DNA of 64,000 bases. It comes from Tannerellaceae bacterium (GTDB lineage: Bacteria; Bacteroidota; Bacteroidia; Bacteroidales; CAMTPD01). A model generated the notes under the pieces. It did not search any database and had not been told where the DNA came from. It saw only the letters and a list, made by a program, of their open reading frames with translations. A program made the position numbers and the translations under genes. The stretch is taken from NCBI GenBank assembly GCA_051656605.1, contig JBOGCF010000057.1:307-64306 (forward strand), in the 5' to 3' direction. This document shows positions 1 to 64,000 of the stretch, in pieces (positions within the stretch are counted from its first letter, which is position 1; each line of letters begins with the position of its first letter).

Positions 1-278
1 TTGATTAAGATAGTTTTGATTTTCATGAACAGTTGTACGTTTATTTTGTTTTGAATTGCGTATGATGTGCCATTGATAAGGTTTTTTATGTTTTTTGAGA
101 GAATAGAATGTTTTACTTTTATAATTCGTCCAATAGTGTGATTTATGTTATCTAATAAATTACTTTAGCGAACGATTTGAGTGAGAATAATTAATTATTA
201 ATTTAGTTTGTGCATGGGTACAAGATAGATAGTATAAATTTCTTTGATAGATAATTGCTATTCTAATTAGATTTTTTG

Positions 279-286
279 TACCTTTG
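279..286 (+). promoter_or_regulatory. Bacteroidota-type -7 promoter box TACCTTTG (TAnnTTTG) upstream of yceD-rpmF
   Basis: Exact TAnnTTTG match 24 nt upstream of the TTG start at 310. A TTG lies about 22 nt further upstream in the -33 position. Confidence 0.5.
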
Positions 287-309
287 CAAAGTTTTTACAC
301 TGTAAGGCT

Positions 310-894
310 TTGGGAAAATTTGATACATATAAGATTGATTTGAAGAACCTCGAAATTGGGACTCATGAATTTGAGTATCAATTAGGAAATAAGTATTTCA
401 CCGATATAGACGGTACTGAGGTTCAAAAAGGGAAAGTTAAAGTGTTATTGACACTGAAAAGAACCCCCTTAATGTTTGATCTTTCGTTTAAACTTGATGG
501 TGTGGCATATGTGCCATGTGACCGCTGTTTAGACGATGTGGAGATACCAATTGATACAACTGCAAAGCTTATAATTAAGTTTGGGCATGAGTATTCAGAA
601 GAAAGTGATGAGGTTATTGTTATTCCGGAAGAAGAGGGAGAAATCAACCTTGCATGGTTTATTTACGAGTTCGTTGCATTAGCGATTCCAATGAAACATG
701 TACATGCTCCGGGTAAGTGTAACAAGTCAATGTCTTCAAAGCTTAAAAAGCATTCAGCTCGACAAGCAGACGATGAAGAAGTAGATGGCGACGATGACGG
801 ATTCGAATACGAAGAAGACACTGTTGTTGATGAAGCTCCTCAAGATCCTCGTTGGGATGCTTTAAAGGACTTACTTGAGAATAATAACAATTAA
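310..894 (+). CDS. YceD/DUF177 family protein
   Basis: 194 aa. Sits immediately upstream of rpmF, the conserved position for this family. Has a CDRC cysteine motif and an acidic C-terminal tail. TTG start. Confidence 0.8.
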   Translation: MGKFDTYKIDLKNLEIGTHEFEYQLGNKYFTDIDGTEVQKGKVKVLLTLKRTPLMFDLSFKLDGVAYVPCDRCLDDVEIPIDTTAKLIIKFGHEYSEESDEVIVIPEEEGEINLAWFIYEFVALAIPMKHVHAPGKCNKSMSSKLKKHSARQADDEEVDGDDDGFEYEEDTVVDEAPQDPRWDALKDLLENNNN

Positions 895-906
895 ATAAAT
901 AACAAA

Positions 907-1092
907 ATGGCACATCCAAAAAAAAGACAATCGAAATCTAGAACAGCTAAGAGAAGAACTCATGATAAAGCTTTAGCTCCAACATTGGCACTTTGTCCTA
1001 ACTGTGGTGCATGGCATGTTTACCACACTGTATGTGGCGAATGTGGTTACTATAGAGGAAAGTTGGCTATTGAAAAAGAAGCCGCTGTTTAA
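907..1092 (+). CDS. rpmF: 50S ribosomal protein L32
   Basis: 61 aa. Basic N-terminus MAHPKKRQSKSRTAKRR and a CPNC...CGEC zinc ribbon. Confidence 0.95.
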   Translation: MAHPKKRQSKSRTAKRRTHDKALAPTLALCPNCGAWHVYHTVCGECGYYRGKLAIEKEAAV

Positions 1093-1129
1093 AGTTCATT
1101 TAATTTTTGACTAAATGAACAAAGAAATA

Positions 1130-1165
1130 GCCCTAAAATATTATTTTTAGGGCAATTTTTTTTTC
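1130..1165 (+). terminator. Rho-independent terminator after rpmF
   Basis: GCCCTAAAA / TTTTAGGGC 9-bp stem followed by a T-run. Confidence 0.7.
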
Positions 1166-1195
1166 ATGGGTCTTTTACCCGTTTAATTTATAGTT

Positions 1196-2200
1196 ATGAA
1201 AAGAATCAATGCGGTTATAACAGGTATCGGAGCATATGTTCCTGACTACATTTTAAATAATAAAGAGCTCTCAGAAATTGTAGATACGACTGAGGAGTGG
1301 ATTTTGACACGTGTAGGTATTAAAGAGCGTAGAATTCTTAAGGGTGAAGGGTTAGGTACTTCCTATATGGGAACGAAAGCTGTAGCCGAGTTATTGCGTA
1401 AAACCAATACAAAGCCAGAAGATGTTGATGTTATATTTTGTGCTACATCAACTCCAGACCATATTTTCCCTAGCACTGCGTCTTTAGTGGCCGAACAAAA
1501 CGGAATAAAAAACGCTTTTGCTTTCGACTTGGGTGCTGCATGTTCAGGTTTTCTTTACGCATTAGAAGTTGCGAACAACTTTGTTAAGTCTGGACGTTAT
1601 AAGAAAGTTATCGTTGTATCAGGCGATAAGATGTCATCTATTACAAACTATGAAGACAGAACTACATGCCCTTTGTTTGGTGACGCTTGTGGAGCGGTTT
1701 TGATTGAACCAACGGAAGAAGAAGTTGGTATTATGGATGTGATATTGCGTACCGACGGTGTTGGCTATCCACATCTTCATATGGTTGCCGGAGGCTCAGC
1801 TCATCCTGCTTCTCATGAGACTGTAGATAACAGACAGCACTGTGTATATCAAGAAGGTCGTGTTGTATTTAAGTATGCAGTTTCGAATATGGCTGATGTG
1901 TCGGCTGAGATTATGGAACGTAATGACCTTACTCATGAAGATATCTCTTGGTTTGTACCACACCAAGCAAACCTACGTATCATTGATGCTGCGGCTCAGC
2001 GTATGGGCTTATCTCACGACAAAGTAATGATCAATATTGATCGCTACGGTAATACAAGTGCCGGTACGATTCCTGTTTGCTTATGGGAGTGGGAAGAGAA
2101 ACTTAAGAAAGGAGATAATATCATATTAGCTGCTTTTGGCGCCGGCTTTACATGGGGTGCAATTTATTTAAAGTGGGGATATGACGGAAAAAAAGCATAA
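1196..2200 (+). CDS. fabH: Beta-ketoacyl-ACP synthase III
   Basis: 334 aa. Active-site context GAACSGF, plus HQANLRI and GNTSAGT motifs. Confidence 0.95.
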
Positions 2201-3074
2201 ATCCGGGTTTGTCAACATTGTAGGTAATCCGAATGTTGGTAAATCCACTCTTATGAATGCCTTGGTTGGTGAAAAGGTTTCGATCATTACATCGAAAGCA
2301 CAAACAACCAGACATCGTATTATTGGTATTGTGAATACAGACGAGATGCAAATCGTTTATTCAGATACCCCAGGGGTGTTAAAGCCCAATTATAAACTTC
2401 AGGAGTCGATGCTTAACTTCTCCGAATCTGCATTGGGTGATGCTGACGTACTTTTGTATGTTACCGATGTGGTAGAGAAGATCGACAAAAATGAAAAGTT
2501 CCTTCAAAAGGTAGCTCGCGTTGAGTGTCCTGTTTTTTTGATCATCAACAAGATTGATTTAACAGATCAAGCTAACCTGGAGAAAGTGGTTGCAGAGTGG
2601 CATGAACTTCTGCCTAACGCAGAAATTGTTCCAATCTCAGCAATCAACAAGTTTAATGTAGCTTACATTAAACAACGCGTAGAACAGCTTATCCCAGACA
2701 GTCCTCCTTACTTTGAGAAGGATGCATTGACTGATAAGCCAGCACGTTTTTTTGTTACAGAGATTATCAGAGAGAAAATACTTCTTTACTATCAAAAAGA
2801 GATTCCATATTCTGTAGAAGTAATTGTGGAGGAATTCAAAGAGGGTGAAAACCTGATTACAATCAAAGCGTTGATTATTGCCGAGCGTGATTCTCAAAAA
2901 GGGATTGTAATTGGTCATAAAGGACAAGCTTTGAAAAAGGTAGGGGCAATGGCTCGAAAAGATATCGAGCGTTTCTTTGATAAGAAAGTATTTTTGGAAA
3001 TGTATGTCAAGGTTGAGAAAGATTGGAGAAATCGAGACAACCTGTTGAAACGATACGGTTATCAACTTGACTAA
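2181..3074 (+). CDS. era: GTPase Era
   Basis: 297 aa. G1 [13 protein letters not shown] and NKID motifs, and a C-terminal KH-like region. Overlaps the fabH stop by 20 nt. Confidence 0.95.
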
Positions 3075-3176
3075 ACGCTGTACTTGAGTATACAACGGTA
3101 TACTTTTAATGATTTATTACAGAACAATGAGGATAACTTGCATATCAAGTTATCATTGCCAATACAGAAATTTAAA

Positions 3177-4490
3177 ATGGGAAATATTGTTGCTATAGTA
3201 GGAAGACCCAATGTAGGTAAGTCTACATTGTTTAATCGACTTACTCAGTCACGTCAGGCTATTGTAAACGATGAGTCGGGTACAACTCGTGACAGACAAT
3301 ACGGTAAGGTAGAATGGCTCGACAAAGAGTTTTCAATCATTGATACCGGAGGTTGGGTTGTAAACTCAGAAGACATTTTTGAGGAAGAGATCAACAAACA
3401 GGTAAAAATCGCGATGGATGAAGCAGATGTTGTTTTGTTCGTTGTTGATGTTATGAATGGTATCACCGACCTAGACTTGCACGTAGCGCAGATCTTGCGT
3501 CGTTGCGAAAAGCCGGTAATTGTTGTTGCAAACAAAGCAGACAACTTTGACCTACACTATCAGTCGGCAGAGTTCTATAGCTTCGGATTGGGAGATCCTT
3601 GTTGCGTATCAGCAATCAACGGTTCATGTACCGGTGACTTGCTAGACGAAATCGTGGCTAAGCTTCCTGAAAATGTTGTAGACGAAACAGACGAAGAACT
3701 TCCACGTATTGCGATCGTAGGTCGTCCTAACGCAGGAAAATCATCGTTGGTAAATGCATTCATCGGTGAAGACCGTAATATTGTTACCGATATTGCCGGA
3801 ACAACTAGAGACTCTATCTATACAAAATACGATAAGTTTGGATTGAACTTTTATCTTGTAGATACTGCCGGTATCCGTAAAAAAGGGAAAGTACATGAAG
3901 ATCTTGAATATTATTCAGTAATCCGTTCGATCCGTGCTATCGAGAATGCAGACGTTTGTGTCTTGATGATCGATGCAACCAGAGGTATCGAAAGCCAGGA
4001 TTTGAATATCTTCTCTTTGATTCAGAAAAACAAAAAAGGTCTTGTAGTTTGTGTAAACAAATGGGACCTTGTAGAAGATAAAAACGATAAGGTGATCAAG
4101 ACCTTTGAAAATGCAATTCGTGAACGTTTAGCTCCTTTCAAAGACTTTCCTATCTTGTTTATCTCTGCTTTGACAAAACAAAGAATCTTGAAGGTGTTGG
4201 AAACAGCGAAAGAAGTTTACGATACAAGAAGCACGAAGATCCCGACAAACAAATTGAACGAGATCATGCTTCCGATTATCGAAAACTATCCGCCACCTGC
4301 AAACAAAGGGAAATATATCAAGATCAAATACATTACCCAGCTGCCGAATACAAAGATTCCAACCTTTGTATTCTTTGCCAACCTGCCACAGTGGGTGAAA
4401 GAGCCATATAGACGTTTTCTTGAAAACAAATTAAGAGAACATTGGAATCTTTCGGGTACACCGATTAATATTTTTATTCGCGAGAAATAG
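3177..4490 (+). CDS. der: Ribosome-biogenesis GTPase Der (EngA)
   Basis: Two tandem GTPase domains ([13 protein letters not shown] and [13 protein letters not shown]). I place the start at the ATG at 3177 ([12 protein letters not shown]) instead of the track start at 3084. Confidence 0.92.
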
Positions 4491-4497
4491 CAGAAAA

Positions 4498-4525
4498 GGG
4501 AGAGACGAAAGTTTCTCCCTTTTTT
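4498..4525 (+). terminator. Rho-independent terminator after der
   Basis: GGGAGAGAC-gaaa-GTTTCTCCC hairpin followed by TTTTTT. Confidence 0.75.
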
Positions 4526-4530
4526 CGTTT

Positions 4531-4649
4531 AAAAACCATGTATACTTTTTTTTAAAACCTCGTTTAGTTTTTTAAAAAACCTTATTAGCTTTTTGCGCAA
4601 ACCATGCATGCTTTTTTTTGGTGGTTTTGGTCTCTGGAACAAAAGGTTT
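4531..4649. repeat. Degenerate tandem units of about 21-24 bp (A-run, CC, TGCATGC-like core, T-run), locus A of a dispersed family
   Basis: Units start at 4531, 4554, 4574 and 4595. The 17-mer AAACCATGCATGCTTTT (4599-4615) matches 39222-39238 at 15/17. Confidence 0.5.
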
Positions 4650-4709
4650 AATTGAGCCCTTACGTCTCAAATTTACAACGTATTGTAGGTTAATTTAGCG
4701 GACGATCTA

Positions 4710-4717
4710 TATATTTG
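4710..4717 (+). promoter_or_regulatory. -7 promoter box TATATTTG upstream of ruvA
   Basis: Exact TAnnTTTG 23 nt upstream of the ATG at 4741. Confidence 0.5.
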
Positions 4718-4740
4718 TACAAAAGAAAAAAACAATAATC

Positions 4741-5328
4741 ATGATTGAATATATCAAAGGTGATATCGCAGAGATAACACCGACCGACCTCGTGCTCGAA
4801 ACAAACGGTATTGGCTATGCCATCCACATTTCCTTAAATACCTACAGTGCTTTGAATGGTAAGAACCAAGCAAAACTTTATATCTACGAAGTGATTCGCG
4901 AGGATACTCACGAGTTGTACGGATTTGCAGAGAAAGAAGAGCGTACCGTATTCTTAGCATTGATTTCAGTATCAGGAGTAGGTTCGAATACAGCTCGAAT
5001 GATTCTTTCCTCATACAATCCGAATGAACTACAAACCATCATTGCTTCGGAAAAAGTAGATGCTTTGAAGGCTGTAAAAGGAATCGGACTGAAGACTGCA
5101 CAACGTATTATTATTGATTTGAAGGATAAGCTTAAATTGACCGTAGGTGCTACGCAAATGGATATTGCATTACCTGCAGCAGATCAAACTGCCGACGAAG
5201 CTGTTTCTGCACTTATTATGCTAGGGTTTGCCAAGCCGGCTTCTCAAAAGGCTGTTACCGCAATTTTGAAAGCTACTCCGACTCTCACGGTAGAGCAAGT
5301 TATCAAAACAGCACTTCGGATGCTTTAG
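4741..5328 (+). CDS. ruvA: Holliday junction branch migration protein RuvA
   Basis: 195 aa. MIEYIKG N-terminus and two helix-hairpin-helix motifs ([24 protein letters not shown]). Confidence 0.9.
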
Positions 5329-5348
5329 ATTTCCGTTGTTAACCTTAA

Positions 5349-8300
5349 ATGTACTTTTCGAAAAACCATACTAACCCTTTACTGATCACTCTTATATACC
5401 TACTGACTACAGTATTGGGAGGGGAAGGAGCATTGTGTGCCCAAACGTGGAGCGACTCAATTAAAACGGTAGATTCGCTCTATACGCGTGCACTCTTCGA
5501 TGCCTATGCGCTTAAGCAATACAGAGCTATGCGCGATTCTGCCTTTTCTGCGGTCGTACTTCCCAAACATCAAAAACTAAAGGCACACGAAAAATGGTTG
5601 GGTCCCGGTAAGCTCAAAGCCAAACTACGAGGACGAGCCGAAGCTTCATTGGGCATTAAATACGTGCACATACAAAATCCCGATTTACCCTACAACGCTC
5701 GTAAACGTATTATTCCGGAATTTGATGAAAATATCGAATTGTCGTTTGATGGATCTTTAGGTGAGAAGTTGAAGATGAAAACCCACTTTACTACCGATCC
5801 CTTTAATGAAAAAAACTTGAACAGCTTGCATCTCGGTTATACAGGCTATGAGGATGAAATCATTCGTTACATAGAGGCCGGAAGTGTCACTCTGCATACC
5901 GAAAACTGTCTGATAAACTCAACCTCTTCTTTGTTTGGAATCAAGGCCGGAATACAATTAGGTCCCCTTACGGTCGACTTTTTGGCGGCGAGCGAAAGTA
6001 ATACAATAGTCTTGCATGAAGAGGGAGGTGGGGGAAATCTTAGAGCATGGGAATTGGAAATTGATGCATATGATGAGTATCGTCATTTCTTTTTATCCCA
6101 TTTCTTTCGCAACCACTTCACCCAACATACACAGCTTGCATGCTTAAATAAGTCACCTTTATTTATTTCCCGTATTGAGGTTTGGATTACCAACACACAA
6201 GGCGTTTTGGAAGATAGTCGGCATGTTGCAGCTATTGCACAGCTTGGCGATGTAGATCAGCTACACGATAAACCTGTGGATAATGAGGGGAGTTTACTTT
6301 ATCAACAACTTATCAACAGCGGTTCAAAATGTAGAAATGTGGACAATACCTCAGAGTTGCAATCTGTGACGCAAGCTTATAATGCTGATTGTGAGATGGT
6401 ACGGAGGGCCCGGCGCTTGTTGCCCGAAGAATACGAGTTGCAATCTTCACTTGGATATGTTTCATTAAAACGTCCGTTGCAGAGTTATGAACAACTAGCT
6501 GTTGCTTATGAATACACCTATCAAGGGCAGACTTATCAGGTAGGAGAATGGGCCGATTTATCTGAAACCTCACAACAAGAAGCTTTATTTGTACGTTTGC
6601 TTAAACCGGCTCATAGCTTTCCGTCTCATTATGCATGGAAACTGATGATGAAGAATATTTATACGATTCCGAATGGATGTGAGGGGAAGCAAGGTTTCGA
6701 GTTTGATGTACTTGTGAGAAAAGAGGAGTCTACAGATTATACACCTTTTTTAGAGCTTTCGGGGGCGAAGACTCTTTTGCAAATTTTACAATTAGACAGG
6801 GTGGGTCCCAATAACCGTAATGGGCCTGATGGCAGGTTTGACTATGTTGAAAATACCACGATTCTTCCAGCTTTAGGATGTATCGTTTTTCCTTTGACTG
6901 AGCCTTTTGGCGATTATCTGTCCGGCGCTACTTCTCCTCCTTCTTCTTCCTATGCTTGTCAAGCTCTTTACGACTCTACATTAGTCAAGGCCCGAGCTCT
7001 GATCTCTCCCCGACAAATCGTGCTTCGAGGGAAAAGTAAATCCAAACAGCGAGGAGTCTATAAATTAAAAGATCATCAATTTTCTCCAGGATCTCTATTG
7101 GTAAAAGCGCAAGATAAGGAGCTTATAGAGAATGTTGACTATACCATTGATCCAGAAAATAACCTGCTTACAATTATCAATGAGGAGTATTTGTTGAGTA
7201 ATGCGGGGATATCTATTTCAACCAAGCAATCTTCTTTTTTGTATGGAAACCGGCAAACGCGTCTCGGTATCAATCTAAATTATAATGTTAATAGGAGTTT
7301 GTCGTTGGGAGCATCGTGGATGATGGTACAAGCAAAACCTCGATTCGAATCGTATGCTTCTGCTGATGAATTTGTAAATAATACGATTTATGGCTTGCAT
7401 TCACGTTACGTGAAATCATGGAAAACGAGGATGGGAAGCGATTCGGTACAAGCAAAAAACACATTGGTCTGGAACACAGATGTGGCGTTTTTACGTTCAA
7501 AGGCAGCTCAGAAAGGAGCCTTTTTGTTTATTGATGACTTTGAAGCAAATCATGTAATGGCCGATTTGTCGCAACCTTCTAAATGGAGTTTAAGCTCGAT
7601 ACCGATAGATGGATCTCAGTTTCCAGAGTCTTTGTTGTCTAATGCGGTAGAGACCGGTTTGAATCGCGCATTGATCAATTGGTATACCATAGAACCATCT
7701 TTTGTAAAACCGGGAAGCAAGTATCTGCCAGAATACCTTCGATACGATAAAGAAGCGCTTTCCAATCATTATGTACGTAGCATCAATACATCCGAATTAT
7801 TCCCCAATCGCGATGTAGACGATACAGATCAACGTTATATTTCATCCTTCAATCTTTCTTATTATCCAAACGAACGTGGGCCTTACAACCTCGATGCAAC
7901 TGATATTACCTCCGAAGGTTTTCTGTTGCACCCTCAAAAACGATGGGGAGGCATTATGCGCTCGATAGATGCATCTGATTTTGAGACTCAGCACGTACAA
8001 TACCTCGAATTTTGGATGCTAGACCCTTTTTTGTATTCGAATGTACATCAAGGAGGAACTTTGACTATTGATCTCGGAACTTTGAGTGAAGATGTATTGA
8101 AAGATAACCTGCTGTCGGATGAAAGTAGTATTGATCTGAAAAATGACTTAAGGAGTGAGGGGACATCAATTTGGGGTGTTATTCCTCAATTTCAGACAGG
8201 GACACAAGCTTTTGACGGAGGAGATGCGGTAGTGACTCGACAAGATGTGGGGCTTAACGGTTTATCCGGCGATGATGAAGCTCATTTGGAGGTGTATAAA

Positions 8301-11300
8301 ACGTTTCTTGATCGCTATTATGTGCAGGTTGATGCGAGTTCAGAACGGGAGCGGACATTGCCTCGCACGGTAGCTTCGTCGCCTTCCGGTGAGCGTTATG
8401 TTGGTTTTTCGGACAAACGCTATACGCACAGCAGAGCGTCTTTTCATGAACGGATGAAAGGGATTAACGGAACAGAAGGTAATTCGGGACGTGAAGCAAT
8501 GAAGGAGTTTTTTTGGAAGTATTCACCCGACTCGGAGGATTTAGATCATGACATGACGCTCTCTACCGAAGAGCATTTTTACCGATATCAGGTAAATTTA
8601 TCGCCCGAATCTCTCAATGGAGATCATGCATTGATTAAAGAAGTGCGGCAAGCCGAGGTGATAGCTCCCGACGGAACAGCAAGTCATGTTTCCTGGTATT
8701 TGTTTCGTATTCCTTTGCGCAATTACAGTAAACGTTTTGGTTCGATTGCAGATTTCAGATCGATTCGACATATGCGTTTGCTTTTACATGGCTTTGAAGA
8801 GGAGGTACATCTACGATTTGCTTCTCTGCGGTTTATGAAATCGGATTGGCAACAATGGGTCCCTGAAGCCAAAAGTGATTCGTTGTATTGGTATGAAGAT
8901 CCGGTACAATTGGCGTATTTGTCTGTTGATGAGAATAAGGAGTTATCTGAAGTGAATTATATAACACCTAATGGTGTAGAACCTCGTAGCGTGATGCATA
9001 ATCGAAAACAAGTGAGAGAAAATGAACATGCGCTTGAGTTTGAGGTTGAGTCTCTTCATCCTAATCAGCATGTCGCTGTTTGGAAACAGACCGATTTTGA
9101 TTGCCGTAATTATGGATCGCTTGAGTTGTTTTCTCATTTGCATGAAACCATATCGACGGGAAGTCACGTTGTGGATGGAGATTTCTCTTTGTTTATTCGC
9201 TTAGGATATGATGGTCGTACCAATTACTATGAATATGAAATTCCGATGGAGGTAACGCCTCACGGGCAATATAGTAATCAGTTATTTTCAGATAAAGAGA
9301 CGGTTTGGCCCAGAAACAATCGATTGGATCTCATTTTGCAACAACTCACTACCGCCAAAAACGAGCGGGATATTTCGGGAGCAGCAAAGAATGAGATCTT
9401 TAGTATAGAGACTCCGCAGCACCATGTAATTCGAGTCAAGGGAAATCCTTCCTTGGCCGACGTGACCACCTTAGTGATTGGCGTTCGTAACAATTCAGAT
9501 AAAATTCTCTCAGGTAAGGTTTGGATCAATGACATTCGATTGGCTCATCAACAAAAACAAAATGGCTGGGCAGCACGTAGCGAGTTAGAACTAACGTTGG
9601 GAGATGTAGGGCGATTTTCAATAGCAGGTATCTTCAAAAGTCGCGGGTTTGGAAATGTTGACCAACGATATAATGAACGAATTGAGAATGATAGGTTTCG
9701 TTTAGGTTTTACCTCTCGTATTGAATTTGGAAAAGTACTTCCCAATGTACTAAAGTTGACCATGCCTGTGTATTTGCAATGGAGTAAAGAGTCGGAATAT
9801 CTTCATTATAATCCTTTTGATAGCGATATTGAAATGGATGAGTTGTTGAAACAAGAAAGCAACCAGTCTGCACGTGACTCGTTGCGAAGGTTGGCTCGCA
9901 GTACGATTTCCTCACATAATATAGCAATTCAACAGATGGGATTTCGAATACGGAGTAAGCGACCAATGCCATATGACCTTGACAATTTTCGTTTAGGGTT
10001 TGTATATGATGGCACTACTGTTGCCTCTCCGAGTTTGCATTATGATAGAGGAAAACGGTATAGTGGTTATTTGAGGTATACTTATTCACCCGAAGAATTG
10101 TTCTTTCCTTTCTTTAAAAAAGCATCGACTCCTAAACAGGAGTGGTTGCGTGTACGATTTGTGCCTACGCAAATTACGATGGAAAGTTCTTTTTATCGCA
10201 ACTATGGCGAAACAAAATATCGACTCAACGAAGGAGATCACGCTACCGGGGCTTCTTTTGTGATGCAAGAGTTTCTTTGGAATCGAGCTTTTACGCTTGA
10301 GTGGGATCTTCTTAAAAATGTAAAGCTACGTGTAAGAACTGCTACGAATGCTGAAATTGAAGAGCCGGAGATGCAAGTGAATAAACGTATCGATCCGGAT
10401 GGGTTTCGCTTCTGGCGTGATTCGGTTTGGAATAGTATCAAAGATTTTGGTAAACCGGTACGCTATGAACAACAAGTAGCCCTACATGCACATATTCCGG
10501 AGTTGAAGAATAGATGGCTCGGTTGGATAAAAGGTAGTATGCATTATAAAGCGGATTATTTTTGGGATAGAGGCTACGATGATGCGATTTTTGGGGATGG
10601 TGGAAATATAATTAAGAATTATAGGTCGGCAGGAGTCAATGGAACGTTCAATCTGTCCAAGTTTGTTACAACTCTGGACAGTAGTGATGCGAATCGTTCT
10701 AGATGGTTGAAAAAGTTTTTACCTCATATTGAAGTGATACATAAAACAGATAGAGGTATACAGATTCCACGTTATAGGCATGGAGTCAGAGATATAGGAG
10801 GGCAGAATAGGGTAGATGGGCGTTTATTGCCAGGGATTGGGTTTGCTCTCGGAGCGGTGTCTTCTAGTTTTATCAACAAGGTTATTAACAATGCAGATGT
10901 TCATATGACAGATGAAACGACGAATAGGGCGATCACATCAACGAATAAGTATTCATTATGGAAGGGCGTACTCCGGCCAGTTTCCGGATTAAGGTTTGAG
11001 TTGTCTTGGTTATCCGATAATAACAACCGTGATGAGTTTGCTTTAAATCCCAATGCTCAGTCGAATCAGATTAGTCGTAAGTCGAGTAGTCGTGTAGCGA
11101 GTCGTAGAAAAAGTATAAATGCGAGTAAAAAAACTAACATAAATAGTCTTATACCGCCACAGGAGAATAGTCTGGTTTTGCCAAATTGGAAGATTTATTA
11201 CGATGGTCTTAACAGATATGATTTTATTAAAAAGGTGTTGAGCCACTTGGCTTTTACACACGCGTACTCTTGTATCCATTCCGTCGAAGTTGTGCATACG

Positions 11301-11834
11301 AGAGGAGGTGGTATAGCTTCTAAAGCCATTGATAAAAAGCTGATTAGTGCTAAAACATGGGTAAAAGAGGGGTTTACTCCATTAATTGGGATTGATGCAA
11401 TTTTTAGAAATGGCTTAACGGCTTCGCTGAGACACAACAAAATTTACAGCATTGTATTAAATCATGGGGGTAATCAGTTAATTAACGGAGTCAATCAAGA
11501 CATAAATTTGGCGTTTGCTTACAAAATAGTAGCAGATCGACAACAAAATGGCAAAAAATATGGTTCGTTTTCTGATGGCGGTGTCTTACTAAAAGTAGAA
11601 GGTGCTGCTAGAAGAATGACGAATGGTATTAACTATAAAGATGCCATACGTGAGGTCTATACTTCGGGTAATAAGAGCTATTTTATCAGGTTTAATGCAG
11701 ATTATGATAAAAGTAGATCAATATCCTATAGTTTCTATTTTAACATGGAGGTAGATCAGCCTTTAGCAGGGCAATTTTCATATCCTTCATATATAATGTC
11801 GACGGGGTTTTCAGTCCGTCTTCAATTATACTAA
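5349..11834 (+). CDS. sprA: Type IX secretion system translocon SprA/Sov
   Basis: 2161-aa single ORF with an N-terminal signal-like segment, rich in beta-strand-type sequence. Lies directly after ruvA, as I recall for the P. gingivalis sov locus. Confidence 0.8.
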   Translation: MYFSKNHTNPLLITLIYLLTTVLGGEGALCAQTWSDSIKTVDSLYTRALFDAYALKQYRAMRDSAFSAVVLPKHQKLKAHEKWLGPGKLKAKLRGRAEASLGIKYVHIQNPDLPYNARKRIIPEFDENIELSFDGSLGEKLKMKTHFTTDPFNEKNLNSLHLGYTGYEDEIIRYIEAGSVTLHTENCLINSTSSLFGIKAGIQLGPLTVDFLAASESNTIVLHEEGGGGNLRAWELEIDAYDEYRHFFLSHFFRNHFTQHTQLACLNKSPLFISRIEVWITNTQGVLEDSRHVAAIAQLGDVDQLHDKPVDNEGSLLYQQLINSGSKCRNVDNTSELQSVTQAYNADCEMVRRARRLLPEEYELQSSLGYVSLKRPLQSYEQLAVAYEYTYQGQTYQVGEWADLSETSQQEALFVRLLKPAHSFPSHYAWKLMMKNIYTIPNGCEGKQGFEFDVLVRKEESTDYTPFLELSGAKTLLQILQLDRVGPNNRNGPDGRFDYVENTTILPALGCIVFPLTEPFGDYLSGATSPPSSSYACQALYDSTLVKARALISPRQIVLRGKSKSKQRGVYKLKDHQFSPGSLLVKAQDKELIENVDYTIDPENNLLTIINEEYLLSNAGISISTKQSSFLYGNRQTRLGINLNYNVNRSLSLGASWMMVQAKPRFESYASADEFVNNTIYGLHSRYVKSWKTRMGSDSVQAKNTLVWNTDVAFLRSKAAQKGAFLFIDDFEANHVMADLSQPSKWSLSSIPIDGSQFPESLLSNAVETGLNRALINWYTIEPSFVKPGSKYLPEYLRYDKEALSNHYVRSINTSELFPNRDVDDTDQRYISSFNLSYYPNERGPYNLDATDITSEGFLLHPQKRWGGIMRSIDASDFETQHVQYLEFWMLDPFLYSNVHQGGTLTIDLGTLSEDVLKDNLLSDESSIDLKNDLRSEGTSIWGVIPQFQTGTQAFDGGDAVVTRQDVGLNGLSGDDEAHLEVYKTFLDRYYVQVDASSERERTLPRTVASSPSGERYVGFSDKRYTHSRASFHERMKGINGTEGNSGREAMKEFFWKYSPDSEDLDHDMTLSTEEHFYRYQVNLSPESLNGDHALIKEVRQAEVIAPDGTASHVSWYLFRIPLRNYSKRFGSIADFRSIRHMRLLLHGFEEEVHLRFASLRFMKSDWQQWVPEAKSDSLYWYEDPVQLAYLSVDENKELSEVNYITPNGVEPRSVMHNRKQVRENEHALEFEVESLHPNQHVAVWKQTDFDCRNYGSLELFSHLHETISTGSHVVDGDFSLFIRLGYDGRTNYYEYEIPMEVTPHGQYSNQLFSDKETVWPRNNRLDLILQQLTTAKNERDISGAAKNEIFSIETPQHHVIRVKGNPSLADVTTLVIGVRNNSDKILSGKVWINDIRLAHQQKQNGWAARSELELTLGDVGRFSIAGIFKSRGFGNVDQRYNERIENDRFRLGFTSRIEFGKVLPNVLKLTMPVYLQWSKESEYLHYNPFDSDIEMDELLKQESNQSARDSLRRLARSTISSHNIAIQQMGFRIRSKRPMPYDLDNFRLGFVYDGTTVASPSLHYDRGKRYSGYLRYTYSPEELFFPFFKKASTPKQEWLRVRFVPTQITMESSFYRNYGETKYRLNEGDHATGASFVMQEFLWNRAFTLEWDLLKNVKLRVRTATNAEIEEPEMQVNKRIDPDGFRFWRDSVWNSIKDFGKPVRYEQQVALHAHIPELKNRWLGWIKGSMHYKADYFWDRGYDDAIFGDGGNIIKNYRSAGVNGTFNLSKFVTTLDSSDANRSRWLKKFLPHIEVIHKTDRGIQIPRYRHGVRDIGGQNRVDGRLLPGIGFALGAVSSSFINKVINNADVHMTDETTNRAITSTNKYSLWKGVLRPVSGLRFELSWLSDNNNRDEFALNPNAQSNQISRKSSSRVASRRKSINASKKTNINSLIPPQENSLVLPNWKIYYDGLNRYDFIKKVLSHLAFTHAYSCIHSVEVVHTRGGGIASKAIDKKLISAKTWVKEGFTPLIGIDAIFRNGLTASLRHNKIYSIVLNHGGNQLINGVNQDINLAFAYKIVADRQQNGKKYGSFSDGGVLLKVEGAARRMTNGINYKDAIREVYTSGNKSYFIRFNADYDKSRSISYSFYFNMEVDQPLAGQFSYPSYIMSTGFSVRLQLY

Positions 11835-12067
11835 ATAATAAATAACTTATTGATTTTATTTTTGTTGATATATAAACGAAACACAAATTAACGATAAGTT
11901 TTTTTAAATATTAAGACTTTCTCTTTTTCTTTTTTTGTGTGAATATTAAACAAAAACGCTGTTTATTTGTTCCTCTAATTAAAAGGATAAGATTCATTTT
12001 AATAGATTGTTGTTTCTGATGTTCGGAAACAATTAGAATAGATTAAAACGATAAGTATCGAAATAGC

Positions 12068-13627
12068 ATGAGAAAATCAACGATCTGGTTGCTGGCTTTA
12101 GTAATGGCTTTCGCATTTGCAGGTTTGCTTTACTTACAAATTACCTACCTAAGTATCATTTTGAAAACTCGAAATGAGCAGTTTAGTGAGGCAGTGAAAA
12201 CTAGTTTGTACCAGGTATCCAGAAGTTTGGAACTAGAAGAGAGTGCAAGGTATCTTGAAGAAGACCTGAACGAGAATGAGAAGATGTTGCTGTATGATCA
12301 GCGTAAAAACAATTCGAATGTATTGAACAGTCCGATTGTAAAAGAGGAGAACCTCAAATTCAAGCTACTTGGCAACGATGGTGTTATATCAGAAGTTGAA
12401 CTTAAAACGTATTCGGGACAAGATAAAGAGCAGAATCTCTCTGTCGGTACCCAACAACAGAACCGAAATATTATTGAAAAAACCTCTCGCTCAATACAAG
12501 ACACGTATTTGCGCAGATACCTCAATGAGCATATGTTGCTTTCAGAAGTGATTCGTAATAAGCTTTATAAATCCAGTTTGCAACCTATTCAGGAGCGAAT
12601 TGATTTTAATCAGCTCAAGGTGTTGTTACGCGATCAGTTTAGAAACAACGGACTTAATATTCCTTTCCACTTTTCAGTGATCAATAAAGATGATCAGATC
12701 GTATATCAAGATGCTGATATGAAACCTGGAAAAAATACGGAAGTATTTACACAGATTTTATTTCAAAATGATCCGCCGTCAAAACTAAATTATTTGAGAG
12801 TATTTTTCCCAACACAGAAAAGTTACATCTTTAGTAATATTACGTTTCTGGCACCCTCTATTGCGTTTACATTGGTTTTGTTGATGACATTTATCTTTAC
12901 GATTTATATCGTTTTCCGTCAGAAAAAACTGTCTGAAATGAAAAATGACTTTATCAACAATATGACGCATGAGTTGAAAACTCCGGTTTCAACCATCTCT
13001 TTGGCTGCTCAAATGTTGAAAGATACAGACATCACAAAGTCTCCTGAAATCTTTAAACATATCTCGGGAGTGATACACGACGAGACTAAAAGGCTTAGTT
13101 TTTTGGTCGAGAAGGTGTTGCAGATGTCGCTATTTGAACGACAAAAAGCTTCGTTAAAGCTTAAAGAAATTGATGCGAATGACTTGCTTGCTAATATTGC
13201 AAATACCTTCGTATTGAAGGTAGAAAAGTATGGAGGCACTCTTGATATTGATCTTGAAGCTGACGAGTCTACAATTTATGTTGACGAAATGCACTTCACA
13301 AATGTATTATTTAATCTAATGGATAATGCTGTGAAGTATCGTAAACCGGAAGTTCCACTTAAGCTAATGGCTCGCACTTGGAACGAAAACGGGAAGTTGT
13401 TTATCTCTGTCGAAGATAACGGTATTGGTATTAAAAAAGAATATCTAAAGAAAGTATTCGACCGCTTCTTCAGAGCTCCTTCGGGAAATGTACATGACGT
13501 AAAAGGTTTTGGCCTTGGCCTTGCCTATGTACGTAAAATAGTAGAGGATCACAACGGTACCATCAAAGCCGAAAGTGAACTCAATATGGGAACTAAATTT
13601 ATTATTTCATTACCACTTATAAAATAG
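12068..13627 (+). CDS. Sensor histidine kinase (RprX-like)
   Basis: 519 aa. Two TM segments flank a periplasmic region of about 230 aa. H-box MTHELKTPV, N-box DNAVKY, DNGIGI and GFGLGL. Confidence 0.85.
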   Translation: MRKSTIWLLALVMAFAFAGLLYLQITYLSIILKTRNEQFSEAVKTSLYQVSRSLELEESARYLEEDLNENEKMLLYDQRKNNSNVLNSPIVKEENLKFKLLGNDGVISEVELKTYSGQDKEQNLSVGTQQQNRNIIEKTSRSIQDTYLRRYLNEHMLLSEVIRNKLYKSSLQPIQERIDFNQLKVLLRDQFRNNGLNIPFHFSVINKDDQIVYQDADMKPGKNTEVFTQILFQNDPPSKLNYLRVFFPTQKSYIFSNITFLAPSIAFTLVLLMTFIFTIYIVFRQKKLSEMKNDFINNMTHELKTPVSTISLAAQMLKDTDITKSPEIFKHISGVIHDETKRLSFLVEKVLQMSLFERQKASLKLKEIDANDLLANIANTFVLKVEKYGGTLDIDLEADESTIYVDEMHFTNVLFNLMDNAVKYRKPEVPLKLMARTWNENGKLFISVEDNGIGIKKEYLKKVFDRFFRAPSGNVHDVKGFGLGLAYVRKIVEDHNGTIKAESELNMGTKFIISLPLIK

Positions 13628-13633
13628 TTATTT

Positions 13634-14365
13634 ATGGAAGACAAGACTAAAATCTTCTTTTGTGAAGACGATGAAAACCTTGGAATGCTATTGAGAGAAT
13701 ACCTCCAAGCTAAAGGTTATGCTACAGATCTTTTCTCTGACGGAGAACAAGGCTATAAAGGATTTACTAAAGGTAAATATGATCTTTGCGTACTTGACGT
13801 GATGATGCCTAAAAAAGACGGATTTACGTTGGCTCAAGAAATTCGTTCAATCAATCCTGATATACCTATCATTTTCCTTACAGCAAAAACAATGAAGGAA
13901 GATATCCTTGAAGGATTTAAGATTGGTGCAGACGATTATCTTACAAAACCATTCAGCATGGAAGAATTATTACTTCGTATCGAAGCAATTCTTCGTCGTG
14001 TCAAAGGTAAAAAAATGAAAGATATTCCTTTCTACAAACTTGGAAACTTCTTGTTTGATACACAAAAGCAAACACTTTCAATTGGTGATAAGTCAACAAA
14101 ACTTACAACAAAAGAATGTGAACTTCTTAGCTTGCTTTGTGCTCATGCAAACGAAATCCTTGAAAGAAACTATGCATTGAAAACTATCTGGGTTGATGAT
14201 AACTACTTCAATGCTCGTAGTATGGACGTGTATATTACTAAACTTCGTAAATTGCTTAAAGATGATCCACAAATTGAAATCATCAACATTCACGGTAAGG
14301 GTTATAAATTGATTACTCCTTCTGGTGAAGAACAAGCAAGAGAGGAAGCTCCAACTGTAATTTAA
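13634..14365 (+). CDS. rprY: OmpR-family response regulator (RprY-like)
   Basis: 243 aa. Receiver domain (DLCVLDVMMPKKDG) plus a winged-helix output domain. N-terminus closely resembles my recollection of Bacteroides RprY. Confidence 0.75.
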   Translation: MEDKTKIFFCEDDENLGMLLREYLQAKGYATDLFSDGEQGYKGFTKGKYDLCVLDVMMPKKDGFTLAQEIRSINPDIPIIFLTAKTMKEDILEGFKIGADDYLTKPFSMEELLLRIEAILRRVKGKKMKDIPFYKLGNFLFDTQKQTLSIGDKSTKLTTKECELLSLLCAHANEILERNYALKTIWVDDNYFNARSMDVYITKLRKLLKDDPQIEIINIHGKGYKLITPSGEEQAREEAPTVI

Positions 14366-14409
14366 TAGAGTTTAGTTCCGTAACGGACAACTAATTTCTT
14401 AAACATAAA

Positions 14410-14443
14410 CGAGAGGCCTTATTTGCTAAGGTCTCTCGTTTTA
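14410..14443 (+). terminator. Terminator after the response regulator
   Basis: CGAGAGGCCTT / AAGGTCTCTCG stem followed by TTTT. Confidence 0.65.
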
Positions 14444-14448
14444 ATATA

Positions 14449-14488
14449 AAAGGGGGAATGATAATTATTACATTATCATTCCCCCTTT
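14449..14488. terminator. Bidirectional hairpin between convergent genes (serves yqeY)
   Basis: AAAGGGGGAATGATAAT / ATTATCATTCCCCCTTT, a 17-bp perfect stem. Confidence 0.7.
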
Positions 14489-14513
14489 AAGCTGCTGTAT
14501 TGGTGTGAAAGCG

Positions 14514-14960
14514 TTAGCTCAACAGTTTCTTAACTGTTGCTGAAATAGCGCGGCCTTCGGCTTTTCCGTTTAGTTGTTTGGTTGCTGCTCCCATAACTTT
14601 ACCCATATCTTTGGCTGTAGCGTTTAAGTCAGCAATAATTTGCTTAAGAATAGCTTCTAGCTCTTCTTGGCTTAATTGCTCTGGAAGATATGCTTCGATG
14701 ATTGAGGCTTCAGCTAATTCTTTTTCTGCAAGTTCAGGACGATTTTGCTCAGTATAGATAGTTGCACTATCCTTACGTTGCTTGATCATTTTTTGTAAGA
14801 TCTTTAAAGCTTGCTCATCAGATAACTCTCCATTGCTATCTTTTGATGTTTTAGCTTCAATAAACTCTTTCTTAATTCCACGCAAAGCTTCTAACCTAAC
14901 TTTGTCTTTAGCAAGCATAGCAGCTTTGATATCACTGCTGATTTGATCAAATAAATCCAT
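14514..14960 (-). CDS. GatB/YqeY domain-containing protein
   Basis: 148 aa. MDLFDQISSDIKAAMLAKDK N-terminus is typical of the YqeY family. Confidence 0.85.
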   Translation of the reverse strand: MDLFDQISSDIKAAMLAKDKVRLEALRGIKKEFIEAKTSKDSNGELSDEQALKILQKMIKQRKDSATIYTEQNRPELAEKELAEASIIEAYLPEQLSQEELEAILKQIIADLNATAKDMGKVMGAATKQLNGKAEGRAISATVKKLLS

Positions 14961-14974
14961 GATGGTTATTATTT

Positions 14975-16312
14975 TTATCTAAAGCTAATAATTGGTCCTC
15001 CAGGCTTTTTAGGCTCACTGGATGGTTTATTCGCTGTAATAATTGTTTCTTTAACAGGACCTCTTCTAAGATTAGAAACCAATTTTGGATCTCTATTGTA
15101 GGTCGGGTTATCTTCTAAGATGCCGATAATACTATCATCGTCAAGTTCTTCTGTAGATAAAACAACGGGCTTAGAGACGATCCTTGGCTTCACAACATTG
15201 GCATTGTGATAGAAGCGGCTGATACGTTCTATTTCTTCACGTTCTTTTTGGATAAGCTCTTGTTCTCTTTGTATTTCCTCTTCAGTCTGACGAGCTCGTT
15301 CTGCATTGCGTCGCTCTTCTATTTGTGGAATACATGAAAGACCAAATCCTGTAGCAAGAATTGTCATTTTAACTTTCTTACCTAATGAGTCATCTAGAGC
15401 AGTACCCCAGATAACTTCGATGTCACTGCTAAAACGAGACATGAATTCATGTACATCATTCATTTCTTCCATCATCAATTCCGACTCAGGACTAAATGAG
15501 ACATTGAATAGAATCTTCTTAGCGCTAAATACATCATTGTTATTAAGCAACGGAGAGTTCAAAGCATCGTCAATTGCCATGCGTACACGTCCTTCTCCGA
15601 TACCAAATCCGCTACTCATTACCGCAACACCTCCATCTTTTAAGATTGTATTTACATCCGCAAAGTCGAGGTTGATAATACCTGGTAATGTAATGATCTC
15701 GGCAATACTTTTAGCTGCAATCGTAAGCGTGTCATCAGCCTTTCCGAATGCATTTACCATGGTTAGATCTTTATATATCTCACGCAAGCGCTCATTGTTT
15801 ATTACAAGGAGAGCATCTACGTTTTTACTTATTTCTTCAACACCGTTTAATGCTTGAATAATCTTACGATGGCCTTCAAATACAAAAGGAATAGTAACGA
15901 TACCAACAGTTAGAATACCCATATCTTTTGCGGCTCTGGCTATGACAGGAGCTGCTCCGGTTCCGGTACCTCCTCCCATTCCGGCTGTGATGAATACCAT
16001 CTTGGTCCCGTCGTTTAGCATTCGTTTGATATCATCGATACTTTCCTCTGCAGCCATACGTGCACGTTCGGGACGATTTCCTGCTCCTAATCCCTGTGTA
16101 ACTTCTCGGCCTAACGATAATTTAACCGTAACGTCAGAACGGTTTAATGCCTGATTATCTGTATTACATAACACAAAGGTTACGTCGTGAATCCCTTCTT
16201 TAAACATATGATTCACAGCGTTACCTCCACCCCCGCCAACACCAATAACTTTAATTATTGATGGAGTTTCAGTAGGTAAATCAAAGCTTAACAATCTATT
16301 ATTATCCTCCAT
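14975..16312 (-). CDS. ftsZ: Cell division protein FtsZ
   Basis: 445 aa. GVGGGGGNAVNHM and GMGGGTGTGAAPVIA tubulin signature. Confidence 0.97.
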   Translation of the reverse strand: MEDNNRLLSFDLPTETPSIIKVIGVGGGGGNAVNHMFKEGIHDVTFVLCNTDNQALNRSDVTVKLSLGREVTQGLGAGNRPERARMAAEESIDDIKRMLNDGTKMVFITAGMGGGTGTGAAPVIARAAKDMGILTVGIVTIPFVFEGHRKIIQALNGVEEISKNVDALLVINNERLREIYKDLTMVNAFGKADDTLTIAAKSIAEIITLPGIINLDFADVNTILKDGGVAVMSSGFGIGEGRVRMAIDDALNSPLLNNNDVFSAKKILFNVSFSPESELMMEEMNDVHEFMSRFSSDIEVIWGTALDDSLGKKVKMTILATGFGLSCIPQIEERRNAERARQTEEEIQREQELIQKEREEIERISRFYHNANVVKPRIVSKPVVLSTEELDDDSIIGILEDNPTYNRDPKLVSNLRRGPVKETIITANKPSSEPKKPGGPIISFR

Positions 16313-16335
16313 ATTTATATTATTGACAAAGGTGG

Positions 16336-17745
16336 TTACTTAATACTCTCTTCCTGATCCTCAAACAATGTTTTCGCAAAATTATCAAAAAGACGGGCAA
16401 ATCCTTTCTTTTTTGGTGCAACATATTCAGATTCGCGCTCGAATTTAGATTCTTCCTTTACTGTTTCCTTTTTAGGTTCAGCTATAGGTTCCTCTTTAAG
16501 CTCCTCTTGTACATCAATTTTAGGAGGTGTTACAACTGTAATTGGTTTTACCTCTTTTTCAATTGGTGGTTCTGCAACCGGTTCTAATTTTACAATTTTT
16601 GCACAGCTTTCGTTACCCATCATAAGTAAACCGAGCGTTTGAGAGAATGAAGGATTTTGAGAAATACTTTCAGCATTTTCAACCAATCCTTTTCTGGTAG
16701 CAACCAGACGCACATCCATACTTGTACGGTTCTTAATCATTACATTAAGATTATTAAGATTGGCTCCGCCTCCTGAAATTACAATTCCTGCTCCAAGCTT
16801 ATTAACTAAACCGGTCGTTTCAATTTGTGCCCATACATTTTCGAAAATCTCTGCAGCGCGTGCTTCTACGATGGTATTAAGTTCGCTAAGATATATATCT
16901 TGAATGCTGAAGCCGTCTATACTTGACGCTTTTACAATTTCGCTACTATCTTTATCTGATATCGCGCTTCCAAATCTGATTTTTAAACGTTCAGCTTCTG
17001 ATTCAGAAATATTTAAGGATGTGATATCTTTTGTAATCAATTGAGCTCCCAAAGGAATTACGGAAATCGTTTGTAATAATCCTCCTTTGTAAACAGCAAG
17101 AGTTGTAACACCTGCTCCGAAATTAATCAAAGCACATCCAAGACGTTTTTCATCTTCTGTAAGAGTTGCTTCGGCTTGAGCTAAGGGTGTTACAATAAAT
17201 CCGGCGATTTCTATTTTCGCTTTTTCTGCCAGACTCATTATTATATTGCGTTTCAGATTTGGTCTACCTACGATTAGTTTATATCGAGCTTCGATTTTAT
17301 TACAGATCACACCAACCGGATTCATCTCCGGTTTGTCATCAAGATAATACATCGGAGATACTGCATCCAAAAGATCGTGCATCTCAGGCTTGAAGTTCAT
17401 GCAGTCATGATACAACGAGCGAATAACCTCTTCTGTTACGGTTTCATCCGGACCTAGAATTTTCGACACGGAGTGCTCCATGGTGCGAATAGACTGTCCA
17501 TTGATACCAACATATACTTTTGCAATCTTGCCGCCACGCAGCTTATTTTCAAGTTTCTGAATAAGTCTCTTGATTTTTGCTGCTGTTTCTTCGACGTTGT
17601 ATACACAACCTCGTCTAATACAAGAGGCAGGACCTTCATCTTCAATAGCCAGGATCGAAAGCTTCCCGTGTGATTTTTTCCCAACCATGCCTACCAGCTT
17701 GGATGTTCCCAAATCAATTACTGCAATAAAATCTGTATAGTCCAT
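16336..17745 (-). CDS. ftsA: Cell division protein FtsA
   Basis: 469 aa. Actin-like ATPase (VIDLGTSKLVGMV) in the dcw position. Confidence 0.93.
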   Translation of the reverse strand: MDYTDFIAVIDLGTSKLVGMVGKKSHGKLSILAIEDEGPASCIRRGCVYNVEETAAKIKRLIQKLENKLRGGKIAKVYVGINGQSIRTMEHSVSKILGPDETVTEEVIRSLYHDCMNFKPEMHDLLDAVSPMYYLDDKPEMNPVGVICNKIEARYKLIVGRPNLKRNIIMSLAEKAKIEIAGFIVTPLAQAEATLTEDEKRLGCALINFGAGVTTLAVYKGGLLQTISVIPLGAQLITKDITSLNISESEAERLKIRFGSAISDKDSSEIVKASSIDGFSIQDIYLSELNTIVEARAAEIFENVWAQIETTGLVNKLGAGIVISGGGANLNNLNVMIKNRTSMDVRLVATRKGLVENAESISQNPSFSQTLGLLMMGNESCAKIVKLEPVAEPPIEKEVKPITVVTPPKIDVQEELKEEPIAEPKKETVKEESKFERESEYVAPKKKGFARLFDNFAKTLFEDQEESIK

Positions 17746-17748
17746 ATT

Positions 17749-18477
17749 TTATTTTCTTTTGGTACAAACAATTTGATTCTTAAACTTTAAATTAATTGTG
17801 CTATATCGATTCCACCCTACATAAGGTACGGCTTGTCGATAAAAGAGCATTAGGTTGTTTAGTTTTTCATGATAATGATCCAAACTTCCTAGAATGATCC
17901 GATGACTACCTACTCGAGGTATCAGTTCCACATCCAGATTCTGATCTACATAAATCTGTTCGATTTGTGATCGCCAGAATCGGTCATCCTGTAAGAATTT
18001 AGCAAAATCGTATAACTGTTGTTTTGCAAACTCTTTTTCTACATAGCCAGTAACGACGGGCACATGTGCTGCAAAACGGGAGGAAGTAGGCATTACGTCA
18101 CCATCTTTGTCTAAATAAAAGTTTCCATGAGTACCCATAATACGCATAATTGGTATTTTTTGTATCACATCAACTCGTACTTTCCCCGATGGCGTTTTGT
18201 AAACCTCTACTTCTCTAAGCATCGGATTCTTTTGTAAAGACTGCTCAATTGCTTCCGTATTGACCGACGACATATCTTTTCCATTCGGATTGATATTGGT
18301 ACCTTTCAAAAAACCCTGTATTTCTTTATCGTTCACAAAGCGCTTGTCCAAACTATCCAGTATCGCAATATGAATCCCTTCACATTCTCCTTCAGTTCTG
18401 TTATCATTAAAAAACAGAATAACCATTAGAATGTAACAAGTCAATACTACAGATACTATAAGAGTTAACGTGCGCAT
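17749..18477 (-). CDS. ftsQ: Cell division protein FtsQ
   Basis: 242 aa. N-terminal TM segment plus a POTRA-like region, located between murC and ftsA. Confidence 0.8.
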   Translation of the reverse strand: MRTLTLIVSVVLTCYILMVILFFNDNRTEGECEGIHIAILDSLDKRFVNDKEIQGFLKGTNINPNGKDMSSVNTEAIEQSLQKNPMLREVEVYKTPSGKVRVDVIQKIPIMRIMGTHGNFYLDKDGDVMPTSSRFAAHVPVVTGYVEKEFAKQQLYDFAKFLQDDRFWRSQIEQIYVDQNLDVELIPRVGSHRIILGSLDHYHEKLNNLMLFYRQAVPYVGWNRYSTINLKFKNQIVCTKRK

Positions 18478-19856
18478 CGTTTCTTTTCAAGAATTTCTTT
18501 TACTGGAACCAATAATCTATCAATATCACCAGCTCCTATCATTAATAACACTTGATAACTACCCTTTTCAATCACAGATAATAAATCCTCCTTATTTACC
18601 ATTTGTTTATCAGATATAGATACCTGATCAAATATCAACTTGGAGGTTACTCCTGGAATTGGCTCCTCTCGGGCCGGATATATATCTAATAAGATCAATT
18701 GATCTAACAACGATAAACTGTGTGCAAACTCAGAGGCAAAGTCATTGGTGCGACTAAATAAATGAGGTTGAAAAATACCCGTTATTTTTTTATCGGGGTA
18801 CAATGCCTTTACTGACTGTATACTTGCTTCTAGTTCTGATGGATGATGTGCATAATCATCGATCAAAACAATATCGTCATGTTTGAGATAAAAGTCGAAT
18901 CGGCGTTTTGCACCGGTAAAAGAAGTCATCGCTTCGCGAAGCTCGTCTTCCTTTACTCCATTGAGCCAGGCGATTGCCATAGCAACAACAGCATTCTCTA
19001 TATTTATCTTAACAGGTACGCCTAAAATTATGTTTTTAATTTTTGAATTTGGTGTAACAAAATCAAAAATTATCTCTCCATTTCCAATCTTAACATTTTC
19101 TGCATGAAAATCACCTTCATTTTCGCCTGAATAGGTATAAAGTTTTACACCATCTTGCAATCTAGGTTGTAGATCAATTCCTTTACGCATCAATAAGACA
19201 CCATCAGGACGAATCAAAGATGTGAAAATAGCAAAGCTTTCTCTGTATGCTTCTTCTGTTCCATAGATATCTAGGTGATCTGGATCTACCGATGTGATTG
19301 CAGCCATATAGGGGGATAGTTGATGGAAAGAACGATCATACTCATCCGCTTCGATAACGGTCAAATCACTTGTTTCTGAGAGCATCAAATTACTACCGTA
19401 ATTCTTTAAGATACCTCCAAGGAAAGCGTTACAATCGACATGTGAAGACTTTAATATATGCGCAAGCATCGAAGACGTTGTGGTCTTACCATGTGTTCCA
19501 GCCATACAAAGCCCTTTGGATATATTTGTTATGAGACCTAGCAACTGGGCTCGCTTCAGAATCTCAAATCCATTTTCTCTGAAATAAGTAAATTCAGAAT
19601 GAGTTTGAGGTACTGCAGGTGTATATACCACAAGTGTAGTCTCTTTTTCTAGGCAACAATCAGGAATCATCTTTACATTATCTTCATAATGAATTTGTGC
19701 TCCTTCTTCGTTTAATTTTAAAGTAAGGTCAGTTGCAGTTTTATCATAACCGGCAACGAACTTACCTTTAGCAAGAAAGTATCGGATTAAGGCACTCATA
19801 CCGATACCGCCGGCCCCGATAAAATATAATGATTTAATTGTATTCAGATTTATCAT
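18465..19856 (-). CDS. murC: UDP-N-acetylmuramate--L-alanine ligase
   Basis: 463 aa. GAGGIGMSAL and GTHGKTTTSSM motifs. Confidence 0.95.
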   Translation of the reverse strand: MINLNTIKSLYFIGAGGIGMSALIRYFLAKGKFVAGYDKTATDLTLKLNEEGAQIHYEDNVKMIPDCCLEKETTLVVYTPAVPQTHSEFTYFRENGFEILKRAQLLGLITNISKGLCMAGTHGKTTTSSMLAHILKSSHVDCNAFLGGILKNYGSNLMLSETSDLTVIEADEYDRSFHQLSPYMAAITSVDPDHLDIYGTEEAYRESFAIFTSLIRPDGVLLMRKGIDLQPRLQDGVKLYTYSGENEGDFHAENVKIGNGEIIFDFVTPNSKIKNIILGVPVKINIENAVVAMAIAWLNGVKEDELREAMTSFTGAKRRFDFYLKHDDIVLIDDYAHHPSELEASIQSVKALYPDKKITGIFQPHLFSRTNDFASEFAHSLSLLDQLILLDIYPAREEPIPGVTSKLIFDQVSISDKQMVNKEDLLSVIEKGSYQVLLMIGAGDIDRLLVPVKEILEKKRCAR

Positions 19857-20965
19857 TTCTTTTCTATGATTGCCACGATTTCGTCTACAATGCGATCAGC
19901 CGACTTGTGCTGAGCCATTGTTTCAATATTTCGTGATAAAGTTTTGAGTTTATTATTATCAGCAACAACCTTCAAAGCAGTGTCTATTAATATAGCCTCT
20001 GCTTCTTTGTCCGTAACAAGGACAGCCGCGTCTTTTTTCACCAAAGCCAATGCATTTTTAGTTTGATGATCTTCTGCTACGTTTGGAGAAGGGACCAATA
20101 TTACAGGCTTTCTTAATAATGCAAACTCTGAAATTGATCCTGCTCCTGCTCGTGAAATAACCAAATCAGCCACCGCATAAGCATAATCCATATGGGTAAT
20201 GAAGTCTTGTGCATAAACCGGAATGCCATGAAACGGTTTGATAGCTTTTAAAGCATCTTCGTAGTAGTTTTTACCTGTTTGCCATAAGATCTGTATTTCC
20301 GATTGATCTAGTTTGTCCAGATGCTTAATCACACTCTGATTGATTGTACGGGCACCGAGGCTACCACCAAGAATCAGAATAGTTTTTTTATTTGGATCCA
20401 GTTTGAAGTACGCATATGCTTCAGTTTTATTTACACGGCTGTCTTCTAGAACTTGTCTTACTGGATTTCCTGTAATTACAATTCTGTCTTTAGGAAAAAA
20501 ACGCTCCATACCATCGTAAGCTACACAAATTCTTGAAGCCACCTTTGCTAGAAGCTTATTGGTAACTCCTGCATACGAATTTTGCTCTTGTAGCAAAGTG
20601 GGGATACCCATCCATCCGGCAATCCTAAGAGTAGGACCACTAGCATAACCACCTACACCAACAGCAATATCAGGTTTAAACTGTCTGATGTGCTTAGAGG
20701 CTATCCATAAGCTCTTACACAATCGCATCAGTACCTTTATGTTATTTAATTTATTTGCTCTGTCAAACCCACTAATTGGGAGTCCAATGATTTTATATCC
20801 CGCAGCAGGAACTTTCTCCATTTCCATTCTATTATCAGCTCCCACAAATAGAATCTCCGAGTCTGGAAAACGCTTTTTAAAAGCATTAGCGATTGAGATC
20901 GCAGGAAAGATATGTCCTCCGGTACCTCCTCCGCTTATGATCATTTTATATTTTTTCATTTTCAA
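19853..20965 (-). CDS. murG: Undecaprenyldiphospho-muramoylpentapeptide beta-N-acetylglucosaminyltransferase
   Basis: 370 aa. GGGTGGHIFPAISIA motif. Confidence 0.95.
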   Translation of the reverse strand: MKMKKYKMIISGGGTGGHIFPAISIANAFKKRFPDSEILFVGADNRMEMEKVPAAGYKIIGLPISGFDRANKLNNIKVLMRLCKSLWIASKHIRQFKPDIAVGVGGYASGPTLRIAGWMGIPTLLQEQNSYAGVTNKLLAKVASRICVAYDGMERFFPKDRIVITGNPVRQVLEDSRVNKTEAYAYFKLDPNKKTILILGGSLGARTINQSVIKHLDKLDQSEIQILWQTGKNYYEDALKAIKPFHGIPVYAQDFITHMDYAYAVADLVISRAGAGSISEFALLRKPVILVPSPNVAEDHQTKNALALVKKDAAVLVTDKEAEAILIDTALKVVADNNKLKTLSRNIETMAQHKSADRIVDEIVAIIEKK

Positions 20966-22196
20966 CAGTTGTTTGTTGTTCTACGGTATCTAGTACTGGC
21001 GAAAGTTCTGTCTCTTGAGGCTCTTCTTCTGTTTCATCTTCCTCATCACCGATACCGGCTGCAAATCTACTTACACTTAGAATGATTCCAAAATAGACGC
21101 ATGTAATAATTGTAGAAGTACCACCTCGACTCACCAATGGCAATGGCTGACCGGTTACCGGAATTAGGTTTACCGCAACAGACATATTTGTCAATGCTTG
21201 CAATACCAAAAGCAGTCCACATCCCAATACAAGGAGTTTGGGAAAACGAGTCTCACACTTTCGAGCAATTAACCCCACACGTATCAAGATAAACACGTAT
21301 AGAGAAAGCACAGTAAAGCCTCCAAGCAATCCGAGCTCTTCCATGATAATTGCAAAGATAAAGTCAGAATAAGCCTGGGGTAGATAGTCTCTTTGTTGTC
21401 CATGCCCCGGCATCTGTCCAAATACACCACCGCGGGCAATTGCTATTTTAGCATGAGAAACTTGAAAGTTTTCATCCGTTATTTTTACCTCACCGGTAGG
21501 AGAGGTTTCATGCTTCTCTGTAAAAGACTCGATACGATTCTTCCAAGTCACAGCGCGAGGTAAAACAGCCACAGCATTCTCGGGAAGAACCATAAGTAAT
21601 AAAAGCGCTAAAGCTCCTAAAGCAGCTAAAGAACCTCCAAACTTAAGCAGTTGTTTTATCGGAACCATTCCGATAAACATCATTAGGAAGCATACTACAA
21701 ATAGCATAAATGCAGTGGAAAAGTTATCAATCAAGATAAACGCACATGTTACAAGAATGCCTCCTATGAGCCAATAAAAAGTTTTATCGTGTTCATCATC
21801 GGTACGTTTACTTAAGATGAAAGCAACATAACCGATAAGTGATATTTTGGCAATTTCAGAAGGTTGAAAAGAAACTCCAAATATTGTAAGCCAACGGCTC
21901 GCACCATTCACACTTTCTCCAAATATCATTGCTGCCATAATTAGGAACAAGGAGAGTGGCAAAATAGCCACTAGCGCTCGAAAGAACTTATAGGGAATAT
22001 TATGTAGAACCAGAACACAAGCAAATCCGATTAAGAGGAAAGTGGTGTGTCGTACGATAGGTCCCCAGAAATAGCTATTACGGTACGCGATTGTACTGGT
22101 TGCGCTAAACACTTCAATAATAGAAGTCAGACACAAGAACATAAAAATGATCCAAATCACTCTATCTCCTTTGAATAATTTATTGGCTAAATCCAT
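20946..22196 (-). CDS. ftsW: SEDS-family cell division protein FtsW
   Basis: 416 aa polytopic membrane protein. QPSEIAKI and LPLVSRGGTS motifs. Confidence 0.92.
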   Translation of the reverse strand: MDLANKLFKGDRVIWIIFMFLCLTSIIEVFSATSTIAYRNSYFWGPIVRHTTFLLIGFACVLVLHNIPYKFFRALVAILPLSLFLIMAAMIFGESVNGASRWLTIFGVSFQPSEIAKISLIGYVAFILSKRTDDEHDKTFYWLIGGILVTCAFILIDNFSTAFMLFVVCFLMMFIGMVPIKQLLKFGGSLAALGALALLLLMVLPENAVAVLPRAVTWKNRIESFTEKHETSPTGEVKITDENFQVSHAKIAIARGGVFGQMPGHGQQRDYLPQAYSDFIFAIIMEELGLLGGFTVLSLYVFILIRVGLIARKCETRFPKLLVLGCGLLLVLQALTNMSVAVNLIPVTGQPLPLVSRGGTSTIITCVYFGIILSVSRFAAGIGDEEDETEEEPQETELSPVLDTVEQQTTVENEKI

Positions 22197-22208
22197 AATC
22201 GAATGGGT

Positions 22209-23543
22209 TTATAGATTCTTGACACAAGCTTTAAACTGCTCGCCTCTATCCTCGTAATTTTTGAATAAGTCGAAGCTAGCACAGCATGGCGATAGCAATA
22301 CGCAATCACCGTTATGTGCTACTTTTGTAGCTTCTGCAATAGCCTCGTTCATCGATCCGGTCTCTGTGTATGGAATATCCATGGAGCCGAAAAACTGAAC
22401 AAGTTTCGTATTATCTACACCCATAAAAACAAGGTGTTTTACCTTTTCTCGAACCAACTCCTCAATTTCCGAATAATCGTTACCTTTATCTGTGCCTCCT
22501 AGAATAAGAACCACCGGTTTGGTCATGCTTTGTAATGCATACCAACACGAATTCACGTTTGTTGCTTTCGAGTCATTTACATATTCAATACCATCTACGG
22601 TACCCACATTCTCCAAGCGATGCTCTACACCGTTGAAGTTAGACAAAGCAATACGCAATTGCGTATCATCAACACCTGCTATTTTTGCAGCCGTTGCAGC
22701 CGCTAGCGCATTATACAAGTTGTGTTTGCCCCGCAAAGCTAATTCATTTCGAGGCATAGAGAATGAAGCTCCCTTTACTGCGATTTCAATTTCTTGTTCG
22801 GTAGCAAAAGACCATACATCTTTCTCCTTTGTTTCTGCAAAAGGATAAAGAGTAGGAGTGGATTGTATACGAGGAACTTCAATCTTTAATACAGGATCGT
22901 CATTCCAGAAAATAAAAGCATCAGCCTCTGTTTGATTCTGCGTAATACGCATCTTCGAGTCGATGTAGTTTTGCATCTTATACTCATATCGATCCAAGTG
23001 GTCCGGAGTAATATTCAATAAGATCGCAATATCAGCCTTAAACTGGTACATGTTGTCGAGTTGAAAACTACTCAATTCCACAACGTAGTAGTCAAAGTTT
23101 GCTGTAGCTACCTGCAAGGCAAGGCTGTTACCCACATTACCTGCTAATCCTACGTTATAGTCGGCCAATTTAAGAATGTGATATAAAAGCATTGTTGTTG
23201 TTGTTTTTCCATTACTTCCGGTAATGCACAACATTTTAGCAGAGGTATATCTGCCAGCAAATTCAATTTCAGAAATGATCGGAATACCAGCTGCTTTGAT
23301 CGCTTTGATCATCGGAGCTTTGTCTGGAATACCCGGACTTTTGATCACCTCTGTCGCGTTAAGAATGAGAGCTTCCGAGTGTTGCTTCTCCTCCCACACA
23401 ATATTATATTGATCAAGCAATTGCTTGTAATTATCTTTAATGGCAGATAAGTCGGATACAAAAACGTCGTATCCTTTTACTTTTGCTAAAACTGCTGCAC
23501 CGGCTCCACTTTCTCCGGCACCCAACACTACAATTCGTTTCAT
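22209..23543 (-). CDS. murD: UDP-N-acetylmuramoylalanine--D-glutamate ligase
   Basis: GAGESGAGAA and GSNGKTTTT motifs. I place the start at 23543 (MKRIVVLGAG). The track start at 23615 would overlap mraY. Confidence 0.93.
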   Translation of the reverse strand: MKRIVVLGAGESGAGAAVLAKVKGYDVFVSDLSAIKDNYKQLLDQYNIVWEEKQHSEALILNATEVIKSPGIPDKAPMIKAIKAAGIPIISEIEFAGRYTSAKMLCITGSNGKTTTTMLLYHILKLADYNVGLAGNVGNSLALQVATANFDYYVVELSSFQLDNMYQFKADIAILLNITPDHLDRYEYKMQNYIDSKMRITQNQTEADAFIFWNDDPVLKIEVPRIQSTPTLYPFAETKEKDVWSFATEQEIEIAVKGASFSMPRNELALRGKHNLYNALAAATAAKIAGVDDTQLRIALSNFNGVEHRLENVGTVDGIEYVNDSKATNVNSCWYALQSMTKPVVLILGGTDKGNDYSEIEELVREKVKHLVFMGVDNTKLVQFFGSMDIPYTETGSMNEAIAEATKVAHNGDCVLLSPCCASFDLFKNYEDRGEQFKACVKNL

Positions 23544-23557
23544 ATCACCTAGATTTA

Positions 23558-24817
23558 TTACCTCATTTTTAGGGTTACGATTGTCAATACTGCCAGAATA
23601 ATTCCGATCAACCAAAAGCGAACTACAATCTTAGATTCAGGAATTACTTGGATCGGGCGTTGTATCAAAGCATCAATACCAGCATTACCTGGTTTTTGGA
23701 AGTGATGGTGTAGCGGAGTCATTTTAAACACACGTTTACCCACACCCGTTTTACGTTTCGTCATTTTAAAATAAGCCACCTGTATCATAACCGACAGACT
23801 TTCGGCCAAGAACACTCCGCACAAAATAGGGATCAATAACTCCTTACGGATGATAATTGCAAAAACAGCAATGATACCGCCTAGCGTAAGACTGCCAGTA
23901 TCTCCCATAAATACCTGTGCCGGAAAGGCATTGTACCATAAGAACCCAACAGTTGCCCCGATAAATGCAGCAGCAAAAACCACAAGCTCTTCCGCTCCCG
24001 GTATAAACATGATATTCAGGTACGAAGCAAATTGTATGTGCGACGACATATAAGCCAATATGCCAAGAGCAACTCCGATGATTGCCGAGCTACCAGTAGC
24101 CAAGCCATCTAGTCCGTCTGTTAAATTTGCTCCATTCGATACAGCTGTTACAATAAATATCGTAACCAAAACGAATAAGACCCAGGCTGCTTCTTTTTGA
24201 TAGTCTCCGGCCACCTTTACCAACTCAGCATAATCAAAGTTATTATTCTTCAAAAATGGGATGGTTGTTTTCGTCGACTTGGTGTCAACAGTATGAAAAG
24301 TTGCATGGTGTACTACGTCGTCCTTCATTACCTCTGTATTTTCACGAATTACCACTTGTGGAGATAAGTACAGCGTAACACCTACGATTAGACCAAGACC
24401 AACTTGTCCGATAATCTTAAACTTACCGTGAAGCCCCTCTTTGTCCTTTTTAAACACCTTAATATAGTCATCCGCAAAGCCTAGCGCACCAAGCCATAAT
24501 GTAGTGACAAGCATTAAGATCACATATATATTTCCTAAACGGGCAAAAAGTAAAGTCGGTACTAATATCGAAATAATGATAATCACCCCACCCATTGTAG
24601 GGGTACCCTTCTTCGACATCTGTCCCTCAAGTCCCAGATTTCTCACTGTTTCACCAATTTGAAGATACTGAAGCTTATTGATTATTTTTCGTCCTATAAT
24701 AGTTGAAATCATTAAAGAGAAAATCAGCGCCAAAGCCGAACGAAACGATACGTATTTAAACATACCAGCTCCCGGCAAGTCCAACTGATCTAGATAATTA
24801 AACAAATAATATAACAT
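23558..24817 (-). CDS. mraY: Phospho-N-acetylmuramoyl-pentapeptide transferase
   Basis: 419 aa. [15 protein letters not shown] and FMGDTGSL motifs. Confidence 0.96.
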
Positions 24818-24836
24818 AACAAACAGATTCTTTCGC

Positions 24837-26285
24837 TCAAATAAACTCTCTTACTATCTCTCGATCATCAAAGTGGTGTTTCACACCTTTCACATCTTGA
24901 TAATCCTCATGTCCTTTCCCTGCAATTAAAATAACATCACCGGCATTTGCCATCATAATAGCCGTTTTAATAGCTTGTTTACGATCGGTAATACACAACA
25001 CCTTCTTCATCTCGTTGTTGTCTAGTCCGGCAGTCATATTTTCAATAATTGCATCCGGCTCTTCGAAGCGTGGATTATCAGAAGTAAGAATCACTTGTTC
25101 GCTATATTTAACCGATTCCTTTGCCATCAAAGGACGTTTTCCTTTATCTCTATTTCCTCCGGCACCTACTACCGTAATTACGCGTCCTTTGTCACTAAGC
25201 ACCTCATGAATTGCGTTCAGTACATTGGTCAGTGCATCCGGAGTATGAGCATAATCTACAATAGCCGTAAAACCTTTATCAGAGCGAATCGTTTCAAAAC
25301 GACCCGATACCGGATGAAGTGTACTAATTTGTAGTAAGACTTCATTCGGCTCTTCTCCCAGAGCCACAGCGGCGCCATAGACTGCCAGAAGATTATACGC
25401 ATTAAACTTTCCTACAAAGTGTACCATCACCTCAGTCCCGTTTACTTCAAGCAGTGTCCCTTCAAAAAGCTTTTCAAGGATGCGGCCTTTAAAATCAGCC
25501 AACGAACGTAACGAATAAGTAAGTTTGCGTGCAGCTGTGTTTTGAAGCATCACCATGCCCGATTTGTCATCTAGGTTTGTCAATGCAAAGGCCGACTTTG
25601 GTAATTGATCAAAGAACCCTTTTTTTGCTTTCAAATACGCATCAACCGTTTTATGGTAATCTAGGTGATCGCGAGTTAGGTTGGTAAAGATCCCCCCGTC
25701 GAAGTTCAAGCCGCTTATACGTTTTTGGTCTACCGAGTGCGAACTCACTTCCATAAATGCATGCGTACATCCGGCTTCCACCATTTCGGCAAGCAGCATA
25801 TTGAGGGAAATCGGATCAGGCGTAGTGTGTGTAGCCGGAACAGCTTTATCGTCTACATAGTTGCATACCGTAGAAAGCAATCCGGTTTTGTAACCAAGCT
25901 TTCTAAACAGGTCGTACAACAAGGTTGCGATAGTTGTTTTACCATTGGTTCCCGTTACCCCCACTAGTGTAAGGCGATCCGAAGGATTGCCATACCACTG
26001 AGCAGCTAATTTACCCAACGCATCGGCCGAGTTTTTTACCTGGATATACGTAACGGAATCCTCCATTTGTGAAGGCATATCTTCGCATACCACAGCTGTT
26101 GCACCTTGCTCAATAGCTTTGTTAATATATTCATGACCATCGTTTGCTGTCCCTTTTACGGCAACAAACAAATGACCTTTTTCAATCTTTCTAGAATCCG
26201 AGTCTAAACCGAAAATATCGATGTTAAGACCTCCTTGGATCACTTTTTCTTTAATTGCTTCGATTAATACGCTTAATTTCATCAT
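24837..26285 (-). CDS. murE: UDP-N-acetylmuramoyl-L-alanyl-D-glutamate--2,6-diaminopimelate ligase
   Basis: 482 aa. [10 protein letters not shown] and DNPR motifs. Confidence 0.95.
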
Positions 26286-26293
26286 ACAAGAGT

Positions 26294-28441
26294 TTATTTT
26301 AAAGTCAATGAAATTGATTGTCCTTTTGAAAATTTACGACCAGCCGGTATCGATTGCGATACTACCTTGCCACGTCCCGAGATAGAAACCCTTAGGCCGA
26401 TACTCTCTAGAGCATAAACGGCATCTGTAGCTCCCATACCCGTTACTTTGGGCACCAATTCGTCACTTATATTGAGATCAGTTAATATCGCTTTATCCTC
26501 GGGCATATCTACATCTACCCAGTTGGTTTCCACATCATCGTCGTTGCATCGCACGTTGAGCTTATCCAGAGCATATTCCAGTTTGCTGTAGTAGCCTGTC
26601 TTAATCTGAGGTTGTGGAGCCCACACTGTATCTGGTTCCAGATCTGAAGGTTTCAGTTTAATATTACTACCAAATACTTTTTCTGCGATATTCTTCGCAA
26701 TCGGACCACAAATACCTCCTGCCGAAGGATAAGCCTTACGCGGGCGTCTCATGGTGATGATGAATGAATACTTCGGATTCTCTGCCGGAAAATATCCCGC
26801 GAAAGTGACCTGGTGACTTTTGCCTCCGGCCTTATATCCCAGTGCCCCTTGAGAGATCTGAGCAGTTCCGGTTTTTCCTGCAATCCGAATCAACTCCGAT
26901 TTAGCAGCTTTACCGGTACCATTCTCAACCACTCCTACAAGCATCGAACGTATTTGTTTCAATGTTTTATCCGAGCAGATTGAGTTTTTGATTGTTTCGG
27001 TGTCAAAAGCTTTGATGATACGACCGTTTTTTTGGATATCCTTTACAAAGAAAGGCTTCACCATGCAACCATCATTCGCGATGGCATTAAAAAACGACAA
27101 CATATATATTGGAGGCACTTGTGTTTCGTAGCCAAACGACATCCAAGGCAAAGACAGTTTTGACCAATGCGGATTTTCAGACGGACGTCTGATCTTCGGT
27201 TTACCGGCACCCGGAAGTCCTAAGTCCATCGGTTGTGCAAAACCAAGATCCTGAATCTTCTGTACAAAGCGCTCCGGATCATTCTCGTACGCCCTTAAAA
27301 TAATTTTGGCCGTACCAATATTCGAAGAGTTCCAGATTGCTTCTTCAGCGGTAAGCATGTGATATCCCCCTTTGTTCCAGTTGTGGTCGGTCATCTTTGC
27401 ACCTTTGTACATGAAGATCCCCGATCCCGTATCCACCGAATCTTGAGGACTAACCACTCCATCTTCCAGAGCTACCATCATCGAAGCCACTTTAAAGGTC
27501 GATCCCGGCTCCACCTCGTCGGCAATCGCATGGTTCATACTTTCGGCATACACCCCTTCGCGTACCCGTCCCATGTTGGAAATTGCTTTCACCTCGCCTG
27601 TTTTCACCTCCATCAGCACTACCGTACCATAGTCGGCATCTACTTCCGAAAGCTTATCCATCAGCGCTTTTTCTACAATATCTTGAAGTTTTAAGTCGAT
27701 CGTAGTACGAATGTCGACCCCATCTACAGGCTCTTGTTCAATTACACGTGCCCAGCCAACCCCCAGTTTGATGCGGGTAGCATAGCCGTGTTGTCCTTGC
27801 AGTAGCGAGTCATAGGCCATTTCTATACCATTCTTTCCTTTACTGGTACCATCTTCTTCAAGTTCTCCGTAGATATCTCCAATGGTACGAGAAGCCAAAG
27901 TGCCATACGGTTTCTGTCGTTGTACCATTTCTTTGTAGTACAAGCCACTTCGGTTTCTACCCTTGTTGAAAAACGGAAAAGTCTGAACCTCTTTCAAGTC
28001 CAGATATGAAACTTTATTCTCATAAAGCGGATAGTTGCGGCTCTGCCGGTTGTATCCTTTTAAGATATGTTGTTTGTAAGAAGCTGCTGATCTATTTTTA
28101 AATTTCTTGGAAAGCGCAAGAGCCATCGAATCGATATACTTGTTGAGTGTATCCTTACTGAGGCCGTCGGCTTTAAAGTCCATGTACAGATAATAGCGAG
28201 GCACACTCGTTGCCATCAGCTTACCGTCACACGAATAGATATTACCTCTGTTGGGATATACTTTTACTTTGACTGCCTTTTGCTTTTCGCCCAGTTCACG
28301 CCATTTGTCTCTCTCTACAATCGATACCTGAAGCGCTCTGAGAACAATACCAACCACCACAAACATAAGTGCAACCACTATGATTAAGTAGTTTTTGAGC
28401 ATGCGGCTCTCTTTGTTTTGATTCTCTTTTTCCATGTTCAC
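26294..28441 (-). CDS. ftsI: Penicillin-binding protein 3 / FtsI transpeptidase with C-terminal PASTA domain
   Basis: 715 aa. STFK, SSN and KTGT motifs, plus a C-terminal PASTA-like segment. Confidence 0.92.
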
Positions 28442-28794
28442 CTATGTATTTCGATAGGAGGAGACGGAGCAATTTGCAATTCACTGCCATAGTTGTTGAG
28501 CAATGTTTCGATCTGCGACTGACGACTATTTCCCGTAAGTTCGGTCGATAAAGACAATGCTCTGAATTTTACGTCTCTCAGTTTTACTTCTAGTTTGTTG
28601 ATTTCGCGTAGCTTTTGCATACAGGCATATCGATTTGCGATCATCAAGAAGGTAAGAACGACGATCAATACGATTATTTTGGTATGCTTTAAGACAAAAT
28701 CCTCTTTGAGAAATCCTCCCCCCAACACATAAGAAGGACTAAGCCGCTTCTCCTTCTTTCGTCCGGGGCGTCTGTTTCTTTGTGTTGTTTCCAT
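28438..28794 (-). CDS. FtsL-like cell division protein
   Basis: 118 aa. Basic N-terminus, a single TM segment and a coiled-coil, located between rsmH and ftsI. Confidence 0.7.
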   Translation of the reverse strand: METTQRNRRPGRKKEKRLSPSYVLGGGFLKEDFVLKHTKIIVLIVVLTFLMIANRYACMQKLREINKLEVKLRDVKFRALSLSTELTGNSRQSQIETLLNNYGSELQIAPSPPIEIHR

Positions 28795-28807
28795 AATATG
28801 CTACAAT

Positions 28808-29749
28808 TTACAGTTTTTCGGCAATACGAAGTTTTGCGCTTCGAGATCTTGGATTCTCTTCGAGCTCTTCTTTGGTTGGCACAATCACTTTATTGTTGAT
28901 CAGCTTAAATGGAGAAAGCACTCTACCGTAGAAGTCCTGCTCTATTTTACCTTCGAAGTTACCCGCTTTTAGGAAGTTTTTCACCAATCGGTCTTCCAAT
29001 GAGTGATACGTGATCACCACCATGCGGCCACCGCTATTGAGTAGTTTTTTCGATTGTTCCAGCATATCCTTCAACGCACCCATTTCGTCGTTTACTTCGA
29101 TGCGCAAAGCCTGAAAGGCCTGGGCGAGGAAGCGCTTCTCTTTATCTTTGCCCACAAAAGGCTTCAAGATTTCAAGAAACTGACCAATGGTTTTAATCTT
29201 TTGTTGTTCGCGTTGCGCTATGATTGCGCTAGCCAATCTGCGAGAGCTTTTGATCTCACCGTACAAGAAGAATACATCTGCCAATTTCTCTGCCGAATAC
29301 GTGTTGAGAATATCAGACGCATTCATACCTGAGCGCATGTTCATACGCATATCGAGAGGCCCGTCGAAACGAAATGAAAAACCTCTGTCTTCGGCATCAA
29401 AGTGGTGCGATGAAACACCAAGATCGGCAAGTACGCCGTCTACCCCTTCTACATTGTGGTACTTCATGAAGTTCTCGATGTATCTGAAGTTGCTACGTAC
29501 AAACGTAAAATGCTTGTTGTCGATGATGTTGCGCTCTGCGTCGGCATCTTGGTCAAAGCCGTAGAGCATTCCTTTGCCGCTCAGTTGCTTTACAATCTCT
29601 TTTGAGTGACCGCCACCGCCAAAGGTAACATCGATGTATACGCCATCCGGATTGATATTAAGTCCGTCTACGCTTTCTTGCAAAAGAACAGGTTTGTGAT
29701 AACCGTCTTCTTTTTTGATAGGTTTTATAGTTGAGTCGCTGTTTGCCAT
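28808..29749 (-). CDS. rsmH: 16S rRNA (cytosine1402-N4)-methyltransferase
   Basis: 313 aa. GGGGHS and DLGVSS motifs. Confidence 0.95.
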   Translation of the reverse strand: MANSDSTIKPIKKEDGYHKPVLLQESVDGLNINPDGVYIDVTFGGGGHSKEIVKQLSGKGMLYGFDQDADAERNIIDNKHFTFVRSNFRYIENFMKYHNVEGVDGVLADLGVSSHHFDAEDRGFSFRFDGPLDMRMNMRSGMNASDILNTYSAEKLADVFFLYGEIKSSRRLASAIIAQREQQKIKTIGQFLEILKPFVGKDKEKRFLAQAFQALRIEVNDEMGALKDMLEQSKKLLNSGGRMVVITYHSLEDRLVKNFLKAGNFEGKIEQDFYGRVLSPFKLINNKVIVPTKEELEENPRSRSAKLRIAEKL

Positions 29750-30143
29750 TGTTTTTTATCTTATTGAAGGAATATCGTATTGAAAAACCAAATTGTAATT
29801 TTCAAAATAAACACAAAGTGCTACACTATTTGACTTTATTTGGTTCGTATTCAATACGCTACAAATAATGTATTCTGAATAATTTTTCACGAAGTCTATA
29901 ACAGTTTTACACAAAAAACATACAGAATAGCTTGTAAAATTAAGCATTTCTGTAGTTAGCCCCATAAAATAACAAATTATTTTTCCTTAAAGTTATCAAC
30001 AAGATGTATAATATTTCAACATCTTGAAAAACAAAAGATTATAAAAGAGTGGGTCAGTCGTTGCAGAGACTGAAGATCTGTTATTAATGTAGCCGTTTCA
30101 CGTAAAAAAACATATCATTTATAGCGCTTTCGATTAATAAATA

Positions 30144-30151
30144 TATCTTTG
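30144..30151 (+). promoter_or_regulatory. -7 promoter box TATCTTTG upstream of the acyltransferase pair
   Basis: Exact TAnnTTTG 23 nt upstream of the ATG at 30175. Confidence 0.5.
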
Positions 30152-30174
30152 TTGCCGCAGAATAGATCCAAATA

Positions 30175-30999
30175 ATGGAAAAAGAAGGCGTTCAATTAAT
30201 AAATATAGAGCAAGTTGTAGCGAAAAAGGCTCCAGCTGCATACAAAAAGATTCCCAATTTCGTTTTCAATCTTTTGAAGAAGACGATTCATCAAGACGAG
30301 CTAAATCACCTTATTCTTACCCACAAGGACAAGGATGGAGTTGCATTTATGCAAGCGATGGTAGAAGAGTTTAAACTCAATCTCGAAATTGTAAACGAAG
30401 ATAATATACCTGACGAAGGCAAATTTACATTCGTATCCAATCACCCATTGGGCGGACTAGACGGAATTTGCTTATCGGCTGTACTGGGAGCTAAATACAA
30501 CGGTCATGTTCGATACTTAGTCAATGACCTGTTGATGTTTATCCCTAATCTAAGATCCATTTTCATTCCGGTCAACAAACACGGCGCACAAGCAAAAAAG
30601 GCAGCCGATTTGATCAACAGTACCTATGCGTCAGACAATCAGGTGATCACATTTCCTTCTGGGATGGTGTCACGCAGCACGGATGGGAAGATTGTAGATA
30701 TGGAATGGAAAAAATCTTTTATTCAAAAGTCGATCGAATATCAAAGAGATATAATCCCGGTTTATTTCGAAGCCAAAAACAGCGGAATGTTCTATTCACT
30801 AGCCAATCTTCGCAAGAAACTAGGCATCAAGCTCAATTATGAAATGATTCTATTGCCCGATGAAATGTTTAAAAATACCGGCAATACATTTCGTATTCAC
30901 TTTGGTAAACCCATTCCATGGCAACACTTCGACGAGTCGAAGACTCAGAAGCAGTGGGCTGCATGGGTGAAAGAAATCGTTTACAATCTCAGCAAATAA
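30175..30999 (+). CDS. glsA: Lysophospholipid/PlsC-like O-acyltransferase (glycine-lipid GlsA-like)
   Basis: 274 aa. NHPLGGLDG and FPSG acyltransferase motifs. Paired with a hemolysin-like N-acyltransferase next to the dcw cluster, as I recall for B. thetaiotaomicron BT_3458/BT_3459. Confidence 0.65.
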   Translation: MEKEGVQLINIEQVVAKKAPAAYKKIPNFVFNLLKKTIHQDELNHLILTHKDKDGVAFMQAMVEEFKLNLEIVNEDNIPDEGKFTFVSNHPLGGLDGICLSAVLGAKYNGHVRYLVNDLLMFIPNLRSIFIPVNKHGAQAKKAADLINSTYASDNQVITFPSGMVSRSTDGKIVDMEWKKSFIQKSIEYQRDIIPVYFEAKNSGMFYSLANLRKKLGIKLNYEMILLPDEMFKNTGNTFRIHFGKPIPWQHFDESKTQKQWAAWVKEIVYNLSK

Positions 31000-31006
31000 A
31001 CAGTTT

Positions 31007-31978
31007 ATGCAAGATATCATTAAACCTGTTGATGTAGAATTAATCAAGTCAGAACTAACCAGTGACAAATTTCTACGAAAAACAAATAAAGCAAATAACG
31101 AACTATATATCGTAACCCATCATGATTCGCCAAATGTGATGCGTGAAATCGGGCGTCTTCGTGAGATCGCGTTTCGATTCTATGGCGGAGGTACCGGACA
31201 AGAAGTCGACATCGACGAGTACGATACCAATGAAGAGGCTCCATACCGTCAGCTGATCGTATGGTGTCCTGAGGATGAAAAGATCCTAGGCGGTTACCGA
31301 TTTATTTGCGGTAGCGACGTGATCTTCGAGGAAAACGGGCAGCCTTATTTGGCAACCTCACATATGTTTGACTTTTCAGAAGAGTTTATCAAAGACTATC
31401 TGCCACACACGGTAGAGCTAGGTCGTTCGTTCGTAACGCTCGAGTTTCAGTCTACGCTCAACTCCAAGAAAGGCGTGTTCGTACTTGACAATCTATGGGA
31501 CGGACTGGGCGCACTTTCGGTAATCGACCCGTCGCTCAAGTACTTCTTTGGCAAGATGACCATGTACGATACGTATAACAAAGATGCTCGAGATATGGTA
31601 CTTTACTTCCTAAAGAAGCACTTCCCGGATCCCGACAACTTGGTAGTTCCGATTCAGCCATTGCCAACGCAAATGGATATCAACAAGATGGAGGCGCTAT
31701 TCAACAAAGACAACTACAAAGACAATTATAAAGTACTTAATACCGAAGTGCGCAAGTTTGGAATCAACATTCCACCTTTGGTTAGTGCCTATATGAGTCT
31801 TTCTCCTAATATGAAAGTATTCGGTACGGCTATCAACGACGAATTTGGAAACGTAGAAGAGACCGGAATCTTGATCACCATTTGTGATATCCTTGAAGAC
31901 AAGCGTAAGCGTCACATGGAATCCTTCCTGCTCGAAAACGACGACGTACGATCGCTGATCAAAACCAAATTGGTATAA
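31007..31978 (+). CDS. glsB: GNAT/hemolysin-like N-acyl amino acid synthase (GlsB/OlsB-like)
   Basis: 323 aa. Size, pairing and sequence character fit the OlsB-like N-acyltransferase family. Confidence 0.65.
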   Translation: MQDIIKPVDVELIKSELTSDKFLRKTNKANNELYIVTHHDSPNVMREIGRLREIAFRFYGGGTGQEVDIDEYDTNEEAPYRQLIVWCPEDEKILGGYRFICGSDVIFEENGQPYLATSHMFDFSEEFIKDYLPHTVELGRSFVTLEFQSTLNSKKGVFVLDNLWDGLGALSVIDPSLKYFFGKMTMYDTYNKDARDMVLYFLKKHFPDPDNLVVPIQPLPTQMDINKMEALFNKDNYKDNYKVLNTEVRKFGINIPPLVSAYMSLSPNMKVFGTAINDEFGNVEETGILITICDILEDKRKRHMESFLLENDDVRSLIKTKLV

Positions 31979-32007
31979 GCGATTGTAATATACAATATTA
32001 AAAAAAA

Positions 32008-32041
32008 GGCACTTACTAATTAAAGTAAGTGCCTTTTTTTT
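32008..32041 (+). terminator. Rho-independent terminator after the glsB-like gene
   Basis: GGCACTTAC / GTAAGTGCC stem followed by TTTTTTTT. Confidence 0.8.
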
Positions 32042-32314
32042 AGGTAAGTATTTTTAGGATATGTGATCGAGTTGTGTATTGTGATGTTTTGTATTAATTG
32101 TTTTATATATAAATGTTTATGGGTGATTTGTGACAAGATAGTTTTTATGAATATACCGTGTTTTTAGGTGTGTTTCTAGTAGTGTGTAATATAGTTAAAA
32201 TTGTTTACTATTAACTGATTGGCTATATTTGTTCAAGATGCCTATTATTTAGGGGGAATGAATGATGTGTAATGAATGCTAGTATTGCGATATACAGCCG
32301 AATAACTAATAAAA

Positions 32315-33049
32315 ATGATATTGTCAAATTTGTTAATTAAAGATCAGAATTTTAGGTCAAAATCAGCTATTACAACCGAAAAGCTTCGCTCTCGGTTTCA
32401 AGGTTTAGTTTATATGCAGCAGCGGTCTGCAATTTTATTTGTACATAGAGATCAGGAAGTTTATTTTTATAATTATGATCCAGCATTGCAAGCTACTTTA
32501 GGTTCCGACTGCGAAAAGTTTAACTGTGTGCTCCATCTATTTTCAGAAGAAGATCTACAGATTATCAATCAATATATTAAAGTGATAAACTCATATATTC
32601 TAGAACGTATAGATAAAAAAGATCGTCTATCATATTTTACAATAATCGGAAATAACTCATTGACAGACTATGATCGTGGATATGCTTTAAAAATATATTC
32701 AAATGGATATGATAGAGAAGGTTGTCTTGTTTCGACAGTTTGTATTCTCGAAGCAATCGGTTATATAGGAAAACCAATATTACGTCTAGATAAGATTTTT
32801 GAAAACAAATCATTTATTTATTCGCGAGTTTACAAACGTTTTGTAAAAGAAGAGAAGCAAGACCTGAATACGATTGATTTGAAGATTTTGCGCTTGACGG
32901 GAGAGGGTAAAAAAGAACAAGAAATTGCTGATGAATTGTCTATGCCTCTCTCATACTTAAAAAGACAGAAAATTACATTGATGGATAAGATTGACGTGAA
33001 AACACTCGCAGAAGCCATCTTTTATGCGTACAAGAAAGGTCTTATTTAA
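32315..33049 (+). CDS. LuxR-family transcriptional regulator with PAS-like N-terminal domain
   Basis: 244 aa. C-terminal LuxR-type HTH (LRLTGEGKKEQEIADELSMPLSYLKRQKITLMDKI). Confidence 0.75.
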   Translation: MILSNLLIKDQNFRSKSAITTEKLRSRFQGLVYMQQRSAILFVHRDQEVYFYNYDPALQATLGSDCEKFNCVLHLFSEEDLQIINQYIKVINSYILERIDKKDRLSYFTIIGNNSLTDYDRGYALKIYSNGYDREGCLVSTVCILEAIGYIGKPILRLDKIFENKSFIYSRVYKRFVKEEKQDLNTIDLKILRLTGEGKKEQEIADELSMPLSYLKRQKITLMDKIDVKTLAEAIFYAYKKGLI

Positions 33050-33064
33050 ACGATTGGATGAATT

Positions 33065-33829
33065 ATGGAACACGTTCGAAGATATTTTAGGAATTACTTG
33101 CAAGAAATAAGAGAGAAGGATATTCAAGACCGACTGCATATGATGATGGAGTTGCTCTATAGCAGTATTGTAGCCGGAAAAGTAATAGATGTTCCGATAC
33201 ATATTACCGGATTTGACGACTATAATCTATACTATATGTCGCCGTCTTATATGGAACTGTCAGGATATAGTGAAGCCGATGTTTACGCGGGAGGTTTCTC
33301 TTTTTTGTATGATATTATTCTTCCTGAAGATTTAGTTATTATAAAGGAGTTGAAGGCAAACTTGTCGACCAGAAAACTGGGGCCACTGCGTAATGAATTG
33401 CAGTGCGACTATTCAGTTCATTTTAATTATCGAATTCGTCATAAAGATGGCTCGTTGATTCATTTAGAGTGCAGGATGCTGCCGGTTGGTTACTTTAAAG
33501 ATAGACCCAATTTTTTGCTGTGTTATGTTCGCAAAACAGAAGATAAGTTCAAGCGAAAATTTGAAATACATTTTTTTTCGAAGCAGATGTGTTACGTGTT
33601 TGATACACATGTTAATAAGTTTGTGCTTCAAGAGAAAATGATGCTAAAAGAGATCGAAGTTCAGATTCTTGAACTTGTAAGTAAAGGAGCGAGAGAGAGT
33701 ACGATGGTAAAACAAACCGGTTTAGACATCAATATGATCAAGTACCATAAGAAAAATATCATGAAGAAGTTGTCGGTGCAAAGTATGAATGAAGCCCTCT
33801 ACTATGCTCTCAAAAACAATATCTTATAA
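33065..33829 (+). CDS. PAS domain / LuxR-family transcriptional regulator (paralogue of the previous gene)
   Basis: 254 aa. PAS-like core (YRIRHKDGSLIHLECRMLPV) plus a C-terminal LuxR HTH (ILELVSKGARESTMVKQTGLDINMIKYHKKNIMKKL). Confidence 0.75.
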   Translation: MEHVRRYFRNYLQEIREKDIQDRLHMMMELLYSSIVAGKVIDVPIHITGFDDYNLYYMSPSYMELSGYSEADVYAGGFSFLYDIILPEDLVIIKELKANLSTRKLGPLRNELQCDYSVHFNYRIRHKDGSLIHLECRMLPVGYFKDRPNFLLCYVRKTEDKFKRKFEIHFFSKQMCYVFDTHVNKFVLQEKMMLKEIEVQILELVSKGARESTMVKQTGLDINMIKYHKKNIMKKLSVQSMNEALYYALKNNIL

Positions 33830-33944
33830 AGTTAAACCAGTGTCTTTTTTGATGTTTGTACTTTGTTTTTGGAATGATCTATCTGCGAAGAGGAGCTTTG
33901 GTCTCGTAGATAATTTAATACATAGTAATGATAAAGAATAGAAA

Positions 33945-33979
33945 AAGGTTAGCCAAATCTGTAAGATTGACTAACCTTT
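33945..33979. terminator. Hairpin downstream of the convergent LuxR and QueD-like genes
   Basis: AAGGTTAGCCAA / TTGACTAACCTT imperfect stem with T-rich flanks. Confidence 0.5.
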
Positions 33980-34009
33980 GGTCACAAATAAATTTACGTA
34001 TTCTTGCTA

Positions 34010-34573
34010 TTATTTCTGATAACCACACTTAGCACAGTGTCCATCTTCTTCTAGCGAAATACCACAAAGAGGACAACGATCTATGTTATTGTTTGTATCA
34101 AATTCGGCAGATGCAGCATTTACACCACTTGTGAATGTGATTTTAGCGATGTTCAATTTGTCTTTCAACAGATCATATACAATCTTAATCATGCCTTCTA
34201 CAGTCATGGTTTCTTTAGTAACCACAAGGCGAGATTCAGGATAGGCTGTAGCAAGTTCGGTTTTAAAAGCTTCACCTTTCATTGTATTCATCGGGTGTCC
34301 GTTTTTGATCCCTTGTTTTTCGTACACGTCAAGTATAGCTGGCAAAAGTGGATCATCAGATCTAAGGATCAATGCGTGGTCAAAGTTTTTCAATACTTCC
34401 CAAGCTATCTTCTGAATTTCGTTGCAAGGATATACCATGTTAACACCATCATTAACGCTATCTTCTACTTCAATTGTAATGATCCCTGTGTGGCCGTGAA
34501 GGTATTGAGCTTCTCCTTGAAATCCGTAAAAACGATGTGCATATTGCAAATCAAATCTTGTAATACTTCTCAT
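34010..34573 (-). CDS. 6-pyruvoyl-tetrahydropterin synthase / QueD (COG0720) family protein fused to a C-terminal zinc ribbon
   Basis: 187 aa. AHRF and LHGH zinc-ligand motifs and FDHALIL. C-terminal CPLC..x11..CAKC. Confidence 0.75.
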   Translation of the reverse strand: MRSITRFDLQYAHRFYGFQGEAQYLHGHTGIITIEVEDSVNDGVNMVYPCNEIQKIAWEVLKNFDHALILRSDDPLLPAILDVYEKQGIKNGHPMNTMKGEAFKTELATAYPESRLVVTKETMTVEGMIKIVYDLLKDKLNIAKITFTSGVNAASAEFDTNNNIDRCPLCGISLEEDGHCAKCGYQK

Positions 34574-35015
34574 AATATTTTTTGTAAATGTTTTAACTAA
34601 TACTTATTCCTGTCTTTAAAATCCCGGGTGTTTTTGTTTGACAGTGCAAGTTTAAGGCCTTTATTCGGCCCTCGCAAATTGATAATTTTAATACCTATAT
34701 AGTGTTAGACTATTCTCATTGATACACAGTGATATATTTGATTGTTTGAGGTTTTTGAGTATTGAATATTTTTGAAAAGAGTTGTTTCCTGTGTCTCAGT
34801 TCCATCTCTTATCTCATAAAAGTTTGCAGCTATTTAACCTTGTTTCTTCCAGTTCATGATATTAATTGTTATTTGGGATAGTGTGATAAGAAGGTTTGTA
34901 TATAATGTTAATATACTGGATGGATCTGTGAAATAGCCGGACTAAAAGATGAAGTTTATTTCGTCTCTTTGTGTTTTCTAAATTTAATAATTAACGAACC
35001 AAAGGTTTTATCTAA

Positions 35016-35462
35016 ATGTTGGCAATAATCAGAAAGCACGGCGTGTGTATTAGACTTGAAACAGAAAAGAAGATCAGTTATTTGTATTGTGCAGAGTGTA
35101 TGGAAGAAGGGTTTTCAGAAGCGTTCTTGAAAGAATTGGTACAGCTTCGAGATGAAATTTGCGCTAATCTAAATCAACTTATTCTCGAACACAATAAAAG
35201 GTGTCCGCTGCACAGGCGTTTTTCTACCATGGGAATGTATTTAGATGCCCCCGAAAATCAGCAAAGTTTGATAAAGGAAGCCCAAGCTTTCGCGCTACTT
35301 ATTTCAGATGCGATGGACGATGGATCGATCACGAATGGGAAAACTGCGTGGGCAAAGATACTTTCGCGATTAGAGCTGAGTAATGGTACTTTTCTCAAGT
35401 ACAGTACATGGCAAAAATACTTGCAAATGTTTATTTTTGTTTATATTGTTATGAAAGAGTAA
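35016..35462 (+). CDS. Hypothetical protein (orphan, Cys-containing)
   Basis: 148-aa ORF with host-like AT-rich composition and no family I recognise. Contains CAEC and a later CPLH. Confidence 0.45.
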   Translation: MLAIIRKHGVCIRLETEKKISYLYCAECMEEGFSEAFLKELVQLRDEICANLNQLILEHNKRCPLHRRFSTMGMYLDAPENQQSLIKEAQAFALLISDAMDDGSITNGKTAWAKILSRLELSNGTFLKYSTWQKYLQMFIFVYIVMKE

Positions 35463-35510
35463 TAATAAACTGCGTATTTTTATTTTCTCACCCTTTTTTT
35501 ACCTCTTTCG

Positions 35511-35549
35511 AGCCCTATTACTTTAGATATAGTCCAAAGTAATAGGGCT
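35511..35549 (+). terminator. Strong hairpin at the AT-rich/GC-rich junction
   Basis: AGCCCTATTACTTT / AAAGTAATAGGGCT, a 14-bp perfect stem with an 11-nt loop, followed by TT. Confidence 0.55.
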
Positions 35550-35769
35550 TTATCGTATTTGTATAAAAAGCTTAATTTCTGTTTGTGTGATTCGTTATTT
35601 TGTTTATGCTGAGCGAGTTGTGCGAGTGGTGAGGGGAGGATTGCGATGTGTTTCGAAGGCCTTACCTTGCGGTCGTTATCCAGTAGTTCATGGATAGCAA
35701 ATTGTTGATCTTAATTTACACGATGCGTGTACTGTTAACCCTGTTGAAGAATGAACTTAAATAAATACT

Positions 35770-38250
35770 ATGAATCAGAGAAAAGTGTCACTTTTTGCCA
35801 ATTGCAAGCAGAAAGTACAACAAGAAATTACGTTAGAAGAGGTACGAGCGCGTGCCGGTGAAGCAAAGCACATGCAGGTGATTAAACAAATTGAAGCTGC
35901 CGCAAGCAGGGGAGATAAAGACGAGGCCGATCGGCTCAAACGCACGCTGCCGGCCGTGGTGTTTGGAGGATTGTTTCGGGGAGGTCATGCCGTGAAGAAT
36001 CTCGTAGCAGGGAGCGGTTTGTTGGTGCTCGACTTCGACAAGCTCACGCCGGAACAGGTAGAAACAGCCTTGCGCATTTTGCGAGAGCAACCCTCGGTGG
36101 TGATGGCCGCGCCCAGTCCTACGGGCAGAGGGATCAAAGTGGTGGTATGTACCGATCACGACCCTTCGCGCCATCCGGAGGTATTTGCCTATACCAGCCA
36201 ATACTTCGAATCGTTGCTGAATCTCACTGTAGACCAAAGTGGAAAAGACATCTCTCGTCTGTGTTTTCTGTTTTCGATCGAAAAGCTTCATTACAACGAG
36301 CATGCACAACCGCTCGACTTGTCGCAGATCGGAACGTGTGCCGCAGTAGCACTTCCGGTAGTGAAGCCTCCGAAAACAGACCCTTCGGAAGTGGTAACCG
36401 GCGAATCGGGTCCGACTACAGAGGGTGGAAGGATCAAAGGGATTCCCACTCATGTGATGCGCAAGTTGCGCATGAGTACCGGAAATGCAAGCAGCGTGGG
36501 TGGTTCCTTGGGCGAGCTGGCCGACGATTTTATCGCCCTGCAATGGCGACGCAGCGAAGCACTCAGCATACACCTTGAGTCGAGAGCTTGCTTCAAGGAC
36601 GGCGCACGCAATGAGTTTGTATTCAAGTTTGCCTGCAAAGCCTGCCAATGCGGAATTCCGCGCCCCATTGCCCAAGCCTGGGGCGAAGAACGCTATGGAA
36701 GTGAAACCTTCAAGTCGGGTGAGGTGATCTCTGCTTTTGGCAGTGCCTATAGTAGCAATGAAACGCTTTTTGGCAGGGATTCGGACCGACTGCAACAGGC
36801 CGCTCAGGCGTTGCACAACCTCCCTTTTGGCGAAGGCGGAGTCGGGGGCGAAGGAGAAGCTCTACCCACGGGCGACGAGTTGTATGAGTACACACCCCTG
36901 CTGCCCGATACCATCTTTGAGAAGTTGCCGCAATTTTTTCAAGATGCCGTAAAGCCACAGCGCAGCAGCAGGCAGCGCGATATCATGCTAGCCTCGGCAC
37001 TCACGGTGGTAAGTGCCTGTATGCCCGGAATTACCGGTCTTTACGATGGTTGCGAATACAGTCCGCACCTCTATTTCTTTATCGTGGCAAAGGCTGCCAA
37101 TGGTAAAAACATGGCTTCGCAGCCCTTCAAGATGGCGCGTCATTACGTGAGCATTCTCAAGACCGAAAGCGAACGTAAAATAGCTCAGTACACCCAAGAC
37201 AAAGCCAATTACGATGCCTATTGCCTGCAAATGAAAGCCGAGCGTAAGCCGGTAGATACCAGTCGCGAACCCATCGAACCCAACCCGGTGATGCCGTGGA
37301 TACCGGCCAACATCAGCCGGGCGATGTTTATCAAGCAAGTGGTTTACAACGGTCGCCTCGGGTCGTTTGTGTTGGAGACAGAGGCAGATGCCTTGTCGGT
37401 CAATAAGAGTACCGACTGGGGCGATCTCAGCCTGCTGCTTCGTGCCGCCTTTCATCACGAACGCATCTCGATGGCTCGCAGTGGCGACGGCAAAAAGGAT
37501 GGTTTCGAGGAGATCGACGAACCCCATTTTGCCATCTTCGTTACCGGCACGCCCGACCAGTTTGTCCGTCTCATGGGCGATGCCCAAAACGGTCTCTACA
37601 GCCGCTTTTGCATTTATACCTATAGCGAGCGCGAAGGGTGGCATGATCCGGCACCGTCGTCGCAGGGGGTAAACTTCAAGCAATACTATTCCCGCTTGAG
37701 CGAAACCATGGCGCAATATGCCTTTTTCTCGCGCGAACATCCGGCACAGTTTCATTTGACCGAGTCGCAGTGGCGACGTTTCAATGCCGAGATGGAACCG
37801 CTGCTCGACAAAGCGCAGGACTTTGGTTTCGAAAACGAACCCAGTGTGGTAAAGCGTCTCGGACTTATTTTATATCGCGTGGCAATGACGCTGAGTGCCG
37901 TGCGCCGTGCCGAGCGTGAGATAGGCAGCAGTGAGTTTTACTGCAACGACAACGATTTTGAGTCGGCACTGGCCATCAGCAGGGTCTGTTTGGAGCACAG
38001 TAAACTAATGCTTTCGGGCTTCAAGGTGCAAGATAAGTTTTCGGGCGGTCTCAAAAAAGGAGTCAGCAGTGCCGAAGAGATCCTCGCCAAACTCCCCGAT
38101 ACCTTCAGTAAGAAAGACGTTGTCGAGGTGTATAAAGAACTCGGGAAGTCGGTCTCTACCGCCCGTCGGTTTTTAGAGAACTCCGTCAAAGAAGGACGAA
38201 TCATCAAAGAAGGTCGTGGTACCTTTCAAAAGGTAGGTTCAAAAAAATAA
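35770..38250 (+). CDS. VirE_N (BT4734-like) / DUF3987 primase-helicase-like replication protein
   Basis: 826 aa. The N-terminal ~180 aa match the BT4734-like/VirE N-terminal pattern (LPAVVFGGLFRG...LLVLDFDKL). Then a low-complexity linker, a large DUF3987-like C-terminal region and a terminal winged-helix-like tail. Confidence 0.75.
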   Translation: MNQRKVSLFANCKQKVQQEITLEEVRARAGEAKHMQVIKQIEAAASRGDKDEADRLKRTLPAVVFGGLFRGGHAVKNLVAGSGLLVLDFDKLTPEQVETALRILREQPSVVMAAPSPTGRGIKVVVCTDHDPSRHPEVFAYTSQYFESLLNLTVDQSGKDISRLCFLFSIEKLHYNEHAQPLDLSQIGTCAAVALPVVKPPKTDPSEVVTGESGPTTEGGRIKGIPTHVMRKLRMSTGNASSVGGSLGELADDFIALQWRRSEALSIHLESRACFKDGARNEFVFKFACKACQCGIPRPIAQAWGEERYGSETFKSGEVISAFGSAYSSNETLFGRDSDRLQQAAQALHNLPFGEGGVGGEGEALPTGDELYEYTPLLPDTIFEKLPQFFQDAVKPQRSSRQRDIMLASALTVVSACMPGITGLYDGCEYSPHLYFFIVAKAANGKNMASQPFKMARHYVSILKTESERKIAQYTQDKANYDAYCLQMKAERKPVDTSREPIEPNPVMPWIPANISRAMFIKQVVYNGRLGSFVLETEADALSVNKSTDWGDLSLLLRAAFHHERISMARSGDGKKDGFEEIDEPHFAIFVTGTPDQFVRLMGDAQNGLYSRFCIYTYSEREGWHDPAPSSQGVNFKQYYSRLSETMAQYAFFSREHPAQFHLTESQWRRFNAEMEPLLDKAQDFGFENEPSVVKRLGLILYRVAMTLSAVRRAEREIGSSEFYCNDNDFESALAISRVCLEHSKLMLSGFKVQDKFSGGLKKGVSSAEEILAKLPDTFSKKDVVEVYKELGKSVSTARRFLENSVKEGRIIKEGRGTFQKVGSKK

Positions 38251-38271
38251 AATCTCAGTTTATCGAAAATA

Positions 38272-38311
38272 ACGGGTGTCGGGCGAAAGTCCGATACCCG
38301 TCGTTTTTTTT
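38272..38311 (+). terminator. Rho-independent terminator after the primase-helicase gene
   Basis: ACGGGTGTCGG / CCGATACCCGT stem (one G-U pair) followed by a T-run. Confidence 0.8.
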
Positions 38312-38444
38312 AGCTTATTGTTCTTTTTCGATTATAAATCGAGTCTTTACCCTACGCAAAACAGTGGATTGCCGGGTATAGGTTTTCCTGAGTTGCCAGT
38401 GGTTTTATCGGATTGCTAACATAGTGGATTTCGGAAAATGGAGA

Positions 38445-38843
38445 AGTGGTCAAAATGTCTGTGAATGGTCACGAATGACCACTTTGTGACCACTTGTTAA
38501 ATGGTTGTTGGTTAGGTGTTAGGGTGGTGTTTTGGAGGTGAAGTGGTCACATGACCACTCTCTCTCTTTTAGATCTCGTGTTATTCGTATTTTTCATATC
38601 ATATCAATTATATTATCTAAATAATATATGTAATCAGATGAAAGGAAATGAGGGAAATTAAAAAAAGAAGAGGGGGCACAAAATGACCACTTTTTTGACC
38701 ACTTCCCGGTTTTCGAAAAGAAACGGATGTGGGGGCTTGTGGTAAGTAGCTGATGTGTAGGTGATAACTTCGATGGGGGGCTTTGCTTTTGTAAAGAAGC
38801 AAGTGGTCATCGTGTGGCCATTTATGACCACTCAATGACCACT
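38445..38843. repeat. Iteron-like array of TGACCACT / AGTGGTCA octamers
   Basis: Perfect copies: AGTGGTCA at 38445, 38542 and 38802; TGACCACT at 38476, 38487, 38552, 38684, 38696, 38825 and 38836. Degenerate copies at 38363, 38398, 38423, 38464 and 38813. Confidence 0.85.
38581..38680. other. AT-rich spacer between the iteron modules (candidate DNA-unwinding element)
   Basis: About 100 bp, almost entirely A/T (ttattcgtatttttcatatcatatcaattatattatctaaataatatatg...), inside an otherwise GC-rich island. Confidence 0.55.
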
Positions 38844-38846
38844 GTA

Positions 38847-39077
38847 TCACGGAGCACCGAGGATGTTGACAAAGCAGGCAACCACCTTGGGCGGTAGTAT
38901 CTTCATGTACGGGCGCCAACCTGCGGCAAGAAGTGCGTCGCGAAGTCCGGGCGTGCTGTTTATCCAGCGCCCCAGTGCTTTGGTGGCCATCAAAGGCGCA
39001 CTGCCGATAAAATAAAGTTGTGCTAACTCGGTAAAGGCATAGGCCCTGATGCGAAAAGGTTGTTCGTCGTTTTTCAT
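38847..39077 (-). CDS. DUF4248 domain-containing protein
   Basis: 76 aa. Pattern FRIRAYAFTELAQLYF...WINSTPGLRDALLAAGW...ILPPKVVACFVNILGAP fits DUF4248, a family that co-occurs with DUF3987 and HU-like genes in Bacteroidales. Confidence 0.8.
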   Translation of the reverse strand: MKNDEQPFRIRAYAFTELAQLYFIGSAPLMATKALGRWINSTPGLRDALLAAGWRPYMKILPPKVVACFVNILGAP

Positions 39078-39129
39078 GTTCTTAGATTTTTAATACACTT
39101 AAATATACGAATAATGTATTAATAATCAA

Positions 39130-39262
39130 AGCGGTAAGCTGTTTTTGTTTTGAGAAAAGCATGCCTGCTTTTTCCAAAAACTTAGCAAGGTTTCTCCAAG
39201 AAGCAAGCAAGCTTTTTCGAGGAACCTTGCATGCTTTTAGAGGGAGCTTCGCAAGCATTTTG
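39130..39262. repeat. Degenerate tandem units of about 21-23 bp, locus B of the dispersed family
   Basis: Five to six units, each a purine-rich head, a GCA/TGC-containing mini-palindrome and a T-run. Examples are AAAAGCAtgccTGCTTTT at 39155-39172 and GAACCTTGCATGCTTTT at 39222-39238. Confidence 0.5.
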
Positions 39263-39310
39263 GGGGGGACGTTATTCTTTTTTTCTTGTCGGTATTGGGT
39301 TGTAAGAAGA

Positions 39311-39332
39311 TTGTTCGTAGATTTGCGAACAA
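39311..39332 (+). promoter_or_regulatory. arsR promoter/operator: -7 box TAGATTTG nested in the inverted repeat TTGTTCG-N8-CGAACAA
   Basis: Perfect 7-bp inverted repeat arms at 39311-39317 and 39326-39332. TAnnTTTG at 39318-39325. AAGGAG at 39337-39342, 8 nt before the ATG. Confidence 0.6.
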
Positions 39333-39350
39333 TAATAAGGAGATCGTATT

Positions 39351-39668
39351 ATGTCAACACCCCATTTGAATGATGTAGAGCAGATTGCTCGTTTTGCCAA
39401 AGCCCTGGGACATCCCATGCGCATTGCGATTCTGGAGTTTTTGCTCAAGCAAGAGAGCTGTTTTTTCGGCGAAATTCACGAAGTGCTTCCTATCGCGAAG
39501 GCTACGGTTTCGCAGCATTTAAAAGAATTGAAAGAGGCCGGATTGATACAGGGCGAGATTGAGCCGCCCAAGGTGCGCTACTGTATCAACAAGGAAAACT
39601 GGGCGGTTGCCCAACGCCTTTTCTCTGCCTTGTTTGCGATGCAATCCAAATCGACAGGCTGCTGTTGA
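39351..39668 (+). CDS. arsR: ArsR/SmtB-family metalloregulator
   Basis: 105 aa. Winged HTH ([14 protein letters not shown]...[26 protein letters not shown]). First gene of the arsR-arsC-acr3 operon. Confidence 0.9.
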
Positions 39669-39714
39669 TTGTATGAGTTGTTTTTTTTGATTACGAACTA
39701 AATAAGCTTAAAGT

Positions 39715-40158
39715 ATGAAAGTATTGATTTTATGTACGGGCAACAGTTGCCGTAGCCAGATGGCACATGGTTTTGTACAATCGTTTGACGAGCGCCTGGA
39801 TGTGCACTCGGCAGGAACAAAAGCGGCAGGCAAACTCAACGCCGGAGCTGTGAAAGCGATGGCCGAAGTGGGTATCGATATCAGCAATCACACTTCAGAT
39901 CCGGTAGAAAAATACCTGAACGAAAAGTGGGATTATGTGATCACCGTATGTGGCGGGGCCAACGAGACGTGTCCTACCTTCGTGGGAGATGTGAAGCATC
40001 GCCTGCACATGGGCTTCGACGATCCTTCACACGTGACGGGTACTCCGGAGTATGTAGAGAGCGAATTTCGCAGAGTGCGTGACGAGATCAAGGAGCGTTT
40101 CTTTGCGTTGTATAGCAGTGAAATGAAGCCTGAATTGGATCGTGATGGAGACAAATAA
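39715..40158 (+). CDS. arsC: Arsenate reductase, LMW-PTPase (thioredoxin-coupled) type
   Basis: 147 aa. CTGNSCRS P-loop and a downstream CGGANETC cysteine pair. Confidence 0.92.
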   Translation: MKVLILCTGNSCRSQMAHGFVQSFDERLDVHSAGTKAAGKLNAGAVKAMAEVGIDISNHTSDPVEKYLNEKWDYVITVCGGANETCPTFVGDVKHRLHMGFDDPSHVTGTPEYVESEFRRVRDEIKERFFALYSSEMKPELDRDGDK

Positions 40159-41200
40159 AGAACAGGGAGGTATCGGCTTTTTTGAGCGATACCTTACCCT
40201 TTGGGTAGCCTTGTGTATTGTGGTCGGTATTGCGATAGGGCAGTATTTGTCGGCTGTTCCGGCGCTGCTGAGCAGGTTTGAATATGTCAATGTTTCGATT
40301 CCGGTGGCGATCTTGATTTGGCTGATGATTTTTCCGATGATGCTCAAGGTAGATTTCGAGAGTGTGAAAAACGTAGGTAAGCGCCCCAAAGGCATTTTGA
40401 TTACGTGTGTGACCAATTGGCTCGTGAAACCGTTTTCGATGTTTGCCATCGCTTGGTTCTTTTTCTTTGTGGTGTTTAAGGCATTTATTCCCGAAACGCT
40501 GGCGCACGAGTATCTGGCCGGAGCGGCATTGCTGGGCGCTGCACCTTGCACGGCAATGGTATTTGTATGGAGCTACCTTACGCGTGGCGATGCGGCCTAT
40601 ACGCTGGTACAGGTGGCGGTAAACGACTTGATTATTCTGGTTGCCTTTGCTCCTATTGTGGCTTTCTTGCTCAACATCGGAGGGGTGACGATTCCGTGGG
40701 ATACCCTTTTCTTGTCGGTGGTGTTGTTTGTGGTGATTCCGCTTACAGCAGGCGTTATTACGCGTGTTACGGTAATCAAGCACAAGGGGGCCGAGTATTT
40801 CAACAACGTGTTTGTGAAGAAGTTCGACAAGTTTACCATCGGCGGATTGCTACTCACGCTTGTTATTTTGTTTTCGTTTCAGGGCGAAACGATTCTGGCC
40901 AATCCGATGCACATTGTGCTGATCGCGATTCCGTTGATTATTCAGACGGTACTGATCTTCTTTGTGGCTTACGGATGGGCGCGTTATGAAAAATTGCCGC
41001 ATTCGATTGCTGCTCCTGCCGGAATGATTGGGGCGAGCAACTTCTTTGAATTGGCCGTGGCGGTAGCGATTTCATTGTTTGGCTTGCAGTCGGGCGCGGC
41101 ACTGGCTACGGTAGTGGGAGTGTTGGTCGAAGTACCGGTGATGCTGCTGTTGGTACGTGTAGCCAATAACACCCGTCGCTATTTTCCTGCCGACAAATAA
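40145..41200 (+). CDS. acr3: Arsenite efflux transporter, ACR3 family
   Basis: About 351 aa polytopic membrane protein with a conserved GAAPCTAMV segment. The ATG at 40145 overlaps the arsC stop by 14 nt. Confidence 0.92.
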   Translation: METNKEQGGIGFFERYLTLWVALCIVVGIAIGQYLSAVPALLSRFEYVNVSIPVAILIWLMIFPMMLKVDFESVKNVGKRPKGILITCVTNWLVKPFSMFAIAWFFFFVVFKAFIPETLAHEYLAGAALLGAAPCTAMVFVWSYLTRGDAAYTLVQVAVNDLIILVAFAPIVAFLLNIGGVTIPWDTLFLSVVLFVVIPLTAGVITRVTVIKHKGAEYFNNVFVKKFDKFTIGGLLLTLVILFSFQGETILANPMHIVLIAIPLIIQTVLIFFVAYGWARYEKLPHSIAAPAGMIGASNFFELAVAVAISLFGLQSGAALATVVGVLVEVPVMLLLVRVANNTRRYFPADK

Positions 41201-41225
41201 GTAAGATTCCTTTTTTTATATCATA

Positions 41226-41245
41226 AGTTCGTTGTTTTGCGAACT
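41226..41245 (+). promoter_or_regulatory. Second copy of the ars operator-like palindrome (AGTTCG-N8-CGAACT)
   Basis: GTTCGTTGTTTTGCGAAC (41227-41244) matches GTTCGTAGATTTGCGAAC (39313-39330) at 16/18. Confidence 0.45.
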
Positions 41246-41390
41246 ACAAACCAAGCTTAGTTTTCCTTAGCATGATGAATAGGAGAGAAGGTGCCGAAAG
41301 CTCCGAATCGTCTTTGTCCACCATTGTATATTCGTAGTGTAATCAAGATGATTGCGTAATAGGTACTCACTTTTATAAAATGTATTTTGT

Positions 41391-41825
41391 ATGGCACTAC
41401 GTTACAAGACTGTCTGGAAAAAAGACATGCGAAAGGATGCACAGGAAGGTGCAAAATTACTCTACGGGGCTACGGTGGTTACGGCTCAGTACTCGTTTGA
41501 CCAATTGTGTAAAGACATCACGGACAACTGTTCGGCTACGGCGAGCGACGTGCTGATGGTGGTGAGCGCAATGGTGACAATGGCCAAGAAGGCGTTGCTG
41601 CGTGGCGAAACGGTGGTGATCAACGGATTTGGCAACCTGCGCTTGCAATCGGGAAGCCGGGGTGTAGCCTCGGAAGAGGAGTTTAAAACCCATCTGATGA
41701 AGAAGCCTAAAGTGATATTCCGAGCCAGTACCTCCCTGCTCGAAGTGCGAGATCAAGTGCGCTACGAAGCACAGCAAGTTACCGAGAAGGCAGTGGAGTG
41801 TGACAGACCCCATTCGCTCGATTAA
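41391..41825 (+). CDS. HU-family (Bacteroidales HU_HIG-like) DNA-binding protein
   Basis: 144 aa. The pattern LCKDITDNCSATASDVLMVVSAMVTMAKKALLRGETVVINGFGNLRL is typical of the Bacteroidales HU-like family. Confidence 0.8.
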   Translation: MALRYKTVWKKDMRKDAQEGAKLLYGATVVTAQYSFDQLCKDITDNCSATASDVLMVVSAMVTMAKKALLRGETVVINGFGNLRLQSGSRGVASEEEFKTHLMKKPKVIFRASTSLLEVRDQVRYEAQQVTEKAVECDRPHSLD

Positions 41826-41887
41826 GGATGGCGAAGCAGGGGAAATCCGTCATTGCTGAGGTATAAATAACTGAAAAATCTACTACG

Positions 41888-41998
41888 ATGAAAAAGATTA
41901 AAACCATTCTTGAGATTTTGTGGGCTCTATTCGGATTACTGATCGGGCATTGTCCTAAAAACCCACCGGACAAATGTCCGTTGTCTGGAGGTAAATAA
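41888..41998 (+). CDS. Candidate 36-aa small peptide (MKKIKTILEILWALFGLLIGHCPKNPPDKCPLSGGK)
   Basis: Below the ORF-track cutoff. ATG start, a hydrophobic helix, then a Cys/Pro tail, followed by a good terminator. Sits directly downstream of the HU-like gene. Confidence 0.4.
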   Translation: MKKIKTILEILWALFGLLIGHCPKNPPDKCPLSGGK

Positions 41999-42016
41999 CT
42001 CTTGGTTAGCAAAAAG

Positions 42017-42052
42017 GAGTCTGTCAAAATACAATTGACGGACTCTCTTTTG
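42017..42052 (+). terminator. Rho-independent terminator after the HU-like gene and small ORF
   Basis: GAGTCTGTCAA / TTGACGGACTC stem followed by TCTTTT. Confidence 0.7.
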
Positions 42053-42248
42053 ATGGAGCTGTTTATAAATTATGATTAGCTACGTATGCCAAAGCCTCAG
42101 TAATGTTTTTACATTTGATAATCAGAATAAAAATTGGGTCTTCAGTTCGTATGGAATACAAACTGATGGAACAAACAGAACATTCTCTTTTTATAAATAG
42201 TTGCATTGTAATAAATAGTAGCGTTTTAAATCGAATTTACATGTGCTT

Positions 42249-42563
42249 ATGAAAGAATCTTTGCTTAGTTTTTTATTGTCGCTTGTCTTCCTTTCTTGTA
42301 CGCAAAGTAAAACTGCAAAACAAGAAGATGTCAAGCTGTCGAAAGATGATAGCTTAATGATTGTTTTGATGTATCCGCATCTGGATACTTTGCAAGGACT
42401 ATGGGTTATAAATATAACGAAAGAAGAGGCTGAAAAACAGGGCGTTTCTGAAAAGGTTTACTTACTATTCGAGCAAAATGTACGAGATGTTAATGCCTTT
42501 ATAGATAGTATCAGAACTCATGATCCGAATGTCTCTATCAATTACAATCTGCCTGCTAAATAA
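42249..42563 (+). CDS. Small lipoprotein, unknown function
   Basis: About 104 aa. Lipobox-like LVFLSC. I prefer the ATG at 42249 over the GTG at 42243. Confidence 0.55.
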   Translation: MKESLLSFLLSLVFLSCTQSKTAKQEDVKLSKDDSLMIVLMYPHLDTLQGLWVINITKEEAEKQGVSEKVYLLFEQNVRDVNAFIDSIRTHDPNVSINYNLPAK

Positions 42564-42595
42564 CGAAAGACAATTATAAGATTGGAAAAGAAAAT

Positions 42596-42647
42596 CCCCT
42601 TATAAAGGAACCGAGCCTATTATCTAGAGTCGGAACTTTATAAGGGG
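42596..42647 (-). terminator. Long hairpin terminator downstream of cydB
   Basis: CCCCTTATAAAG / CTTTATAAGGGG 12-bp outer stem. T-rich on the minus-strand 3' side. Confidence 0.65.
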
Positions 42648-42715
42648 GTTGATTTATGACAGGGGATCTTATTTCGGGTTTTCATTTTCCGAAGGTAAGA
42701 TGCCATGAGTCCGTA

Positions 42716-43864
42716 TTAATACGAATGTGAGCTGTTGATGTCTTCTTCGGAGGTGCCGCGAAGGTCGATGGCTCTCCAAGTATAGAAGATGTAGGCCAAT
42801 ACGATGGGGATCAATAGCGATACGTAGCTCATTACTTCGAGTGTAAACATGCTCGAACTACTGTTGTAGATGGTGAGTGAGCTTTGTAGATTGGCCGATG
42901 ATGGGTAATAGGCGGTGTTGTTGTAACCGATGTTGAGCAACAGACCTAGTACGGTGAGTACGGTTCCGGCGCCGGCAAACCAGATTCCTTTGTTGAAGGT
43001 AGAGGAGAAGATCGATTTGATAACTCCAAACAATACAAGCAATACTCCTATCAGGAAGACGATGAGTACGATCGGCATCTGAATGAAGTTGGTCAGGTAT
43101 TTGTGTGGTTCCAAGTACACCTCAGAGGTGGTAGGATTTACGGCATAGCCATCTGCAACAAGGGTTCTTACCAAGAAAGTAAGGAAGGCTACCAAGAAAA
43201 ATGCGGTGTTGTAGATGAGGCATTTGCGTGCTCTCTTTTTGATATCATCGTTGTCGACATTGTTGATGAAATAAAGTAAGGCCAATACGCGAGCCAGGAA
43301 TACGATGGCGATACCGAGTAGCAGGTTCCAGATGTTGCCCAAGGCTTCGAGGCCGTGAAGCGGACTTTGCCATGTTGAGATTACCGGCATGGTGATATCG
43401 GTGATGTTGCCTTTTTGTACTGCAAAGTCGGCTCCTGTAAAGAAGGTTCCTACGGCTACCCCTACCAATAGCGGACCAAAGAGTCCGTTGATCCATAGGA
43501 AGATGCGGTAGGTATTGGTGCCCCATACGTTTCCTTTTTTATTTTGGTATTCGTACGATACGGCTTGAATCACAAAGCAGATCAGGATGCACATCCACAG
43601 CCAGTAGGCTCCGCCGAAGCTGGTGGAGTAGAAGAGGGGAAAGGAGGCGAAGAATGCTCCCCCGAATACCACGAGTGTGGTGAAGGTGAATTCCCATTTA
43701 CGTCCGGTTGAGTTGATCAACAGGCGGTGCTCGGTTTCATTTTTACCCAATGAAAACACCAGTGTTTGACCTCCTTGCACAAACATTAGAAAGACAAGGA
43801 GTGCTCCTAGTAGTGATACAAGAAACCACCAGTAGTGCTGAAGTAATATATAACTTAATTCCAT
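42716..43864 (-). CDS. cydB: Cytochrome bd ubiquinol oxidase subunit II
   Basis: 382-aa polytopic membrane protein immediately downstream of cydA. Confidence 0.93.
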   Translation of the reverse strand: MELSYILLQHYWWFLVSLLGALLVFLMFVQGGQTLVFSLGKNETEHRLLINSTGRKWEFTFTTLVVFGGAFFASFPLFYSTSFGGAYWLWMCILICFVIQAVSYEYQNKKGNVWGTNTYRIFLWINGLFGPLLVGVAVGTFFTGADFAVQKGNITDITMPVISTWQSPLHGLEALGNIWNLLLGIAIVFLARVLALLYFINNVDNDDIKKRARKCLIYNTAFFLVAFLTFLVRTLVADGYAVNPTTSEVYLEPHKYLTNFIQMPIVLIVFLIGVLLVLFGVIKSIFSSTFNKGIWFAGAGTVLTVLGLLLNIGYNNTAYYPSSANLQSSLTIYNSSSSMFTLEVMSYVSLLIPIVLAYIFYTWRAIDLRGTSEEDINSSHSY

Positions 43865-43877
43865 GATGCGTATTTTA

Positions 43878-45437
43878 TTAGTTGTTGTCGTTTAGTTCGG
43901 GACCTTTCTTGATGGCTTTTACCATGATACCGATTTCGGCAATCAGTAGTACGGTAAACAGTATCAGGAAGATGAAGAATGTCATCTGTACAGACGAACT
44001 AGCGAGTTGTGATACAGAGGCATTGGTAGGCAGGATGTTTTGAATGGTCCATGGTTGACGACCCATTTCTGCTGTTACCCATCCGCTTTGTGAGGCAATA
44101 TACGCGATCGGTATGGTGAGAAGGCATACCCATTGGAACCATCTTACTTGTTCGATCTTGTTTTTGTGTATATAAATCAATGAGATCAAGAATACGAGGA
44201 AGAATAGTACAACCGAGTATACCATGATGTGGAACGAGTAGAATACCACCGGTATGTGCGGAATGATGTCGGTTGGTTTATCCAAGTATCCGTATCCGAA
44301 GTAGTTGTAATTGTCGCGAAGTGTGGTTAGGTATTTCTCTGCATCGGCTGTGTTGCCGGCTTCTTTGGCTGCACGATACTTTGCCAATGCGTCAATCGCG
44401 GTGCGTCCTTTCTCCATCATTTCAAGAGTAGATGGGGCAATCTTGCCATCGGGCATCGGATAACCTCCGTCGATGATGTCGATGATACCCGGCACGTAGG
44501 CTTCGGTATTGAAGGTGGCCAGGTAGGATAGCATTTTAGGTGCTTCTATCTTGAAGAAGAACGGATTGGGATTGGTATAGTTGGCGTCTTCTGCCGGATT
44601 GAGCATTCCGAGGATCATCAACGGCATACCGTTGCCTCCTTTGTAAAGCCCTTCCATGGCTGCTAGCTTCATGGGTTGTTTTTCATATACCTGTACGGCT
44701 GTTCCGTGACCTGTAAGACCGGTGATAATCACGGCAAACATACCGAATGAAGCTGCGATGCGTATGCTTTGTTTTGCGAACTCAACGTTGCGTTTCTTGA
44801 GTAGATACCAGCTGGAGATACCGATTACGAATACGGCTGCCAATACCCAAGATGAGAGTACGGTGTGGAAGAACTTGTGGATCGCTACCGGTGAGAGTGC
44901 TACTGCCCAGAAGTCGACCATTTCGTTGCGTACGGTGTCGGGGTTAAATTCCATCCCTACAGGATATTGCATCCATGCGTTGGCTACAAGAATCCAGAGT
45001 GCCGAAAGGCATGCTCCGATGGCTGTGAGCCAGGTAGAAACCAAGTGAAAGCGTTTACTTACCTTGTTCCATCCGAAAAACATGACGGCAAAGAAGGTGG
45101 ACTCGAGGAAGAAGGCCATGATGCCTTCGATGGCTAGCGGAGCTCCGAAGATGTCTCCTACAAACCAGCTATAGTTGGACCAGTTGGTTCCGAATTCGAA
45201 TTCGAGGATGATACCGGTGGCTACACCGATGGCAAAGTTGATGGCAAACAACTTCATCCAGAATTGGGTGGTTTTCTTCCAAAATTCGGAGCCTGTCTTG
45301 TAGTAGATCAGCTCCATGATTGCCATGATGAAACTTAAACCAAGTGTGAGTGGAACGAAGATCCAGTGATACATTGCCGTAAGAGCAAACTGTGCTCTTG
45401 ACCAGTCAACGAGGCTGGTTGTAATACTTTCTATCAT
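43878..45437 (-). CDS. cydA: Cytochrome bd ubiquinol oxidase subunit I
   Basis: 519 aa. LAIEGIMAFFLESTF motif and a long Q-loop region. Confidence 0.95.
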   Translation of the reverse strand: MIESITTSLVDWSRAQFALTAMYHWIFVPLTLGLSFIMAIMELIYYKTGSEFWKKTTQFWMKLFAINFAIGVATGIILEFEFGTNWSNYSWFVGDIFGAPLAIEGIMAFFLESTFFAVMFFGWNKVSKRFHLVSTWLTAIGACLSALWILVANAWMQYPVGMEFNPDTVRNEMVDFWAVALSPVAIHKFFHTVLSSWVLAAVFVIGISSWYLLKKRNVEFAKQSIRIAASFGMFAVIITGLTGHGTAVQVYEKQPMKLAAMEGLYKGGNGMPLMILGMLNPAEDANYTNPNPFFFKIEAPKMLSYLATFNTEAYVPGIIDIIDGGYPMPDGKIAPSTLEMMEKGRTAIDALAKYRAAKEAGNTADAEKYLTTLRDNYNYFGYGYLDKPTDIIPHIPVVFYSFHIMVYSVVLFFLVFLISLIYIHKNKIEQVRWFQWVCLLTIPIAYIASQSGWVTAEMGRQPWTIQNILPTNASVSQLASSSVQMTFFIFLILFTVLLIAEIGIMVKAIKKGPELNDNN

Positions 45438-45448
45438 ACGTTTAGAGA

Positions 45449-45697
45449 TTATGGGTTTATTCTTTTTATTAATTCATTTGATACGAAGTTTTGCTTGTCT
45501 TCGTCGCTCTCACACCTTTCGTTGAGGAAGTTGGGGAAAAAGAAGACCTTGAGTATGGCAAACATGATGAAGAGTTTGATGGCTATAATAAGCCATAACG
45601 TCTTGCCTACCTGCATGTTTTTAAATCCTTCGATGTAGAAGTTGACTATTCTGTGAAAATAATTCATAATTAACATTATTACTCTAGTTGTAAACAT
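45449..45697 (-). CDS. DUF4492-like small membrane protein upstream of cydAB
   Basis: About 72-82 aa (the start may be the internal Met at 45667). One TM segment. Conserved position ahead of cydA in Bacteroidota. Confidence 0.65.
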   Translation of the reverse strand: MFTTRVIMLIMNYFHRIVNFYIEGFKNMQVGKTLWLIIAIKLFIMFAILKVFFFPNFLNERCESDEDKQNFVSNELIKRINP

Positions 45698-46214
45698 CTT
45701 ATACTTTCGAAAAGTTCTGTTTGTTCATGCAAAATAATAGATGTAAAAGCCAAGTTGGAGGTTGTATTGAATCTTTACCTGCCTACTTGTTTTAGATCGG
45801 ATGTGTTTTATTGATTTGTGAACTGAGTACAGAATTATTCTAGCATACAATATTCGATAAAATTATTTATTCTTCCAAATTTAAAACGAATTCAAATGCG
45901 TGATGTTTTCAGGTAATAAGATGCAGATTCGTTTTTGTAATAAAAAAATGAGAGGGGAAATAAAAAATGGGCGGTAACATAGTTTAGTTTTCTGAGACGA
46001 CACAGAAAAGGGAAAACTATCAGAAATCAATCTCTTCTTGAAATATATGTTGGATTTTGAGTGTTAATTGTCTATGTGTACTTTGAAAAGTGTCTATTTT
46101 AATGCGCTTTTCAAGTAGAAGTTGTGTGTTATTGTAGCTTATTTATGTGAATATAATATATAATATTGACTAAAAAGTTTTTATTAATATTTTTTCTTCT
46201 TTGGTTTAGTTGCT

Positions 46215-46222
46215 TATATTTG
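46215..46222 (+). promoter_or_regulatory. -7 promoter box TATATTTG upstream of the oxidoreductase operon
   Basis: Exact TAnnTTTG 64 nt upstream of the ATG at 46287. Confidence 0.45.
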
Positions 46223-46286
46223 CAATAATCGAAGGAGCTAAATCCTTCTCACTAACAGGTGTTTGCTAACTTAAATTATAATTACT

Positions 46287-47759
46287 ATGACTAACATTTC
46301 AAGAAGATCTTTCCTTCAGAGGGGATCGGCCGCGGCATTAGGCTTAACAATTGTTCCGAATACTATTTTAGGAAAAAGCCATGGATATACGGCTCCATCA
46401 GACAAGCTAAACATTGCCGGTATTGGTATCGGTGGTATGGGTGCTGCTAATCTTCGTAACATGGAAACAGAAAATATCGTAGCTCTTTGCGATATCGACT
46501 GGAAATATGCGAAAAATACATTTGATAAATATCCGGATGCAAAACGCTACTGGGACTATCGTAAGATGTACGATGAGCTAGGTAAGTCGATCGATGCGGT
46601 AATGGTAGCTACTGCCGACCATACGCACGCGATTGTTACAGCGGATGCTATGACAATGGGCAAGCATGCCTATGTGCAAAAACCACTGACTCACTCTGTA
46701 TATGAATCTCGTTTGCTTACTAAACTTGCCGACAAGCACAAAGTGGCTACTTCGATGGGTAACCAAGGTTCTTCGGGCGAAGGGGTAAGACAAACTTGCG
46801 AATGGATCTGGAATGGTGAGATCGGTGAAATTACAAAAGTAGAAGCATTTACCGACCGTCCTATCTGGCCTCAAGGTTTGATGACTCCGAGCAAAGCGGA
46901 TAAAATTCCTTCAACATTAAACTGGGATTTGTTTACAGGTCCGGCAGAGATGAGACCGTTCAACCATATCTATCATGCTTGGAACTGGCGTGGATGGTGG
47001 CCATACGGAACAGGTGCGTTGGGAGATATGGCTTGCCACATTCTACATCCTGTATTTATGGCGTTGAATTTGAATTATCCTTCAAAGGTACAAGGCTCTT
47101 CTACGTTGTTGCTTCGCGACTGTGCTCCTCAGGCTCAGATGGTGAAATTGACATTCCCTGCTCGTGACAACATGCCGAAGGTTTCGATGCCGGAAGTAGA
47201 AGTGACATGGTATGATGGTGGTTTGAAACCAAACCGTCCTGCAGGTATGCCAGAGGGTAAAGATATGAACGATCAAGGTGGTGGTGTAATCTTCCACGGA
47301 ACAAAAGATACGTTGATTTGTGGTTGCTACGGTGTGAATCCATGGTTGTTGTCGGGTCGTAAACCTGAAACTCCAAAAACACTTCGTCGTGTAGAAACAA
47401 GCCACGAACAAGACTGGATCAGAGCTTGTAAAGAGAGTCCTGAAAACCGTGTAGAAACGGCTTCTCCATTCAGTCAAGCAGGTCCGTTCAACGAAATGGT
47501 AGTGATGGGTGTATTGGCAGTTCGTCTTCAAAACCTAAACAAAGAGCTTCTTTGGGATGGCGAAAACATGAGGTTTACCAACATCTCTCCAAACGAACAG
47601 TTGAGCATTGTAATTGAAGATGGCTTTACAATCAAAGATGGTCACCCTTCATTTAATAAAACAATGACAGATCCAATCAATGCGCAAGCATTTGCACAGG
47701 AGCTGATCAAGCATAACTACCGTCAAGGCTGGAACTTGCCGGATATGCCTAGAGGTTGA
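46287..47759 (+). CDS. Tat-exported Gfo/Idh/MocA-family oxidoreductase
   Basis: 490 aa. Twin-arginine signal SRRSFLQRGSAAALG and Rossmann motif GIGIGGMG. Confidence 0.88.
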   Translation: MTNISRRSFLQRGSAAALGLTIVPNTILGKSHGYTAPSDKLNIAGIGIGGMGAANLRNMETENIVALCDIDWKYAKNTFDKYPDAKRYWDYRKMYDELGKSIDAVMVATADHTHAIVTADAMTMGKHAYVQKPLTHSVYESRLLTKLADKHKVATSMGNQGSSGEGVRQTCEWIWNGEIGEITKVEAFTDRPIWPQGLMTPSKADKIPSTLNWDLFTGPAEMRPFNHIYHAWNWRGWWPYGTGALGDMACHILHPVFMALNLNYPSKVQGSSTLLLRDCAPQAQMVKLTFPARDNMPKVSMPEVEVTWYDGGLKPNRPAGMPEGKDMNDQGGGVIFHGTKDTLICGCYGVNPWLLSGRKPETPKTLRRVETSHEQDWIRACKESPENRVETASPFSQAGPFNEMVVMGVLAVRLQNLNKELLWDGENMRFTNISPNEQLSIVIEDGFTIKDGHPSFNKTMTDPINAQAFAQELIKHNYRQGWNLPDMPRG

Positions 47760-47780
47760 TTTTAGAAATAATATATTACG

Positions 47781-48650
47781 ATGAAAAAGAATGTAGTACT
47801 TTTAAGCGCAGTGATAGCAATGAGTGGACTTGTAGCTTGTAATGGCGGAAAGAAAGCTGCGGATGAAGCGCAAGCTCCTATTGAATCGGTTGCTGCAGGT
47901 TCGGCTGAAGCTCCTCCTGTGCAGGTGGAATATCAAGTAGCAGATCGTCCGCAGGTTGATCTTACTAAATATCCGAAGGATAAAGATGGTTGGTATACGA
48001 TCTTCAACGGTAAAGACTTTACCGGTTGGAGAGGATATAACCGAGATAATATGCCAGCTGCTTGGATCATAAATGACGGAGCAATCCAGATTAAAGGTTC
48101 TGGTGAAGGCGAAGCCGGTGCGAAAGATGGTGGAGATATTGTCTTTGCGCACAAGTTTAAAAACTTTGAACTTGAGATGGAATGGAAGGTTGGTAAAGGT
48201 TCTAACTCAGGTATCTTCTATTTGGCTCAGGAAGTAGACGGAGAGCCTATTTATATCTCGGCTCCTGAGTGTCAGGTACTCGATAATGAGAATCATCCGG
48301 ATGCTAAAATGGGTAAAAATGGCAACCGTCAGTCTTCGTCGTTATACGACATGATTCCGGCTAAACCTCAAAACGCGAAACCAGCGGGTCAGTGGAACAA
48401 AGTGAAGATCATGGTGTACAAAGGTACAGTAGTGCATTATCAAAACGATGAACCTGTAGTGGAGTATCACTTGTGGACCAAGCAATGGGACGATATGTTG
48501 CAAGCTAGTAAGTTTAGCCAAGAGAAATGGCCTTTGGCTTACGAGTTGTTGGCAAACTGCGGCGGTGCTGCCAGAGAAGGCTATATCGGTCTTCAGGATC
48601 ATGGTGATGATGTTTGGTTTAGAAACATAAAAGTAAAAATCTTGGACTAA
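47781..48650 (+). CDS. DUF1080 (3-keto-disaccharide hydrolase-like) lipoprotein
   Basis: 289 aa. Lipobox LVAC, FTGWRGY and a C-terminal GLQDHGDDVWFRNIKVKIL signature. Confidence 0.85.
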   Translation: MKKNVVLLSAVIAMSGLVACNGGKKAADEAQAPIESVAAGSAEAPPVQVEYQVADRPQVDLTKYPKDKDGWYTIFNGKDFTGWRGYNRDNMPAAWIINDGAIQIKGSGEGEAGAKDGGDIVFAHKFKNFELEMEWKVGKGSNSGIFYLAQEVDGEPIYISAPECQVLDNENHPDAKMGKNGNRQSSSLYDMIPAKPQNAKPAGQWNKVKIMVYKGTVVHYQNDEPVVEYHLWTKQWDDMLQASKFSQEKWPLAYELLANCGGAAREGYIGLQDHGDDVWFRNIKVKILD

Positions 48651-48687
48651 TGTAAAAGCCAAGAGGTGTTTTTTTTATTGGTTATTT

Positions 48688-48730
48688 AATGCCAGTCTTA
48701 CAGCGAATGTAAGACTGGCATTTTTTTTTA
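48688..48730 (+). terminator. Rho-independent terminator
   Basis: AATGCCAGTCTTACA / TGTAAGACTGGCATT 15-bp stem followed by a T-run. Confidence 0.85.
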
Positions 48731-48793
48731 TTCTAAAAAAGCTAGTAACTTGCACCGACAATAAATCACAACGAACAAATAATACTAGAAGTC

Positions 48794-49381
48794 ATGAAGA
48801 AGTCGATTTACTATCTTTTATTGATGGTTGCAACGCTAACAATAGCTTCTTGCAGCAGTAAAACAAAATCAGAACAAAGAGAGAGTATACAAGCGCAATC
48901 GGCAGAAATGCTTACTGTTGCTCAGCTTTTGGAAAAAGCACCTTTGCTTATTGATGAAGAAGTGAGTGTAGAGGGTTTGTGTACGCATATTTGTAAACAC
49001 GGAGGAACAAAGATATTTCTGATGGGTGATAGCGATAAGCAGATCATCAGGGTGGAAGCGGATAAGAAGCTGGCTAAGTTCTCTCCGGAGACTTTGAATG
49101 CAATGGTTCGTGTTAACGGTAAGTTGGTCGAGGAGCGTATCGATGAGGCTTACCTGCAAAACTGGGAGGAAGAAATCAAAGCTCAAACGGCTAAGCAGCA
49201 TGGAGAAGGCGGTGCGAGTTGTGCCACAGAACAGGCGGCACGCAATGAAGCTCCGGCTAATACCGACCAACAGCGTATCGATAATTTTAGAGCGCAAATC
49301 AAGCAACGTAACCAGCAAGATGGAAAGAACTACCTCTCATTTTATCACATTGTAGCCAATAGCTACGAAATTATAGATTAA
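48794..49381 (+). CDS. Lipoprotein, unknown function
   Basis: 195 aa. Lipobox TIASC and a CTHIC cysteine pair. Adjacent to, and probably co-transcribed with, the following PepSY-TM gene. Confidence 0.6.
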   Translation: MKKSIYYLLLMVATLTIASCSSKTKSEQRESIQAQSAEMLTVAQLLEKAPLLIDEEVSVEGLCTHICKHGGTKIFLMGDSDKQIIRVEADKKLAKFSPETLNAMVRVNGKLVEERIDEAYLQNWEEEIKAQTAKQHGEGGASCATEQAARNEAPANTDQQRIDNFRAQIKQRNQQDGKNYLSFYHIVANSYEIID

Positions 49382-49394
49382 CAAAGGATTAGGA

Positions 49395-49961
49395 ATGGAA
49401 ATGAAAACAGTGCGTAAATGGTGTCGAAATATTCATCGTGAATTATCGTATCTATTTACAGGTGTAATTTTAGTGTATGCTATCTCGGGGATAGCTTTGA
49501 ACCATAAGAAAGACTTTAACTCAGATTATATAGTAAAACAAGAGTCGTTTGTTGCTGAAGGAGTGTTCCCAATGGCAAAAGAAGCAGTCAATAAAGACTA
49601 TGTACTCGCAACGTTGAAACGCTTTGATGAGGAGAACAACTTTACGAAGTTTTACTTTCCCGATGAGCAGTCGATGAAAGTATTTATCAAAGGTGGTAGT
49701 TCGGTAGTTGTGAATATGAACAATGGAAACGCGGTGTATGAGTCGATCAAAAAGCGTCCTGTATTGCACGTGCTCAATCGTTTGCACTACAATCCGGGTA
49801 AAGGCTGGACCATCTTTTCTGATGTGTTTGCCTCTGCTCTTATTCTAATTGCCATAAGTGGCTTGTTTATAGTAAGAGGTAATAAGGGCCTTTGGGGTCG
49901 AGGCGGTATCGAGTTAGCGATTGGTATCTTAATACCCTTGTTGTTTATTTATTTGATTTAA
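49395..49961 (+). CDS. PepSY-associated TM helix family membrane protein
   Basis: 188 aa. WCRNIHRELSYLFTGVILVYAISGIALNH at the N-terminus and two further TM segments. Confidence 0.6.
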   Translation: MEMKTVRKWCRNIHRELSYLFTGVILVYAISGIALNHKKDFNSDYIVKQESFVAEGVFPMAKEAVNKDYVLATLKRFDEENNFTKFYFPDEQSMKVFIKGGSSVVVNMNNGNAVYESIKKRPVLHVLNRLHYNPGKGWTIFSDVFASALILIAISGLFIVRGNKGLWGRGGIELAIGILIPLLFIYLI

Positions 49962-50061
49962 GACTCTACGGAAGATCCGATTCTTTTTAAAATAAAGACT
50001 CTGTTCTTCTTAACGTATAGGCTCACAACGTCGTAGGTGGCAGTTGTAAGTAACAAAAAAA

Positions 50062-50110
50062 TCCCTCCTGAATAGCAAAGTATAACTTTTTTATTCGGGA
50101 GGGATATTTT
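50062..50110. terminator. Bidirectional terminator between convergent genes
   Basis: TCCCTCCTGAATA / TATTCGGGAGGGA stem with an A-run and a T-run on either side. Confidence 0.75.
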
Positions 50111-50183
50111 GTTGCGTCCTCTTTCAAGAGGATGTTTTAATTCTATAGGGGATAAGAGTTTATGAAAGAGGCGCACAACGTAT

Positions 50184-50912
50184 TTATTCAACAACAACTG
50201 AAGTCATAGTCGGAATATTTGAGGTGTCAGAGCTCATTCCATTATTCTTGTAAGTAAGCTCGTATGATTCTTCACCGTCGAAGGTATTTACTTTAACGAT
50301 GAAATTGAAAGAGTCGGCTCCTTCGTTTTCAGCAATAAGCTTTTCAAGGTCGAAGCAAACGATGCCGTTGGCAAGGTTTCCGTAGTTGTCGCCAAAAGCA
50401 TTTTGTCTAAACTCAAGGGTGTTTAGGTCTGTCGATTCGATGTTTTGAACTAGGTTTACCATGTGTGGTTTTCCTGTCCCACCGGCTCTCATTCTAAAAG
50501 AGATATTTAAGTATCCGTCACCGATCCACATTGCGTCGATAAGCAGAGGGTCGTTGCCAATACTGTCTGCATTGGCAGGAGTCATTTCTACGATAGGTTT
50601 GGTTAAAATGGGCTCGAGGTAGTTTACTTTCACATAGTGATCGTAATCTCCGATGGTGTCGCTCAATAGGGTATAGTTTACCATTGCGCGTGTTGTTTTT
50701 TGTGGACGATATCCCGGTATTGCGGTTGCAGCAACCCAGAGTTTTTGTCCGTTATCCAACGTAAGGTCGTAGTTGCCTTGTGATAATGGATTAACTGTGG
50801 CAATATTAATGACAAAGCTATCAAGAGAGTAGCCATCGTCATCATTGCAGGCGCTAAAAAGCAGTGGGAACAAAAGCATTCCCGTTAGAAGCATTAAACT
50901 AAATTTTTTCAT
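50184..50912 (-). CDS. NigD-like lipoprotein
   Basis: 242 aa. Lipobox LFSACNDDDGY followed by the beta-rich two-domain pattern typical of NigD-like proteins. Confidence 0.6.
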   Translation of the reverse strand: MKKFSLMLLTGMLLFPLLFSACNDDDGYSLDSFVINIATVNPLSQGNYDLTLDNGQKLWVAATAIPGYRPQKTTRAMVNYTLLSDTIGDYDHYVKVNYLEPILTKPIVEMTPANADSIGNDPLLIDAMWIGDGYLNISFRMRAGGTGKPHMVNLVQNIESTDLNTLEFRQNAFGDNYGNLANGIVCFDLEKLIAENEGADSFNFIVKVNTFDGEESYELTYKNNGMSSDTSNIPTMTSVVVE

Positions 50913-51009
50913 CTTGCATTTATTTGTCAGTACATAATGAAAGATGAAGCACTTTGAAAATTCGCTGCAAATTAAAGTTGTTAAAATCAGATTAGGTCTT
51001 CGTAAATAG

Positions 51010-51110
51010 AGGAGCTACAAAAAGCAAGCTTCCTTTTTTTATAAACCAAATAAGGTTTTGAGAAGAACCTTGCTTGGTTTTTGGAAGAACTACACAAGGT
51101 TTATTTTGCG
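51010..51110. repeat. Degenerate tandem units of about 21-24 bp, locus C of the dispersed family
   Basis: AAAAGCAAGCTTCC-T-run, AAACCaaataaGGTTTT and GAACCTTGCTTGGTTTT (51065-51081, 15/17 to 39222-39238). Confidence 0.45.
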
Positions 51111-51131
51111 GTATATTCAGGATTATTTATG

Positions 51132-51177
51132 CATAAAAAAAGGGTCTAAGGCATGAGTTGCATGCTTTAGACCCTTT
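51132..51177 (-). terminator. Rho-independent terminator after lpxB
   Basis: 17-bp stem AAAGGGTCTAAGGCATG / CATGCTTTAGACCCTTT (one G-U pair) followed by a T-run on the minus strand. Confidence 0.8.
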
Positions 51178-51204
51178 GCAGACCGATCGTAGTAAAAGAT
51201 CGGT

Positions 51205-52365
51205 TTATGATTGCGAAGCCGTCAGATTTTGTTTGTCGGCAAGGAACTGTGCGATTTCTTGTGCAGCCTTTTGAGCAGCTCCCGGGTTTCCCAAGCGACG
51301 GATTACATCATCGTATCCATCGAGCATTTGTTGGCGGTAGGCGGGATCAAAAAGGAGCTTATAGAGCTCGTGTCGAATATTTACAGGAGAGAAATTATCG
51401 GTGAATAATTCGGTAACCACTGCTTTGTCGGCAATCAGATTCACCAGAGAGATGTATTTGATATTGAAGAAATACTTGAATACATACTTGCTGATTGGTT
51501 TGAGCGGAGTCTTGTAGCAAACGACCTGCGGAACCTTAAACAGGGCAGTCTCGAGTGTAGCAGTACCGGAGGTTACGAGAGCAGCCTGAGCTTGCTGAAG
51601 CAGGCGATACGTTTGTCCGAAAACAATCTTGCACGAATCCGCATCGATGAACTGATTGTAATAGCTGCGATCGATACCCGGAGCACCGGCAAGAACCATT
51701 TGGTACGAGTTGAGTCCTTTTACCGCTTCGAGCATTACAGGCAGGTTGTTTTGGATCTCCTGCTTCCGACTTCCTGCAAGCAGCGCTATGATGGGCTTGC
51801 GGGAGAGAGAGTTGGATTGGGTAAATGCTTCGAACGTTTCGTCTTTATCGGGACGAAATGCGACAGAGTCTACCGACGGATTCCCAACGTAATCTACCGA
51901 AAGCTGGTGCTTGTTTTTGAAATAGTCTACCTCGAAAGGAAGGATACACAGAAGCTTATCCACATCTTTTTTGATGTTCTTGATGCGATGCTCTTTCCAT
52001 GCCCATATTTTAGGAGATATATAATAGACTACCGGAATGTGTAACTGGTGCTTTACATACTTTGCGATCTTGAAATTAAAACCGGGATAATCTACCAGGA
52101 TCACCACATCGGGAGCAAAGGCTTTGATGTCGTCTTTGCACAGTTGCATGTTGCGGAGTATCGTCTTGAGGTTAAGCAATACCGGCACAAAGCCCATAAA
52201 TGCCATTTCGTGGTAATGCTTTACCAAGGTGCCTCCCTGCTGCTGCATCAGATCACCTCCGAAATAGCGAAACGACGCATTGGGATCGTTTTCTTTAATG
52301 GCAGCCATTAGGTTAGAGGCATGTAAGTCGCCCGATGCTTCTCCTGCTATAATATAATACTTCAT
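51205..52365 (-). CDS. lpxB: Lipid-A-disaccharide synthase
   Basis: I place the start at 52365 (MKYYIIAGEASGDLHASNL). The track ORF extends 40 codons upstream into surE. Confidence 0.92.
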   Translation of the reverse strand: MKYYIIAGEASGDLHASNLMAAIKENDPNASFRYFGGDLMQQQGGTLVKHYHEMAFMGFVPVLLNLKTILRNMQLCKDDIKAFAPDVVILVDYPGFNFKIAKYVKHQLHIPVVYYISPKIWAWKEHRIKNIKKDVDKLLCILPFEVDYFKNKHQLSVDYVGNPSVDSVAFRPDKDETFEAFTQSNSLSRKPIIALLAGSRKQEIQNNLPVMLEAVKGLNSYQMVLAGAPGIDRSYYNQFIDADSCKIVFGQTYRLLQQAQAALVTSGTATLETALFKVPQVVCYKTPLKPISKYVFKYFFNIKYISLVNLIADKAVVTELFTDNFSPVNIRHELYKLLFDPAYRQQMLDGYDDVIRRLGNPGAAQKAAQEIAQFLADKQNLTASQS

Positions 52366-52385
52366 AGGTTTTCCAGATTGGCAGG

Positions 52386-53162
52386 TTATTGGTTTTCCCA
52401 AGACATGAGATGTTGCATAAAGTCGTAATCGGTAGCATCGATTTTGCACGGAACAACAGAGGCATATCCATTGTCGAGAGCCCAAGTGTCATTTGCTTCG
52501 TTGTCGGGATCTGAGTCTCTAAATTCACCTGTGAGCCAGTATACAGGATTGCCCGAAGGGTCTTCTCCCTGCATGTATTCATTTACCCATTTTCCTTTAG
52601 CCTGCTTACAGATCTTGATTCCTTTCACAGTGTTGCCTTCAGGGATATTCACGTTTAGATAAATGCCTTCGGGTAGTGGATTGGCAAGGATTTTAGCTGT
52701 GATTTCTTTGGCTATGCGTTTCGATTCGGAAAAGTCGGCATTGGAGTGGTGATCGGTGATGGAGAATCCGATGGAAGAGATGCCAAAGATACAGCCTTCC
52801 ATTGCAGCACCCATGGTGCCGGAGTAGATTACGGCTACGGCCATGTTGCCACCGTGATTGATACCGGATAATACAATGTCGGGTTTCTGTTGTGGGAATG
52901 CATGCATGTATAGTTTGACACAATCAACCGGACTTCCTGTGCAACGATAATAGGTAACGCCTTCTTCTTTGCGTATTTCTTTGAAGCGTATAGGGTGAAT
53001 CGAGGTAATGGCGCTAGACATTCCGGAGCGAGGTCCGTCGGGTGCGAATACAACTACTTCTCCAAGTTCTCTTACTGCTTCTACGAGTTCGTTAATCCCT
53101 TTTGCACTTATGCCATCGTCGTTTGTGATCAAGATCAGTGGCTTTTTTGTATCGTTATTCAT
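52386..53162 (-). CDS. surE: 5'/3'-nucleotidase SurE
   Basis: 258 aa. ILITNDDGISAKGI motif. Confidence 0.95.
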   Translation of the reverse strand: MNNDTKKPLILITNDDGISAKGINELVEAVRELGEVVVFAPDGPRSGMSSAITSIHPIRFKEIRKEEGVTYYRCTGSPVDCVKLYMHAFPQQKPDIVLSGINHGGNMAVAVIYSGTMGAAMEGCIFGISSIGFSITDHHSNADFSESKRIAKEITAKILANPLPEGIYLNVNIPEGNTVKGIKICKQAKGKWVNEYMQGEDPSGNPVYWLTGEFRDSDPDNEANDTWALDNGYASVVPCKIDATDYDFMQHLMSWENQ

Positions 53163-53508
53163 AGCTTATCGTTTCTATTTTCGAGTAAAGATAATGTTTT
53201 ATCACGATGGTTATATCGATTGCAGATCAACCTTTGTTGTTATTATACTTGATATTGCTTTCAGGTTCCTTTTTATTGAAAAAGGAGTCAAAACAAGTGT
53301 GATTTGTTTTAAAATATGATAATAATAGACGGATAATTAATGTATTAGCCAATTTTTGATTTCTTTTGTTCGAATTTTTATAAATCAAAAACAGTAAGTT
53401 TATTAACAGAAACTGCAAGTTATCAACAGCTAAGTTATAGTTTGAAGGGGATAGCATTGTATAGTTTCTTATTATTATTTATTTTGTCGCTGTTTTTAAA
53501 TTAGTGCT

Positions 53509-54273
53509 ATGGGAAAGACAATAGCTTTAGCAAATCAAAAAGGCGGTGTAGGTAAAACAACTACGACGATCAACTTGGCAGCATCACTTGCTGTGCAGGA
53601 GAAAAAAGTATTGGTAATTGATGCCGATCCGCAGGCCAATGCATCTTCCGGTTTAGGTATAGACATTCGTGAAGTGAAAGCTTCGATATACGAATGTATT
53701 GTGAACGGTATTTCGACCGAAGAGGCAGTATTACCGACCGAAGTGGAAGGTTTGTATATTTTGCCTTCTCATATTGATTTGGTAGGCGCCGAAATAGAAA
53801 TGCTTAATTTGCCAAATAGAGAACGCCTGATGAAAGAGGCGTTGGCGAAAGTAAAGGACCAATATGATTATATTTTAATCGACTGTTCTCCTTCGCTGGG
53901 ATTGATTACGGTAAATGCCCTTACTGCGGCAGACTCTGTAATTATTCCGGTTCAGTGCGAGTATTTTGCACTCGAGGGTATCAGTAAACTATTGAATACG
54001 ATTAAAATAATCAAGTCAAAACTGAATCCGGGACTCGAGATTGAAGGTTTTCTTCTTACTATGTACGACTCTCGTTTGCGACTAGCCAATCAGATCTACG
54101 AAGAAGTAAAACGTCACTTCCAAAGCTTGGTGTTCGATACCGTAATTCAGCGTAATATCAAACTAAGTGAAGCTCCGAGCCATGGCTTGCCGGTGATCTT
54201 ATATGATGCCTCGTCGCGTGGATCATTAAATCACATGCAGTTGGCCAAAGAATTAATCGATAAGAATAAATAA
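53509..54273 (+). CDS. parA: ParA/Soj chromosome-partitioning ATPase
   Basis: 254 aa. Deviant Walker A NQKGGVGKTTT. Confidence 0.95.
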   Translation: MGKTIALANQKGGVGKTTTTINLAASLAVQEKKVLVIDADPQANASSGLGIDIREVKASIYECIVNGISTEEAVLPTEVEGLYILPSHIDLVGAEIEMLNLPNRERLMKEALAKVKDQYDYILIDCSPSLGLITVNALTAADSVIIPVQCEYFALEGISKLLNTIKIIKSKLNPGLEIEGFLLTMYDSRLRLANQIYEEVKRHFQSLVFDTVIQRNIKLSEAPSHGLPVILYDASSRGSLNHMQLAKELIDKNK

Positions 54274-54291
54274 TATAAGAAATCATACTCT

Positions 54292-55182
54292 ATGTCATTA
54301 CAAAGGAAATCTGTATTAGGAAGAGGTCTTGACGCTCTGATCACGTTTGATGAAGTGAAAACCGGGGGGTCTTCTTCGATCAACGAGGTAGAACTGTCAA
54401 AGATTATGCCCAATCCGGATCAGCCCCGATCAGTATTTGACGAAGATGCTTTAAATGAATTGTCGGCATCAATCAAGTCGCTGGGTGTCATACAGCCTAT
54501 AACGTTGCGTGAGATTGATACCGATAAATATCAAATTATATCGGGAGAACGTAGATACCGTGCCTCTAAAATGGCCGGACTTACTGCTATCCCGGCTTAT
54601 ATCCGTACTGCGGCAGATGAACATGTCGTAGAGATGGCTTTGATCGAGAACATACAGCGCGAAGATTTGAATGCTGTCGAGATTGCTCTCACTTATCAGA
54701 AACTGATCGATGTGTATGGACTTACACAAGAACGATTGAGCGAACGGGTAGGTAAGAAGCGTACTACGATTGCCAATTATCTTCGACTACTGAAACTTCC
54801 TGCCGAAATTCAGATGGGATTGAAGAACAAATTGATTGACATGGGGCATGCCCGTGCAATTATTTCGGTTCAAGATCCGGCAAAACAGCTCGAGATTTAC
54901 GAGCTCATCTTGAGTAAAGGCTTGTCGGTTCGTAATGTTGAGGAGCTAGCTCGTGCTGCTTCTAATGGCGAACAGATTGCTGTGCAAACAGAAAATCAGG
55001 CAATTGAAAAGAAAGCAAATTCTGAAGAGTTTGTTTTGTTGAAGAAACATCTTTCAAACTTTTTTAGTACGAATGTTCAACTCGTATGTAATGAAAAAGG
55101 AAAAGGTAAAATATCGATTCCTTTTACGTCGGAAGAGGAGCTTGAAAAGATTATTGCCTTATTTGATACATTAAAAAAATAA
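54292..55182 (+). CDS. parB: ParB/Spo0J partition protein
   Basis: 296 aa. GERRYRAS box and an HTH. Confidence 0.95.
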   Translation: MSLQRKSVLGRGLDALITFDEVKTGGSSSINEVELSKIMPNPDQPRSVFDEDALNELSASIKSLGVIQPITLREIDTDKYQIISGERRYRASKMAGLTAIPAYIRTAADEHVVEMALIENIQREDLNAVEIALTYQKLIDVYGLTQERLSERVGKKRTTIANYLRLLKLPAEIQMGLKNKLIDMGHARAIISVQDPAKQLEIYELILSKGLSVRNVEELARAASNGEQIAVQTENQAIEKKANSEEFVLLKKHLSNFFSTNVQLVCNEKGKGKISIPFTSEEELEKIIALFDTLKK

Positions 55183-55184
55183 AT

Positions 55185-55871
55185 TTGGAAAGAGTGCGTT
55201 CTCGATGTAAATTATTGATATCCTTGTTGCTGTTCCTGTTTTTATTTACATGGAATGCAGCAGCTCAACAAGATCAAGCCGTAGCTTTGCAAGATTCGAT
55301 GGCTGTACAAGATACTGCCCGAATTGCATCGATGATGACTGTTGCAAAGCCCGAAGATCTGGCCAAAGCTTTTAAGCCGTTTAAACCAAATCCAACTAGA
55401 GCTGTCCTATATTCTGCAATCTTACCGGGGTTGGGCCAAATTTACAATCGTAAGTATTGGAAACTACCTATTGTATACGGAGGATTTGTAGGGTGTACGT
55501 ACGCTATCACATGGAATAATAGAAATTATACCGACTATTCAAATGCTTTTAGCGATATCGTGAGTGGTGATCCAAACCGAAATAGTTGGGAGAATTTTAT
55601 TCCTGCAGGTCAAACTCCTGAAACAGTCGATAAAGATTGGTTGCAGAGTTCTTTAAAGAGAAAGAAAGATTTTTTCAGACGCAATCGAGACCTTAGTATT
55701 ATTTGTACCGTAGGTCTTTATGTATTGTGTATGATTGATGCATATGTCGATGCTCAGTTATTTGACTTCGATGTATCGCCCGATCTTTCTATGCGAGTAG
55801 AGCCTTACATGAACGATTACTCGAAAACGAGTACGCGTGAAGTGGGCGTGAATTGCAGTATTAAGTTCTAA
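55185..55871 (+). CDS. DUF5683 domain-containing protein
   Basis: 228 aa. AILPGLGQIYNRKYWKLPIVYGG motif. Conserved position after parB in Bacteroidota. TTG start. Confidence 0.75.
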   Translation: MERVRSRCKLLISLLLFLFLFTWNAAAQQDQAVALQDSMAVQDTARIASMMTVAKPEDLAKAFKPFKPNPTRAVLYSAILPGLGQIYNRKYWKLPIVYGGFVGCTYAITWNNRNYTDYSNAFSDIVSGDPNRNSWENFIPAGQTPETVDKDWLQSSLKRKKDFFRRNRDLSIICTVGLYVLCMIDAYVDAQLFDFDVSPDLSMRVEPYMNDYSKTSTREVGVNCSIKF

Positions 55872-55880
55872 ATCAGAATA

Positions 55881-57395
55881 ATGAAAAGAAAAGGTTGTAT
55901 AATTGTAAGTAGTTTAATTTTAGCGTTTGCAAGTTTGAGCGCTCAATCTAGCGAACAAAATATTCAGGAAAGCGACTCGTTATTTAATAGTATTGAAGAT
56001 AACTTTCTGCCCGAAAGTTTGGATGCTGATCTGGATAGTTTAATGTCTTCTTGGCATACTAAATACTTTACCAAGCGAATCGAATCTTGCTACAACGATG
56101 AATACGACTTTTATATACCAGACTCTGTTTATATCGACCGATTAAACAGACTTCCACATGTAATCCCGATGACTTACAACGAAGACGTGCGTAAGTGTAT
56201 TGACTTATACACAGGTCGTCGTCGTACATTGGTGCAGTATATGCTAGGTATGGCAGACTTTTACTTTCCAATGATCGAGCAGGTGCTTGATAAAAATGGT
56301 CTGCCAATGGAGCTTAAATACTTAACCCTTGTAGAGTCTGCTCTGAATCCGTTTGCTTTATCTCGTATGGGAGCAAGTGGCCTGTGGCAGTTTATGCTTC
56401 CTACCGGACGTGCTTACGGTTTAGAGATAAACAGTCTTGTCGACGAACGTCGTGATCCGCAAAAAGCCACAGAGGCAGCATGTAAATACTTTAAGGACAT
56501 GTATGAGGTGTACGGAGATTGGAATCTGGTAATTGCTTCCTATAATTGTGGACCGGGTAACGTAAATAAGGCTATCCGAAGAGCAGGTGGTAATAAGGAT
56601 TTCTGGGAAATATATAAGTTCCTTCCTCGTGAAACACGCTCTTATGTTCCCTTGTTTATTGCTGCAAATTACGTAATGAATTACTATTGCGACCACAATA
56701 TCTGTCCGCTGCAAGCAGCTTTGCCTGTTGTAACCGATACGATTGTTGTCGATAAAATGCTCCATTTGCAGCAGGTCTCTGACGTGTTGGGATTGAATAT
56801 AGAACAGCTTAGAGCATTGAATCCTCAATACAAACGGGATATTATTCCGGGGCATGGAAAACCATATCTTCTTAATTTGCCTGTATCCGAAGCTTTGACT
56901 TTTAGCGAAAAAAGAGACTCTATTTATAACTACAACTTTAATACGTTTTTCGCAAATATAAATCCGAATGCTAATAATGCCGGTAATGTGGCCGATAAAG
57001 AGCGTATAACTCATATTGTAGGTAAGAAGGAGACGCTTATGTCAATAGCGAATAAGTATGGAGTTACCTCTAGTCAGATTAAGAAATGGAACAATCTCTC
57101 TTCTTCCCGTGTTCCTACAGGCAAGAAACTCGTGATTCATGTAGATAATGGAGGCGTATTATTGGCAGAGAAGAAACAAGCTTCGGCCGTGAAAGAAGAA
57201 AAGGTGGTGTCAAAAGTGGCATCAAGTGAACAAGGCTCCGATAACTTTAGTTATTATAAAGTGAAGAAAGGAGATTCTCTTTACACAATATCAAAACAAT
57301 ATCCAGGTGTTACTACTTCTCAAATTCAGAAAGCAAACGGAATTGCAGGAAGTAATATTAAGCCTGGCCAAACATTGAAAATTCCTATTGTTTAA
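55881..57395 (+). CDS. Lytic transglycosylase (MltD-like) with two LysM domains
   Basis: 504 aa. SLT catalytic context LVESALNP...GLWQFM and two C-terminal LysM repeats. Confidence 0.88.
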   Translation: MKRKGCIIVSSLILAFASLSAQSSEQNIQESDSLFNSIEDNFLPESLDADLDSLMSSWHTKYFTKRIESCYNDEYDFYIPDSVYIDRLNRLPHVIPMTYNEDVRKCIDLYTGRRRTLVQYMLGMADFYFPMIEQVLDKNGLPMELKYLTLVESALNPFALSRMGASGLWQFMLPTGRAYGLEINSLVDERRDPQKATEAACKYFKDMYEVYGDWNLVIASYNCGPGNVNKAIRRAGGNKDFWEIYKFLPRETRSYVPLFIAANYVMNYYCDHNICPLQAALPVVTDTIVVDKMLHLQQVSDVLGLNIEQLRALNPQYKRDIIPGHGKPYLLNLPVSEALTFSEKRDSIYNYNFNTFFANINPNANNAGNVADKERITHIVGKKETLMSIANKYGVTSSQIKKWNNLSSSRVPTGKKLVIHVDNGGVLLAEKKQASAVKEEKVVSKVASSEQGSDNFSYYKVKKGDSLYTISKQYPGVTTSQIQKANGIAGSNIKPGQTLKIPIV

Positions 57396-57412
57396 CAGAT
57401 AATTTAGTAACT

Positions 57413-57592
57413 ATGGACTCAATTGACAAAGTTCTTGATGTGATGAAAAATGCCGGAGAACCACTAAACGCCGGAAAAATTGTAGAGCTTTCAGGTCTTA
57501 CAAAGAAAGACGTAGATAAAGCAATGAAAGAATTGAAAGAGCAAGGGTTAATCGTATCGCCAAAAAGATGCTATTGGGAACCCTCGAAGTAG
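57413..57592 (+). CDS. Small winged-helix-like protein (59 aa, below the ORF-track cutoff)
   Basis: MDSIDKVLDVMKNAGEPLNAGKIVELSGLTKKDVDKAMKELKEQGLIVSPKRCYWEPSK. The periodicity is clean and HTH-like, and the ORF fills the mltD-relA gap. Confidence 0.6.
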   Translation: MDSIDKVLDVMKNAGEPLNAGKIVELSGLTKKDVDKAMKELKEQGLIVSPKRCYWEPSK

Positions 57593-57614
57593 TAATCAAA
57601 GAATAAAAATTAGT

Positions 57615-57622
57615 TATCTTTG
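57615..57622 (+). promoter_or_regulatory. -7 promoter box TATCTTTG upstream of relA/spoT
   Basis: Exact TAnnTTTG 15 nt upstream of the ATG at 57638 and 30 nt before the alternative ATG at 57653. Confidence 0.45.
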
Positions 57623-57637
57623 AATTCTTAATTAGAA

Positions 57638-59902
57638 ATGGAGGCTTGTGTTATGGATGAAATCAAAAATGAATTTGAGTCTGATGAGTTACTTATTCAA
57701 CAAGAGTTTGATGCTCTGTTGCAAGATTATATTAATTCAAATCACAGACGGAAGGTTGAGCTCATAACAAAAGCCTTCAATTTTGCCAAACAGGCACATC
57801 AAGGGGTAAAACGTCGCTCCGGCGAACCATATATCATGCACCCACTTGCTGTTGCACGAATTGTTTGTAGAGAAATTGGCTTGGGTTCGACTTCGATAAG
57901 TGCAGCGTTATTGCATGATGTCGTTGAAGATACAGAATTTACAGTCGAGGATATCAAAGCCATGTTTGGCGAGAAGATTGCTACGATTGTGGATGGATTA
58001 ACAAAGATATCGGGAGGTATCTTTGGAGAGCAGGCTTCGGCTCAAGCGGAAAACTTCAGAAAGTTACTGCTTACCATGTCTGATGATATTCGTGTTATTT
58101 TGATTAAAATAGCGGATAGACTACACAATATGCGTACGCTGGGCTCAATGTTGCCCTCAAAACAATATAAAATTGCCGGAGAGACCTTATACTTATATGC
58201 TCCTTTAGCACATCGTTTAGGTCTTTTCTCGATCAAAACCGAACTTGAAGATCTCAGCTTCAAGTATGAACACCCCGAAGAATATCGACAGATAAAAGAG
58301 AAGCTTGATGCATCCGAAAATATGCGTCAGGATGCATTTGCACGCTTTGCTCAGCCGCTAGAAGCAAGATTGAATAAGTTGGGTGTTGCCTACGAGATGA
58401 AAGCTCGTGTAAAGTCTATTTATTCTATCTGGAATAAAATGCAAGCGAAAGGAGTCTCTTTCGAAGAGGTCTACGATATTTTTGCTGTTCGTATTATTTT
58501 CGATCCGGCTAATGGTGTAGACGAAAAGAATCAATGTTGGGATATTTATTCGGTGATCACCGATATCTACAAGTTGCGACCTGATCGAATACGTGATTGG
58601 GTAAGCAGGCCTAAAGCTAATGGTTATCAGGCTTTGCACGTAACGGTAATGGGTCCTGATGGTGAATGGATAGAAGTTCAGATCCGTAGCCGTAGAATGG
58701 ACGACATTGCAGAGAAAGGTTTTGCTGCACACTGGAAATACAAAGAACACAACGTAGAGGAGGATACAGAGTTGGATAAATGGTTAAAGACCATTACCGA
58801 GATACTAGAGAATCCAAATCCCAATGCACTTGATTTTCTCGATACAATCAAATTAAACCTATTTGCATTAGAGATCTTTGTGTTTACTCCTCGTGGGGAT
58901 ATTAAAACATTGCCGCAAGAGGCTACTGCTCTCGACTTTGCTTATGCATTGCATACAAATCTAGGAAACCAATGTATTGGAGCTAAGGTGAATCACAAAT
59001 TGGTTCCACTTAGCCATAAGTTGCAAAGTGGAGATCAAGTTGAGATCTTATCTTCAAAATCACAAACTCCTCAGGCCGAATGGCTCAACTTTGTAACTAC
59101 AGCAAAGGCTAAAGCAAAGATCGATTATGCACTCAAAAAGCAGCGTAAAGAGCTGGCAAGAGAAGGAGAGCATATTGTAACCGAAGCTTTGGAAAGGAAT
59201 AAGATGGAAGCCAATTTTATGAATTTCGATAAGTTGGCCACTTATTACTCATTCTTGAAGCGTGATGAGTTTTTCTGCTCTGTTGCAAAAGGAGATATAG
59301 AACTTGCAGATAATCTAGCCAAAGTTCTTAATTATAATAAGAAGAAAAGCGGCTTTTTCAACTACGTAAAACAAGCATTTGGAGTTGGAGGAAAAGAAGA
59401 AGTCGATAAACTTCCACATTGCGATTTATCACAACAAAAAATTGATAAGAAGAAGATCTATCAATTGAAGGAGATCGCTTTTGAAAGAAATTATCAAATT
59501 GCTGATTGTTGCAAACCGATACCGGGAGACGAAGTTTTTGGGTTTCTTAATGACGACAATTCGGTAACTATTCATAAACGCTCATGTCCTATTGGATTGC
59601 GATTGATGAGTTCTTTCGGAGAACGAATCCTTACTACCGAATGGTCAGATCATAGTAGCTTTACTTATCCGGCAACTTTAGAAATCAAAGGAATTGACGC
59701 GATGGGTATTCTAAATATAATTGTACGTACGATTTCTGAAGAGTTTTCTGTCAATATGCGAAAGATTGTTTTGGAAGCAAAAGATGGATTCTTTGAAGGC
59801 AGAGTGCAATTGTATGTTCATGACATCTCTGATATACAGAATATTTGCAATAGACTAGCAAAGGTTGAAAATGTGAAATCTGTAGCTAGGGTTGCCGAAT
59901 AA
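57638..59902 (+). CDS. Bifunctional (p)ppGpp synthetase/hydrolase (RelA/SpoT homologue)
   Basis: 754 aa. HD domain (HDVVEDT), synthetase domain (GYQALHV), and TGS and ACT-like C-terminal regions. Confidence 0.93.
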   Translation: MEACVMDEIKNEFESDELLIQQEFDALLQDYINSNHRRKVELITKAFNFAKQAHQGVKRRSGEPYIMHPLAVARIVCREIGLGSTSISAALLHDVVEDTEFTVEDIKAMFGEKIATIVDGLTKISGGIFGEQASAQAENFRKLLLTMSDDIRVILIKIADRLHNMRTLGSMLPSKQYKIAGETLYLYAPLAHRLGLFSIKTELEDLSFKYEHPEEYRQIKEKLDASENMRQDAFARFAQPLEARLNKLGVAYEMKARVKSIYSIWNKMQAKGVSFEEVYDIFAVRIIFDPANGVDEKNQCWDIYSVITDIYKLRPDRIRDWVSRPKANGYQALHVTVMGPDGEWIEVQIRSRRMDDIAEKGFAAHWKYKEHNVEEDTELDKWLKTITEILENPNPNALDFLDTIKLNLFALEIFVFTPRGDIKTLPQEATALDFAYALHTNLGNQCIGAKVNHKLVPLSHKLQSGDQVEILSSKSQTPQAEWLNFVTTAKAKAKIDYALKKQRKELAREGEHIVTEALERNKMEANFMNFDKLATYYSFLKRDEFFCSVAKGDIELADNLAKVLNYNKKKSGFFNYVKQAFGVGGKEEVDKLPHCDLSQQKIDKKKIYQLKEIAFERNYQIADCCKPIPGDEVFGFLNDDNSVTIHKRSCPIGLRLMSSFGERILTTEWSDHSSFTYPATLEIKGIDAMGILNIIVRTISEEFSVNMRKIVLEAKDGFFEGRVQLYVHDISDIQNICNRLAKVENVKSVARVAE

Positions 59903-59926
59903 GTACAAGAAGAATATGTATACATA

Positions 59927-59971
59927 AAAGCCCGGTTATTTGTGTTTTTTGAATACAAATAACCGGGCTTT
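59927..59971. terminator. Bidirectional terminator between relA/spoT and the MerR gene
   Basis: AAAGCCCGGTTATTTGT / ACAAATAACCGGGCTTT, a 17-bp perfect stem. Confidence 0.8.
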
Positions 59972-60009
59972 CTTTATTCTGATGATCGCTTCTTTAAGCT
60001 GATCTTTTA

Positions 60010-60363
60010 TTATGCTTTGTCGATTGCATCAAAGATATCTTTGAGAGCAAGGAGCTCTTCCTTTATACCTTTCAGACGAGCAACAACTTCCTCGTTCTTC
60101 TTCGTGTTTTCAGGATTGTCTTTGATTTTTTGTTTGGCACCGGCAAGAGTAAGACCTCTCTCTTTTACCAGATGGAAGACCAATCGTACATTCTCAATAT
60201 CTTCTTTTTTATAATATCGAGTACCCTTCCCCGATTTACGTGGATTGATAATGTCAAACTCTTTTTCCCAAAAACGGAGTGTCGACTCATTTATTCCAAA
60301 CATCTTGGCTACTTCACCAATCGAATAGAATAGTTTTAGATCTTTATTCTTATTTAGTGCCAT
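60010..60363 (-). CDS. MerR-family transcriptional regulator
   Basis: 117 aa. MerR HTH YSIGEVAKMFGINESTLRFWEKEF. Confidence 0.85.
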   Translation of the reverse strand: MALNKNKDLKLFYSIGEVAKMFGINESTLRFWEKEFDIINPRKSGKGTRYYKKEDIENVRLVFHLVKERGLTLAGAKQKIKDNPENTKKNEEVVARLKGIKEELLALKDIFDAIDKA

Positions 60364-60381
60364 AATTTTAGTCCAATTTAA

Positions 60382-61353
60382 TTAGTCCATAACCTGTCCA
60401 CGGCTATCAGCCAATTGAATCATGCGTTCATACTCTTCAGGGGTAAGATCCATGAAGTAGTATTTTGCCGGATTATCATTTTTACCTCTAACCAGTACTT
60501 CATAATGAAGGTGGTTGCCGGTAGACTTGCCTGTGTTTCCAACGGTTCCAATGATTTCACCTCGAGTTACGGTTTTTCCTACACGGGTTTTGATTTTATC
60601 TAAGTGACCGTATAGGGTTTCATAACCGAATCCATGATTGACAATGATACAATTACCATATCCTTGTCTCCATCCTGCAAAGGTAATCTTTCCATTGCCT
60701 GTTGCATACACATCAGTCCCTTTTTTTGCAGTGAAGTCCATACCTGCGTGAAATTTAGGAGTCCGATAAATCGGGTCGATACGCATACCATATCCCGAAG
60801 CCAATCTTGTTAGGTCTTTATTGGATACCGGCTGGATTGCAGGAATGCATTTCAGTCGTTCTTCTTGCGATTTTCCAATATCAACGAGCTCGTTGAGAGA
60901 GTTTGATTGTACATACAATTGCTTCGAGAGCATATCCATCTTACGGGTTGTAGAAATAACCAAGTCTGGATTCGACAAACTAGTAAGATGCTCATAACGG
61001 TTTACACCTCCAAAGCCCGACTTGCGAACCGAGATTGGAATCGACTCTGCTTGAAATATGGCACGATACAAGTTTTCATCGCGTTCTTGTATGTCGTCAA
61101 GAACTTCCAACGCACTATTGAGTCGCAATGAAAGAACTTCATATTGAGTTTGAAGCAACTTGTTTTCTTTGCGTAGTTGCCGTTCGAGTGGAGATTCGAA
61201 AAGGTAGGTAATACCGAAAAATAAGCCAACTCCGATTACGATACCGATACTCAAATGGCGTATTACTCCAAACATCTTTTGCTTGAATGACGGATAGACC
61301 CGCTCATACGTTAAAGTTTTCGGATTGTACAGAAAGTATGTTTTTTTGCGCAT
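60382..61353 (-). CDS. M23-family metallopeptidase
   Basis: 323 aa. N-terminal TM segment, a coiled-coil, and HAGMDF plus GNTGKSTGNHLHYEV motifs. Confidence 0.9.
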   Translation of the reverse strand: MRKKTYFLYNPKTLTYERVYPSFKQKMFGVIRHLSIGIVIGVGLFFGITYLFESPLERQLRKENKLLQTQYEVLSLRLNSALEVLDDIQERDENLYRAIFQAESIPISVRKSGFGGVNRYEHLTSLSNPDLVISTTRKMDMLSKQLYVQSNSLNELVDIGKSQEERLKCIPAIQPVSNKDLTRLASGYGMRIDPIYRTPKFHAGMDFTAKKGTDVYATGNGKITFAGWRQGYGNCIIVNHGFGYETLYGHLDKIKTRVGKTVTRGEIIGTVGNTGKSTGNHLHYEVLVRGKNDNPAKYYFMDLTPEEYERMIQLADSRGQVMD

Positions 61354-61412
61354 TTGTGGTCGACTGATAAATTAATTAACGAAGTGTTTGTGGCAAAAAT
61401 AATTATTTGCCG

Positions 61413-61420
61413 TATTTTTG
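61413..61420 (+). promoter_or_regulatory. -7 promoter box TATTTTTG, with TTTG at 61387-61390 (-33), upstream of alaS
   Basis: TAnnTTTG 43 nt upstream of the ATG at 61464. A TTTG lies 22 nt upstream of the box. Confidence 0.5.
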
Positions 61421-61463
61421 CAAACTGCATTTCAGAATATTAACGACAACCATATAAGTATTT

Positions 61464-64000
61464 ATGTTGACAGCAAAAGAGATTCGAGAATCATTTAAAG
61501 TATTCTTTGCTTCTAAGGGACACCAGATTGTTCCTTCTGCTCCGATGGTAATTAAAGACGATCCGACTTTGATGTTTACCAACGCCGGAATGAATCAGTT
61601 CAAAGACATTATCCTAGGTAATGTTCCTATTAAGTATCCACGTGTTGCCGACTCGCAAAAATGTTTGCGCGTAAGCGGTAAGCATAACGACCTGGAAGAA
61701 GTAGGTCACGATACATACCACCATACCATGTTCGAAATGCTTGGTAATTGGTCGTTTGGAGACTACTTTAAGAAGGAAGCAATCGAATGGGCTTGGGAGT
61801 ACCTTGTAGAAGTACTTAAGCTTGATCCGAACAGACTTTATGCAACCGTATTTGAAGGTAGCCCTGAAGAAGGTTTGTCTCGTGATGATGAAGCTGCTTC
61901 ATATTGGGAAAAGTTTTTACCAAAAGATAGAATTATCAATGGTAACAAAAAAGATAATTTCTGGGAAATGGGTGATACAGGTCCTTGCGGTCCTTGCTCA
62001 GAAATCCACATTGATATTCGTCCGGACGAAGAACGTGCAAAAGTAAATGGTCTTACTTTGGTAAATGAAAGTCATCCGCAGGTTATCGAAATCTGGAACC
62101 TTGTATTTATGCAATACAACCGTAAAGCAGATGGTACATTAGATGGCCTTCCAGCTAAGGTTATTGATACAGGTATGGGATTTGAACGTTTGTGTATGGC
62201 AATGCAAGGCGTATTGTCAAATTACGATACAGACGTATTCCAACCAATTATCAAAGCAATGGCAGCGCTGGCTGGTACAGAATATGGCAAAGACGAGCAA
62301 AAAGATATCGCAATGCGTGTAATTGCCGATCATATTCGTACAATTGCATTTTCTATTACAGACGGTCAACTTCCGTCAAATGCTAAAGCCGGTTATGTAA
62401 TTCGTCGTATTTTGCGTCGTGCCGTACGTTATGGATATACATTCCTTGGTCAGCATCAATCATTCATGTACAAGTTGATTCCTGCGTTGATCGATACAAT
62501 GGGAGATGCTTATCCTGAACTTGTTTCTCAAAAAACATTGATCGAAAAGGTTATCAAAGAAGAAGAAGAATCATTCCTTCGCACTCTTGAAACCGGTATT
62601 CGTTTGTTGGAGAAACGTATGGATGAAGCAAAAGCAGCCGGCAAAACTGAAGTGAGCGGTGTTGATGCATTTGTACTTTACGATACATACGGTTTCCCTC
62701 TTGACCTTACAGAACTAATTCTTCGTGAAAACGGAATGTCTGTAAATGTATCAGAGTTCGATGCCGAAATGCAAAAGCAAAAAGAAAGAGCTAGAAATGC
62801 TGCTGCTATTGAAACGGGAGACTGGGTTTCTTTGAAAAATGGCGATAGCACATTCGTAGGTTATGATCTTGCTGCATGTGAAACAGAGATTCTTCGTTAT
62901 CGCAAGATCAAACAAAAAAATAAAGAATTATTCCAAGTTGTTCTAGAGAAAACTCCTTTTTATGCAGAAATGGGTGGCCAGGTAGGAGATACGGGATGGT
63001 TGATTTCAGAAACTGAAACTGTTGAGGTTTTAGATACAAAACGTGAAAACAACCTTGCTGTGCATATCTTGGCAAAAATGCCTCAAGATCCAACGGCAAC
63101 TTTCGTAGCGAAAATCAATGAAAAGAAACGCGAACAATCAGAGTGTAATCACACGGCAACTCACTTGCTTCACGAGGCATTGAGAGAAGTCCTTGGTTCA
63201 CATGTTGAACAAAAAGGTTCGTTTGTTTCTCCAGAAATGCTACGTTTCGACTTCTCTCACTTCCAAAAAGTTTCTGATGAAGAGCTTCGTAAGGTTGAAG
63301 AGATTGTGGGTGAAAAGATTCGTGCCAACTTCATGATGGAAGAGCATCGTAATCTACCTATTGCAGAAGCGAAAGAAATGGGTGCGATGGCTCTATTCGG
63401 TGAAAAATACGGAGATGAGGTTCGCGTAGTTAAATATGGCTCATCGGTAGAACTTTGTGGTGGTACGCACGCTTCGGCAACCGGAAATATCGGTTCATTA
63501 CGCATCGTTGCAGAAAGTTCAATCGCTGCAGGTGTTCGTCGTATTGAAGCTGTAACTGCAGAAGCTGCTGATAACTACTATTATGCTCAGCAAGATGTAT
63601 TGAAAGAGCTTCGTGCAATGATGAATAACATGCCAAATCTTGTTCAAGCAGTGAAGAAGTCTCTTGATGAGAACGCTGAGTTGAAAAAACAAATGGCCGA
63701 ATTTGCAAAAGAGAAAGCAAAACAATTGAAACAAGATATCGTAGCATCAGCTAAAGATGTAAACGGAACAAAACTTCTTGTATTCAAAGGTAATGCTAGT
63801 GCCGATGTAATGAAAGATATCGCATTCCAATTGAAAGGCGAACTAGGATCATTCTTCTTCGTTGCAGGTGTAGAAACCGATGGTAAACCACTTCTTCAAG
63901 TAATGATGAGTGATGATTTAGTTGCTGCCGGTAAAAATGCATCTCAATTGGTGAGAGATGGTGCTAAACACATCAAAGGTGGTGGCGGTGGCCAAGCTCA
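61464..64000 (+). CDS. alaS: Alanine--tRNA ligase (5' partial, continues past the window end)
   Basis: Hand-translated: [48 protein letters not shown] and [18 protein letters not shown]. The frame stays open to 64000. Absent from the ORF track because there is no stop codon. Confidence 0.93.

Follow-up and report, generated by a model that had tools for sequence, protein, structure and literature searches.

The segment spanning positions 35560-42052 of the window (the whole 64-kb stretch of DNA that we analysed) is in our reading a conserved chromosomal Bacteroidales cassette with an initiator/origin pair and arsenic (ars) cargo, not a discrete mobile island, and we put the probability of this reading at about 0.6. 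The cassette core consists of a 148-aa ORF, a primase-helicase-winged helix gene, an iteron/AT-rich region, DUF4248, HU-HIG and a small peptide (Table 1), with an initiator/origin pair of the kind found in SaPI/PICI satellites, phage P4 and iteron plasmids. An earlier note on this DNA had proposed a replication-type module, which our analysis supports, and had offered a decayed integrative element, a satellite mobilised in trans or a fixed module as its nature, of which the fixed module fits best.

Table 1. Positions of cassette features in the window.
Feature	Position	Strand	Evidence or remark
148-aa ORF, conserved partner gene	35016..35462	+	homologues upstream of DUF3987
Hairpin, probably terminator of 148-aa ORF	35511..35549	+	17-nt arms, 94% complementary, 5-nt loop
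Fused initiator, 826 aa	35770..38250	+	Pfam, invariant motifs, AlphaFold2 model, Foldseek, dN/dS
Specificity tail, residues 794-826 (last 33)	38149..38250	+	recognition helix and wing of winged helix
Intrinsic terminator of primase-helicase gene	38272..38301	+	13-pair stem (8 GC), then T8 run
Origin-like region, 12 iterons	38431..38846	.	consensus TGACCACT(T), repeat counts, tail match
Iteron	38444-38452	-	
Iteron, degenerate	38463-38471	-	
Iteron	38476-38484	+	
Iteron	38487-38495	+	
Iteron	38541-38549	-	
Iteron	38552-38560	+	
AT-rich core, 76% AT, candidate DNA-unwinding element	38561..38672	.	conserved boxes
Iteron	38684-38692	+	
Iteron	38696-38704	+	
Iteron	38801-38809	-	
Iteron, degenerate	38815-38823	+	
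Iteron	38825-38833	+	
Iteron	38836-38844	+	
DUF4248, 76-aa helical protein	38847..39077	-	PF14053, 62.6 bits
Conserved element of ~95 bp, upstream of DUF4248	39155..39260	.	palindromes and T-tracts
Cargo insert, ars operon	39243..41266	+	homology breaks vs L082, L002
GTTCG-N8-CGAAC palindromes, probably ArsR operators (predicted)	39313-39330 and 41227-41244		
arsR	39351-39668	+	ArsR family match
arsC, thioredoxin-type (LMWP-type ArsC)	39715-40158	+	
acr3	40142-41200	+	TIGR00832, 388 bits vs cut-off 282.8
HU-HIG family DNA-binding protein, 144 aa	41391..41825	+	PF18291, 70 bits
36-codon hydrophobic peptide ORF	41888..41998	+	position after HU
Intrinsic terminator of HU-peptide transcript	42016..42046	+	12-pair stem, then CTTTTGATGG

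An initiator gene and its candidate origin

The gene previously described as VirE_N/DUF3987 primase-helicase-like was identified as such by Pfam and NCBIfam, with Pfam scores for the 826-aa protein of 84.6 bits for PF08800 (BT4734-like_N) and 141 bits for PF13148 (DUF3987). AlphaFold2 modelled a BT4734-like archaeo-eukaryotic primase at residues ~1-180, followed by a helical linker domain, a DUF3987 MCM-like ATPase/helicase at ~400-750 and a C-terminal winged helix at 768-821, and Foldseek matched this model to MCM2-7/Cdc6, RepB' primase and LigD-Pol. Across 16 homologues, the primase residues D88-F89-D90 (DFD), G121/K123 (G-x-K) and D155 and the Walker-type ATPase residues G445-K446 and E536/E538/D540 are invariant, and the gene has a dN/dS of 0.17-0.23. 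DUF3987 is known by experiment to be a helicase and BT4734-type AEP to be a primase-polymerase (PMC11724360).

Directly downstream of this gene, the 12 iterons are split 6 + 6 by an AT-rich core. Exact TGACCACT occurs 10 times, with every copy inside 38445-38843, against 1.3 copies expected in the 64-kb window and with 10 copies reached by 0 of 100 shuffles, so the iteron region that the earlier note had seen is real. Neighbouring iterons are spaced 10-12 bp apart, and the two clusters are symmetric via two long imperfect inverted repeats. The core contains a clade-conserved ATTATATTATC box, followed by an AAGAGGGGG box; the conserved boxes are seen across L001, L002, L085, L087, L089 and L110. 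Because DUF3987 and DUF4248 converge on the region with their 3' ends and a terminator precedes it, the region is not a promoter.

This layout matches in its anatomy the SaPI Pri-Rep/ori paradigm, in which a C-terminal WHD reads 6-12 iterons directly 3' of rep and an AT-rich centre splits the iterons (PMC9371898). The only characterised DUF3987 helicase has 5'->3' polarity (PMC11724360) whereas SaPI Reps are 3'->5' (PMC9371898), and the loading geometry may therefore differ. We propose that the winged helix reads the iterons, a step supported by the co-variation described below, that the helicase would thereby be loaded at both flanks of the AT core, that the core would melt and that the primase domain would then prime synthesis. 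The candidate origin could replicate either an excised circle or, in situ, the chromosome.

Co-variation of the specificity tail with the repeats

In the AlphaFold2 model, the tail of the initiator forms a helix at 795-807 and strands at 811-815 and 818-821. Tail type and downstream 8-9-mer repeat type matched exactly in 10 of 10 loci, with 6 tail types and 6 repeat types giving a block-diagonal matrix, in what is a small sample (11 origin regions, six types, nearly all from metagenome assemblies). Body and tail identities in close pairs with a mismatch were 98/37 (window vs L001/P0001), 95/37, 86/30 and 84/38%, as against 65/73, 65/80 and 86/82% where the tail type is common to both. At the nucleotide level, L001 and the window are 97.7% identical on either side of a replaced block at 38152-38845, with the break in identity falling at 38152. 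Tails have been swapped as a unit with their downstream repeats between proteins that are otherwise 84-98% identical. As a sequence pattern, the co-variation proves selected site-specific recognition, not origin firing, and the same pattern would be expected from a non-replicative role.

Such a role, in which the cassette would be a DNA-binding device (tethered to the repeats by the winged helix and acting as a transcriptional roadblock, insulator or nucleoid organiser, or in repair or restart at accessory borders), is in our view unlikely. It would suit the position of the repeats between convergent genes at a border of core and accessory DNA, the cassettes that flank capsule loci in L090, L111 and L112, the small DNA-binding-type proteins HU-HIG and DUF4248, and the repair roles that AEP primase-polymerases also have (PMC11724360). 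It would also suit L110, where iterons, AT core and DUF4248 are present without a DUF3987 gene; this orphan site can either be served in trans or represent sites that persist without an initiator. However, an insulator would not need invariant primase and ATPase catalytic residues, and iterons around an AT core directly 3' of an initiator gene are a specific origin signature (PMC9371898).

Exchange of cargo and alleles at a conserved site

In four related genomes (window, L001, L002 and L082), three of which are separate GTDB species, the conserved cassette is found at one and the same site, and its genes are under purifying selection (dN/dS 0.05-0.23). Synonymous divergence between the window and L002 is higher in the module (0.49-0.90) than in cydB (0.18), such that "vertically inherited" is true of the site and not of every allele. 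In more distant Tannerellaceae the 3keto-GFO-cydAB synteny is retained, yet the cassette is, bar two distant copies, absent downstream of cydB. The same-place conservation that the earlier note would have taken to make the segment ancestral holds at genus level and not at family level. By these comparisons, the cassette was probably already at this site in the ancestor of a genus-level Tannerellaceae clade, and the best explanation for its evolution would be piecewise homologous replacement, in which separate exchanges affected the 148-aa allele, the block of tail plus iterons, and the cargo.

The ars operon had been suggested to be cargo between DUF4248 and HU, and this stands: the divergent gap, normally ~220-355 bp, stands empty in L082/L083, while L002 has a cytochrome b/porin-like operon there and L085 has hcp. 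Homology to the window ends at 39242 in L082 and at 39217 in L002, where it resumes at 41267. In L084, whose ars operon is longer, the second palindrome precedes a thioredoxin gene of that operon, and homology to the window stops at 41250. We read arsR-arsC-acr3 as a truncated Bacteroidales ars locus. An R-M pair adjoins a second DUF4248 locus in L110. The best explanation is presumably that conserved gap flanks let different accessory operons be exchanged.

A satellite or plasmid-like replicon mobilised in trans, with its own origin, a recombinase from elsewhere and phage packaging or conjugation, is quite unlikely, even though the initiator/origin anatomy is SaPI-like, the diversified specificities resemble incompatibility groups of co-resident replicons and module alleles have diverged more than flanking core genes. 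Its further support comes from the small hydrophobic peptide and amidase of the canonical cassette, which resemble a lysis pair (L111, L112), and from full-length homologues in virome scaffolds (hits H1 = L090 and H2 = L091). However, the annotated scaffold, L090, is Bacteroides chromosomal DNA with capsule glycosyltransferases, IMG/VR matches comprise the primase domain plus one partial hit only, and real phage records and viral contigs contained no full-length relatives. Att-like or direct repeats and circular contigs were not found, nor were genes for packaging, a relaxase or oriT, and the cargo junctions fall where conserved sequence stops, as homologous exchange would predict. Together with the site shared by four genomes, these observations speak against the satellite option of the earlier note.

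Composition and edges of the segment

The anomaly in GC and tetranucleotides is real. GC is 40.6% for the window, 48.5% for the interval 35560-42052 and 39.7% outside it, where 1-kb windows have a mean of 0.398 (sd 0.033, max 0.494), as against a peak in the interval of 0.55 at 36001-37000 (z = 4.6); 36001-38000 also has the largest tetranucleotide distance of the window (z = 9.6). In the ars/HU part the anomaly is weaker (GC z 2-3, tetranucleotide z 3.6-4.2). The interval is uneven: between 38.4 and 38.85 kb and between 39.0 and 39.3 kb, GC drops to 0.36-0.38. The stacks of overlapping ORFs reported before (327, 255, 231, 174 and 147 aa) are all present. The left rise in composition lies at ~35.75-35.85 kb, the DUF3987 start, and not at 35.56-35.60 kb. 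Nor is a left edge at 35560 supported, because homologues of the 148-aa ORF precede DUF3987 both in syntenic L001, L002 and L082 (directly 5', with 59-89% identity among them) and in unrelated contexts (L087, E = 3e-12; L089; L085), which places the start of the cassette at 35016 or earlier.

This anomaly, the replication genes of mobile-element type, the accessory cargo and the distant Tannerellaceae without the cassette are what favours a recently acquired GC-rich island or decayed integrative element, one that would have entered site-specifically, lost its integrase and att sites and now be eroding. We consider this very unlikely and largely refuted. GC of the DUF3987 gene exceeds that of its locus by 5-14 points in all 15 loci checked, in hosts of 37-48% GC, so that high GC is a family trait and not proof of recent import, and the view of GC richness as foreign DNA in this host loses its support. 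Further against this reading are the site shared across species, the low dN/dS with catalytic motifs intact, and tails and iterons that are still matched after several swaps. As had been noted, mobility features are lacking: the 64-kb window has no tRNA, scanned window ORFs of at least 100 aa include no integrase, transposase or relaxase, and the only candidate for a flanking inverted repeat, at 35562-35586 / 42171-42195 (80%), is probably due to chance, since its right arm is absent in the closest relative, L001 (41880-42714 missing). The strong hairpins reported near both edges do exist but resemble transcription terminators, not element ends, the left one beginning 49 nt 3' of the stop codon at 35462, inside the cassette.

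Accessory genes

The remaining gene calls of the earlier note (DUF4248, HU-like, arsR-arsC-acr3) were confirmed by Pfam and NCBIfam, the 36-codon ORF is present, and the DUF3987/DUF4248/HU trio does recur in Bacteroidales, with P. distasonis and B. finegoldii among the loci that show it. L001 and L002 encode HU-HIG at the same position with 96% and 90% identity, respectively (dN/dS 0.05 vs L002). DUF4248 and HU adjoin each other in the annotated cassettes L111 and L112, where "smalltalk" genes come after HU; by position, the 36-codon peptide (identical in L002, 84% in L003, no NCBIfam match) would correspond to the "smalltalk protein" of annotated Bacteroidales cassettes. The 148-aa ORF had no match in Pfam, PHROGs, PADLOC or NCBIfam. 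An anti-phage or anti-plasmid defence module built on the primase-helicase is highly improbable. In its favour, PADLOC has models (DRT-associated VirE-PriCT and CRISPR-associated PrimPol) that the N-terminal domain matches, related pairs adjoin pAgo (PMC11724360), two cassettes have a Cas9 gene and an R-M pair as neighbours and HU-HIG has been proposed to act in biological conflicts (PMC5499826). Against it, the PADLOC matches cover the shared domain only, effectors such as a reverse transcriptase, Cas or pAgo are absent from the conserved cassette, and self-encoded cognate repeats beside the gene are no known defence-system feature.

Within the initiator/origin cassette that we favour, DUF4248, HU-HIG and the 148-aa protein may be conserved accessory factors, probably architectural DNA binders. 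DUF4248 (dN/dS 0.07-0.09) keeps 84-99% identity between modules whose iterons differ and is thus not the iteron reader; its structure model was poor and gave no fold match. The conserved element upstream of DUF4248, with AAACCT-N4-AGGTTT-like palindromes at a 22-bp period plus T-tracts, is kept in six modules whatever the cargo. Look-alikes of this element also occur elsewhere in the window, at 4530-4615 and 51018-51100.

Initiator tails and downstream repeats as matched pairs

The iteron region that the earlier note had listed, downstream of the initiator gene, is real, as TGACCACT occurs ten times, all of them in the gap between this gene and the DUF4248 gene, against 1.3 copies expected in the whole window, and none of 100 shuffles reached ten. 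Counting two degenerate copies there are 12 iteron sites, which flank a 112-bp core in two sets of six; this core, a candidate unwinding element, has an AT content of 76% compared with 53-59% in the flanking parts. Adjacent iterons are spaced 10-12 bp apart, in both orientations, and two long imperfect inverted repeats set the iteron clusters symmetrically. Its position past a strong terminator, where the 3' ends of the DUF3987 (initiator) and DUF4248 genes converge, means that it is not a promoter or operator region.

Coordinates of the cassette, its surroundings and related features (window, or contig of a relative)
Feature	Sequence	Coordinates	Strand
Left flank ~80% identical to L001	window	32194-35465	
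PTPS gene	window	34010-34573	
148-aa ORF	window	35016-35462	
25-nt inverted repeat I3	window	35562-35586 / 42171-42195	
Initiator gene (826 aa)	window	35770-38250	+
Block replaced in L001	window	38152-38845	
Iteron region	window	38431-38846	
Ten TGACCACT copies	window	38445-38843	
AT-rich core	window	38561-38672	
DUF4248 gene	window	38847-39077	-
22-bp-periodic element	window	39155-39260	
Look-alikes of the 22-bp-periodic element	window	4530-4615; 51018-51100	
Orphan ArsR-type palindrome	window	41227-41244	
HU-HIG gene	window	41391-41825	+
Segment missing in L001	window	41880-42714	
36-codon small peptide ORF	window	41888-41998	+
106-aa lipoprotein-like ORF	window	42243-42563	
parA-parB pair	window	53509-55182	
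Distant trio copy	L016	4403-8361	
Distant trio copy	L041	14327-19101	
Cas9 gene and initiator-family DUF3987	L086	126-6200	
Second DUF4248 site	L110	9725-11011	

In the closest relative of the window (L001) and in a second one (L002), TGGCTAT/TGACTAT repeats stand where the window has TGACCACT, and the initiators of both differ from that of the window only in their last ~33 residues. Across 15 collected initiator homologues, with the downstream DNA of eight of them, the counts of tail type (the tail being initiator residues 794-826) against repeat type formed a block-diagonal matrix over 10 loci, and tail type cut across the phylogeny of the remaining protein. The block-diagonal matrix and the mismatches between body and tail identity together indicate that the tail-plus-repeat block has been exchanged several times, always matched. 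Common to all compared iteron regions is an AT-rich core, in which an ATTATATTATC-like box occurs together with an AAGAGGGG box.

Initiator tail types and the repeats downstream of the same genes
Tail	Loci	Repeat
STARRFLEN..KEGRIIKE	window, L082	TGACCACT
SETSCRRF.T.Q..G.IVKQKHG	L001, L002, L081, L085	TGRCTAT
SASSASRFLAKMLSENRIIKPSYG	L084	TGACAAAC
SSSSARRFLEDMLSKKMITKPGYG	L089	TGACCAAC
SSSTGRRFLDDALSKGLVVKLSYG	L086	TGAGCAAC
SGTTMKRLLAEYVKENRLAKLRKG	L087	TGGACCA/TGACCCA

Identity of body and tail between pairs of initiator homologues (P-numbers)
Pair	Body	Tail
window - P0001	98%	37%
P0003 - P0004	95%	37%
P0006 - P0007	86%	30%
P0010 - P0012	84%	38%
P0001 - P0006	65%	73%
P0004 - P0006	65%	80%

From this co-variation we predict with high confidence that the tail recognizes the iterons; our confidence that the region would act as a real origin is moderate. 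The winged helix would bind the iterons, a step that the co-variation strongly supports, the helicase would load around the AT core, and the primase domain would then prime synthesis. DUF4248, being 84-99% identical across modules with different repeats, does not read the iterons; a probable role as architectural partners is our guess for DUF4248, HU-HIG and the 148-aa protein. A PDB sequence search gave no match for DUF4248, and its AlphaFold2 model (pLDDT 69) gave no Foldseek match with E < 1.

Three observations on other contigs touch the same modules. L110, from the same MAG as L001, has a second DUF4248 gene (86% identical) and beside it the 22-bp element and an AT core together with six TGACCC(G/T) repeats, yet no DUF3987 gene. 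On L086, a type II Cas9 gene (1156 aa, HNH + RuvC_III) is directly upstream of an initiator-family DUF3987 gene, and several contigs (L086-L089) end within or just past the iteron region.

A predicted primase-helicase with a putative origin-binding domain

Both catalytic parts of the initiator were well matched by their families, with the BT4734-like primase (PF08800) at 84.6 bits against a cut-off of 22.4 over residues 56-167 and DUF3987 (PF13148) at 141 bits against 27. The BT4734-like motifs have been defined as DhD (motif I), K replacing H (motif II) and hD (motif III) (PMC11724360, PMC5862659). In 16 homologues the primase motifs D88-F89-D90, G121-I-K123 and V154-D155 are invariant or nearly so, motif II of the window initiator having the K-for-H substitution typical of the family, and the Walker A/B-type residues G445-K446 and E536/E538/D540 are invariant. 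The protein fits the DUF3987 helicase family and is predicted to be a helicase. Its AlphaFold2 model (mean pLDDT 72.7) has a confident N-terminal primase domain (residues 1-180) followed by a helical domain, an ATPase domain (residues about 400-750) and a C-terminal winged helix (residues 768-821), and the modelled helix 795-807 plus wing would be exactly the part of the tail that is swapped. Foldseek matched MCM2-7, Cdc6, the RepB' primase and the LigD polymerase domain, with the modelled ATPase fold resembling the MCM AAA+ fold. The initiator family comprises 1,048 clusters at 50% identity (E <= 1e-30); an exact-sequence look-up of the initiator and a genomic-context look-up of the homologue P0013 returned no record.

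This layout is that of a self-loading helicase origin, and it has counterparts in other systems. The iterons of SaPIs, 6-12 in number, directly follow rep on either side of an AT-rich centre and are read by a C-terminal winged helix, and in SaPI5 primase and Rep are fused (PMC9371898). The SaPI/PICI Pri-Rep-ori module and the window share a primase with a hexameric-type helicase, a C-terminal winged helix, downstream iterons in both orientations, an AT-rich centre and specificity that varies between related elements. The window cassette differs in that its primase is an unrelated BT4734-type AEP and its helicase a DUF3987 protein (5'->3' in the only member studied), in having no integrase, att site, Stl-type repressor, packaging or interference gene, in being fixed at one chromosomal site across species of the phylum Bacteroidota, and in its conserved DUF4248, HU-HIG and small-peptide partners. 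Sequence searches revealed no homology of the window proteins to SaPI Pri-Rep and no PDB hits.

A primase-polymerase and a PriCT-DUF3987 5'->3' helicase of a flavobacterium integrated element, AgaPP and AgaPH, have been characterized biochemically and were proposed by their authors as the replication machinery of the pAgo-carrying element in Flavobacteriia (PMC11724360). Like the window, this pair has a BT4734-like AEP with K in motif II and a DUF3987 helicase with a small C-terminal domain; there, however, the two are separate proteins, with an integrase beside a tRNA and an undefined origin, whereas the window proteins are fused, integrase and tRNA are absent, and a cognate candidate iteron origin can be identified. 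Phage P4 alpha combines primase, helicase and a C-terminal origin-binding domain that reads repeated octamers (ori/crr) in one polypeptide, but it is not an AEP, its primase and helicase folds differ from those of the window initiator, and P4 is a complete integrating satellite phage. In iteron plasmids such as pPS10, RK2 and F the initiator likewise has a winged helix, the direct repeats are spaced by roughly one helical turn next to an AT-rich unwinding element, and HU/IHF-type proteins assist; their initiators recruit host DnaB and DnaG, whereas the window initiator is chromosomal and has its own helicase and primase. Set against these systems, what would be new here is a self-loading primase-helicase with an iteron origin that is fixed in the chromosome without mobility genes and has swappable specificity blocks and a cargo slot.

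Composition and extent of the cassette

The earlier note had described 35560-42052 as a GC-rich island of foreign DNA, and the composition shift itself was confirmed, with 48.5% GC in this interval compared with 39.7% in the remainder and 40.6% in the whole window. Outside the interval, 1-kb windows had a mean GC of 0.398 (sd 0.033, maximum 0.494); inside, GC peaked at 0.55 (z = 4.6), and tetranucleotide usage was furthest from that of the remaining window at 36001-38000 (z = 9.6). The stacks of long spurious ORFs are also there. The anomaly is uneven, with a weaker deviation in the ars/HU part (z about 2-4) and a return to host-level GC at 38.4-38.85 kb and 39.0-39.3 kb, and the left step does not fall at 35.56-35.60 kb as had been thought, the actual rise being at ~35.8 kb, the DUF3987 start codon.

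The inference from GC richness to foreign DNA was not supported by comparison. In 15/15 loci (window, L001, L002, L016, L041, L082, L084-L087, L089-L091, L111 and L112), with hosts ranging from 37% to 48% GC, the DUF3987 gene lies 5-14 GC points above its surroundings, and GC3 of these genes reaches 0.75. The offset travels with the DUF3987 gene family, and because every DUF3987 gene checked has it, whatever the host, it is no evidence of recent import. For island finders this calls for caution, as the GC excess of DUF3987 genes is a family trait that cannot date an insertion.

Gene calls within the interval were borne out by Pfam and NCBIfam (BT4734-like_N + DUF3987, DUF4248, ArsR, LMWP-type ArsC, Acr3, HU-HIG), and its left edge needs to be moved. 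The 148-aa ORF has homologues immediately ahead of DUF3987 in loci whose surroundings are unrelated (L087, E = 3e-12; L089; L085), so the cassette begins at or before 35016 rather than at 35560. The hairpins pointed out near the two edges are both present, one following the stop of the 148-aa ORF and the other scoring as an intrinsic terminator after the small peptide ORF. The inverted repeat I3 was rejected as an element-end repeat, its right arm being absent from L001, and no flanking repeat is conserved in the relatives. Neither the 148-aa nor the 106-aa ORF had a match in Pfam, PHROGs, PADLOC or NCBIfam, and an Rfam scan of 34.5-43 kb gave nothing near threshold.

PGAP-annotated records of P. 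distasonis and B. finegoldii (L111, L112) carry what we call the canonical cassette at the edge of capsule loci, in the order BT4734/BF3469 protein, DUF3987, DUF4248 (reverse), HU, 'smalltalk protein' and N-acetylmuramoyl-L-alanine amidase, in agreement with the earlier view of DUF3987, DUF4248 and HU as a recurrent Bacteroidales trio. Cargo apart, the window has the same order and orientation (DUF3987 -> <- DUF4248, HU ->, peptide ->), a GC-rich DUF3987 gene and a repeat-rich DUF3987-DUF4248 gap, in which L111 and L112 have repeats of their own. It departs from the canonical form in that primase and helicase are fused, the amidase is absent from the interval, the 148-aa ORF is added upstream, the ars operon splits DUF4248 from HU, and the cassette borders core genes, not a capsule locus. 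The 36-codon peptide had no NCBIfam hit and is smalltalk-like only in position and composition.

Upstream of DUF4248 lies a ~85-95 bp element of 22-bp-periodic AAACCT-N4-AGGTTT-like palindromes and T-tracts, which is kept there in every module of the clade, whatever the cargo. Look-alikes occur ahead of ruvA and in the gap that separates lpxB from a NigD-like gene, and the element may be a genome-wide binding array or a bent-DNA element. Our literature search found no paper on the DUF3987/DUF4248/HU cassette as a unit. A survey of HU-HIG genes described them as almost entirely without conserved operonic linkage (PMC5499826), which the cassette contradicts for its subset of these genes.

A maintained cassette at a fixed site

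The earlier note had offered a decayed integrative element, a satellite-like replicon mobilised in trans or a fixed module as explanations. A CydB scan in which each GTDB species was represented by a single genome found three close relatives (L001-L003) as well as 77 Bacteroidales loci that are more distant. L001 has the same cassette, ars genes included, at the same site, and is 97.7% identical to the window except for the replaced block and the missing segment; L002 also has the cassette at this site, and L082 and L083 share the left flank of the window (dcw cluster, acyltransferases, PAS regulator, PTPS and an upstream ~140-aa ORF). Instead of an empty site, then, the core cassette is present in L001, L002 and L082, and only the cargo varies. 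As it occupies one site in the close relatives, the core is ancestral there within the genus-level clade. In more distant Tannerellaceae the 3keto-GFO-cydAB synteny is kept and the cassette is absent, except that two Parabacteroides species have a diverged trio (28-34% identity) within a few kb past cydB. These copies, on L016 and L041, have the order DUF3987, HU, DUF4248, and could be due either to chance, since a genome has several copies, or to an ancient link with the neighbourhood.

Decay is contradicted by the genes themselves, with a dN/dS of 0.05 in HU, 0.07-0.09 in DUF4248 and 0.17-0.23 in the initiator, and with primase motifs and Walker-type residues kept as described; judged by these ratios the three genes are maintained. 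The absence of a recombinase, relaxase, tRNA or convincing flanking repeat was borne out within the 64-kb window, where we found no tRNA and, among scanned ORFs of 100 aa or longer, no integrase, transposase or relaxase. Outside the interval, the window is core genome (dcw cluster, cydAB, lpxB, parAB, relA and others), the chromosomal parA-parB pair lying 11 kb right of the cassette.

For a satellite, the SaPI/PICI traits (packaging, capsid redirection, interference genes, master repressor) were not found, PHROGs gave no structural or packaging matches, only primase/helicase and DNA-binding families, and PADLOC matched only a primase domain common to DRT- and CRISPR-associated proteins, with no system. 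None of the seven full contigs checked for circularity was circular, and neither was either of the phage-collection scaffolds L090 and L091. A single-protein metagenome scan yielded one locus and the viral one none; IMG/VR held no full-length relative, apart from one partial hit, and its phage proteins share the primase domain only. We rejected a phage origin, since the annotated one (L090) of the two full-length phage-database hits, L090 and L091, is Bacteroides chromosomal DNA with capsule genes. The "plasmid" hits were set aside as plasmids, being large non-mobilizable records, and the two examined (L111, L112) were taken as chromosome pieces because of the housekeeping genes on them and used only for annotation.

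The cassette is thus best described as fixed, in a mosaic locus whose parts have been renewed separately at this site. Synonymous divergence of the window from L001 is about 0.05 in cydB, acr3 and HU alike and 0.66 in the 148-aa ORF; from L002 it is 0.49-0.90 in the module, above the 0.18 of cydB. The left flank (a 244-aa ORF, PAS-LuxR regulator, PTPS gene and 148-aa ORF) is only ~80% identical to L001, compared with 95-98% for cassette and right flank, and is a second patch of allelic replacement; PTPS is absent from L002. The segment missing in L001 holds the small peptide ORF, the terminator and the 106-aa ORF, and only 73 bp separate HU from cydB there. The L082 and L083 contigs (ending at 13433 and 4063), from different sequencing runs, stop at the same base, ~45 nt before the expected HU start, which suggests a repeat or a population polymorphism boundary at that point.

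Possible role of the trio

Few unexplained gene sets of gut Bacteroidales are as frequent as the DUF3987/DUF4248/HU trio, for which there is now a concrete, testable candidate function, in which the last 33 initiator residues and the downstream repeats are swappable matched pairs. A bolder reading, which we consider unlikely, would have Bacteroidales chromosomes keep the cassette beside accessory loci as a secondary origin, domesticated and active, that over-replicates neighbouring DNA in situ and so raises gene dosage. If so, over-replication would occur when the initiator is expressed, the borders served would be those of capsule loci in Bacteroides and of arsenic, R-M, hcp and porin operons in this clade, and distinct tail/iteron specificities would keep several copies per genome independent. 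Cassettes with the small peptide and amidase might then couple over-replication to lysis and DNA release, and the whole would be a previously unrecognised gene-dosage or gene-sharing device.

Arsenic cargo and the DUF4248-HU slot

The earlier description of the ars operon as cargo was upheld by the relatives. Homology to those without ars stops at 39217-39242 and resumes at 41267, the insert being arsR-arsC-acr3 between two GTTCG-N8-CGAAC palindromes. Elsewhere in the clade the slot is empty in L082/L083, where the DUF4248 upstream region meets the HU upstream region after about 150 bp, and in L002 it holds a cytochrome b-like gene, an unknown 314-aa gene and a DcaP/porin-like gene, with no ars. 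Beside DUF4248 in other loci are hcp (L085) and, in the cargo position, an EcoRII/Dcm restriction-modification pair (L110). The cargo junctions fall where conserved sequence ends, and this fits an exchange of cargo by homologous recombination in the conserved flanks. The DUF4248-HU gap is a slot for the exchange of accessory operons, which bears on the spread of resistance and surface-structure genes among gut anaerobes without classical mobile-element machinery.

Acr3 (TIGR00832, 388.4 bits against a cut-off of 282.8) and ArsR (NF033788, 62.5 against 55) were identified above cut-off, and ArsC scored 133.7 with TIGR02691, below the equivalog cut-off of 174.3 but above that of Pfam LMWPc. Closest to Acr3 is a protein from a MAG of the Tannerellaceae (99%), after which Bacteroidales proteins form a plateau at 81-85%. 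In L084 the same ars operon runs on into thioredoxin and DsbD-like genes, which the second palindrome precedes, and the homology of the window to it ends at 41250; the window therefore has a truncated Bacteroidales ars locus. We considered the direct repeats flanking the ars genes as att-like junctions and rejected this reading; they are the GTTCG-N8-CGAAC palindromes overlapping a TAnnTTTG-type promoter box, and the second copy in L084 stands in front of a further gene of its longer ars operon. What the truncation left behind, ~150 bp ahead of HU, is an orphan ArsR-type palindrome (GTTCGTTGTTTTGCGAAC), through which arsenite may now control HU and the small peptide.

Follow-up and report, generated by a model that had tools for sequence, protein, structure and literature searches.

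An octamer array with an AT-rich centre downstream of a fused primase-helicase gene in Tannerellaceae: a candidate replication origin that changes together with the predicted recognition helix

Results

A fused primase-helicase gene and its neighbours

The window, by which we mean the entire 64,000-nucleotide stretch of Tannerellaceae DNA that was analysed, contains a gene for an 826-aa putative initiator (35770..38250, + strand; Pfam PF08800, 8.8e-24, and PF13148, 7e-41), and convergent with it a gene for a 76-aa DUF4248 protein (38847..39077, − strand; Pfam PF14053, 3.6e-17). The genes that the first-pass annotation had placed on either side of the repeats were correctly called, as Pfam supports both the BT4734/DUF3987 and the DUF4248 gene. 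An array of repeated octamers occupies the 596-bp gap between them; because the two genes are convergent, this gap is the promoter region of neither. Directly upstream of the primase-helicase gene lies a family-less 148-aa ORF (35016..35462, + strand), with no match in Pfam, NCBIfam, PHROG or PADLOC, and 3' of this ORF is a hairpin terminator (35508-35552). An ORF of 98–153 aa is found in the same place in four related loci (L107, L109, L110 and L112), with identities of 17–70%.

On the other side of the DUF4248 gene, an ars operon (arsR, arsC and ACR3; 39351-41200) is followed by a gene for an HU-related DNA-binding protein of the HU-HIG type (41391..41825, + strand; Pfam PF18291, 2.5e-19). 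The HU-HIG protein is a usual partner in this gene set and is here split from DUF4248 by the ars operon. The window thus has the order DUF3987, convergent DUF4248 and HU-related gene, with ars inserted, and no amidase was present among the ORFs scanned. The wider neighbours are housekeeping genes, from rsmH and the dcw cluster to acyltransferases, LuxR-type regulators, PTPS and cytochrome bd. Neither an integrase nor a tRNA gene lies within ∼10 kb, and att-like repeats and packaging genes are equally absent there; a scan of ORFs from ∼28.8 to 50 kb likewise gave no integrase, tRNA or terminase-like gene. Genomes at 79–96% protein identity carry the locus at the same chromosomal position, and there is therefore no sign of a mobile replicon. 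Among genomes, the closest are uncultured Tannerellaceae/Porphyromonadaceae MAGs.

In the 826-aa protein, residues ∼1-185 form a BT4734-type AEP primase-polymerase domain, residues ∼400-750 a DUF3987 AAA+ helicase domain and residues 768-821 a predicted C-terminal winged helix, with a helical linker between the first two. Its AlphaFold2 model has a mean pLDDT of 72.9 (∼84 for the C-terminal domain); from the N terminus, it shows an α/β domain, a region of helices, the AAA+ core and, at the C terminus, a compact winged helix. The predicted elements of the winged helix are H768-773, β778-780, H781-790, H795-807 (the recognition helix), β811-815 and β818-821. When the model was compared to the PDB with Foldseek, the top matches were MCM subunits. 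Invariant residues in the family include DFD 88-90 and G445-K446, and Pfam reports no Rep_3 domain in the protein. In a study of related proteins, a BT4734-type AEP was demonstrated biochemically to be a primase-polymerase and a DUF3987 protein to be a helicase with a small C-terminal domain, and the pair was proposed as the replication machinery of their element (PMC11724360).

The primase-helicase gene has a dN/dS of 0.09–0.21 (with the last 40 codons left out) and the DUF4248 gene a dN/dS of 0.07–0.16, which argues that the module is maintained and is not decaying. Among paralogous modules, DUF4248 shows high conservation, and it is invariably joined to the repeat region; in L250, it adjoins an origin-like region without DUF3987, and in L251 a DnaB-type helicase gene runs with its 3' end into the DUF4248 gene. 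The DUF4248 sequence gave chance matches only against the PDB, and its AlphaFold2 model is weak (pLDDT 69), with nothing found by Foldseek at E ≤0.001.

Ten exact copies of one octamer lie in the gap

The first-pass annotation had reported ten copies of one octamer in both orientations, and all of them are at the positions claimed: seven copies of TGACCACT at 38476, 38487, 38552, 38684, 38696, 38825 and 38836, and three of AGTGGTCA at 38445, 38542 and 38802. These 10 exact copies fall within 399 bp (38445-38843), and there is no other copy in the window. The mean number of copies in dinucleotide-preserving shuffles of the window is 1.30 and the maximum is 4, such that none of 100 shuffles reaches 10; similarly, none of 500 shuffles of the gap alone matches the octamer count. 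Copies with one mismatch occur in the window at background (39 found versus 39.3 expected), and the sole such copy inside the array is AATGGTCA at 38464 (−); thus, the array consists of exact copies. Extended to its flanks, the octamer has the consensus (A/T)TGACCACTT. The more degenerate copies that had been listed do exist (AGTGGATT at 38363 and 38423, AGTGGTTT at 38398 and TGTGGCCA at 38813), each 2–3 positions off the octamer and individually not significant.

The array begins 195 nt past the stop codon of the primase-helicase gene, beyond its terminator. The left iteron cluster (38445..38559) is made up of 38445(−), 38464(−, one mismatch), 38476(+), 38487(+), 38542(−) and 38552(+), and the right clusters (38684..38843) of 38684(+), 38696(+), 38802(−), 38813(−, two mismatches), 38825(+) and 38836(+), the last of which stops 3 nt short of the DUF4248 stop codon. 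At least two iterons in opposite orientation are therefore found on each side of an AT-rich core, the innermost being 38542(−)/38552(+) and 38684(+)/38696(+). The proposed spacing of direct copies by one helical turn was confirmed, with pairs 11, 12 and 11 bp apart. The copies at 38542(−) and 38552(+) indeed form the reported palindrome (38542-38559), which abuts the AT-rich core. Two similarly built modules had also been described, and they are present at 38466-38494 and 38815-38843 with 76% identity; taken from 38445 to 38494 and from 38802 to 38843, both have two leftward copies and then two rightward copies and are ∼75% complementary or similar. Three AGTGG-containing degenerate repeats to the left of the array (at 38363, 38398 and 38423; 38363..38430, + strand; repeat family D8) are probably dispensable, to judge by an orthologous locus (L258) in which this stretch is largely missing or diverged.

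A conserved AT-rich core separates the repeats

The primase-helicase gene ends in an intrinsic terminator (38272..38311, + strand) with a 13-bp stem followed by T8, and equivalent hairpins are found 3' of the gene in L005/L112 and L006/L107. The AT-rich block that had been noted between the repeats is borne out by a GC content of 0.26–0.28 across 38550-38699, compared to 0.40–0.47 on either side. The core proper, presumably the unwinding and loading region, spans 38560..38683 (GC 0.26–0.28) and carries the motifs CTCTCTCTTTT, TTCGTATTTTT, ATTATATTATC and AAAAAAAGAAGAGGGGG, which occur in the same order in seven independent loci. The conserved series reads CTCTTAT-like, TTCGTWTKTTT, TATGTATTATATTATC, ∼45 nt and then AAAAATAAGAGGGG, and it is retained even between modules with proteins that are just 40–50% identical. 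Indeed, ∼58 bp of the core (38575-38632) are near-invariant: the window and L258 are almost identical here, against 87% identity in their coding flanks. In the 2.15 Mb of DNA collected, the 12-mer TATTATATTATC is matched exactly nine times; seven of these matches are in DUF3987 module loci, six of them in the core of the gap and the seventh, in L004, immediately 5' of the gene. In every gap, C is scarce and G and T are abundant on the top strand.

Two kinds of regulatory site were considered for the gap and rejected. No DnaA box with ≤1 mismatch is present in it; TTATCCATT occurs in some cores and is not conserved, which leaves dependence on DnaA unsupported. An ArsR operator is ruled out by the paralogous modules that share the layout and have no ars operon.

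It is also conceivable that the gap specifies a structured RNA, a small protein or a promoter and that the repeats are incidental, as a 100-aa ORF (38617-38919) overlaps the region, an E. coli-type promoter match lies within the AT-rich block, and 38430-38850, folded as single-stranded DNA, folds better than shuffles (z = −3.96). However, the low folding energy is accounted for by pairing between the inverted iterons, and RNAalifold returned zero consensus pairs on the core regions of seven loci, on which ground we reject a structured RNA in the gap. An Rfam scan of 34-43 kb likewise found nothing in the gap; its matches elsewhere were a chance mir-126 on the terminator hairpin (35505-35555) and a sub-threshold HTH-XRE. 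The 100-aa ORF matches no family, and its sequence is replaced wholesale in a relative with 97.7% identical DNA; we therefore treat it as an artefact, as the first-pass annotation had suspected. Nor is there any Bacteroidetes TAnnTTTG −7 box in the gap. On this evidence, we consider an RNA, protein or promoter function highly improbable.

Related loci share the layout and differ in the octamer

A comparison of the DNA downstream of DUF3987 homologues, which the first-pass annotation had proposed, revealed that repeats, AT-rich core and inverted repeats recur with lineage-specific octamers. Twelve loci reach the gap (L001, L002, L003, L005, L006, L107, L109, L110, L112, L258, L260 and L261), and L111 does so in part. 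These 13 loci, all of the Tannerellaceae clade, share a single order, from the gene through repeats, AT-rich core and repeats of opposite orientation to the DUF4248 stop codon. The repeat belongs to the TGGCTATA family in L001, L002, L027, L110 and L109, and is TGACAAAC in L003 and L260, TGACCCGT(A) in L005 and L112, TGGTCCAT and TGACCCAT in L006 and L107, TGAGCAAC in L111 and TGACC(A/C)AC in L261; all octamers of the related loci start with TGA or TGG. Compared to shuffles, the repeats are clearly enriched in the window, L003, L107 and L112 and moderately so in L001, L002 and L109. The UBA12018 genome has three modules (L002, L005 and L006) with three different iterons.

Two further sets of repeats were set aside. 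The TGCCTACT/AGTAGGCA sets in L004, L006 and L107 are unrelated and operator-like, lying in L107 just upstream of a LytTR regulator gene, and L087, a candidate for sharing the octamer, is not comparable, as it has a tandem heptamer array. A scan of IMG/VR with protein alignment yielded no full-length match, and the full module was not found there: one match (L233) covers residues 33-575 and then reaches the contig end, and the other 16 cover the N-terminal part only. A scan of IMG/VR for TGACCACT-N3-4-TGACCACT returned mostly noise. In a few IMG/VR contigs, AAGTGGTCA arrays lie beside unrelated replication genes; these may reflect convergence and are not evidence on the locus in the window.

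The recognition helix and the repeats change together

Comparison of close relatives exposed a sharply bounded segment in which protein and repeats differ together. In a blastn alignment of the window to L001, which has 97.7% identical DNA, similarity is absent from 38152 to 38845. L002 and L003 share the left breakpoint at 38152, and similarity to them is back at 38842-38847. Codon 795, at which the recognition helix starts in the AlphaFold2 model, has its first base at 38152, and the right boundary is the DUF4248 stop codon. The apparently exchangeable cassette (38152..38846, + strand) thus comprises codons 795-826, with the recognition helix H795-807 and the wing, plus the whole repeat-bearing intergenic region. 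The window and L001 are 98% identical in the N-terminal part of the protein, 47% identical in the last 36 residues, and different in their iterons. L001 and L109, by comparison, are 66% identical in the N-terminal part and 72% in the last 36 residues, and their iterons are of the same family.

If the end of the protein and the octamer are matched, then proteins with similar recognition helices are expected to be followed by the same octamer. The protein P0003 is 84% identical overall to that of the window and has nearly the same recognition helix (KSSSTARRFLENLIKEGRIIKEARGTF against KSVSTARRFLENSVKEGRIIKEGRGTF), and we therefore predicted TGACCACT in its locus. Indeed, this locus, the syntenic orthologue L258, contains five exact copies of TGACCACT, all of them in the gap, with degenerate copies at positions that correspond to those in the window; the rest of the cassette is ∼77% identical. 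The cassette of the window had no match among 257 loci, and L258, which is outside this set, matches 38400-39242 at 77%. Similarly, the P0002 locus, with a helix that resembles that of L003, again has TGACAAAC. From these comparisons, recognition helix, wing and iterons most likely make up a specificity cassette that passes between modules as one piece. The intact primase-helicase gene, the low dN/dS of both genes, the conservation of the core above that of coding sequence and the co-variation through recent cassette exchange together indicate that selection currently acts on the interaction between helix and iterons.

These results bear on whether the site could be the fossil origin of a decayed integrated element, with an inherited layout that is no longer used. 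A fossil might be suspected from the lack of mobility genes nearby, the ars operon inserted inside the gene set, the orphan origin-like region of L250 and the decay of individual iterons between orthologues. However, the 826-aa gene is intact, both genes have the low dN/dS values given above, the core is conserved beyond coding sequence, and helix and iterons have changed together through recent cassette exchange within a backbone that is otherwise 97.7% identical, all of which make disuse improbable.

More distant relatives and gut Bacteroidales

All metagenomic relatives at ∼30% identity have a similar winged helix at the end, and several subgroups of them show inverted repeat sets directly past the stop codon. 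Six loci with similar recognition helices have two to three copies of TAGGAAA, a hairpin and then two copies of TTTCCTA; L030 has four copies of TTCGCCA, ∼250 nt of AT-rich DNA and four copies of TGGCGAA; and L016, L028 and L051 also have inverted repeat sets after the stop codon. In other relatives at ∼30% identity, the arrays lie upstream of the gene, or none is detectable by exact 8-mers.

The gene set is multi-copy in the Bacteroidales genomes sampled and often lies beside polysaccharide loci. The order in gut Bacteroidales, seen in P. distasonis and B. finegoldii, is BT4734 (as a separate gene), DUF3987, DUF4248, HU, smalltalk and amidase, with polysaccharide genes adjacent; in L257, DUF4248 is co-directional. 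PLSDB labels these gut records as plasmids, and their gene content is that of chromosome pieces. The gap in gut Bacteroides and Parabacteroides is 118–224 bp long and has no AT-rich core, and repeats are clearly significant in just one of three gut gaps, that of B. finegoldii with eight copies of GCTTTA (0 of 500 shuffles), so that the layout generalises only partially to the gut genera. Among the P. distasonis gaps, the repeat signal is weak in L256 and not significant in L252. The AATTATCA runs upstream of Parabacteroides HU and amidase genes have the look of leader or promoter elements and not of origins. Homologue searches returned five close relatives for DUF4248 and nine for the HU protein, and two contig look-ups found nothing. 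The searchable literature yielded no functional assignment for the DUF3987/DUF4248/HU(/amidase) gene set.

Discussion

The repeats and the helix predicted to read them change together in related genomes, and for this reason the array is most likely a replication start site recognised by the 826-aa protein. We put the probability that the array and its AT-rich centre (38445-38843) are the cognate origin of this primase-helicase at roughly two in three. From the anatomy, conservation, co-variation and purifying selection observed at these loci, we infer a path of binding, melting, priming and firing. The C-terminal winged helix, through recognition helix 795-807 and the wing, would bind the 8-bp iterons, which are one helical turn apart and in opposite orientation across the core, and binding would assemble helicase rings on both sides. 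The conserved AT-rich core would then melt and the DUF3987 helicase would load itself, after which the fused AEP domain would make the first primers for the host polymerase. Under such a mechanism, paralogous modules in one genome would not cross-react, since helix, wing and iterons are exchanged as one cassette. The invariant core is most likely the site of unwinding and loading, and it may also bind partners such as DUF4248 or HU. A firing origin that is fixed in the chromosome would need tight control, and no such control was identified.

A match between protein and site does not by itself establish firing, and the repeats might be cognate sites of the winged helix that serve another purpose, in autoregulation, as a roadblock, in partition or anchoring, or in recruitment of the PrimPol-helicase for defence or repair synthesis. 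The chromosomally fixed position without excision genes is compatible with such roles. A defence role is also suggested by matches of the AEP domain to PADLOC models of proteins associated with defence reverse transcriptases and CRISPR and, below cutoff, to the NCBIfam model of a CRISPR-associated PrimPol; moreover, two paralogous modules adjoin cas genes, one Cas9-like (in L111) and one with a weak Cas6-like match (in L112). However, the window has no reverse transcriptase gene beside this locus, ParA and ParB partners are absent, and an operator is unlikely with sites that are 3' of both genes in a gap that has no −7 box. In addition, a strictly conserved AT-rich core between inverted iterons ∼100–140 bp apart suits unwinding and would be superfluous for a roadblock or an operator. 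We therefore regard a non-replicative purpose as unlikely, if still a serious competitor to origin function.

The first-pass annotation had compared the arrangement to the origins of both iteron plasmids and SaPI/PICI-type satellites, and the two comparisons fared differently. In SaPI origins, rep is directly followed by 6–12 short iterons, which are oriented oppositely on the two sides of an AT-rich centre; the iterons are read by the C-terminal winged helix of a self-loading helicase, Rep/ori specificities vary between islands, and in SaPI5 a primase is fused to the helicase (PMC9371898). The layout in the window matches this published description in having iterons 3' of the initiator ORF, an AT-rich region that splits them, inverted copies and a winged helix, which is here a predicted one. 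Island features are missing: integrase, att sites and packaging genes are absent, and so is a repressor; the locus is instead chromosomally fixed and multi-copy. The iterons also differ, with 5–6 bp in SaPIs and 8 bp here, and the Pfam matches of the protein in the window are to BT4734-type AEP and DUF3987 only, with MCM-like fold matches.

Likeness to a classical iteron plasmid (pPS10, F, R6K or RK2) is limited to repeated initiator sites beside an AT-rich unwinding element. These plasmids have a Rep_3-type initiator, repeats of 17–22 bp and DnaA boxes, whereas here there is no such initiator or box and the repeats are 8 bp. They also recruit the host helicase, while in the window the helicase is part of the initiator. 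In such plasmids, iteron specificity underlies incompatibility.

Three other systems resemble the locus in part. The origin of P4 consists of repeated octamers bound by the alpha protein. The alpha protein combines primase, helicase and C-terminal winged helix in one polypeptide (PMC2777425), and the 826-aa protein has the same three parts, but the likeness is one of architecture only: alpha has a DnaG/Toprim primase and an SF3 helicase in place of AEP and DUF3987. Moreover, P4 needs a second repeat site (crr) a few kb away, while no second octamer cluster exists in the window. In the pRN1 protein ORF904, an AEP prim/pol domain is joined to a helicase and a C-terminal winged helix, and the origin maps to ∼166 bp directly 3' of the gene (PMC4234260, PMC2777425), so that both domain organisation and origin placement are alike. 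However, the pRN1 origin is a 100-nt stem-loop with no described iterons and the helicase is of SF3 type, whereas here fold potential comes from inverted iterons and the helicase is DUF3987. Finally, the AgaPP/AgaPH pair of pAgo-carrying integrative elements in Bacteroidota also combines a BT4734-type PrimPol with a DUF3987 helicase. As described in the available part of the source (PMC11724360), these are separate proteins of an integrase-bearing element at a tRNA gene, and that part defines no origin; in the window, by contrast, the protein is fused, an origin-like site is present and there is no integrase. By analogy, then, the array and its protein appear to work like the SaPI, P4 and pRN1 systems; they are not a member of any of these, since they use other protein families and lack an island or plasmid context.

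What such modules would do in a chromosome invites a more speculative proposal, which we consider doubtful: integrase-less chromosomal modules, present in several copies and each with an orthogonal initiator-iteron pair, might fire in place to over-replicate and amplify adjacent cargo or feed it into phage particles, with DUF4248 and the HU-related protein as co-factors that recognise the invariant core. The cargo would be the ars operon in the window, hcp in paralogues and, in gut Bacteroides and Parabacteroides, polysaccharide loci.

From this analysis, the gene set gains a concrete cis element and a candidate protein-DNA recognition pair, and the sharply bounded cassette is a clean example of modular co-evolution of initiator and origin. 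At least eight natural combinations of helix and iteron provide swappable specificity variants. If the site fires, it would represent a new class of origin and initiator for Bacteroidota, one that combines an AEP primase with an MCM-like DUF3987 helicase, and might provide these organisms with orthogonal replicons as genetic tools; the role of a fixed, non-excising replicon inside the chromosome would then also call for an explanation.

Base composition of the gap and further repeats

Across the whole gap between the primase-helicase and DUF4248 genes, in the window (38251-38846) and in nine other loci, the primase-helicase coding strand has a low C content (12-18%) and high G and T contents, and GT-rich runs adjoin the iterons in these gaps. 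In unrelated viral contigs from IMG/VR, AAGTGGTCA arrays of 6-10 copies adjoin primase/helicase genes of other families (L171:6868-6999, L229:3451-3636, L192:2058-2170 and L223:733-1116); the octamer is the same as that in the window and the initiators are different. Because these contigs were selected by means of the octamer itself, the octamer that they have in common with the window may reflect convergence or chance. A tandem heptamer array of ∼14 units (CAGTGGT and CAGTGAT; L087:3619-3718) begins 2 nt past the stop codon of a relative with 30% identity, and this relative and the window protein have in common a GTF motif in the wing.

Two other kinds of repeats are found between genes. Intergenic regions of related loci (L004:3111-3178 and 1974-2020; L006:1168-1235; L107:1044-1090) repeatedly contain sets of TGCCTACT and AGTAGGCA copies at a spacing of ∼20 bp, either two of each or one and two. 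These sets are probably operators, since that in L107 is located directly upstream of a LytTR regulator gene, and they have no relation to the origin-like array. In Parabacteroides distasonis, runs of the (T)TCAATTATCAA repeat are found immediately upstream of both the HU gene and the amidase gene in every module (L252:8118-8150; L256:6000-6039 and 6880-6915; L257:6000-6025 and 6840-6860), and probably represent a shared leader or promoter element. A perfect hairpin at 35505-35555 of the window is the terminator of the 148-aa ORF; the Rfam match to mir-126 at this position, reported on both strands, is spurious and is caused by this hairpin.

Neighbours of the modules

The modules seem to be neighboured by detoxification cargo. 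In the window, an ars operon (arsR, arsC of the LMW-phosphatase type and ACR3; 39351-41200) lies within the gene set, between the DUF4248 and HU-HIG genes, and the same insertion is found in two related loci, L003 and L005; in two others, L109 and L112, a Prismane/hcp gene is next after DUF4248 in place of the ars operon. With respect to defence, the AEP domain matches PADLOC and NCBIfam models for PrimPols tied to CRISPR and to defence reverse transcriptases. One DUF3987 paralogue is directly preceded by a gene encoding a Cas9-like protein of 1156 aa with HNH and RuvC_III domains (L111:126-3596), and upstream of another there is a weak Cas6-like match (L112:103-765).

Recurrent assembly breaks in related genomes (contig ends of L004, L107, L108, L110 and L111) fall where the primase-helicase gene ends, in the repeat region or in DUF4248. 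Modules are likely to be under-represented or split in MAGs, because paralogous modules have DUF4248 and the core in common as near-identical repeats.

DUF4248 apart from DUF3987

The MAG that contains L001, the relative 97.7% identical in DNA to the window, also contains an orphan DUF4248 gene with an origin-like region (L250:8232-8600), in which TGACCCGT/TGACCCTA repeats surround the conserved core motif. Neither a DUF3987 gene nor a remnant of one adjoins this orphan DUF4248, and an EcoRII endonuclease/Dcm-type methylase pair flanks the region. In type, the repeats match those of L005 and L112, which suggests that a paralogue serves this origin-like region in trans. One metagenomic contig, which is more distant (L251:2706-4294 and 8001-10826), carries a DnaB-type helicase gene whose 3′ end overlaps DUF4248, with HU-HIG, glucosaminidase and DnaG-type primase genes nearby. 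Thus, the DUF4248/HU pair keeps company with differing replicative helicases and primases.
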